Under the pieces are notes generated by a model. It did no database searches. It was not told the origin of the DNA and saw only the letters and a program-made list of their open reading frames with translations. Both the position numbers and the translations under genes were made by a program. Source: Hemiscyllium ocellatum (taxonomy: Eukaryota). From it: a stretch of DNA of 64,000 nt. The first letter of the stretch is position 1, and each line of letters starts with the position of its first letter. Positions 1-64,000 of the stretch are shown piece after piece. The stretch spans positions 45,751,395 to 45,815,394 of the forward strand of contig NC_083411.1 in the NCBI RefSeq assembly GCF_020745735.1, read 5' to 3'.

Positions 1-167
1 GGAACACTGGGGTATAGATGAAAAAAAATAAAGACACTTGTAGAACTATAGAAGTTATAGGACTTATAGAACTTAAACTTATCAAAGTTTGGTCAGAAAA
101 CAGTCGATTTGATCTCCATTTGTCAAACATGACAGTGTTCAGAAAATGTTTACAACAATGCAGCCAG

Positions 168-590
168 AGATGGAGGGTTTGAGCTATAACAGAGACTGAA
201 TAGCAAGTGGCTATTTTCTCTGGAGTGTCAGAGGCTGAAGGGTGACCAAATAGAGGTTTATAAAGTCATGAGGGGCATGAATAGGGTCTTTTCCTCAAAG
301 CAGGGGTGTCCAAAACTAGAGGGCAGAAGATTAAGGTCAGAGTGGGAAGATTTAAAAGGGACTTATTGGGTAGTCTTTTCCCACAGAAGGGTGGTACGTG
401 TATGGAATGAGCTGCCAGAGGAAGTGGTGGATACTGGTACAATTACAGCATTTAAATGGCATCTGGATGGGTACATGAAAGGAAGGGTTTAGAGGGATAT
501 GGACCAAAGTTTGGCAAATAGGACTCGATTAATTTAGGATATCTGGTCGGCATGGATGGGTTGGTCTGTGATGTACACATCTATGACCCT
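168..590 (+). mobile_element. CR1 LINE 3' fragment (paralog 31068-31490)
   Basis: RVVRVWNELPEEVV..FKWHLD is the typical CR1 ORF2 C-terminus. Confidence 0.85.
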
Positions 591-1659
591 ATATTACAAA
601 AACTGTATAGAGCTGCTGCAGAGTAGATTGGTCTTTCCTCAGATCTGAAACTGATAGCAGTGGACGTTATTCTATAACTGTACATAGCTCCAATTAAATT
701 CATCTACTACTTTCTTTTTACTGGAACTGATTTGGTCTTAATTAGTTTACCACAAGTCTTCATTCATCTTCATGTATTTACCATCTTTAAATCTGACAGG
801 TTAAGGATTACTCAGTGCTGTTATTCACGAAGGTTGGGTTGCAGCTGGTATTAACAACTAATTTCAGCAACACTGGATGAAAATTGTTCAAAAGCAAGTG
901 TTCAATATATCAGCAAGTGTAACTAGTGGGACGTATTGAGAAATACCTCACAACAGCAAAATCCGGCACATACTGATCGACATGTCTTATTTCATTTCTT
1001 TCTTGGGCTCCTGTTCTGGAATTTCTACTGCTGTACAGGAGCTTTTTCACAGTCAAGGGCTCATCCATTAACAGGACCATGATTTTCAAGTGACTCCTGA
1101 TTTCCATCACGACGTTTTGCCTCTTTTTCTGTAATTCTACCAAGTAAACCTCTGGTAAGGAGTGGGAATTCATTGTGCCAGGAAGAATCAGCAGGATTAG
1201 CTGTGTTGTAGGCTAACTCAAAGGATTTTTTCAATGAATCATGGGGATATGGTGTCAGTGGCTGGCCAGCATTTATTGCCAGTCTCTCGCTACCCTTGTG
1301 GAGGTGGTAGTGAGTTGCTTTTTTGAACTCCTGCAGTACATATTCTGTCAATAGACCCACAATGCCCTCAGGGAGAGAATTCCAGGAAATGTGAAGGAAT
1401 AGTAATATATTTCCAAGCCAGGATGGAGTGTGACTTGGAGGGAAATTGGTAGGCGTGGTGTTCCCATGTATCTGCTGTCCCTATCCCTCTCATTGGTCAT
1501 GATCAGGGGCTTGGAAGTTTTAGCCAAATGCAGCCTTGATGTCAAGGACTTGCACTCTCACCTCCCCTCTGGGATTTATCTTTTTGAGCATGTTTGAACA
1601 TGGTTCTAGGAGGCTGCTCACCACCACATTCTCAAGGACAACTAGGGCTGTGTACTGTC

Positions 1660-3365
1660 GTAGAGATGTACAACATGGAAACAGACCCTTCGGTCTAACC
1701 CGTCCATGCCGACCAGATATCCCAACCCAATCTAGTCCCACCTGCCAGCACCTGGCCCATAGCCCTCCAAACCCTTCCAATTCATATACCCATCCAAATG
1801 CCTCTTAAATGTTGCAATTGTACCAGCCTCCACCACTTCCTCTGGCAGCTCATTCCATACACACACCACCCTCTGTGTGAAAACGTTGCCCCCTTAGGTC
1901 TCTCTTATATCTTTCCCCTCTCACCCTAAACTTATGCCCTCTAGTTCTGGACTCCCTGACCACAGGGAAAAGACTTTGCCTATTTACCCTATCCATGCCC
2001 TTCATAATTTTGTAAATCTCTATTAGGTCACACCTCAGCTCCCAACATTCCAAGGAAAACAGCCCCAGCCTGTTCAGCTTCTCCCTATAGCTCAAATTTT
2101 CTAACCCTGGCAACATCCTTGTAAATCTTTTCTGAACCCTTTCAAATTTCACAACATCTTTCCGATAGGAAGGAGACCAGAATTGCATGCAATATTCCAA
2201 CAGTGGCCTCACCAATGTCCTGTACAGCCACAACATGACCCCCCAACTCCTGTACTCAGTACTCTGACCAATAAAGGAAAGCATACCAAACACCTTCTTC
2301 ACTATCCTATCTACCTACAACTTCACTTTCAAAGGAACTATGAATCTGCACTCCAAGGTCTCTTTGTGCAGCAATACTCCCTAGGACCTTACCATTAAGT
2401 GTATTAGTCCTGCTAAGATTTGCTTTCCCAAAATGCGGCACCTCGTATTTATCTGAATTAAACTCCATCTGCCACTTCTCAGCTCATTGACCCTCTTCAC
2501 TGTCCACTACACCTCCAATTTTGGTGTCATCTGCAAACTTACTAACTGTACCTCTTATGCTCACATCCAAATCATTTATGTAAATGACAAAAAGTAGAGG
2601 ACCCAGCACCGATCCTTGTGGCACTCCTTGGGTGACAGGCCTCCAGGCTGAAACACAACCCTCCGTCTTCTCCCTTTGAGCCAGTTCTGTATCCAAATGG
2701 CTAGTTCTCCCTGTATTATGAGATCTGACCTTGTTAATCAGTCTCCCATGGGGAACCTTGTCAAACGCCTTACTGAAGTCCATATAGATAACATCTACTG
2801 CTCTGCCCTCATCAATCCTTTGTTACATCTTCAAAAGACTCAGTCACGTTTGTGAGACATGATTTCCCACACACAAAGTCATGTTGACTATCCTTAATCA
2901 GTCCTTGCCTTTCCAAATACAAATACATACTGTCCGTCAGGATTCCCTCCAACAACTTGCCCACCACCGAGGTCAGGCTCACCAGTCTATAGTTCCTTGG
3001 CTTGTCTTTACCGCCCTTCTTAAACAGTGGCACCACATTTGCCAACCTCCAGTCTTCCAGCACCTCACCTGTGACTATCGATGATACAAATATCTCAGCA
3101 AGAAGACCAGCAATCACTTCTCTAATTTCCCACAGAGTTCTCAGGTATACCTGATCAGGTCCTGGGGATTTATCCACCTTTACCCGTTTCAGCACTTCCT
3201 CCTCTGTAATCTGGACATTTTGCACCATCTATTTCCCGACAGTCTATTTCTTCCATATCCTTTTCCACAGTAAATACTAATGCAAAATATTCATTCAGTA
3301 TCTCCCCCGTTTTCTGCGGCTCCACACAAAGGCCGCCTTGCTGATCTTTGAGGGGCGCTATACTC
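1660..3365 (-). mobile_element. 5'-truncated degenerate CR1 LINE
   Basis: RT motifs [38 protein letters not shown], split by frameshifts. Confidence 0.93.
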
Positions 3366-3819
3366 TATCTTTAAAATCATACATGATGACATTTAAACCA
3401 CAAAATAATTTTCAGCCAACGAGATATGCGCACTCAGCATTCGCGCCCAATATTAAAACTTCAGACTAATTTCATGCGTTTGTTTTTAAACCCTACGGAT
3501 AAGAAGAAACAAGATGATTTGTCCATATTGCCAAAGACTCCGAAGCAGTTTCTCAATGTTAACTTTCTGCCGAGTACAGTCTCCACATCCTGTCACTTGA
3601 AAACAACTCACTCCCTTCTCAACAGCACGACGAGACATTTCCTACAGTTTGCTCCGGGAACAGTTTCGCTTAGATTTGGCCTCCTGAAGAATTCTTATTG
3701 TAAAACTTCAGAGTTCGAGGGGTGAAGCAGATCGATAGAGCCAGACTCTGCCCAAGTTGTGCTGTAATCCTGTTTAAATTTAAATGCAATTCTCTCTGAA
3801 TGTGACAGCTGCACTGTTT

Positions 3820-3832
3820 TGTTTCCATTTCC
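3820..3832 (-). promoter_or_regulatory. IRF-binding/ISRE-like motif at the start of intron 1 (also 34740-34752 and 60030-60042)
   Basis: GGAAATGGAAACA on the minus strand (GAAANNGAAA), identical in all three copies. Confidence 0.5.
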
Positions 3833-3842
3833 TGGTCCTTAC

Positions 3843-3938
3843 CTGCACTGTTTCCGTGGAGGGGGTGAATTTCTCCGTGTCGTTGACACTGAATGCACAC
3901 CGAGATGTCTGTGATCTCGGCGTCGCACTCACTTTGTC
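3843..3938 (-). other. Putative non-coding exon 1 of a third IRG gene (gene 0) whose coding exons lie left of the window
   Basis: Same exon and donor (CAG|GTAAGG at 3843/3842) as the other two copies. Confidence 0.65.
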
Positions 3939-4245
3939 AGGAAACAAGGAATCTGGATATTTACATACAAATTTTGAAGGTCAATGCACAGCAAATCTGA
4001 CCAATGAAAATCAAAGGCCAAGCAAGGTCACTTGTTACTGGGGAGATTTTGCTTTTACAGGTTACACAAAAAATGAGAATCTAAACAAAACACAACTTTA
4101 CCCCAGACAAGAAGTTGGGAACTGGTATCTGCTTGAATTTCAGATGCAGCCACTGGGCTGGATAGTTGGAGATGGGTGGGTTCAAACAATTCCTATTTGA
4201 CGAAATGACTTTGCTCTGTTTAAAAGTAGCCCTTTAGCTCCATGA

Positions 4246-4263
4246 AGTTTCACTTTCCGGGAA
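4246..4263. promoter_or_regulatory. Overlapping ISRE + GAS element (gene 0 promoter)
   Basis: AGTTTCACTTTCC (ISRE consensus AGTTTCNNTTTC) overlaps TTCCGGGAA (GAS consensus TTCNNNGAA). Confidence 0.8.
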
Positions 4264-5620
4264 TTCAGTTCATGAAAAGAATCTGTACATCACTCAGCTC
4301 AGGAACACGTCAGCAGTTTCGATTGAAATTTCACCAACAAACAAAGATCAAACACCAGCCAACACTTAACCGGTTAAAGGACAAACGGCTCCTCAAAGCA
4401 AACCTCTCAATCTCTGATTATAAAGACACTTTTAATCCATCTGTTCAGACATATTATAACATATCTCTACAGAAACTGGGAGTCGAAGCGACACTTTCTA
4501 GCCAACAAGTAGGGGTCACTACCACTGCACTCCGAGTCTCTGATCTGATTAAATATTTACCTGTTGCACAACTGTAAACATTAGCAGAGTCTGCTCTGTT
4601 ATCCCCATCAGAAACAAACATATTGCTGACTGACCTGGGGTTCATGCAGCAAAACAGAATGGGGCAGCAAGGTGGTGGGACTGAAGCCCTGGCACATTGG
4701 GTGCTGAGTTGTCATACTGCTCTAGTTGGTGGTGACATTGGGGTTATGTATACAAATCCATCGTGTCCAGTTGACCAATGGAATTCAACAGAAAAAATGG
4801 TGCAAGCAACCAATGTGATTAACCAATGCCCCCCAGGCAAGATGACTGATCATGTGGAATGTCCTGCTGGATTGTATGGGGAGTGTTTAACCCAGAGATT
4901 TGAACAGGGAGCTGAATTGGTCCTAAGCTGGGCCAGAGAATGATCCATATGAAGCCTGTTGGCCAGCAGTTAATGAATGCCCAGCCTTTGTGATGCAGAT
5001 TGGTTTCAGGGTCTGGTAATTGAGTCAGGGTTGGGGGCAATGGCCTTCCGAGATCGGGACCCAGGTAATGCACCAGGAAATGGGTTCGAATACTGCCAGG
5101 ATAGATGGTGAAATGTGAGTTCAATAAGAAATCTGGAATGAAGAGTCTCATGGTGACCATGAAACCATCGCCAATTGTTGGGAAAAATAACCCATCTAGT
5201 TTACTCATGTCCTTGAGGAAAGGAAACTGCTGTCCTTATTTGGTCGAGAGTAGACAAGCAGGAGGCTGGAGGAACACAGCAAGCCAGGCAACATCAGGAG
5301 GTGGAGAAGTCAATGTTTCAGATATAACCCTTCTTCAGGAATCAAGGTGGGAGTAGTGGATACTGCAGATAAATGAGGGGGGGGGGGGCGTGGGGTGTTA
5401 TAAGTGGGGAGAGGGTAAGAATGGTGAAGTAGTGATAGGGGAATACAATCTATTTTGTTGATGGGAGAAATGAATCTCGTTGGTAGATGCAAGGAAGGGT
5501 GAATCAGAGGAATGGAATGTAAGTGAAGCTGGAGCGGGAATTGGAGGATGGTTGGGAATGTTGTTATCCAGACTGGCCAACATGTACTGCAATGTGGTTT
5601 GCCATCTGGGCAATTAGAGA

Positions 5621-6012
5621 GGTGGCACAGTGTGGGGCGGCACGGTGGCACAGTGAGGGGCGGCACGGTGGCACAGTGAGGGGCGGCACGGTGGCACAGT
5701 GAGGGGCGGCACGGTGGCACAGTGATTAGCACTGCTGCCTCACAGCGCCAGAGACCCGGGTTCAATTCCTGACTCAGGCGACTGACTGTGTGGAGTTTGC
5801 ATGTTCTCCCCGTGTCTGCGTGGGTTTCCTCCGGGTGCTCCGGTTTCCTCCCACAGTCCAAAGATGTGCGGGTCAGGTGAATTGGCCATGTTAAATTGCC
5901 TGTGTTAGGTAAAGGGGTAAATGTAGGGGTATGGGTGGGTTGCGCTTCGGCGGGTCGGTGTGGACTTGTTGGGCCAGAGGGCCTGTTTCCACATTGTAAG
6001 TAATCTAATCTA
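5621..6012 (+). mobile_element. tRNA-derived SINE (HE1-like) with a tandemly repeated 5' head; copy 1 only
   Basis: A box tggcacagtg, B box ggttcaattcc, tail aatctaatct; absent at the paralogous site ~37137. Confidence 0.88.
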
Positions 6013-7485
6013 AATAAATACTGGTTGGCCAGTGATGTACATCTTGTGAATGAATTGTTAATAACCCTTGATGTCTTGTGTGTGGGAGAGACAGCCTGTC
6101 TGGGCTAGCTATCCATTATTGCTGTCTCTTCGAATGATCCTTAATCCTTGGATCTGCTGGACCTATGACTCCAGCCCCACAGTCAATGATTCTTACTGTG
6201 CTCATAAAATAAATAAGTTTGGAACAAAAACAAATTGCTGGAAAAGCTCAGTGGGTCTGACATCAACTGTTGAGTGAAATTAGAGTTAATATTTCAGATC
6301 CAATGACACTTCCTTAGAAAGGAGCAGGATTAGTCTGCAGTTGGTGATTCATTGATAGCTGGATATGAGACCTGAAGGGTGGGGGAGCTCTGTGATTGAC
6401 TGTGATTATGTTAACAGACAGGGTCATTGACCAGGTGGTTGTATTGGGGTCCCTGTACCTCACCCATCAGACTGTGATCAGCAGAGACTGCCTGTTTTAG
6501 GGAAATATTACAGATAATTACATTGCTTTGATCTTCATATATTGTGATATGATGCTTTTTCTTATCCTCAGAAAAGCTGAATATATTTACTTGGTAAAAA
6601 TCCTACATGCTGATAGCAAGGGATCTCCTCTTGGGATCATTTATTGATCTAAAGTAAAGTTGCCTGTGGTGTTTAACCAGTTGTAATTCATTGCGGGTGT
6701 AGCTCACTAATGAATCCCAGAAGAAAATACTTGCCTTCTTTTTTCTTTTTGATAGTCATTGGCATTCTAAAATTTAAATATAGTGACTTACTTGTTACTT
6801 TGTTGGTTCACTGTTTTGTCTCTGTATGTTCCTTCATTTGCTTCTATTTAACTGTCAAACAGCTGTCAAAACTGAGCTGTAACTTAGGAAAAACTTGTTC
6901 AATATGAACCTCCCTCGTCATTTCATTAATTCCCCGTCCCCAGTTTATGGTTTGATCTTTTGTCCTTACCTGTGCTACTTCCTTGAAGGAGAGTCTGTCA
7001 GTGAGGTTCACCCACTGTCAGCACCTCAATGCAGAGTGACTGCTCCTGCTGCTTCATTGTCTCTCTCACACCAGGGACACTGAGCAACTGGGTGCAGAAC
7101 AGGGACTGTTACATTCTGTCAGATTATACCGATTACTGTGCACTGTCCAATGAGAATCACACACAATGAATGCTCACATGCTGCCGGGTAGATTATATTT
7201 TTATAGTTTGTGATTCCTGAACTTATTTCTCCTTTATTCTGAGCATCATCCTATTTCTTAACTGCACTGGGAAGTCCCTTTGCCAAGCAAAGGACTATAG
7301 TTTATCCTGATGGACGCTTCATTTAAAATAACAGAAGTTTTTCATTGCACAGGTATAGTTTCCCATTGCTTTGTACATCCACTAAGATATCAATTCTGTC
7401 TGAGCATAAGAGAGAGGAGTAGAATTAGGCCATTCAGCCCATTGAGCCTGCTCTGTCTTTCAATCTTGGCTGAATTACCTCTTAA

Positions 7486-7571
7486 CTGAAAATGTGTTGC
7501 TGGAAAAGCGCAGCAGACACAGCAACACATTTTCAGCTCTGATCTCCAGCATCTACAGTCCTCACTTTCTC
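7486..7571. mobile_element. Short fold-back Penelope-derived insertion; copy 1 only
   Basis: 16-bp TSD ctgaattacctcttaa (7470-7485, 7572-7587); empty site at ~39377. Confidence 0.85.
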
Positions 7572-8052
7572 CTGAATTACCTCTTAAACCTACTCTCCTG
7601 CCTTCTCCCCAGTTCCGTTGCTTTGGGGGTCATCTGAACCTCTCAGGGCAGTTGAGGTGTTTCTCTGCAGGCAGCAGGCTGAAACACTGAAAAATACTGG
7701 CATTAGTGCTAACCAAGGAACCACCATCTATTTCATACATTGTGTCAGCATGACAGTAACTCTCAACACATAAATCCTTGGCACTAGCTTCAAGATGATG
7801 GGTTAGGCATGTAGTCTGGGAGAAAGTGAGGACTGCAGATGCTGGAGAGTCAGAGTTGAAAAGTGTGGCACTGGAAAGGTACAGCAGGTCAATCAGCATC
7901 CAAGGAGCAGGAGACATTGTGCTGTGAGTGGTTACTCCCTGATCATGAAGGTACAGTATTGTCTTGACAGTGAAGCTCACACTGCAGAAACTGATTCATG
8001 ACACCATTTTCCATGACACTTGGTTTGCAAAGCAGTGACATATCATACATTT

Positions 8053-9178
8053 CTGAAAATGTGTTGCTAGAAAAGTGCAGCAGCTCAGGCAGCATCTAAG
8101 GAGCAGGAGAATCGACGTTTCGGGCATGAGCCCTTCTTCAGGAATGAGGAAAGTGTGCCAAGCAGGCTAAGATAAAAGGTAGGGAGGAGGGACATGGGGA
8201 GGGGCATTGGAAATGTGATAGGTGGGAGGAGGTTAAGGTGAGGGTAATAAGGTGAGGGTGATAGGCCAGAGTGGGTGTGGGGAGGGGTGGTGCGGAGAGG
8301 TCAGGAAGAAGATTGCAGGTTAGGAAGATGGTGCTGACTTCGGGGTTTGGGACTGAGACAAGGTGGGGGCAGGGGAAATGAGGAAACTGGAGAAATCTGA
8401 GTTCATCCCTTGTGGGTGGAGGGTTCCTAGGTGGAAGATGAGGCGCTCTTCCTCCAGCCAACGTGTTGCTATGGTCTGGCAATGGAGGAGTCCAAGGACC
8501 TGCATGTCCTTGGTGCAGTGGGAGGGGGAGTTGAAGTGTTGAGCCACGGGGTGATCGGGTTGGGTTGGTTGGTCCGGGTGTCCAAGAGGTGTTACCTGAA
8601 ACATTCCGCAAGTAGGCGGCCTGTCTCCCCAATATAGAGGAGGCCACATCGGGTGCAGCGGATGCAGTAAATGATGTGTGTGGAGGTGCAGGTGAATTTG
8701 TGGCCGATATGGAAGGATCCCTTGGGGGCTTGGAGGGACGTAAGGGGGGAGGTGTGGGCACAAATTTTGCATTTCTTGCGGTTGCAGAGGAAGGTGCCAG
8801 TAGTGGAGGTTGGGTTGGTGGGGGGTGTGGACCTGATGAGGGAGTCACGGAGGGAGTGGTCTTTTTGGAACGCTGATAAGGGTGGGGAGGGAAATATATC
8901 CCTGGTGGTGGGGTCCGTTTGGAGGTGGCGGAAATGACAACAGATGATACGATGTATATGGAGGTTGGTGGGATGGTAGGTGAGGACCAGTGGGGTTCCG
9001 TCCTGGTAGATGTGGCTGTGGTAGCAAGTCTGTTTGAGAACATGGCTGAAGAGCTTCTGGGCAGAGGAGATTACCTCCTTCGATTCTCCTGCTCCTTGGA
9101 TGCTGCCTGACCTGCTGCACTTTTCCAGCAACACATTTTCAGCTCTGATCTCCAGCATCTGCTGTCCTCACTTTCTCC
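8053..9178 (-). mobile_element. 5'-truncated Penelope-like element (GIY-YIG endonuclease region) with an inverted terminal segment
   Basis: IIYCIRCTRCGLLYIGETGR, HPVAQHFN, GTLHPQGMN; inverted ends; ~15-bp TSD catatca(t/g)acatttc; hammerhead motif at 8110-8145. Confidence 0.92.
8110..8145 (-). ncRNA. Minimal hammerhead ribozyme motif (Penelope type)
   Basis: AUUC-CUGAAGA-AGGGCUCAUGCCC-GAAAC-GUC-GAUU. Confidence 0.75.
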
Positions 9179-9729
9179 CATATCAGACATTTCACCTTGG
9201 CAGGTAACATTGTATTCTAATTCAGAATATGTGGTGGGATATTTATCTTGTTCATCAGGTTCATTTGGTCAGATTACCATCTGTCTTATTAAGATAAACA
9301 AAAGTTCACAAATATACAACAAACATTGCAAGAAGGTGAGCTTTTGGTTAGAAGAAATTAGTGTTAACAAGAATTGATGTGTATTGATGTATGTTCGTGA
9401 AGATCAATTGATCAAAAAGATTTCCAGTGAAGCAAAATGTAACAGTATGATATTTGACAGCAGTTTCAGGTACAGCACAGATAATGTTTAGATCAGTAAT
9501 TCTGCATCATAAGATTTGCATTGAGTGGGCATAACTCAGTCCCTCATCTTTTCCCTCTGCAGTATCTGATTTGCTGTTGCAATTTCTTCCCAATCATTTT
9601 TCCTGTTCTGAGCAGTTGGACCTGACATCATTCTGACACTGCGTTTCTGACACTGTAATGACAGGAATCAGTGATGGGTGTCTGGATTGATGGAATATAC
9701 ATAATCCACCAGGGTATACAGAACTCTAC

Positions 9730-9804
9730 TGAAAATGCGTTGCTGGTTAAAGCACAGCAGGTTAGGCAGCATCCAAGGAACAGGAAATTCGACGTTTCGG
9801 GCCA
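9730..9804. mobile_element. 75-bp Penelope terminal fragment; copy 1 only
   Basis: 16-bp TSD gtatacagaactctac; empty site at ~40848. Confidence 0.85.
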
Positions 9805-10619
9805 GTATACAGAACTCTACCAAACCATAATCCTCCTCTCAATCCAGAATGATTGTCACCTTATGCGAAGACTGATTTTAGAATCTCTGACCAAGGGAAA
9901 CAGACTCTCAGCAATTATCCTGTCAAATGCTTCATAAAGTTATATATCTTAATGAAATACGTTCTCTTCATCTGAACTCCAGATTTATTCAGTCTCTCAG
10001 CATAATACAAGCGCCATGTCCCAGGGACCAATATAATGAAACTTTACTGATGCAATGATTTCATTTCTTAAATATAGAGGCCAGGCCTACACACAGTGCT
10101 GCAGGTGTAACCTTACCAAAACCTGTCCAATTTTAGAAAGACTTCTTTACCCCAAACTTCAATCCCCCCTCTATAACAGACACTTTGCCATTTGTTTTCC
10201 TAATTGCTTGCTGCAGCTGCCTGCTGACTTTCTGTTCTCCTTGTCTGAGCACATCCAGATCTCTCTGAACATCACCATTTCGTAGTTCCACATTCTTGCA
10301 GCCAACATGAATAATCTTCCAGGTATCTACACTGTACTCAAACTGCCATCTTGTTCTCCACTCTCTTCACATTCTGTGTGTCCTCCTCACAGCTTACCTT
10401 TCCACCCCATGTTATATCATCAGCAAATGTACAAACATTAGTCTTTGTCTCTTCATTGGCAATCAGGAGTTTAGGTTGGTAACAGCTGTGGCCCAGTATT
10501 GATCCTTGTGGGATGCTCCTATTCAGTGAGTTCCTAAATGTAAACTGCGCCATTAAGGTCTACTCCATGCTTCTAGTTTACTAACAAGTCCTCTATGCAT
10601 TCTACAATGTTGCTCCCCC

Positions 10620-13545
10620 AACTCAACAATTCTGCAAACAATTCCACAAAAGAATTGCTCCTGTTTTTATCTGTCAGCCAGGGCTCCCTGATTTGGCTGT
10701 TAAGCTGGTCCAATTGGGGACTCATTCCATGAAATCCCCAGGCTGACCCCATTATAATCACCACACCCAGGGACATAGGCCTATTGTTTATCTTGTAGCC
10801 TCTCCTGGGGTGTTTATAAATGTGGCCAGTACCTCTGACTCTGCCTTGGATACAGGTGACATATAGCGGACACTAGGTCAGCGCCTGCACAGGGAGTGTC
10901 TCGGAATAAGTTTGTCCTATTCTTCAGGCGGTAAAAGCATGGAGGCTGCAACATGCGCTGTGTCCATCTCAGACACCGAGGCTTTTTTTGACAATAGATG
11001 GAGGGAAAAAGCCTACAGTTTTCCACAGCCTTGCCAGCTGTTCTGAGGGGCCAGCTATGTTTTGCTCTTGCCCTGTTTGCAAGTTTGCAGCTTTCATGTG
11101 GTCCAAATGGTAGTTCAGGACCGCCTCACCGACCCAGACTTTGTACGCCACAGAACCTGACCTTGCGCCAACCATGCCTCTTACCCACACAGGGCCATTT
11201 CCATGGTTTTGGCACCAAATGTCATCCCCTGAAGTAAACTTGCTCGATTGCTTAAAGCAGTCTTGTGTCAGACATTAGTGTTTATGATGGCTTTCTACAT
11301 CCTCGCCCACTCCCCAACATGTCAGGGAAGATCAGATTTAACCTGGCATGGAGCCTTCCCCCCATTTGTGACTCTGCTGGAGCTATTCCAGTGGTTGCAT
11401 GTGGGGTGGTCCTATTATCAAACAGGAACCAGGTCAGTTTAGTATCGAGTAAACCTAGGAGCTGTTTCTTTGAGCCTGCCTTCTTTGTTTGGATGGCTCT
11501 TTCTGCTCGACCATTGGATTTCGGATGATATGGAGCTGTCGTTATATGTCGAATGCTATTCAATTTTAGGAAACACTCGATGTCCCCGCTGGTAACGGAT
11601 GACCTATTGTCGGTGACCAACACTTCCAGGAGTCCTCGGATTACAAAGGATGCTCAAATCTTTGCTACGGTCCCTGTGGATGATGAATGAACTTTATGCA
11701 CGTCCAACCAATTTGAATAGGCATCCACAATAACGAAGAATATTGAGACCACGAAAGGGCTGGAATATTCCAAGTGTAACCAAATCCCGGGTTTACCCGA
11801 CTATTCCTGTGAATGTTGGGGAGATGCTGGCAGTACATTTTGTCCTTGTTGGAACTCTGAGTAACACCCCACCAATGTGAACATATCTATATTCAATCCT
11901 GGCCACCAGACATAACTTCTCGCTAACATCTTTATTTGGATAAGCCCTGGATAACTTTGATGGAGTATCCGGTAGCAACCTTTCCTCGGGACAATCACTC
12001 ATGTCCGACATAATAACATGACGTCCTCTCCAGTGGTGTAGACTCGCCAGGTCCAGAAAGATTGCTATTCTGGTTATGATGGTCCTTATATTTGCTGCAT
12101 CACTACCAGCTGTTTCAGTTTTGCTCAGAGTGCATCTTCTTGCGTCCACACGTTGAAAATGGATTCTTCCAGTGGCAGCACTACCACTGGTGTATCTGCC
12201 AGTGGGAGGCAGTTCAGGGCATCTGCCATTGCTACTTGGCCTCCTGGACGATGTAATTGTGCACACTTGGAATGAGAACCACTCCTGAATTCGACCAGAA
12301 GCTAATGTAATCTAATAGAATGCCCACAGTGTGGAAATAGGCCATTTACCCAACAAGCTCACAGCGACCCTCCAAAGAGTATCCCACCCAGACCCATTCC
12401 CCTACATTTACTCTACATTTTACCCCTAACTAATGCACCTAATCTACACGTCCCTGAACACTACAGGCAATTTAGCCTGGCCAATTCAGCTAACCTGCAC
12501 ATCTCTGCGATGTGGGAAGAAACCTGAACACCCGGAGTAAACTCATGCAAAATGTGCTAACTCCACACAGACAGTCACCCGAGGGTGAAATCGAACAAAG
12601 GTCCCTGGCACTGTGAGGCAGCAGTGCGAACCACTGAGCCACCGTGCTACTCTGGATGACACAGGCTTGTTCTCTTTGAATAGCCCTAGCAGTAGTTTGT
12701 GGTCTGTTATTACAAATTTACATCTGTAAAGGCATTGGTGTAACTTAATCAATAGCATTGGCTTCAGCCAAAGTCCAGGAAGCCGACATCATTGGGCATT
12801 TCGTTCCATTGAGCCACTGGTAGCCACTGCAACCCAAATCTGTCTGCGGAGGCATCACATGTCAGCACCAGATCTCACTTGCAGCATAGGGTGCTTACAC
12901 CTTCAATGATGAAAGCTACTTCCTCATTTCCCTAACGACCATATCTTGGCTGCAAGACCATTTCCAAGGCTGACCCTTTTCCAATGGCAGATGTAAGGGT
13001 GCCAGGATTGAGGCCAGGGTAATGTATGAACTTTCCATAATAATTTACCAATCCAAGGAAAGACCAAATCTCCACTATTGACATGGGAGCCCAGCACATT
13101 TGTTCATCCTCACGTTATCTTCCAGTGTTTCTTGTCCATTCTGAAGCCCAATGTACCTGGAACACACATTTTTAACTTCAAATGCATATGTCCATGTGCA
13201 AGAAACAGCTAAGGACTATGTCCAAGTTCTCAAAGTGCTCTTCATTGGTCTTCTCTGTTATTACTACATCATCTAAATAAATAGCAACCTTGGGTTGACC
13301 ACCGGGGTAGAACATTGTAAAATGTTCTCCATCATCCACTGAAAAATAGTACAGGCTGATGGTAGCTCAAATGGCAGTCTTATGTATTGGTACAAGCCCT
13401 TATGGGAATTAATTGTCGCATATGTTTGGAAATCCTCATTTAACCACAATTGCAAGTACACATGTCTCATGTTCAACTATGTGATGGACATAACCCCTGT
13501 GCTAGTTTTGTATATAAATCCTCAATGTGAGAGTTTGGGTATGTG
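10620..13545 (-). mobile_element. Decayed Gypsy LTR retrotransposon (RT, RNase H, integrase remnants)
   Basis: YATINSHKGLYQYIRLPF (RT), VITDHK (RNase H), KMLARSYVWWPGL, LVTDN..TAPYHPKSNGRAER (integrase); many frameshifts; boundaries approximate. Confidence 0.88.
12305..12650 (-). mobile_element. HE1-like SINE nested in the Gypsy element (paralog ~45775-46122)
   Basis: Reverse complement begins gcacggtggctcagtggttcgcactgctgcctcacag. Confidence 0.8.
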
Positions 13546-13831
13546 AGAGTTGGGCTGACTGCTCTGTAGTTCCCAGCCCTTTCCTTACAGCCCTTCTTAA
13601 ATAATTGCACAATATTAGCCACCCTCCAGTCTTCTGGCACCTCCCTTGTGCCTGTCGATGATATAAATATGTCGACTAGGGATCCTGCAGTTTCTTCGTT
13701 AGATTCCCACAATTTCTTGGGATACACTTGATCAAGTTAAGAAACTTCCAGAATATATGGGAATGGATTTGGGAGGTGACATCATTTTCAATGACTTTGG
13801 AGAGAAAAGGGACATTGATTCTTTGCAAGTA

Positions 13832-14232
13832 CCGTATATACTCGAGTAGAAGTCGATCTCATGTAAATGTTGACCCCATGTTTTTGGTCAAAATGTTCGG
13901 ATTTTTCCATAGATCTCATGTAAAAGTCAACCTTGGTTATTCACAGATAACAAATCAACACTTATGAGTCAGTGACCGTACCCATTACATTCCACTCCAG
14001 CTTTCCAATCCACCAGCTGTCACGTTCTCTCCAGGTTTTCAGAATTGCTGTAATTCTTGTGTATTGCATCTTTATTCGTTTAGAGATCAGCTGGGCTTCT
14101 GTTACCGGTACAGTATGTATTTTAACGGGCACGAATTTGAACTGAGGCATCCCTGTAATAGTCAACCCCATAAACTTAACTTTATAAATTAGTGACAAAA
14201 TTCAATTATTTCTCGAGTATACTGGACTGGTA
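13832..14232. mobile_element. Non-autonomous Tc1/mariner-superfamily-like element (paralog ~47304-47704)
   Basis: ta|ccgtatatactcgagta ... ctcgagtata(c)tgg imperfect terminal inverted repeats. Confidence 0.5.
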
Positions 14233-14819
14233 TCTGGAATACAGTACGACAATACCACTCTTCCGTAGCAAGCAGAATGCAGGCATTTATTTTGGCGATA
14301 AATATTCAATATGGCCATAATTCTTTCTCCTTTTGTTGTTTATTATTTGACCTAGAGATCTGGATCTTATTTGTCCATTTTTGACTCACACTAAGCATGA
14401 CTTTCATCCCCTCGAAAACAATACTCATATCATAGTCGAACCCCTAATTTCAGCTTCAACAAGCCATCCAAAAAATTGGACTTTTACACTAGTATGTACA
14501 GTTCTTAGGAATTGAACAGATAAGGATCTAAAAGTATCTGACAACTGGAGGAATCTCTTCATTTCAAAGATGTGGGTCAAATCTTTGGCCCTTGACATTG
14601 GTGATTTTGGAGGCAGGAAGGGCACCTCATTAGACAGAGAATTAAGTGTAGGAAGGCCCACGGTCAACTTTCCCATCCAGCAAATCATATCCATCCAATC
14701 GAGACCCTTGAGACCAAGTAATGGCCATTCAGGGGTCTTAGCTGACTGTTGCTGGGGTTAACCCCATGGCAAGCTGGCATGTTACTATGCAGCATACACT
14801 GTAGATGTTCTCCTGCTGC

Positions 14820-14948
14820 ACAACCACCAAATGAAGGACCTGTGCTCCGAAAGCGAGTGCTTCCAATTAAACCTGTTGGACTATAACCTGGTGTTGTGTG
14901 ATTTTTAACTTTGTACACCCGAGTCCAACCCCAGCATCTCCAAATCAT
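14820..14948 (+). mobile_element. Penelope-like 3' terminal fragment with a degenerate hammerhead (paralog ~48293-48421)
   Basis: caaatga-aggacctgtgctcc-gaaagcga resembles CTGATGA-stem-GAAA. Confidence 0.55.
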
Positions 14949-16135
14949 GCAGACAGCTTGTCACCTCAGGAGGAATGGGCAAGGATCTCTTGATCCAAAG
15001 CCAATCAGTATCTGATCAAGGGATTAGACATCTCACAGGTGGGTGCTTGTCTGTCGTTGGACAGAGCCCCAACCAGAAAACCTACTCCCCTGCCACCCCA
15101 TCACTTCCCTTTCTCCTAGTTCACCCTGCAATCCTTGGACTCTGAATGGGTGTATCTCCAGCAGGAGCCATGGCCTCCTCTATGACATGCCAACATAAGA
15201 CCCATTGGCCTATGTTTAGTCAGCAGCTCCCTCCAAATGGGACCTCCATCCCTGTGCATCTGATTCCCAGGAAAGTCCACTTGTGGTTTTGCCACTGCCT
15301 AATTGAATTGTGATGCAGTGGGCCTTCCCTGGAAGAGGCAGTGTTAATCTCTCACTCACTCTCCTGCCTTCAGAAGTTTCTGATCATATTATGGAAGGAA
15401 ACAAAACGCAAACATGTGGTAAGGAAGGAAGATTTCCAAAATGATTTGAACCCTTTGAACAATAACTTTATTAACAGTTTCCAAAATGATAATCAATTAT
15501 TTATTGATAATACAGCATTTAAATGAGAACACTTTCTGATACAAATGTTAACATAAGCTGAACTCCAATGATATGGTAATGCCATAAAAAAAAGATGCAG
15601 AACATGAGCTTGATTGAAAATAAACTTGCCTTTTGTTTAATGTGTTGAAAAAGGGAGGATTGATTCAGAACAAAGGAATCTTGGACCTTGAGGATATTTT
15701 GTTATAGTCGTCTTCGCAATCACTGGTCCTCCTGTCTTATAGTATCTCAGCAGCTGGGACCCATGGGGGAACTGGCAGAGGGTAAGTGAGCAATATGGTC
15801 GTAGAGGTGAGTGTGTCAGCTTTAGCACAACATGAACCTTGGAAATACAAAGTTGTCAGTGGAAGGGTTTCTTTTATGAATTGTGTCCGTCAGTGACAAT
15901 AGATTACAGTTTATAACAATATGGTTTAAGGTGAGGGGAAAGACTTAAAAAGGCCCTGAGGGTTATTTTTTCATGCAGAGGGTGGAACGTGTCTGGAATG
16001 AGATGCCAAAGGAAGTGGTGGAGTCTGGCACAATTACAACATTTAAAAGGCATATGGGTGGGGATATGAGTTGAAAGGGTTTAGAGGATATGCCAAATTT
16101 TGGAAAATGGGACTAGGCTAGATTGGAGTATTTGG

Positions 16136-16275
16136 AAAAATCAATGACTGCAGATGCTGGAAACCAGATTCTGGATTAGAGTGTGCCGGAAAAGCACAGC
16201 AGTTCAGACAGCATCCGAGGAGGAGGACGATCCTGCCTGAACTGCTGAGCTTTTCTGGCACCACTCTAATCCAAA
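16136..16275. mobile_element. Short fold-back Penelope-derived insertion; copy 1 only
   Basis: Inverted arms tggattagagtg..gcagttcag / ctgaactgc..cactctaatcca; TSD attgga(g/a)tatttgg. Confidence 0.75.
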
Positions 16276-16364
16276 TTGGAATATTTGGTCAGTGTGGATG
16301 ACTTGGACCATAGAGTCTATTCACATAGATATGGGAGCCTATGGGTAGCAGCAGCTTTATGATT

Positions 16365-16695
16365 CCAGTATCCTGTATTGTCTTCACTGGGAAGCTGCTG
16401 CTAACAGCATGTCTGCAATTTACATCTGCTTCAGTCAACCGACTAGCATGTGCAAATGCTTCCTCTGTATTGTGAGTCACATTCTTTGAAGCAAACAGTG
16501 GCAGTTTGTGGAAAGTTACTTTGAAGTGGTTTGTGGTCAGTTCTGAATGTTGTTTTGTCTCCTGGAAGTAGGTATTGATGAAAATGTTCACAAGCAAAGA
16601 CAGTGGCCAGGCATTCTTTGTCCATTCGAGCATAACGTGTTTCGTTTCCGTTCATGTCCTGGAACTAAATGCAACCCGCTGATCTTGCTGCATCA
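16365..16695 (-). mobile_element. Gypsy RNase H fragment (paralog ~49665-50000)
   Basis: ETRYARMDKECLATVFACEHFHQYL..FRTDHKPL. Confidence 0.75.
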
Positions 16696-17583
16696 GGGTT
16701 GTTCCAAATCCTGTCTCACTGGTACTGAGGAGTGGGCCCTTGATGCCAAGTGCAATCTCTCTCACATCACCTGTGCAGTTCATCTTTTTGGACCGTGTTT
16801 GGATCAAAGCTGCCACGAAGCCAGGAACTGTGTGGGCTTGGCAGAGCCCAGACTGAGCATCAGAGAGCAACTTTTTGTTGAGCTAGTGTTGTTTGATAGC
16901 AACATCACTTTGTTAATGATTGACAGGACATTGAAAGGGCAGATCATTCGGTCTGTGCTGCCATTTGTCAATTAGATTCCAATGTACAAATTGCTTAGGG
17001 CTTTGGCAGATTGTGGTGCTGGTGCCTTCAGTCGTATTGCTGCATGTTGTCAGGGCCCTTTGCCCTTACTTTATCCAGTGCCTTCATCCTTCATCATGTA
17101 TACTGAGATCTGCAGAGAACTGAAATCTTTTCTGACACTTTTCTCTGCTTTGTGCAACAACTGTTCTAATGCCACGTGAGTGGGCTATAGACTGAATGTG
17201 CTGATGGGTTTAACAGCATTGGAAAATAAGCTTCCTCTTGATAAGGCTTTATACTGGGGTTGTTGTTTGCTGGGAGGAAGACTATACCTTAACACAGGTT
17301 TAAAATGTCATTGAATGATAGTTATGAGGATGGAAAAACGTACCAATGTGGAAATTACCCATAATCAAAAGTGAAACGCAGTCCCAGTGAGTTTTCTTTC
17401 TGTAGGAGTCCATTTCAGTCATAATGCTGTTGTCATATTTTAAAAGGGAGAATTACAGAGAAGGAGCTAAACGTTGGAACTGAATCCATCACCGTCAAAA
17501 CGGACACACAGATATTTCAGACCACAGGAATGGGGGGCTGAATCGATGCATCCTGTGCTGGATGATTCCAGCAGCGAGGGACA

Positions 17584-17589
17584 TTTATT
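17584..17589 (-). terminator. Candidate polyadenylation signal, gene A
   Basis: AATAAA ~260 nt after the stop; present at the homologous position in gene B. Confidence 0.55.
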
Positions 17590-17849
17590 TAAATTTGTAT
17601 TTAATGAAGGGGCAGCCTGGGCGCAGGGAAGACATGAAATTAATTGGAGTCTAAAATTCTCCTGAACTTACACTTTGAAAAATATATTGTTCTGCAATAA
17701 CATTTCCTTGATGTCAGGGAGGAATATTTTCACAAATGAGTTCAGTAACAAAGGAATACTTTAGAGCAGGCTTGCATCGACGCTGAGGGCTAGATCCCAT
17801 TTACCCACCAGCTCCAGTATTCACTCACTGCACCGATGTTTGGTTTGGA

Positions 17850-19089
17850 TCATTTTTCGGTCCCAAATGCAGCCATCACCACTTTCTGTGCACTCTCTGT
17901 AAGATCATCCAGTGCACCACTCAGCAGTTTGTAGGTCATAAGGAACGAAGACGCTGCTACGAAGATGGGACCAATCACTGGGATCAACCAAACGGCAAGC
18001 TCAATTGTTGGAACAGTCTCAGCAGCAGCACCCCAGGCCAATCTGTTTATGACATCAGGGGTTATCTCCCCCCCGACCAGGGGAGTTGTCACCACTGCTT
18101 TCAGATCCTCCACAGATTTCCCTGCCCTTTTGGCCAGACTTTGAAGAGATGAATCATTCAGACCCAGACATTGTTGGAAACGTACTATTTCTCCAATTAC
18201 TATCCTAATGTCACAGCCCAGGGAGACTCCAGGAACTGGCACTACCCCAATTACCCCAGAAAGTATTGCCAACATCCAGATTCGTTTCCTTAGCTCTTTC
18301 CTTTTCTTCTCCACAATCTCTGAGTTTAAATTTGGAAGGGCGAGGATGTACATATTTTTCATAATATTTGTAGGGTCATCTTCCAGAGCTTTATTTAACA
18401 GACTAAAATCGTACAGATTCAGGTCAAAGTTTGATATCAGGAACACTCTGGGTGATGGGATCCCTGTCCTTTGCAGCTTGCTGACACAGTCATTCCTGAT
18501 CTTCTTCAGTTCTTCCTCTTCATTAAATTGCTTCCCTCCCTTTCTGTTTGAATCAAGATCATTATCAATTTTAGATCGAACAAAATAGAAATTCTTCACA
18601 AGCCGTTTGATCTCTTTGGCAAGTTTTGAGTCATTTTCTGTGAATCGACAGGCTGAGATAATAACGACAAAATCATATTTGTTAAATTTCATTTCCTTCA
18701 GGTATTTATTCAGTGGCATTTCCAGGGATCCAATTCCTGGCAGATCCCAGAAACAAACATTTGGCAGGTTGGGATGTTTGTATCCCGTTGGCTCCATTGT
18801 GGTTTCTATGTTACCAACTTCAGCTGCTCCCTCATCATTGAACTGAAGTCCCCTCATCGCATTGATGAAGGAAGATTTCCCTGCACCTGATCCTCCTGTT
18901 ACTGCAACATTAAGCTCGGTATTGTCCAGTTCAGTTATTTTCTGCTGTACCACTGTTTTAACCTTTTCAACTCCACCTGATTCATAATCAGACTTGAGTT
19001 TAGTGAGCTCTTCATCAGTGAAGAATGAAGAGTTTGAAGATTCCGCTGTTGCATTTTCCAAATGGTATGAAGTTTCAGCTTCTTGATCT
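17850..19089 (-). CDS. irgc-like: IRG gene A, main coding exon (exon 3); immunity-related GTPase / interferon-inducible GTPase 5-like, GKS type
   Basis: G1 GGSGAGKS, G2 ETTM, G3 WDLPGIG, G4 RSKID, FLISN and the IRG motif VPVPG. The ORF-track start is a TTG, not ATG. Acceptor ttttctttcag ends at 19090 and the exon begins in phase 2 (A|GAT CAA GAA...). Orthology to IRGC is not established. Confidence 0.95.
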
Positions 19090-19299
19090 CTGAAAGAAAA
19101 GTTTAAATAATCTTGAGAAATGCTCAGAGCCTCCTAACACACTTAATTTCCATTGGTTGTTAAAATGAAATCAATATTTTTAATATAGCTGATTGTGATG
19201 CCCAATTAATATAAAGGGTCTGAGCCGAACAATAAAATGAATGCCTGTCACCCATTTATGTTTAGGCCCATAGCTACCACATTTCAGGGTAATCATGTC

Positions 19300-19323
19300 C
19301 TCTCTCTCTCTCTCTCTCTCTCT
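19300..19323. repeat. (CT)n microsatellite
   Basis: About 12 CT units; shorter at the paralogous site ~53615. Confidence 0.9.
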
Positions 19324-19539
19324 TTCTGGACAGTAGCAACCAAATGTCTACCTCCACACCCCAAGTTTCTCTTCACCAATCTGTGAATCATCTTCCTTCA
19401 TTCTATCTAAGCTCCCATAGGGGTGGTTCCAAACTGCTTTTTGTGAGGCTCAGGTGTTGTGATGGATCAAGTGGACTGAGGGTTGGTTAAAACCCAAACC
19501 CAGGGCCTTGCTGTTGAAGATACTCCTCTTGTGTTGAAG

Positions 19540-22500
19540 GACTGAAGAAGAGGAGAGTTTAATAGGGTAGAGGAGCTGTATGCCTTCCAGTATACTATCT
19601 TTATAAGCAACATTGCGCAAGTGTAATGTGTTGCACTGATTGGTTGTATTCTAGAGGAGGAAGACACAAAATGTTTTAGTTTGCATAAACCAAGGCAGCA
19701 CGGACACATGGTATGTGTGAGAAGTCATAGATGATACCAGTCACATAACCAACCGCAAATGCAGGTGATGTAACCAGCCACAGAAACCTGGGCTTTGCAG
19801 TTTGGATTGGCAGCTAGAGTCACTATGATGCATCAGCAGGGCTGAGATCAAGGTGGATAGCATGTTCACAGAGGTAGTCAAACTGCAGGCTAGGATCTTA
19901 CAGACAGAAAGGAAATGGGTGACTGTCAAACAGTCCCAGAGAACCAGGAAGAGAACCCTGATTGGCTTTCTAGTTTGAATATTGGTGAGGGCAGTGGTTC
20001 CTTGTATGAGTGCAGTCAGAGACAAGTTCATGGCTCTATGGGTGGTTCAGCTGGACAAGAGGGGAGAATGATAGAGGATTCATTAGGTAAGGGAACTGGC
20101 ATTTGTGTGTTACTCCCTGGTACCAGGGCCAGCAGTGTCATTAGTGATTGCAGAACATTCTTCTGGGAGAAGCTGAACTGGTGGAGGTCGTGGTGCTTGT
20201 GACTTGGATAGGAACAGCAAATTTCAGGGAGCTGGAAACGAGATTGAAAAGCAGGGGCACTTAAGCAGTAACTTCAGAATTCCTTCCGTCTCATCTGAGA
20301 GTCAGCACAGAATTAGGAAAATGGACCTTGTGGCTGGGGAATCTTGTGGAGGGAGGGAGGGCATGGAGAAGATGAGCATCTTTGTAGGGAGATTCACTTG
20401 TGCTGCTGGGGGTTTAATGTGGTTTGGAAAGGGAAAGGGAAGCTGAGAAACTCCAATTTGAGTGAAACAAATCCACCAAAAAAAAAATCAGAATTAAAGG
20501 TATTGCATCTGAAGGCATGCTGTGCAGCATTCACAAAAGGTTAATAATGTGAAAGGACAATTTCAGGTAAATAGGTTTGAGTTAGTTGCAATTATAGAGA
20601 TGCGGCTCCACGTGTACTAAATTTGGAAAGTGACTATCTAAGGATATTTGGCATTTATGAAGGACAGGCTAAAAAGGAGGTGACAAAAACTTCTGATAAA
20701 AGATGAAATCAGTACATTAGTAAGACAGGATCTTTGGTCAAAGGAGCAATATGTAAAATCAATTTGGGTGGAGTTACGTTGAGAACAAGGGCGAGCAAAC
20801 GTCGGTGGATTTGGTTATCAGCCATTGTAAGACATGAATTATAGGGGGAGAATTAGGCCATTTGGCCAATTGGGGCTGCTCCACCTTTTCATCATGGCTG
20901 ATATGTTTCTCAACCCCATCCTCCTGCCTACTCCCTTTCACCTGTGATCACTTAACTAATCTAAAACCTATCTCCATCTTAATGGCTTGGCCTCCACAGC
21001 CTTCTATGGCAATGAGTTCCACAGATTCCCCACCTCTGGGGAAATTCCTCATCTCTATTCTAAAGGATGTCCCTTCACACTGATAGGCTGTGCGCTGAGG
21101 TCCTCGTATCTCTTATGAGTGTAAACATGTTCTCCATTTCTGTCCAGGTTTCTCAGCATTCTGTAAGTTACAATGAGATGCCCCTTCATCCATCTAAACC
21201 CCATCAAATACAGAACTAGAGTTCTAAACCATTCCTCACATGATAATTTCTTCATTCCCAGGATCATTCTGATGAACCTCCTCTGCGCCCCCACTAAGGC
21301 CAGTATATCCTTCCTTACATTTGTGACCTAAAATTGCTCACAATATTTCAAATTCAATCTGATCAGAGCCTTATACAACATCAGCAGTACATCCCTGCTC
21401 CAGACATCTTGAAATGATAGCTAACATTGTATTTGCCTTCCTAACAGCCCGTTGAACCTGCAAGTTAACCTTCTGAGAATCCTGAAATAGGAACTTCTAA
21501 GGCCATTGTGTTTCAGATTTCCAAAGTCTTTCCCCATTTAGAAAATAGTCTACATATCTATTCTTCCTACCAAAGAGCATAACCTAACTTTCCCGAATTG
21601 TTTTCCATCTGTCACTCTCCTAGCCTCTCCAAGTGCTTCTGTGGCCTCCCCACCTCGTCATCAGTACCTGTTCCTCCACTTTTGCATCATCTGCAAACTT
21701 AGCAACAATGCTCTTTCATCTAAACCATTTATATGTAAAGTGGATAGCTGTGGTCTCAACACTGACCGTTACAGAACTCCACTAGTCACCAGCTAGCATC
21801 CTAGAAAGACCCTTTCAGCACTATTTTTTGCCTTTGGCTTGTGAGCCAAACCTCTATCCATGCTGGTACCTTTCCCCTAACAGCACAGGCTCTTGTTTTA
21901 CTCAGCAGCCTCCTATGTAGCACCTTGTCAAAGGCCTTCTGGAAATTCAAATAGATCATGTTCATTGGTTTTCCTTCGTCTAACTTGCTTGTTACCTCTT
22001 CAAATAATTACAACAGATTTGTTGGATATGACTTCCTCTTGTTGAAGTTATGCTGACTCATGTACTTCCATATTTTTTCATGTACTTCCAAGTGCTCTGC
22101 AATCTCATCATTAATATTGGACTCTAAAATCCTACTAATGAGCTAGGTCAGGTTAACCAACCTGTAGTTTCCTGTCTTCTGCCCCCTTCCCTTTTTAAAA
22201 AGGGCTGTTACATTTAACCATTTTCCAGTTGTCTTTTACCCACCTTTACTCCAGTCATTCCTGACAAATCACCATCATTGCCTGTATAATCTCTACAGTT
22301 ACAACTTTCAGAACTCTGGGGTCTCACCCATTGGTTCAGATGATTTATTCTCCTTCAGATCTTTCAGCTTCCCCAGCATCTTGTCCTTAGTGATGGCCAC
22401 AACACTCACCTCTGTTCCCAACTGTCTTGAAGTTCTGGAATGCTGTTTGTGTCTTTCACCATCAAGACTGATGTAAAGCACCAATTCACTTCCCCAGCAT

Positions 22501-23620
22501 TCCTTTGTTCCCCATGATGACTTCTCCAGCCTCATTTTCAACCGGTCTAATGTCAACTTTAGCCGCTCTCACACTTTATATAAAATGCAACTCTTGCACT
22601 TTATATCACTGGCTGCTTTACCCTCATATTTCATCTTCACTTTCTCTCTCTCTCTTCACCCACCACAGCACCCCCGCAACTTATTACTTTTTTAGTTACC
22701 CGCTGCTGGTTTTAAAGGCTTTCCATTCCTCTAGCTTCCTGCTCATTTACAACACATAATTTTGCTTTTGCATTTATACTGTCTCCATCTTCCCTTGTCA
22801 GTGATAGTTGTCACATCCACACCCTCATATTTTTCTTTTTCCTTGGGATTAATTTCTGCTGTGCCTCCCAATTTACCCAAGAAATTTCTACCATTGCTGC
22901 TCAACTCCCCTTCCAATCAACTCCGGCCTACTTCACCCTTATGTCTCTGTAGTTACCTTTACTCCTTCACATTTGTTTTATCTCCTCATTTATTTTCTGC
23001 CCCACATCCTGAATACTGCTAGGGGACCTGTACATAATGTCTTCATGGTCCTTTCTCCTTTGCGGTTCCCCAACTCTCCCCACCTGGCTATGATGGAATA
23101 TAAATTCCACAATAATCTGGAAAGAAAAGCCAAATGATGGCCTTGAAACCATTGTCAATTGTTAGGAAAAATCCACATGGTTTCCTTTCCTTAGGAAAGG
23201 AAATCTACCATTCTTACCTGGTCTAGCCTACATGTGACTCCAGACCCACAGCAATGTGGTTGACTCTTAGGAATGGGTGATAAATGCTGGTCCAGTCATC
23301 TGGATGAATAAAAAAAATTCTACATCATCTTACTCTACATCGCTTCTTACTAACAATTAAATTTAATTTCTTACTAACAAGGCAACTCTACCACCTTAGT
23401 CTGTCTGCAGGTCCTGTCGATAATATGTGTATCCTTGGATATTTAGCTCCCAGTCCTGATCTCCTTGCATCCACGTCTTTGTGATGGCCATAATATCATA
23501 CCCGCCAATTACAATCTGTTCTACATCTTCATTTAATTTGTTTTGTATTTTGCACACAGACCTGCATTGACTGCCCACCTATATGTCTGAAGTTAGATCC
23601 CTGACCCTTTCCATACTCTC
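19540..23620. mobile_element. Nested old CR1-type LINE fragments in intron 2 of gene A
   Basis: Endonuclease remnants (YDIMAITKTW, ELNIQGY) and RT remnants (QRRFIRMILGM); both orientations; boundaries approximate. Confidence 0.65.
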
Positions 23621-23684
23621 TGTCCTATTACTTGTTCTGGAAACTTTAAGAACCTTTCCTAAGCTCTCCCAATCGCTTAGAGTG

Positions 23685-24485
23685 GCAAATGTAGTTTAAT
23701 TTAGATCAACGTGAGGTGCTGCATTTTGGAAAGGCAAATCAGGGCAGGACGAATACACATAATGTTAAGGCCCTGCGGAGTGTTACAGAGCAAAGAGACC
23801 TTGGCTGTAAGTTCACAGTTCCTTGAAAGAGGAATCACAGATGGAAAGGGTGATAAAGAAGGCATCTGATACACTTGCCTTAATTAGTCAGTGCATTGAT
23901 TATAGGTGTTGGGACATTGGTCAGGTGCTTTTGGAAGACTGTGTTCAATTCTGGTCTCCCTGCTATAGGAGAGATGTTGTGAAACTTGAAAGGGTTCAGA
24001 AAAGACATACAAGGATGTTGCCAAAGTTGGAGTGTCTGAGCTATGGGAAGAGGCTGAATAGGCTGGGGCCATTTTCCTTGGAGAGTTGGGGGCTGAGAGA
24101 TGACCTTACAGAGATTTATAAAATCAAAAGGGGCATGGAAAGGGGTGAATAGCCAAAATCTATTCCCCCAAGGAAGTAGAGTCCAATAGTAGAGGGCCTA
24201 GGTTTAAGGAGAGGGGAAAGATTTAAAACAAACCTCTAAGGGGCAATGTTTTCACACACAGGGTGGTGCGTGTACAGAATGAGCTGCCAGAGAAGATGGT
24301 GAGGCTGGTACAAATAAAGCATTTAAAGACATCTGGATGGGTATATGAATAGAAAGGATTTGGAGGGAACTGGGCCAAATGCTTGCAGATGGGACTAGAT
24401 TAACCTAGGACATCTGGTTGGCATTGATGAGTTGGATCAAAGCGTCAGTTTCCATGCTGTTTAGCTCTCTGACACTATGACTATA
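23685..24485 (+). mobile_element. CR1 3' fragment
   Basis: CVQFWSPCYRRDVVKLERVQKR; ctatga-type tail. Confidence 0.88.
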
Positions 24486-37989: not shown

Positions 37990-38763
37990 TGCTTTTAATC
38001 ATTGATAGACTCAGCAAAACATGCTGGCACTAAGTCTCTGTATTTAAGAAATAAAAGGACTATTTAAGCAGGTTTCACTCACTAGATAGAGCATGCAGAG
38101 GGTAAGGTTTTGGCTCGACAATGAAGGAAACATTGTGGCAGTGCCAACCAACCAGTGCCTACAGGTGAGCGTCCTTAGGTTAGGAAATCGCTTTTTCGTG
38201 CTCCAGCAGTGCTCGGGGTAACAAGGGTCAGCCACAGGGATGGGGTATTACTATGTGACACCACTGCCTTCCGCTGTTGGATCACTCACTCAGGGATTTT
38301 GAATGAGGGCCCATTCCCCCCTCCCCGCCCCGCCCCCACCCCACCCCCCTGCAATGTCACTCCCTCCCGCGAGAGGATGAAGAAAATGAAAATGAGAAAT
38401 AAAGAAGATAAAAAAGGTTGGGAAAGAAAGGAGGAAGCGGCCACCTGGAGCCAAGGAGCCTGGACAGTGCAACTGCCTCTATTCTATCCTCATACACTGC
38501 TGTCTCTGACCTGAAGGCACAGATCACCCGCTGCAGAGAATAATCAGTAAACCCTACCTCTCGTTCGGTGGTAATCCCTGTTCCAGTACATACACGGCTC
38601 TCAACATTTCATCCAAAATCCTTTCCTGCAGTTGGTTTTGCCTGTACAAGTATCATTTTAAATCACACCTATTAAAGCTAACTAATCACATTGAGCAACT
38701 AATGCCTTGAACACATCCAGAACGTGAAGTACAGTGAAGATTGAAAGAATGGAAAGCACTTGG
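37990..38763 (-). mobile_element. Copy-2-specific ~775 bp segment, possibly a LINE 5'/ORF1 fragment
   Basis: Absent at 6850-6857 in copy 1; no TSD seen; family assignment weak. Confidence 0.35.
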
Positions 38764-39875
38764 AACAGCTGTCAAAACTGAGCTGTAACTTAGGTAAAAC
38801 TTGTTCAATATGAACCTCCCTCGTCATTTCACTAACTCCCCGTCCCCAGTTTATGGCTTGATCTTTTGTCCTTACCTGTGCTACTTCCTTGAAGGAGAGT
38901 CTGTCAGTGAAGTTCTCCCACTGTCAGCACCTCAATGCAGAGTGACTGCTCGTGCTGCTTCACTGTCTCTCTCACACCAGGGACACTGAGCAACTGGGTA
39001 CAGAACAGGGACTGTTACATTCTGTCAGATTATACCGATTACTGTGCACTGTCCAATGAGAATCACACACAATGAATGCTCACTTGCTGCCGGGTAGATT
39101 ATATTTTTATAGTTTGTGATTCCTGAACTTATTTCTCCTTTATTCTGAGCATTATCCTAATTCTTAACTGAACTGGGAAGTCCCTTTGCCAAGCAAAGGA
39201 TTATAGTTTATCCTGAAGGACGCTTCATTTAAAATAACAGAAGCTTTTCATTGCACAGGTATAGTTTCCCATCGCTTTGTACATCCACTAAGATATCAAT
39301 TCTGTCTGAGAATAAGAGAGAGGAGCAGAATTAGGCCATTCAGCCAATCGAGCCTGCTCTGTCTTTCAATCTTGGCTGAATTACCTCTTAAACCTACTCT
39401 CCTGCCTTCTCCCCAGTTCTGTTGCTTTGGGGGTCATTTGAACCTCTCAGGGCAGATGAGGTGTTTCTCTGCAGGCAGCAGGCTGAAACACTGGAAAATA
39501 CTGGCATTAGTGCTAACCAAAGAACCACCATCTATTTCATATTTGTCCCTCATAAGGTCACATTGTGTGAGCATGACAGTAACTCTCAACACATAAATCC
39601 TTGGCACTAGCTTCGAGATGATGGGTTAGGCATGTAGTCTGGGAGAAAGTGAGGACTGCAGATGCTGGAGAGTCAGAGTTGAAAAGTGTGGCACTGGAAA
39701 GATACAGCAGGTCAATCAGCATCCAAGGAGCAGGAGACATTGTGCTGTGAGTGGTTACTCCCTGATCATGAAGGTACAGTATTGTTTTGACAGTAAAGCT
39801 CACGCTGCAGAAACGGATTCATGACACCATTTTCCATGACACTTGGTTTGCAAAGCAGTGACATGTCATACATTT

Positions 39876-40310
39876 CTGAAAATGTGTTGCTGGAAAAGTG
39901 CAGCAGGTCAGGCAGCATCTAAGGAGCAGGAGAATCGACGTGCCAGTAGTGGAGGTTGGGTTGGTGGGGGGCGTGGACCTGATGAGGAAGTTACGGAGGG
40001 AATGGTCTTTTCGGAACACTGATAGGGGAGGGGAGGGAAATATAACCCTGGTGGTGGGGTCCGTTTGGAAGTGGCGGAAATGACGACAGATGATACGATG
40101 TATATGGAGGTTGGTGGGATGGTAGGTGAGGACCAGTGGTGTTCTGTCCTGGTCGATGTGTCTGTGGTAGCAAGTCTGTTTGAGAATGTGGCTGAAGAGC
40201 TTCTGGGCAGAGGAGATGACCTCCTTTGATTCTCCTGCTCCTTGGATGCTGCCTGACCAGCAACACATTTTCAGCTCTGATCTCCAGCATCTGCAGTCCT
40301 CACTTTCTCC
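39876..40310 (-). mobile_element. Same Penelope insertion in copy 2, internally deleted
   Basis: The junction aatcgacg|tgccagtag removes ~680 bp, including most of the hammerhead and the GIY-YIG region. Confidence 0.88.
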
Positions 40311-41926
40311 CATATCATACATTTCACCTTGGCAGGTAACATTGTATTCCAATTCAGAATATGTGGTGGGATATTTATCTTATTCATCAGTTTCATTTGG
40401 TCAGATTCCCATCAGTCTTATTAAGATAAACAAAAGTTCACAAATATACAATAAACATTGCAAGAAGGGTGAGCTTTTGGTTAGAAGAAAGTATTGTTAA
40501 CAAGAATTGATGTGTTTGGATGCATGTTCGTGAAAATCAATTTATCGAAAAGAATTCCAGTGAAGCAGAATGCAACAGTATGATATTTGACAGCAGTTAC
40601 AGATACAGCAATGATAATGTTTAGATCAGTAATTCTGCATCATAAGATTTGCATTGAGTGGGCATAACTCAGTCCCTCATCTTTTCTCTCTGCAGTATCT
40701 GATTTGCTGTTGCGATTTCTTCCCAATCATTTTTCCTGTTCTGAGCAGCTGGACCTGACATCATTCTGACATTGAGTTTCACCCATTGTAATGACAGGAA
40801 TCAGTGATGGGTGTCTGGAATGATGGAATATACATAATCCAACAGGGTATACAGAACTCTACCACACCATAATCCTTTGAGTGAAGTAATTTCTCCTCCT
40901 CTCAATCCAGAATGATTGTTGCTTTATGCTAAGATTGATTTTAGAATCTCTGACCAAGGGAAACAGACTCTCAGCAATTATCCGGTCAAATGCTTCATAA
41001 AGTTATCTATCTTAATGAAATATGTTCTCTTCATCTGAACTCCAGATTTACTCAGTCTCTCAGCATAATACAAGCCCCACGTCAATGGGACCAACATAAT
41101 GAAACTTTACTGATGCAATGATTTCATTTCTTAAATATAGAGGCCAGGCCTACACACAGTGCTGCAGGTGTAACCTTACCAAAACCTGTCCAATTTTAGA
41201 AAGACTTCTTGACCCTGAACTTCAATCCTCCCTCTATAACAGACACTTTGCCATTTGTTTTCCTAATTGCTTGCTGCAGCTGCCTGTTGACATTCTGTTC
41301 TCCTTGTCTGAGCACATCCAGATCTCTCTGAACATCACCATTTGGTAGTTCCACATTCTTGCAACCATCATGAATAATCTTCCAGGTATCTACACTGTAC
41401 TCAAACTGCCATCTTGTTCTCCACTCTCTTGACCTGTCTATCTCTTTTCACATTCTGTGTGTCCTCCTCGCAGCTTACCTTTCCACTCCACGTTATATCA
41501 TCAGCAAATGTACAAACATTAGTCTTTGTCTCTTCATTGGCAATCAGGAGTTTAGGTTGGTAACAGCTGTGGCCCAATATTGATCCTTGTGGGATGCTCC
41601 TATTCAGTGAGTTCCTAAATGTAAACTGCGCCATTAAGGTCTACTCGCTGCTTCTAGTTTACTAACAAATCCTCTATGCATTCTACAATGTTGCTCCCCC
41701 AACTCAACAATTCCGCAAACAATTCCACAAAAGAATTGCTCCTGTTTTTATCTGTCAGCCAGCACTCCCTGATTAGGGCTGTTAAGCTGGTCCAATCAGG
41801 GACTCATTCCATGAAATCCCCAGGCTTATAATCACCACACCCAGGGACATAGGCCTATTGTTTATCTTGTAGCCTCTCCTGGGGTGTTTACAAATGGGGC
41901 CAGTACCTCTGACTCTGCCTTGGATA

Positions 41927-44317
41927 CATAGAACATAGAACATAGAAGGATACAGCGCAGTACAGGCCCTTCGGCCCTTGATGTTGCGCCGACCGAATCC
42001 TACCTAACCTATACTAGCCCAATAACTTCCAAATGCCTATCCAATGCCCGCTTAAATGACCATAAAGAAGGAGAGTTCACCACTGATACGGGCAGGGCAT
42101 TCCATGAACTCACAACCCGCTGTGTGAAGAATCTACCCCTAACATCTGTCCTATACCTACCACCCCTTAATTTAAAGCTATGTCCCCTAGTAACACCTGA
42201 CTCCATTAGCGGTAAAAGGTTCTTAGTATCTACCCTATCTAAACCCCTAATCATGTTATACACTTCTATCAGATCTCCCCTAAACCTTCTCTTCTCCAAT
42301 GAGAACAGCCCCAAGTGCCTCAGCCTTTCCTCATAAGATTTTCCTACCATTCCAGGCAACATCCTGGTAAACCTCCTCTGCACTCATTCTAAAGCTTCCA
42401 CATCCTTCCTATAGTATGGCGACCAAAACTGCACACAATACTCCAGATGAGGCCTCACCAGAGTCCTATACAACTGCAACATGACCTCAGGACTCCGGAA
42501 CTCAATTCCTCTGCCAATAAAGCCCAGTACACCATATGCCTTCCTCACAGCACTATTTACCTGGGTGGCAACTTTCAGAGATCTGTGTACATAGACACCA
42601 AGATCCCTCTGCTCATCCACACTACCAAGTAGCCTACCATTAGCCCAGTAATCCATCATCTTGTTATTCCTACCAAAGTGAACGACTTCGTACTTAGCTA
42701 CATTGAATTCCATTTGCCACATTTCCGCCCAGCTCTGCAACTTATCTATATCCCGCTGTAACCTACCACTTCCTTCCTCACTATCCACAACTCCACCGAC
42801 TTTTGTGTCATCCGCAAACTTGCTTACCCAGCTTTCAAGTCCTTCCTCTAGATCATTTATAAAGATAACAAAAAGCAATGGTCCCAAAACAGATCCTTGT
42901 GGTACACCGCTAGTAACTGCGCTCCAAGATGAACATAATCCATCAACTACTACCCTCTGTCTCCTTCCAGCCAGCCAATTCCTAATCCAAACCTCTAATG
43001 TATCCTCAATGCCATACCTCCGAAGTTTTAGCATTAGCCTACCATGGGGAACCTTATCGAACGCCTTACTAAAATCCATATACACAACATCTACTGCTTT
43101 ACCCTCATCCACTTCCTTAGTAACCTTCTCAAAGAACTCAATAAGGTTTGTGAGGCACGACCTGCCCTTCACAAAACCATGCTGGCTATCCCTGATCACG
43201 TTATTCCTACCCAGATGTTCATAAATCTTATCCCTTACCATTCTCTCTAAGACTTTGCCCACCACTGAAGTCAGACTCACTGGCCTATAGTTACTAGGGC
43301 TATCCCTACTCCCTTTCTTGAACAATGGGACCACATTTGCTATCCTCCAGTCCTCTGGTACTATTCCCGTAGACAATGACGACATAAAAATCCAGGCCAA
43401 TGGCTCTGCTATCTCCTCCCTAGCTTCCCATAGGATCCTGGGGTAAATGCCATCAGGCCCAGGAGACTTATCTATATTCATCCTTTCCAAAATTCCCAAA
43501 ACCTCCTCCCTGCATATTTCCAGGGCATCCATTCTAATTATTTGTGATTCCATATTCACATCAGCAACAGTGTCCTGTTCCTGAGTGAATACTGATGAAA
43601 AGTACTGATTTAATGTCTCTCCAATCTCCTCCGCCTCCACACACAACTTCCCACTACTATCCTTGACTGGACCGATACCTACCCTAGTCATCCTTTTATT
43701 CTTGACATACCTATAGAAAGCCTTTGGGTTTTCCCTAATCCTACCAGCTAAAGACTTTTCATGTCCCCTTCTCGCTTCTCTTAGCTCCCTCTTTAGCTCC
43801 TTCCTGGCTACCTTATAACTCTCAATCGCCCCAACTGAACCTTCACGCCTCATCTTTACATATGCCGCCTTCTTCCCTTTCACAAGGGACTCCAATTCCT
43901 TACTAAACCACGGCTGCCTCACAAGGCCCTTTACACCATGCCTGACTGGTGCATACCTATCGAGGACACGCAGTAGCTGCTCCTTGAACAATCCCCACAT
44001 CTCATTAGTGTTCTTCTCTTGAAGCCTGTTTTTCCAATCCACACATCCTAAGTCATGCCTCACTGCATCATAATTCCCCTGCCCCCAGCTATAGCTCTTG
44101 CCCTGCGGCGCACGATTATCCCTCTCCATCACTAAAGTAAAAGTCACCGAGTTGTGGTCACTGTCCCCGAAGTGCTCACCTACCTCCAAGTCTAACACCT
44201 GGCCTGGTTCATTACCTAGAACCAAATCCAATATAGCCTCCCCTCTTGTTGGCCTGTCGACATATTGTGTCAGGAAACCCTCCTGCACACATTGTAAACC
44301 CTCCTGCACACATTGTA
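41927..44317 (-). mobile_element. Young 5'-truncated CR1 LINE inserted into the Gypsy remnant; copy 2 only
   Basis: Near-intact ORF2 (endonuclease end SDH, full RT) with a single TGA at 42384-42386; (ttctatg)n tail; empty site at ~10853. Confidence 0.96.
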
Positions 44318-47020
44318 AGGTGTACAGGTGACATATAGCGGACACTAGGTCAGCGCCTGCACAGGGAGTGTCTCGGAATAAGTTTGTCCTCTTCTTCAGG
44401 CGGTAAAAGCATGGAGGCTGCAACATGTGCCGTGTCCATCTCAGACACCGAGGCTTTTTTTGACAATAGATGGAGGAAAAAGCCCACAATTTTCCACAGC
44501 CTTGCCAGCTGTTCTAAGGGGCTAGCTATGTTTTGCTCTTGCCCTGTTTGTGAGTTTGCAGCTTTGATGTGGTCCATATGTTTGTTCAGGACCGCCTCAC
44601 CGACCCAGACTTTGTACGCCACAGAACCTGACCTTGCGTCAACCATGCCTCTTACCCACACAGGGCCATTTCCATGGTTTTGGCACCAAATGTCATCCCC
44701 TGAAGTAAACCTGCTCGATTGCTTAAAGCAGTCTTGTGTCAGACATTAGTGTTTATGATGGCTTTTTATATCCTCGCCCACTCCCCAACATGTCAGGGAA
44801 GATCAGATTTAACCTGGCATGGAGCCTTCTCCCCATTTGTGACTCTGCTGGAGCTATTCCAGTGGTTGCATGTGGGGTGGTCCTATTATCAAACAGGAAC
44901 CAGGTCAGTTTAGTATCGAGTAAACCTATGGGCTGTTTCTTTGAGCCTGCCTTCAATGTTTGGATGGCTCTTTCTGCTCGACCATTGGACAAGGGATGAT
45001 ATGGAGCTGTCATCATATGCCGAATGCTATTCAATTTTAGGAAACACTCGATGTCCCCGCTGGTAACGGATGACCTATTGTCGGTGACCAACACTTCCAG
45101 GAGACTGCGGATTACAAAGGATGCTCAAATCTTTGCTACGGTCCCTGTGGATGATGAATGAACTTTATGCACGTCCAACCAATTTGAGTAGGCATCCACA
45201 ATATTGAAGAATATTGTGACCACGAAAGGGCTGGAATATTCCAAGTGTAACCAAATCCCGGGTTTACCCAACTATTCCTGTGAATGTTGGGGAGATGCTG
45301 GCAGTACATTTTGTCCTTGTTGGAACTCTGGGTAACGCCCCACCAATGTGAACATATCTATATTCAATCCTGGCCACCAGACATAACTTCTCGCCAACAT
45401 CTTTATTTGGATAAGCCCTGGATAACTTTGATAGAGTATCCGGTAGCAACCTTTCCTCGGGACAATCACTCATGTCCGACATAATAACATGGCGTCCTCT
45501 CCAGTGGTGTAGACTCGCCAGGTCCAGAAAGATTGCTATTCTGGTTGTGATGGCCCTTATATTCGCGGCATCACTACCAGCTGTTTCAGTTTTGCTCAGA
45601 GTGCATCTTTTTTGCGTCCACACGTTGAAAATGGATTCTTCCAGTGGCAGCACTACCACTGGTGTATCTGCCAGTGGGAGGCAGTTCAGGGCATCCGCCA
45701 TTGCTACTTGGCCTCCTGGACGATGTAATTGTGCACACTTGGAATGAGAACCATTCCTGAATTCGACCAGAAGCTAATGTAATCTAATAGAATGCCTACA
45801 GTGTTGAAATAGGCCATTTAGCCAAACAAGCTCACAGCGACCCTTCAAAGAGTACCCCACCCAGACCCATTCCCCTACATTTACTCTACATTTTACCCCT
45901 AACTAATTCAGCTCACCTACACATCCCTGAACACTACAGGCAATTTAGCCTGGCCAATTCAGCTGACCTGCACATCTTTGGGATGTGGGAAGAAACCTGA
46001 ACACCCGGAGTAAACTCATGCAAAATGTGCTAACTCCACACAGACAGTCACCCGAGGGTGAAATCGAACAAAGGTCCCTGGCACTGTGAGGCAGCAATGC
46101 GAACCACTGAGCCACCGTGCTACCCTGGATGACACAGGCTTGTTCTCTTTGAATAGCCCTAGCAGTGGTTTGTGGTCTGTTATTACAAATTTACATCTGT
46201 AAAGGCATTGATGTAACTTAACCAATAGCATAGGCTTCAGCCAAAGTCCAGAAAGCCGACATCATTGGGCATTCCATTCCATTGAGCCACTGGTAGCCAC
46301 CAGGACCCAAATCTGTCTGCGGAGGCATCACATGTCAGCACCAGATCTCACTTGCAGCAATAGGGTGCTTACACCTTCAATGATGAAAGCTACTTCCTCA
46401 TTTCCCTAACGACGATATCTTGGCTGCAAGACCATTTCCAAGGCTGACCCTTTTCCAATGGCAGATGTAAGGGTGCCAGGATTGAGGCCAGGGTAATGTA
46501 TGAACTTTCCATAATAATTTACCAATCCAAGGAAAGACCTAATCTCCACTATTGACATGGGAGTCCAGCACATTTGTTCATCCTCACGTTATCTTCCAAT
46601 GTTTCTTGTCCATTCTGTAGCCCAATGTACCTGGAACACACATTTTTAACTTCAAATGCATATGTCCATGTGCAAGAAACGGCTAAGGACTATGTCCAAG
46701 TTCTCAACGTGCTCTTCATTGGTCTTCTCTGTTATTACTGCATCATCTAAATAAATAGCAACCTCGGGTTGACCACCAGGGTAGAACATTGTAAAATGTT
46801 CTCCATCATCCACTGAAAAATAGTACAGGCTGATGATTGCTCAAATGGCAGTCTTATATATTGGTACAAGCCCTTATGGGAATTAATTGTCGCATACTTT
46901 TGGAAATCCTCATTTAACCACAATTGCAAGTACACATGTCTCATGTTCAACTATGTGAAGGACATTACCCCTGTGCCAGTTTTGTATATAAATCCTCAAT
47001 GTGAGAGTTTGGGTATGTGA
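44318..47020 (-). mobile_element. Decayed Gypsy element, copy 2 (its 3' part continues at ~41700-41926, beyond the CR1 insertion)
   Basis: Paralogous ORF fragments at 44350, 44753, 45272, 46016 and 46747. Confidence 0.88.
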
Positions 47021-50000
47021 GAGTTGGGCTGACTGCTCTGTAGTTCCCAGCCCTTTCCTTACTGCCCTTCTTAAATAATTGCTCAACATTAGCTACCCTC
47101 TATCTTCTGGCACCTCCCTTGTGCCTGTCGATGATACTAATATGTCGACTAGGGATCCTGCAGTTTCTTCGTTAGATTCCCACAATTTCTTGGGATACAC
47201 TTGATCAAGTTAAGAAACTTCCAGAATAAATGGGAATGGATTTGGGAGGTGACATCATTTTCAATGACTTTGGAGAGAAAAGGGACATTGATTCTTTGCA
47301 AGTACCGTATATACTCGAGTAGAAGTCGATCTCATGTAAATGTTGACCCCATGTTTTTGGTCAAAATGTTAGGATTTTTCCATAGATCTCATGTAAAAGT
47401 CAACCTTGGTTATTCACAGATAACAAATCAACACTTATGAGTCAGTGACCGTACCCATTACGCTCCAGTCCGGCTTTCCAGTCCACCAGCTGTCACGTTC
47501 TCTCCAGGTTTTCAGAATTGCTGTAATTCTTGTGTATTGCATCTTTATTTGTTTAGAGATCAGCTGGGCTTCTGTTACCGATACGGTATGTATTTTAACG
47601 GGCACTAATTTGAACTGAGGCATCCCTATAATAGTCAACCCCATAAACTTAACTTTATAAATTAGTGAAAAAATTCAATTATTTCTCGAGTATACTGGAC
47701 TGGTATCTGGAATACAGTACGACAATACCACTCTTCCGTAGCAAGCAGAATGGAGGCATTTATTTTGGCGATAAATATTCAATATGGCCATAATTCTTTC
47801 TCCTTTTGTTGTTTATTATTTGACCTAGAGATCTGGATCTTGTTTGGCCAGTTTTGACTCACACTAAGCATGATTTTCATCCCCTCAAAAACAATACTCG
47901 TGTCATAGTCGAACCCCTAATTTCAGCTTAAACAAACCATCCAAAAAATTGGACTTTTACACCAGTATGTACAGTTCTTAGGGATTGAACAGATAAGGAT
48001 CTAAAAGTATCTGACAACTGGAGGAATCTCTTCATTTCAAAGATGTGGGTCAAATCTTTGGCCCTTGATATTGGTGATTTTGGCGGCAGGAAGGGCACCT
48101 CATTAGACAGAGAATTAAGTGTAGGAAGGCCCACGGTCAACTTTCCCATCCAGCAAATCGTGTCCATCCAATCGAGACCCTTAAGACCAAGTAATGGCCA
48201 TTCAGGGGTCTTAGCTGACTGCTGCTGGGGTTAACCCCATGGCAAGCTGGCATGTTACTATGCAGCATGCACTATCACTGTTCTCCTGCTGCACAACCAC
48301 CAAATGAAGGACCTGTGCTCTGAAAGCGAGTGCTTCCAATTAAACCTGTTGGACTATAACCTGGTGTTGTGTGATTTTTAACTTTGTACACCTGAGTCCA
48401 ACCCCAGTATCTCCAAATCATGCAGACAGCTTGTCACCTCGGGAGGAATGGGCAAGGATCTCTTGATCCAAAGCCAATCAGTATCTGATCAAGGGATTAG
48501 ACATCTCACAGGTGGGTGCTTGTCTGTCGTTGGACAGAGCCCCAACCACAAAACCTACTCCCCTGCCACCCCATCACTTCCCTTTCTCCTAGTTCACCCT
48601 GCAATCCTTGGACTCTGAATGGGTGTATCTCCAGCAGGAGCCATGGCCTCCTCTATGACATGCCAATATAAGACCCATTGGCCTGTGTTTAGTCAGCAGC
48701 TCCATCCAAATGAGACCTCCATCCCCGTGCATCTGATTCCCGGGGAAGTCCACTTGTGGCCTTGCCACTGCCTAATTGAATTGTGATGCAGTGGGCCTTC
48801 CCTGGAAGAGGCAGTGTTAGTCTCTCACTCACTCTCCTGCCTTCAGAAGTTTCTGATCATATTTTGGAAGGAAACAAAACTTAATAATGTGGTAAGGAAG
48901 GAAGAAATCCAAAATAATTTGAACTCTTTGAACAATAACTTTGTTAACGGTTCCCAAAATGATAATCAATTATTTATTGATAACACAGCATTTAATTAGA
49001 ACACTTTCCGATACAAATGTCAACGCAAGCTGAACTCCAATGATATGGTAATGCCATAAAAACAGATACAGAACATGAGCTTGACTGAAAATAAACTTGC
49101 CTTTTATTTAATGTGTTTAAAAAGGGCAGCTTGATTCAGAACAAAGGAATCTTGGTCCATGAGCATATGTTGTAACAGTCATCCTTGCAATCACTGGTCC
49201 TCCTGTCTTATAGTATCTCAGCAGCTGGGACCCATGGGGGAACTGGCAGAGGGTAAGTGAGTAATATGGTCGTAGAGGTGAGTGTGTCAGCTTTAGTACA
49301 ACATGAACCTTGGAAATACAAAGTTGTTAGTGGAAGGGTTTCTTTTATGAATTGTGTCCGAAAATGACAACAGATTACAGTTTATGTCAATATGGTTTAA
49401 AGTGAGGGGAAAGACTTAAAAAGGCCCTGAGGGGTAACCTTTTCACACAGAATGTAGAGCGTGTCTGGAATGAGATGCCAGGGGAAGTGGTGGAGGCTGG
49501 TACAATTACAACATTTAAAAGGCATATGGGTGGGTATAAGAGTCAGAAGGGTTTAGAAGGATATGCCAAATCCAAGCAAATGGGACGAGGTCAGATTGGA
49601 ATGTCTGGTCAGTGTGGATGACTTGGACCAAAGAAACTGTTTCTGTGGATGTTGCAATTTATGATTCCAGTATCCTGTACTGTCTTCACTGGGAAGCTGC
49701 TGTCAACAGCATGTCTGCAATTTACATCTGCTTCAGTCGCCTGCCTCGCATTTGCAAATGCTACCTCTGTATTGTGAGTGACGGCTTTTGGAGCAGAACA
49801 GTGGCAGTCGTGGAAAATTACTTTGAAGTGGTTTGTGGTCAGTTCTGAATGTGATTTTGTCTCCTGGAAGTAGTTATTGATGAAAATGTTCACAAGCAAA
49901 GACAATGGCCAAGCATTCTTTGTCCATTCATGTGTAATGTGTTCCATTCTGTTAATGTCCTGGAACTAAATGCGACCCGCTAACCTTGCTGCATCAGGGT

Positions 50001-50907
50001 GCTGCAAGTCCTGTCTCACTGGTACTGAGGGGTGGGACCTTGATGCCAAGTGCAGTCTCTCTCCCATCACCTGTGCAGTTCACTGCTTTGGACCGTGTTT
50101 GGATCTAAGCTGCCATGAGGCCAGGAGCTGAGCGGGCCTGGTTGAACCAAACTGAGCATCAGAGAGCAGGTTATTGTTGAGCAACTGTTGTTTGATAGCA
50201 ACATCACTTTGTTAATGATTGAGAGGAGACTGCAAAGGCAGTTAGTGGTTCATTATTCGATCTGTGTTATTTGTCAGTTAGATTCAAATGGACAAATTGC
50301 CTCGGGCCTTGGCAGGGTGTGGAGCTGGTGCTTTCAGTCGTATTGCTGCATGTTGTCAGGGCCCTTCGCTCTTACATTATCCAGTGCCTTCATCCATATT
50401 TTGATATCATGTATATTGAGATCTGCAGAAAACTGAAATCTTTTCTGACATTCTCTGCATTGTGCAACAACTGTTCTAACGCCAGGTGAGTGGGCTGTAC
50501 ACTGAATGTGCTGATGGGTTTAACAGCATTGGAAAACAAGCTTTCTCTTGATAAGGCTTTATGTTGGGATTGTTATATGCTCGGAGGAAGACTATACTGT
50601 TAACCTTAACACAGGTTTAAAATGTCATGTGAATGATAGCTATGAAGGTGGAAAAAGGGACCAATGTGGAAATTACCCATAATCAAAAATAAACACAATC
50701 CCAGTGAATTTTCTTTCTGTAGGAGTCCATTTCAGTCATAATGCTGTTGTCATACTTTAGAAGACACCATTACAGAGAAGGAGCTGAATGTTAGAAAGAG
50801 CTGTCCATCACTGTCATTGTGGACACACAGATATTTCTGACCAGAGGAATAGTGGGCTGAATGGATACATCCTGTGCTGGATGATTCCAGCAGCAGGGAA
50901 CACGTAT

Positions 50908-50913
50908 TTTATT
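50908..50913 (-). terminator. Candidate polyadenylation signal, gene B
   Basis: AATAAA ~230 nt after the stop. Confidence 0.55.
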
Positions 50914-51144
50914 TGTATTTCATGAAGGGATAGCCAGTGTGCCAGGAATATGTGAAGTTAATTGGAGTCTTAAAATTCACCTTATTATACACCTCAAAAA
51001 AGATGCTGTTTTTTCTGCAATAACATTTCCTTGATATCAGGGAGGAATATTTTCAAAAATGAGTCAGTCACAAGGGAATATTTGAGTAAAGTTTCATCAG
51101 TATTTAGGGCTAGATCCCATTTATCCATCAACTGCAGTATCCAC

Positions 51145-52408
51145 TCACTGCACTGATGTTTGGTTTATATCATTTTTGGTCCCAAATGCAGCTGTCACCA
51201 CTTTCTGTGCACTCTCTGTAAGATCATCCAGTGCAGCACTCAGCAGTTTGTAGGTCACAAGGAACGAAGATCCTGCTCCGAAGATGGAACCAATCACTGG
51301 GATGATGTCAAGGGCGAGCTCGATTGCTGAAATGGTGACAGCAGCAGCACCCCAGGCCAATCTGTTTATAACATCGGGGGTTATCTCCCCGCCGACCAGG
51401 GGAGTTGTCACCACTGCTTTCAGATCCTCCACAGGTTTCCCTGCCCTCTTGGCCAGACTTTGAAGAGAGGAATCATTCAGACCCAGACATTGACGAAAAT
51501 GTACTATTCCTCCAATTACTATCCCAATGTCACAGCCCAGGGAGACTCCAGGAACTGGCACTGCCCCAATTACCCCAGACAGTGTCGCCAACATCCAGAC
51601 TCGTTTCCTTAGCTCTTTCCTTTTCTTCTCCACAACCTCCGAGTTGATATTTGGGAGGGCGAGGATGTATACACTTTTCTTTATATTCGGAAGGCCATCT
51701 TCCAGAGCTTTATTTAACAGACTAAAATCATACAGATTCAGGTCAAAGTTTGATATCAGGAACACTCTGGGTGATGGGATCCCAGCCTCTTGCAGCTTGC
51801 TGATACAGTCATTCCTGATCTTCTCCAGTTCTTCCTCTTCATTAAATTGCCTCCCTCCCTTTCTGTTTGAATCAAGATCATTATCAATTTTTGATCGAAC
51901 AAAATAGAAATTCTTTCCAAGCCGTTTGATCTCTCTGGCAAGTTTTGTGTCATTTTCTGTGAATCGACAATATGAGATGATGATGAAAAAATCATACTTT
52001 TTAAATTTCATTTCCTTCAGGTATTTATTCGCAGGGAATTTTTTGGTTCCAATTCCTGGCAAATCCCAGAAACAAACATTCGGCAGGTGGGGATGTTTGT
52101 ATCCCGTTGGCTCCATTGTGGTTTCTATGTTACCAACTTCAGCTGCTCCCTCATCATCGAACTCAAGTCCTCTCATCGCATTGATGAAGGAAGATTTCCC
52201 TGCACCTGTTTCTCCTGTTACTGCAACATTAAGTTCTGTATTGTCCAGTTCAGTTACTTTCTGCTGTACCACTGTTTTAACCTTTTCCACTCCACCCATG
52301 TCATAATCAGACTTGAGTTTGGTGAGTTCTTCATCAGTGAAGAATGTAGAGTTTGATGATTCCACTGTTTCATCTTCTAAACAGTTTGAAGTTTCAGCTC
52401 GTTGATCT
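51145..52408 (-). CDS. irgc-like: IRG gene B, main coding exon (exon 3); immunity-related GTPase / interferon-inducible GTPase 5-like, GKS type
   Basis: G1 GETGAGKS, G3 WDLPGIG, G4 RSKID, FLISN. Acceptor ttttctttcag ends at 52409. The first ~72 aa of the 493-aa track ORF come from intron/TE sequence. Confidence 0.95.
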
Positions 52409-52433
52409 CTGAAAGAAAATAAGCTTAAATAAT

Positions 52434-53394
52434 GAGTTTTGAGAATATTTGTAGCTTCTGGAGGTTGAGTTTCTGGACGTAAGTTTACTCGCTGAGCTGA
52501 AAGGTTCATTTTCAGATGTTTCATCACCAAACCAGGTAACATCTTCAGTGAACCTCCAGATGAAGCAGTGGTGTTAGTGACCTTCTTTCTATTTATGTAT
52601 TTAGTTTCCTTGGGTTGGTGATTCATTTGCTGTTCTTTTTCTCAGGGACTGGGAAATGGGATCTAAGTCAATGTGCTTGTTGATAGAGTTGCGGTTGAAA
52701 TGCCAGGCTTCTAGGAGTTCTCGTGCATGTCTCTGTTCGGCTTGTCCTAGGATGGATGTGTTGTCCCACTCAAAGTGGTGTCCTTCCTCATCTGGATGTA
52801 AGGCTACTAGTTACAGTGGGTCATGCCTTTTTCTGGCTAGTTGATGTTCATGTATCCTGGTGGCTAGTGTTTGGCCTGTTTGTCCTGTGTAGTGTTTGTT
52901 AAATTCTTGCAAAGTATTTTGTAAATAACATTAGTTTTGCTTGTTGTCTGTTTCGGGCCTTTCAAGTTCATAAGCTGCTGTTTTAGTGTGTTGGTGGGTT
53001 TGTGGGCTACCGTGATGCCACGAGGTCGGAGTAGTCTGGCAGTCATTTCCGATATGTCTTTGATGTGGGGGAGAGTGGCTAGGGTTTCTGGATGCGTTTC
53101 TTCTGCTTGTTTGGGTTTGTTGGGGAAAAATTGGTGGACTGTGTTCATTGGGTACCGATCGTTTTGAATACTTTAAACTCTATGAACAAACATATCGACT
53201 TGGACCCCATTTACCACCCTCTGAAAAATAGAACAGCAAATGACATTACCAACCCAAGGGAACCTAAATACATAAACAGATAGTGGGTCACTAACATCAG
53301 TGCTTCACCAGAGGCTCACTGATGATGTTACCTAGTTAGGTGATGAAACATCTGAAAACAAACCTTCCAGCTCAGCGAGCAAACTTACATCCAG
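52434..53394 (-). mobile_element. Penelope-like element (second family) inserted just upstream of the gene B exon 3 acceptor
   Basis: 13-bp TSD aagcttaaataat (52421-52433, 53395-53407); TLPHIKDISEMTARLLR..NVIYKILC; inverted terminal repeats with hammerhead motifs at 52512-52551 (-) and 53316-53355 (+). Confidence 0.92.
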
Positions 53395-56103
53395 AAGCTT
53401 AAATAATCCCTAGAAATGTTCAGAGCCTCCTAACACACTTAATTTGTCACTGACTATTAAAATGAAATCATTGTTTTAAATATAACTGTTTGTCATGGCC
53501 AATTTCTACAAAAGGTCTTGTGTGAGCAACGAGATGAATGTCAGTCATCCCTCTTACTGATGGACCCATTACATGTAGGTTCATTGCTACCACACTGGAG
53601 GATAATCATAGCCTTTCTCTCTCTTTCTAGAAAGTAGCAATCAAATGTCTACCTCCACACCCCACGTTCCTCTTCATCAGTCTATGAATCACCTTCCTTC
53701 ATTCTCCTAAGCCCTCCCAAAGGGGTGGTTCCAAACTGCTGTTTCTGAGGCTCAAGTGTCGTGATGGATCAAGTGAACGGAGGCTTGGTTAAAGCCCAAA
53801 CCCAGGGCCTTGCTGTTGCAGATACTCCTCTTGTGTTGAAGGACTGAAGAAGAGGAGAGATTAATAGGGTACAGGAGCTGTATACCTGCCTGAATACTTT
53901 CTTTACAAACAATATTGAGTAAGTGTAAAGTGTTGCACTGATTGGTTGTATTCTAGAGGAGGAAGACACAGAAGCTGTTTAGTTTAGGATGGCAAGGCAG
54001 CACGGTCACATGGTATGTGTGTCCTGTTGCATGTGAGAAGTCATGGATGCTATCAGTGACATAACCAACCACAAATGCAGATAATGGAACCAGTCATATA
54101 AACCTGAGCTCTGGGCTTTGCAGTTTGGATTGGCAGCTAGACTCACTATGATGCATCTGCAGGGCTGAGATCAAGGTGAATAGCATGTTCACAGAGGTAG
54201 TCAAACTGCAGGCTAGGATCTTGTAGACAGAAGGGACATGGGTGACTATCAAACAGTCCTAGAAAACCAGGAAGAGAACCCTAATTAATTTTCTAGTTTG
54301 GATATTGATGAAGGCATTTATGAGTGCAGTCAGAGACAAGTTCATGGCTCTATGGGTGGTTCAGCTGGACAAGAGGAGAGAATGATAAAGGATTCATTAG
54401 TTAAGAGGACTGGCATTTGTGTTACTCCCTGATACCAGGGCCAACAGTGTCATTAGTGATTGCAGGACATTCTTCTGGGAGAAGCTGAACTGGTGGAGGT
54501 CGTGGTGATTGTGACTTGGGTAGGGACAGCAACTTTCAGGGAGCTGGAAACGAGATTGAAAAGCAGGGGCACTTGAGCAGTAACTTCAGAATTCCTTCCG
54601 TCTCATCTGAGAGTCATTATAGAATTAGGAAAATGGAGCTTATGGCTGGGGAATCTTGTGGAGAGAGGGAGAGCAGGGAGAAGACGAGCATCTTTGTAGG
54701 GAGATTCACTTGTGCTGCTGGGGGTTTAATGTGGTTTAGAAAGGGAATGGGAAGCTGAGAAACTCCAATTTGAGTGAAACAAATCCCCCCAAAAAATTCC
54801 GAATTATAGGCACTGCATCTGAAGGCATGCTGTGCGGCATTCACAAAAGATTAATAACGTGAAAGGACAATTTGAGGTAAATGAGTTAATTGCTATTATG
54901 GAGTTGTGGTTCCACGTGTACTAAATTTGGAAGGTGAATATCCAAGGATATTTAGCATTTATGAAGGACAGGCAAAACGGAAGTGGCAGAAACTTCTGAT
55001 CAGAGATGAAATCAATACATTAGTAAGACAGGATCTTAGGCCAAAGGAACAATATGTAAAATCAATTTGGGTGGAGCCATGAAACAGCAAAAGGTAGCAA
55101 ACATCGGTGGGAGTTGTTTATCTGTCACCATAACACGCATGATTATAAGATACAGGAGCAGAATTAGGCCATTGGGACCATCAGGACTGCTCCACCATTT
55201 GATCATGGCTGATATGTTTCTCAACATCATCCTCCTGCCAAGTTCCTGTAACCGTTGATTCCCATTGCCTTCCCTCCTTTTTCAAAGGAATTAGCTTAGA
55301 AAAAGTTGTAATCCTGATGATTGCAATTTCAAAACCAAGTGAAGGACCAAGAAAAGATTTAAAAATGGAAAAGAGAATCATGAAAGTAAACAAGCAAGGA
55401 ATTTCAGGGTAATCTATAACAGTTTCTTCAGGTATGTTAAATGGAAAATAAACTAGCTCCAACAAATGTAGGCAAATTGCAGTTGGAGTTTGAAGAACAG
55501 GCAGAGAAACTAAATGGTTACTGTGTCTGCCTTTGTAGAAGATACAAAAAAATCTCCCAGAAATACAAACAGACGAAGAGAGTATGGAACTGAGTGACTG
55601 AAAGAAATAAGCATTCATAAACATTTAATGCTGGAAAAGTTAACTTCATTGAAGGCTAGTAACTTTCCTGGACCAGGTTAGCTTCATCCCAGACGGATAC
55701 TCAATGTATTGGTGATTATCTTTCAAAATTCTGCAGATTCTGAAAACATTCCTATGGACTGAGAAGAGCAATGTTACACCATTATTCACAAAGGGAGGAA
55801 GAGGGAGAGCTGTTACCTTGACACCACTCACTGTTAAAATCTGTAAAAGATGTAATAAGTGGCTATTTGAAAAGAATGATAGAATTGTTCAGTGTCAACA
55901 TAGACTTGTGAAGGGGAAGTCTTGTTGACAAACTCATTGGTGTTTCTTTGAGGTGATTACTTTTAGCATTGATCCAGGAGAATCAGTGGGTTAGCTCCCT
56001 TTTGATAAGGTCCTATGTGGGTTTGTGAATGAAATTAGAAGGCATGGGGTTGGGGCAAAACATATAAATATAGCTAACAGTGAGAAAGCAGAAATTAGGA
56101 ATA

Positions 56104-56987
56104 CCGAACAACCTCAATTATCTGAGCAAGATACATTAAAGAGGAGTTACCGACACTGGTGTGCCGATTGCATCTTTTGTTTACAATGATGCAAAGTGAA
56201 GTTGGATAATCTGTACTGAAGAACATGTGGAAACTCTAGCAAAAACAAAGAAGCACAAGTACCAGCAACGGAATTTTTTTTAACATAAGAGTTAGCTGCA
56301 CAGCTCTTTGCAAAAGTAAGTGCTTTATTCCTGTCACTTTACCAGGCCACTCATGGAAAATAAGATAAAGAAAGTAAATGCATGAGCGAGGCGCTGCTTC
56401 TGTTTTTCTATCGTGATACTGCGTTCAGTGGGAACTGACAAATGCTCTTGTGATTGTAGAAGCTGTTCAGGACCTTGTTTAATGCTGGGATTTTCATATT
56501 TATGTGACAGTCAGGGTTTCATCCTTCTCAGTTTAACCAGACTTGTGCAACATGCTCCACGCAGCCTGGAATGTTGTTCTAGTGTTATTTCCTATTGCTA
56601 TAATCACAAGATACTTCCGAATAAAACATTTTAAAATTCTGCAATTTGCAGAATGCAAACATTAGTTAGTTTAAATAGCAGACTCATCAAAATTATAGAT
56701 TTAAACAGAGTCTCCAGTAGAGCACAACATTACATCCTCTACTTTCCTCCATAAATACGTAGAGTGCTTCAGGAATATTTCAGGATTTGATCTCCATTTA
56801 AGCAATATCCAGTGTTTGTATACATTTTAAATTGATTTACTGAAACAAAAACTCTGCAAACCATGCTTTTTTTTACATTTTGTGTTCAGTATGGCTTCTT
56901 TTGTTTACGATCAGGTGAGTTATCTGAACAGTTACCCAGACAAAATACTCCCCACCCGTCTCGTTCGGATAAATCAAGGTTGCTCTG
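56104..56987. mobile_element. Tigger/pogo-like non-autonomous DNA transposon; copy 2 only
   Basis: TA on both sides; imperfect TIRs ccgaacaacctcaattatctgagc / gttcggataaatcaaggttgctctg; empty site at ~26636. Confidence 0.7.
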
Positions 56988-57257
56988 TAAATAGATTATT
57001 GTCAAAAGTCAGACTGTTTACCAGTGGGATTTGGTAAGGATCACCACTTGATCCATGGCTGTTCACAAGATGCATAAATGGTGTGGATTTGGAGATCAGT
57101 TGTCAGATTTCCAAAGTTGCTGAAGATACCAAACTGAAATAAGTTATGAAGAGGATACAAGGAGGCCTCAACACGTCTTGGACAGGCTCAGTGAATGGAC
57201 TAAAGTATGACAGACAATAACAGCATAGCATGTGGAGCAGAGTCGGCCATTCAGCCC

Positions 57258-57337
57258 AGAGGAAAGATATTTAAAATCGATTATCCGAGCGAAATTGTGC
57301 CCGCCCATCTCGTTTGGATAATCGAGGTTCCTCTGTA
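57258..57337. mobile_element. End fragment of the same Tigger-like family, at a deletion junction
   Basis: ggataatcgaggttcctctg|ta; replaces ~700 bp present in copy 1 (~26908-27630). Confidence 0.6.
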
Positions 57338-58058
57338 TTCAACTCCTTTATCCAAAGTCATTAATTTATAATGTATATAATCATGGCCCCAGCATTGATC
57401 CCTCTGGCACTCCACTGGTTACAGTGAGAATTCCCTCATTATCCTAACTTTCTATATTCTTGATTTGCTAGCCAATCCTCTGTGCATACACATATACACC
57501 ATCAATACCATGGGCTCTTGTCTTAATCAGTGGACCTATGGGCAATACCTTATAGAACATCTTTTTGAAAATGCAAATATATGGCACCTTGTGCTTCCTG
57601 TTTATCCACCTGGCTGAATGCCTCCTGGAACAATTCTAATAAAAAAGGTGTCTGGTAAGATTTCCCTTTTGGAAAGCAATGCTGTCTTTGCTTGATTGCT
57701 TAGAGTCAACATTTTTCCAATGACAGTTGTTAAAATGGAATTGCACAGGGATTTGAGACCAGGTATAAAGATCCACTTCTATAAATCATGAGAGCCCAGT
57801 TAGCGTATTGCGTCTAGTTTTAGTCTCCGTTAAAGGAGAGATATACATTCGTTGAGGGAATGCAATGGAAGTTCATCACATTAATCTTGCGATGGTAGGA
57901 TTGTCATTTGAGGAGGAATTGAAGAAACTACATTTTGCATAAGGGTTGACTACATTGTCTCTGTTAAAAAAATCTGATCAAACATGACAGGTATTTATAT
58001 ATATATATGATGGCTTTTGAGTCTAAAATCTGGAACATAGTCTCCAGTTAAAAGGGAG

Positions 58059-58237
58059 TAAAAAGTGAGGTCTGCAGATGCTGGAGATCAGAGCTGAAAA
58101 TGTGTTGCTGGTTAAAGCGCAGCAGGTCAGGCAGCCCTTCATCAGGAATCATGAAGGGCTCATGCCCGAAACGTCGAATTTCCTGTTCCTTGGATGCTGC
58201 CTGACCTGCTGTGCTTTAACCAGCAACACATTTTCAG
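58059..58237. mobile_element. Short fold-back Penelope-derived insertion; copy 2 only
   Basis: 17-bp TSD ctccagttaaaagggag; empty site at ~28333. Confidence 0.88.
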
Positions 58238-58518
58238 CTCCAGTTAAAAGGGAGGCCATTTAAGAGGAGGAGGAATTCCTTCACTTAGATGGTGTTAGGT
58301 TGTTGTAAATTGCTGTCCCAGAGGGATGTGGAAGCTCAATCATGGAGCATATTCATGACAGAAATCAATTCAGTTCTGCAGAACAATCACATGGAGATCA
58401 TGAGGACCTAACCATGATCTAATTTACTGGAAGACCAGGCTCCATGAGCTGAATGGCCTTTTCCTGTTTCTATGTTCCTTTGAGCCTATGACAGAATACG
58501 AGGAGTTTCTTGACCAAC

Positions 58519-58538
58519 CTGGAGCTGGCTCCTCCCAT
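58519..58538 (-). CDS. irgc-like: IRG gene B, coding part of exon 2 (MGGASS-R); exon 2 spans 58684-58519
   Basis: Identical ATGGGAGGAGCCAGCTCCAG|GTTGGT; acceptor ctctctctactctccctctaacag. Spliced CDS is 1284 nt = 427 aa. Confidence 0.88.
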
Positions 58539-59237
58539 CCTCCTTCTGTGTCTCTCACTGCTTTCCCCGTCTGACTGCCCAGTGATTCCAGAGAACCCTC
58601 CTCACATGGGGGGGGGAGGGGCCAGAGGGTCGTAGCTCCTCCCACGATGTCACTTCTTCGTCTTTGGTTGTGTTCGGTTTTCTCCTGTTAGAGGGAGAGT
58701 AGAGAGAGTGAGTCGCAGCACCTTATTCGCCATCAGATAAAGTACAAGACTGGTGTGAGGAACCCCGTCCTTAATCAGAGTGAGGACAGGAACATGAACT
58801 TCATCCCAGAACATTTTACATCTTCACCCAGTCAGTGTGTGAGGGAAGGAGTGAGTTGTTAGATGTGTTTCACCTTCAATATTTTCAGGAAATTGCTCTC
58901 TTTGGGGAAACAGAGAAGGCAGGCTGAGTGGAAAATAGAAAAATATTGTGAGTGCAGGCTTTACTGTACAAATAAAGTTGTCTGAATGACCCTCCCTTTG
59001 ATTAATGTGTAAATTGGCTGGTATCTGGTGGTGATGTGCAGACACTGTGTGGCAAATTGCTACAAAGTTCCTGATGATTTGCCCCATTCCAGCTTTAGCC
59101 TCATGAACATGGCATTTTATGCTTCATTTCACCCATGGTTTTCATGATGTTGCTCCATTTACATATGAACTGGCCACAAATCTATTTGTTACTGAAAATC
59201 ACAAAATGGCTGATTTGTTACATCGGTAAAAACAAGG

Positions 59238-59595
59238 GCTGCACATGCTGGAAACCAGAGTCTAAATTAGAGTGGTGCTGGAAAAGCACAGCAGGAGCAG
59301 GAAAATCGACATTTCGGGCAAAAGCCCTTCATCAGGAATAGAGGCAGAGTGCCTGCAAAGTGGAGAGATAAATGAGAGGGGGATGGGGTGGGCAGAAAGT
59401 AGCATAGAGTTCAATAGGTGAATGGGGGTGGGGATGGAGCTGATAGGTCAGAGAGGAGGGTGGAGTGGATAGGTGGAAAGGAAAATAGGCAGGTAGTACA
59501 AGTCATGGAGACGGTGCTGTGCTGGAAGGTTGGAGCTGGGGTGAGGTGAAGGTGAAGCGGAAAGGGAAATGAGGAAACTGGTGAAATCCGCATTG
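59238..59595 (-). mobile_element. Penelope 3' fragment in intron 1 of gene B, with a hammerhead motif at 59304-59339
   Basis: AUUC-CUGAUGA-AGGGCUUUUGCCC-GAAAU-GUC-GAUU. Confidence 0.75.
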
Positions 59596-60052
59596 CGAGT
59601 CTGTTTCAGGACATAAAAGTATTTTTAAGCCAACGAGATATGCGCACTCAGCATTCGCACCCAAAAAAGTTTAAATTAATTTCATGCGTTTGTTTTTAAA
59701 CCCTACGGATAAGAAGAAACAAGATGATTTGTCCATATTGCCAAAGACTCCGAAGCAGTTTCTCAATGTTAACTTTCTGCCGAGTACAGTCTCCACATCC
59801 TGTCACTTGAAAACAACTCACTCCCTTCTCAACAGCACGACGAGACATTTTCTACAGTTTGCTCCGGGAACAGTTTCGCTTAGATTTGGCCTCCTGAAGA
59901 ATTCTTATTGTAAAACTTCAGAGTTCGAGGGGTGAAGCAGATCGATAGAGCCAGACTCTGCCCAAGTTGTGCTGTAATCCTGTTTAAATTTAAATGCAAT
60001 TCTCTCTGAATGTGACAGCTGCACTGTTTTGTTTCCATTTCCTGGTCCTTAC

Positions 60053-60148
60053 CTGCACTGTTTCCGTGGAGGGGGTGAATTTCTCCGTGTAGTTCACACT
60101 GAATGCACACCGAGATGTCTGTGATCTCGGCGTCGCACTCACTTTGTC
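60053..60148 (-). other. IRG gene B, putative non-coding exon 1
   Basis: Donor CAG|GTAAGG at 60053/60052; TATA-like tatttaaata at 60168-60177; CCAAT at 60211-60215. The start site is approximate. Confidence 0.72.
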
Positions 60149-60455
60149 AGGAAACAAGGAATCTGGATATTTAAATACAAATTTTGAAGGTCAATGCACA
60201 GCAAATCTGACCAATGAAAATCAAAGGCCAAGCAAGGTCACTTGTTACTGGGGAGATTTTGCTTTTACAGGTTACACAAAAAATGAGAATATAAACAAAA
60301 CACAACTTTACCCCAGACAAGAAGTTGGGAACTGGTATCTGCTTGAATTTCAGATGCAGTCACTGGGCTGGATAGTTGGAGATGGGTGGGTTCAAACAAT
60401 TCCTATTTGACGAAATGACTTTGCTCTGTTTAAAAGTAGCCCTTTAGCTCCATGA

Positions 60456-60473
60456 AGTTTCACTTTCAGGGAA
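60456..60473. promoter_or_regulatory. Overlapping ISRE + GAS element (gene B promoter)
   Basis: agtttcactttcagggaa; the C>A change keeps both consensus patterns. Confidence 0.8.
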
Positions 60474-60656
60474 TTCAGTTCATGAAAAGAATCTGTACAT
60501 CACTCAGCTGAGGAACACGTCAGCAGTTTCGATTGAAATTTCACCAACAAACAAAGATCAAACACCAGCCAACACTTAACCGGTTAAAGGACAAACGGCT
60601 CCTCAAAGCAAACCCATCAATCTCTGATTATAAAAACATTTTTAATCCATCTGTTC

Positions 60657-62107
60657 TGATGGACTTTAGGCTCAATCTACAAACTTATTTTCTTTTATGT
60701 GTGAGCCAAGTCCTGCGTGCTCTTTAAATAAAGCAATAGGAAAAAATATTTAATCTTACACTTCTGGTTTTACTCTATCAGTAAGTGGATAAAGTATACA
60801 GAGCTCTGGGTCTAAACCTTTCTGTCCCTGACAAACTACTAAGTAAGTCAGTTCACAAAGAACAAAGATGTATTCCTGCCCCGACCCAGTCTTTTATACC
60901 ATACAAAACATCATACCATCACTCAAGTGAGATTGTCTTCTAATTGGCTGTTGCTCTGACTCCATTCCCCGCCTCCTCGCATTCCCGGATGTCCGATCCC
61001 ACGTGACCCTCCTTTGTCTCTGAAAAGGAGCACCATGTGGCCTCCTTTCGGGCACGAAACGGCAGACTCGCAAACTTCCGGGGCGCGAAACGGCCAATCA
61101 CGTGACCTCCCGGCACTCTTCCGGAATGAGAAACAGGGAGACCACGTGACCAAGCCTGCGTCTCGGAGCATCACATGATCATCCTCTGCGCATGCATCAG
61201 AGGATCACGTGACCTCCGAGCGCCAAGGACACGCCCACTCAGACTCTACAATTTATTTTCCTGGTAAGTTTTATATATATATAATATGGAATTTTATATA
61301 TATATATGGAATTCAATGTAGCTAAGTGTGAAGTCATTCACTTTGGTAGGAGTAACAAGAGGATGGATTACTGGGCTAATGGTAGGCTACTTGGTCGTGT
61401 GGATGAGCAGAGGGATCTTGGTGTCCATGTACACAGATCTCTGAAAGTTGCCACCCAGGTAAATACTGCTGTGAGGAAGGCATATGGTGTACTGGGCTTT
61501 ATTGGTAGAGGAATTGAGTTCCGGAGTCCTGAGGTCATGTTGCAACTGTATAAGACTCTGGTGCGGCCTCATCTGGAGTATTGTGTGCAGTTTTGGTCGC
61601 CATACTATAGGAAGGATGTGGAGGCATTGGAACGAGTGCAGAGGAGGTTTACCAGCATGTTGCCTGGAATGGTAGGAAAATCTTATGAGGAAAGGCTGAG
61701 GCACTTGGGGCTGTTCTCATTGGAGAAGAGAAGGTTTAGGGGAGATTTGATAGAGGTGTATAAGATGATTAGGGGTTTAGATAGGGTCGACACTGAGAAC
61801 CTTTTACCGCTAATGGAGTCAGGTGTTACTAGGGGACACAGCTTTAAATTAAGGGGTGGTAGGTATAGGACAGATGTTAGGGGTAGATTCTTTACGCAGC
61901 GGGTTGTGAGTTCATGGAATGCCCTGCCAGTAGCAGTGGTGAACTCTCCTTCTTTATGGTCATTTAAGCGGGCACTGGATAGGCATTTGGAAGTTATTGG
62001 GCTAGTGTAGGTTAGGTAGGATTCGGTCGGCGCAACATCGAGGGCCGAAGGGCCTGTACTGCGCTGTATCTTTCTATGTTCTATGTTCTATGTTCTATAT
62101 ATTCACA
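60657..62107 (-). mobile_element. ERV 3' LTR (~655 bp without the nested CR1)
   Basis: On the minus strand PPT AAAAGGGGGAGT (62119-62108) is followed by TG at 62107. The LTR ends in CA at 60657, exactly where promoter homology resumes. CCAAT ~60945, TATAAAA ~60892-60898, ATTAAA 60749-60754. Confidence 0.85.
61306..62097 (+). mobile_element. Young CR1 3' fragment nested in a TA run of the ERV LTR
   Basis: Uninterrupted 234-aa ORF2 C-terminus, nearly identical to the 41927-44317 element; (ttctatg)3 tail. Confidence 0.95.
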
Positions 62108-62151
62108 ACTCCCCCTTTTGGTCTCATGAAAATGAGACCAACAAACCAGTT

Positions 62152-63410
62152 TTATGCATCACATTCACTCTCCGACACATAGTCCTCCCCTCTTGCCAGT
62201 GCCATGGTTTCCGCCGCTATTTGTGACATCTGGTAGGGTGGTGGAGCCTTCCCTTCAATTGCTGTAATAATTACCCTGTTCAACAAAGATCTGATACAGG
62301 GGATACAACAACATCCACACAACACGAACACAATGGTCATACCAGCTAGGGACATAAACACACACAATTAATCCTTTCCATTTCCCTACCCAGGAATCGA
62401 AAATGCCTCCTAGAGGGTTGTCAATACCTGAATGTTCATGCATTTCTTCAGACAAGGTTCTTAATCCTTCCAGGGCTCTGATTACCGAGCCATCAGGGGC
62501 TGTATTGTTGGGGATGAATGTACATTGATCTCCAAACATAGCGCACACTCCCCCTTTTCTGCCAACAACGTATCTAAGGCCATTCTATTTTGTACTGTCA
62601 TCAATGATGTCTCTGCCAGTTGTTCAGAGAGTCCCGCCATGGCGTCTCTAGTTCTATTGGCTAGCCTGAGTACATTGTAATGTACATAATTAATTCAATC
62701 AACGTTTTTATTCGGTGTAACTGGGAATAAAGCACTAATAATTGGGAGGTTCTCGAATCCTGTTGTTACCTGGTCTACCAACTTATATTCATGAGGTACG
62801 CCGCGGGGAACCCCTATTACAAAATAAAAGCTTCTGTCATCAATTCTACAGTAAATCTGTACCTTTTCAGAACCAGGATTAATGTTGAATCTTGTCAGGG
62901 TTAACAAGAGTGGATTTTTTAGCTCTTAGAATTGACCAAGTTGCCCCTTTGTCAGGCTCACATGGTCTCTAACCTCCCATCTATTATCCAAGGGTGACGA
63001 CTTCTTAGGTTTCCATTGTACCCTAGTCCATGTTACTACATTATCCCACGAAGGGCATGGGTCATAGTAAATAGTGTAGATACAAAGATATACATCATAC
63101 TCCCTCCAGTTCCCTGTATTTTGGCCACAGTCAATTTACTTGACATAAGTCAAACTGGTATATCAGTATATTGTATCACGCTTTTTATCATGTCTAATGT
63201 CTACCCGGCTCCCTTAACATTTGTCCATCTCTTGTCCCGCTGATCTCTTATTCCTGGGACTCTCTACTCGTCTGTGTGTTTGTCCCTCGCGGTTGATGCC
63301 CTTATTAACAGTATCATAACACTTATACCTAAAATAGTAAACACTCCCAACCTTAACGGCCTAGGATAATGTGGGCTAGTTACTAAAATAAACATGACAT
63401 TCGTGACACA
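62152..63410 (-). pseudogene. env: ERV env remnant (gamma-type TM; frameshifted, SU largely deleted)
   Basis: Immunosuppressive-domain-like VQNRMALDTLLAEKGG, eroded CX6CC (CAMFGDQC-TFIPNN), TM followed by CGCCCIPC. Confidence 0.85.
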
Positions 63411-63422
63411 AAAATTAAAAGT

Positions 63423-64000
63423 TTAAGACCCTTTTACTCTTTTTCTGTTCTTATTTGTTCTAGAGTTCTCGTTGGCGGGTCTGTGGCCGCACACTGGCTC
63501 CAATGGTACCAAGTGTCTCCTTTCCCTTGTAGTCGAACCGCATGAGATGTCCTTTCCACCACCTTGTAAGGTCCTGTCTACCGTGGCTCCAACCATTTCC
63601 GTTTGATCACCTTCAGCAGGACCCACTCTGTGGTGGATGGCGCCTGGCTCTGTAGGTCCCCCTTTTCCGATCCAACCTGTTTAGAGAAAGCTGAGACCAA
63701 AGCTGTTAGTTGATCATTATAAGGTTTGTACCTTATTGAGACTCCTCTCTCTATCATCTGTATTCCAGCTCCTGGTCCTGGAAACTGCTGCCCTGTTGTT
63801 AGCTCGTACGGGTTAAACCCTGTAATAGAGTTTACTGAGCTGCTAATGGACATTAAGGCTAAAGGTAGGGCATCCACCCAGCTTAACTTCGTTTGTGCAC
63901 ACACTTTTCCTATTTTCCCCTTTATGGACTGGTTCATTCTCTCCACTTTTCCCTGTGACTGAGGATGGTACACCGTTCCTAAAGCTGCTTCTACTTCTTG
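63423..64000 (-). pseudogene. pol: ERV pol, integrase C-terminal part (continues beyond window)
   Basis: YHPQSQGKVERMN..WVDALPLALM..PYEL; frameshift near the GPY motif. Confidence 0.88.

Follow-up and report, generated by a model that had tools for sequence, protein, structure and literature searches.

A class I endogenous retrovirus (ERV) integrated, in gene orientation, 183 bp upstream of the ISRE/GAS elements of one of three IRG promoters in the 64-kb stretch of DNA analysed here (hereafter the window), and its 3' LTR was later split by a LINE. The gene concerned, gene B, is intact and would most likely still be driven mainly from its native interferon-type promoter, while the LTR would probably be a bystander that contributes no more than some read-through transcripts or weak enhancer activity. 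We hold the structural part of this reading with high confidence, that is, the integration, its orientation, the LTR anatomy with its motifs, and the intact gene and ISRE; the low contribution that we infer for the LTR is probable rather than secure. A first-pass annotation of the same DNA had noticed a co-oriented ERV 3' LTR with promoter motifs in one of three otherwise matching IRG promoters, and this structural premise was borne out. The features of gene B and of the ERV are listed in Table 1.

Table 1. Positions of the features of gene B, of the promoter of gene C and of the ERV in the window, with strand and basis.
Feature	Position	Strand	Basis
Exon 3 of gene B, large coding exon with IIGP GTPase domain, including stop codon	51145..52408	-	Pfam IIGP E 6e-97
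Exon 2 of gene B, coding mini-exon	58519..58684	-	acceptor aacag/G at 58685-58686, donor CAG/gttggt
Exon 1 of gene B, putative non-coding	60053..60145	-	donor CAG/GTAAGG, last exon base 60053; start modelled
Native promoter of gene B	60146..60656	-	97.6% identical to copy A
TATA-like TATTTAAATA of gene B promoter	60168-60177	-	sequence scan
ISRE of promoter B	60456-60467	-	motif scan
GAS-like TTCCCTGAA of promoter B, overlapping the ISRE	60465-60473	-	motif scan
Gene C promoter	35423-35944	-	gene model
Host/LTR junction, copy B	60656..60657	.	empty sites 4446/4447 (A), 35941/35942 (C)
Main body of ERV 3' LTR (U3-R-U5), ending ...CA at 60657	60657..61305	-	sequence and motif scans
ATTAAA of LTR, then T-rich stretch; expected R/U5 poly(A) signal	60749-60754	-	motif scan
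TATAAAAG of LTR, toward gene B	60891-60898	-	motif scan
CCAAT of LTR, toward gene B	60943-60947	-	motif scan
Nested CR1-like LINE 3' fragment, 5'-truncated, with (TTCTATG)n tail	61306..62098	+	match to 41926-42713
First 9 bases of 3' LTR (begins TG at 62107), split off by the LINE	62099..62107	-	sequence reading
Polypurine tract AAAAGGGGGAG, directly 5' of the LTR	62109..62119	-	sequence reading
ERV env remnant, gamma-type	62120..63436	-	Pfam TLV_coat weak, E 0.05; PDB TM subunits
ERV pol remnant, C-terminal half of integrase	63437..64000	-	PDB integrases, best PFV IN E 6e-9

Two large open reading frames with an IIGP/IRG GTPase domain were found on the minus strand, at 17850-19061 (Pfam, E 7e-94) and 51145-52626 (E 6e-97). 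The closest database proteins are called "interferon-inducible GTPase 5-like" and come from orectolobiform sharks (Chiloscyllium punctatum, 93% identity; Hemiscyllium ocellatum, 90%; C. plagiosum, 88%; Rhincodon, 84%); since the nearest proteins are orectolobiform shark IRG proteins, the window was taken to be a shark IRG array. Self-comparison of the window revealed a tandem repeat of ~31-34 kb with mosaic divergence, in which 1-16135 and 30900-49608 share ~95% identity and most of the gene bodies only 79-87%. Old duplications and recent ones are intermixed in the array. Three IRG promoters lie in the window, all on the minus strand, namely A, whose gene body is beyond the left end, C, and B. 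No Rfam families were found in 58000-64000, and literature searches returned no published work on shark IRG genes or on the present ERV.

The promoters are part of a promoter/exon-1 block of ~1 kb that is present three times (3402-4449 in A, 34325-35944 in C, and 59616-60659 in B) at 95-98% identity. The exon-1 region of copy C also contains a foldback element of 560 bp with inverted arms of 180 bp, which is flanked by a target duplication of 13 bp. Established consensus patterns for ISRE, GAS, ETS, E2F, and E-box were used in the scans. When both strands of the 64-kb window were scanned, the ISRE GAAAGTGAAACT was found three times, once in each promoter. The GAS of B, TTCCCTGAA, differs by one substitution from TTCCCGGAA, the perfect GAS of A and C, and the changed site still matches the looser TTCNNNGAA pattern. 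By sequence, gene B carries an ISRE/GAS promoter. The first-pass annotation had spoken of an intact interferon element; this is right for the ISRE and too strong for the GAS, given its substitution relative to A and C.

Gene B was modelled with three exons. Its second exon has a splice acceptor, and therefore a non-coding exon 1 must exist upstream; the putative exon 1 lacks an ATG, and its start near 60145 is inferred from the TATTTAAATA box of the native promoter only. The donor proposed earlier at 60053 fits the consensus, and we added a second consensus donor, AAG/GTGAGT at 60143/60142, in the exon 1 region. The distance of ~510 bp that had been given between the ERV and exon 1 is consistent with this model, with the exon 1 end of the interval being a modelled position. 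Translation of gene B would begin in exon 2, where the start codon at 58538 opens a myristoylation-type N-terminus, MGGASS. A matching MGGASS mini-exon is present in both genes (58538-58519 in gene B, 28632-28613 in gene C), and annotated relatives begin MGGASSRDQ..., a start that the large exon alone could not encode. Joined as they stand, the predicted exons of gene B give a product of 427 amino acids with zero internal stops and with the splice sites kept, which is 93% identical to the Chiloscyllium punctatum protein across 427/427 residues; the joined exons of gene C give 419 amino acids. The P-loop of gene B, GETGAGKS, fits the GxxxxGKS form of an IRG (p47) GTPase of the GKS class. The 493-codon ORF at 51145-52626 was rejected as the product of gene B, as 72 codons at its start precede the exon-3 acceptor, most of them within a foldback insertion, and as the annotated relatives open with a spliced MGGASS mini-exon. 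A foldback element of 961 bp lies ~25 bp before this acceptor.

At 60656/60657, where the ERV had been placed by the first-pass annotation, the homology block of B breaks off and A and C run on. The 13-mer ending at the break has exactly three copies, with ends at 4446, 35941, and 60656. Beyond it, A and C stay colinear for >1.1 kb and are uninterrupted at 4446/4447 and 35941/35942, confirming the empty site described for these two promoters, while B switches to TG..., which on the minus strand is the ...CA end of the LTR. The alignment places the break in B with an ambiguity of 3 bases (60656-60659). From the junction to the ISRE/GAS of B we measured 183 bp, in agreement with the earlier estimate of ~180 bp. 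One structural effect is certain: the sequence once upstream of -510 has been moved several kb away in B.

Read on the minus strand from 64000, the ERV shows the order integrase, env, polypurine tract, and LTR with TG...CA ends, and its LTR, env, and integrase remnants all lie on the strand of gene B, the orientation that had been stated for the ERV. Only the 3' end of the provirus is inside the window, the 5' LTR and the target-site duplication being beyond 64000, and no second copy of the LTR or of the ERV interior was found within the window. The integrase remnant extends past the right window end and has one in-frame stop in its visible part; its Pfam rve_3 match is weak. Relatives in the protein collection carry PF00665, some of them with the MLV-integrase C-terminal domain PF18697, and no near-identical integrase copies were found in this collection, the closest being at most 69% identical. 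The env remnant (~1.3 kb, short for an env) contains 14 to 41 stops per reading frame, with a longest open run of 109 codons, and its TM motifs are spread across two frames, which implies at least two frameshifts. For one open env piece, 8/8 PDB matches were gamma-type TM subunits, each of them weak (E 0.06-0.9); the env matches in PDB comprise syncytin-1 and -2, HERV-T Env, and MoMLV p15E. For an env piece of 97 residues, the PDB matches were at noise level, and for most of the open env and pol pieces Pfam returned no match or weak matches only. Judged by these remnants, with an MLV-like integrase and a gamma-type env, the element belongs to the class I endogenous retroviruses. Fish commonly carry ERVs with gamma-type env, and a survey counted 46 orthologous groups common to members of Chiloscyllium (bioRxiv 10.1101/2021.11.23.469661).

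The LINE fragment that splits the LTR, absent from the first-pass annotation, lies antisense to the ERV and to gene B. Over 788 nt it is 96% identical (33/788 differences) to 41926-42713, the 3' terminal part of a LINE (41926-44489) that contains an RVT_1 ORF. The fragment was inserted after the ERV, which is the older of the two.

Without the LINE, the LTR measures ~660 bp. Its U3 (60950-61245, 296 bp) has a GC content of 59.5% and a CpG observed/expected ratio of 0.95 versus 0.28 in the window and 0.45 in the ERV interior, so that the earlier description of the LTR as CpG-rich is correct; for CpG-island-like composition, U3 ranks among the top 300-bp windows of the entire stretch. Four GTCACGTG boxes (E-box) were found versus 0.55 expected, and all four of the window are located in U3, at 61000-61213. 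U3 also contains two CCGGAAG motifs (ETS), the window's sole TTTCGCGC (E2F), and a GC box. No tandem enhancer repeat was found in U3, and none of the ISRE, GAS, IRF, or NF-kB patterns (TTCNNNGAA, GAAANNGAAA) was found in the LTR at 60657-61305. This set of motifs looks like that of a housekeeping or germline-type promoter, not of an interferon-responsive one. The CCAAT and TATA motifs that had been reported to point toward the gene were both recovered on the minus strand; they are intact and correctly spaced, with TATAAAAG following 45 bp after CCAAT. From these two motifs a transcription start is predicted near 60865, the position that had been proposed before.

RNA starting at ~60865 would first cover R-U5 (~210 nt), would then continue in host DNA across the native promoter to the consensus donors at 60143 and 60053, and could there be joined to exon 2 of gene B. 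The LTR ATTAAA lies ~110 nt past the predicted start, and a second ATTAAA is present in the host flank at 60641-60646. The predicted LTR-started leader is ~960 nt long and contains 7 upstream ATGs (seven short upstream ORFs) versus 1 in the native leader. Its length would not be prohibitive, because the leader of human IRGM exceeds 1000 nt (PMC1297648). At <1.1 kb, the LTR is also near enough to the native start site to act on it.

In a three-way alignment of the promoters (1041 columns), 15 private substitutions were counted in B, 6 in A, and 18 in C. If the ERV entered after the block of B had separated, it would therefore be younger than ~1.4% divergence. The promoter block of B is 96-98% identical to those of A and C, while its gene body is only 79-92% identical to that of C. 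Neither this contrast nor the env, which is far too broken for a divergence of ~1%, agrees with a very young element. Either a provirus that was defective beforehand integrated, or the promoter block was homogenised later by gene conversion, with the tract ending at the ERV. CpG retention in U3 was rejected as a sign of an unmethylated LTR, since the adjoining host block has diverged by no more than ~1.4% and little decay would be expected even under methylation. With the age uncertain and little CpG decay expected at 1-2% divergence, the retained CpGs are no proof of an unmethylated LTR; CpG richness is expected of a young element as well as of an unmethylated one. Transposon insertions were found near functional sites at all three paralogs, and because such insertions are frequent in the array, the position of the ERV alone is weak evidence for selection.

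We regard the LTR as a bystander or minor contributor because its own ATTAAA, the second ATTAAA, and the long leader with its upstream ATGs would hinder a productive LTR-started mRNA, because a transposon beside a promoter is the local norm, and because the provirus is decayed (at least 14 stops in every env frame). Several features count against this view: the intact and well-spaced CCAAT/TATAAAAG of the LTR, the CpG-island-like U3 with its dense, non-random GTCACGTG boxes and ETS and E2F motifs, the distance of under 1.1 kb to the native start site, and the fact that a long LTR-derived leader is no bar to use, as the leader of >1000 nt in IRGM shows (PMC1297648). The motifs, the U3, and the proximity, together with the shared strand, would favor the reading of the first-pass annotation, in which the 3' LTR was captured as an added interferon-independent promoter/enhancer that gives gene B constitutive or tissue-specific expression, in parallel to ERV9-IRGM. 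The U3, with its four E-boxes, two ETS motifs, E2F motif, and GC box and without ISRE, GAS, IRF, or NF-kB motifs, resembles the ERV9 U3 (PMC1297648), an LTR-started RNA could be spliced to exon 2 from either of two consensus donors that lie downstream, and the gene that would receive it is intact. However, the LTR poly(A) signal and the second ATTAAA stand in the path of such an RNA, and six extra upstream ATGs would burden its leader. By promoter occlusion, as known for retroviruses, an upstream provirus can also occlude its own 3' LTR. The CpG richness, moreover, may merely reflect limited age, and the native promoter persists, unlike that of IRGM, so that a new one is not required. On balance, a capture of this kind seems unlikely to us. 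That the CpG-island-like, E-box/ETS/E2F-rich U3 gives interferon-independent transcription to an intact, otherwise interferon-gated shark IRG effector we consider improbable; such transcription could be constitutive, germline- or proliferation-linked, or driven by USF/TFE-type factors at the E-boxes. If true, retroviral promoters would have been captured twice independently in the IRG family, and the one in the shark would, unlike that of IRGM, supplement the ISRE/GAS promoter instead of replacing it.

The insertion might instead lower or narrow the expression of gene B, through silencing of the provirus that spreads into the promoter 180-500 bp away, through interference by proviral read-through, or through the displacement of upstream regulatory sequence, and gene B would then be heading toward reduced use. 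The provirus abuts promoter B, >1.1 kb of upstream sequence common to A and C has been displaced, the GAS of B lacks the perfect TTCCNGGAA form kept by A and C, and a foldback element sits ~25 bp before the exon-3 acceptor. Nevertheless, the ORF, splice sites, and ISRE of B are intact, its protein is colinear with the annotated relatives, the CpGs of U3 are still retained, and the changed GAS still fits TTCNNNGAA; we therefore give this outcome a low probability. That no integration took place, and that the breakpoint of a rearrangement or duplication, or a join made in assembly, happens to coincide with the LTR end, would agree with the single visible flank and with the mosaic of old and recent duplication in the array. 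Yet the break coincides, within its 3-base ambiguity at 60656-60659, with a canonical ...CA LTR terminus, the spacing from the polypurine tract to the LTR is as expected, and the alignment of A with C is continuous through the site, all of which makes such a coincidence highly implausible. The bystander or minor role of the LTR thus remains the reading that we prefer.

The comparison with human IRGM had been drawn correctly by the first-pass annotation: transcription of IRGM begins within an ERV9 element whose U3 is free of interferon elements, and expression is constitutive and not induced by interferon (Bekpen et al. 2009, PMC2644816; 2005, PMC1297648). Both cases share an IRG gene, an LTR immediately 5' of it in gene orientation, and a U3 free of interferon motifs, to which a long leader derived from LTR and flank would be added for any predicted LTR-started mRNA in the shark. 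Shark gene B, like IRGM, has a co-oriented LTR with core promoter motifs on its 5' side. Loss of the ancestral interferon promoter was not found in B, where an intact ISRE and a GAS-like site stand between the LTR and exon 1. The start of IRGM has been mapped inside ERV9 and the gene is constitutive, whereas the start near 60865 in gene B is predicted from motifs. In IRGM, the LTR took the place of a promoter that had been lost from a truncated single-copy gene, at one time dead, whereas the shark gene is an intact, full-length gene of the GKS type that has kept its native ISRE/GAS promoter. The shark LTR is, furthermore, the 3' LTR of a partly visible provirus from a family unrelated to ERV9, and two ERV-free paralogs exist beside it.

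If LTR-started transcripts of gene B exist, they would represent a convergent repeat of ERV9-IRGM at a remove of ~450 million years, and the locus would offer a natural comparison of three near-identical promoters, one of them with an LTR, from which the effect of a retroviral promoter on an interferon-gated defence gene would become apparent. If they do not exist, the locus would be one more case of heavy transposon traffic in fast-evolving immune gene arrays. For now it may be regarded as an ordinary insertion with an interesting possibility.

Classical promoter insertion by ALV and MLV is somatic, selected in tumours, and documented by chimeric RNAs. Its geometry matches that of gene B, with a provirus upstream, co-oriented, and its 3' LTR facing the first exon; in contrast, the shark element is germline and decayed. 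Interferon-responsive LTR enhancers of the MER41 type, with STAT1/IRF1 sites, reportedly lie near immune genes, as Chuong et al. are said to have described in 2016. An ERV LTR close to an interferon-type gene is common to both situations, but the interferon elements in the shark are host sequence shared with the ERV-free paralogs, and the shark LTR is not a MER41-type interferon enhancer because it is without STAT or IRF motifs. In the mouse, the IRG genes Irga6 and Irgd use alternative 5' untranslated exons with separate promoters (PMC1297648). IRG genes can thus accommodate several 5' UTR exons and promoters while their coding sequence stays the same, and with a start added by the LTR the protein would likewise be unaltered; while the alternative promoters of Irga6 and Irgd are of host origin and interferon-responsive, the added promoter candidate of the shark gene is retroviral.

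The three copies of the promoter/exon-1 block, each heading one IRG paralog, are 95-98% identical (59616-60659 vs 3402-4449 and 34325-35944), whereas the gene bodies of B and C are only 79-92% identical (49592-58713 vs 16272-28805). This mosaic divergence suggests that the promoter block underwent gene conversion or partial re-duplication. The products of the two genes differ as well: that of gene C (17850-19089) is eight residues shorter at its end than those of B and its relatives, and its P-loop reads GGSGAGKS vs GETGAGKS in gene B.

Within the nearly identical promoter blocks, a perfect palindromic GAS was lost only in the ERV-bearing paralog, gene B, where TTCCCGGAA became TTCCCTGAA (60465-60473 vs 4255-4263 and 35750-35758); the change is a transversion and not a CpG deamination. 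A candidate 5' splice site with full consensus (AAG/GTGAGT) lies at 60142-60143 in gene B, 90 nt upstream of the other putative exon-1 donor. Exon 2 contains at 58629-58645, about 100 nt upstream of the start-codon motif, a degenerate copy of that motif (GTGGGAGGAGCT...), which suggests a small internal duplication within the 5' UTR.

Several insertions also distinguish the copies (table below). The foldback element of copy C is flanked by a 13-bp target duplication (CTCACTTTGTCAG), and its insertion point coincides exactly with an AAG/GTGAG donor-like site and with the position where exon 1 is predicted to begin; fragments related to this element are dispersed across the window. The insertion in intron 2 of gene B, which has no counterpart in gene C, stops some 25 bp short of the exon-3 acceptor and makes the large ORF appear longer at its N-terminus than it should be, with a spurious start at the ATG at 52626. 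As the CR1-like LINE is present in repeat unit 2 and absent from unit 1, it inserted after the ~95% duplication; the LINE fragment nested in the LTR upstream of gene B belongs to the same family.

Insertions in the IRG array and their features
Element	Position	Length	Features
CR1-like LINE, repeat unit 2	41928-44323		701-codon open ORF with RVT_1
Foldback/MITE-like element, copy C	34860-35422	~560 bp	inverted arms 180 bp, 92%
Insertion with inverted arms, gene B intron 2	52434-53394	961 bp	arms ~228 bp, 84%

Directly 5' of the ERV polypurine tract, a hairpin with a perfect 8-bp stem (GGTCTCAT tttc ATGAGACC) was found at 62120-62139. The U3 region of the LTR contains at 61000-61213 four GTCACGTG(A/G) boxes and two degenerate ones, spaced by 30-55 bp. 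Judged by the CLEAR/USF consensus, these boxes resemble USF/TFE-type (CLEAR-like) E-boxes, a likeness that we offer as a lead only.
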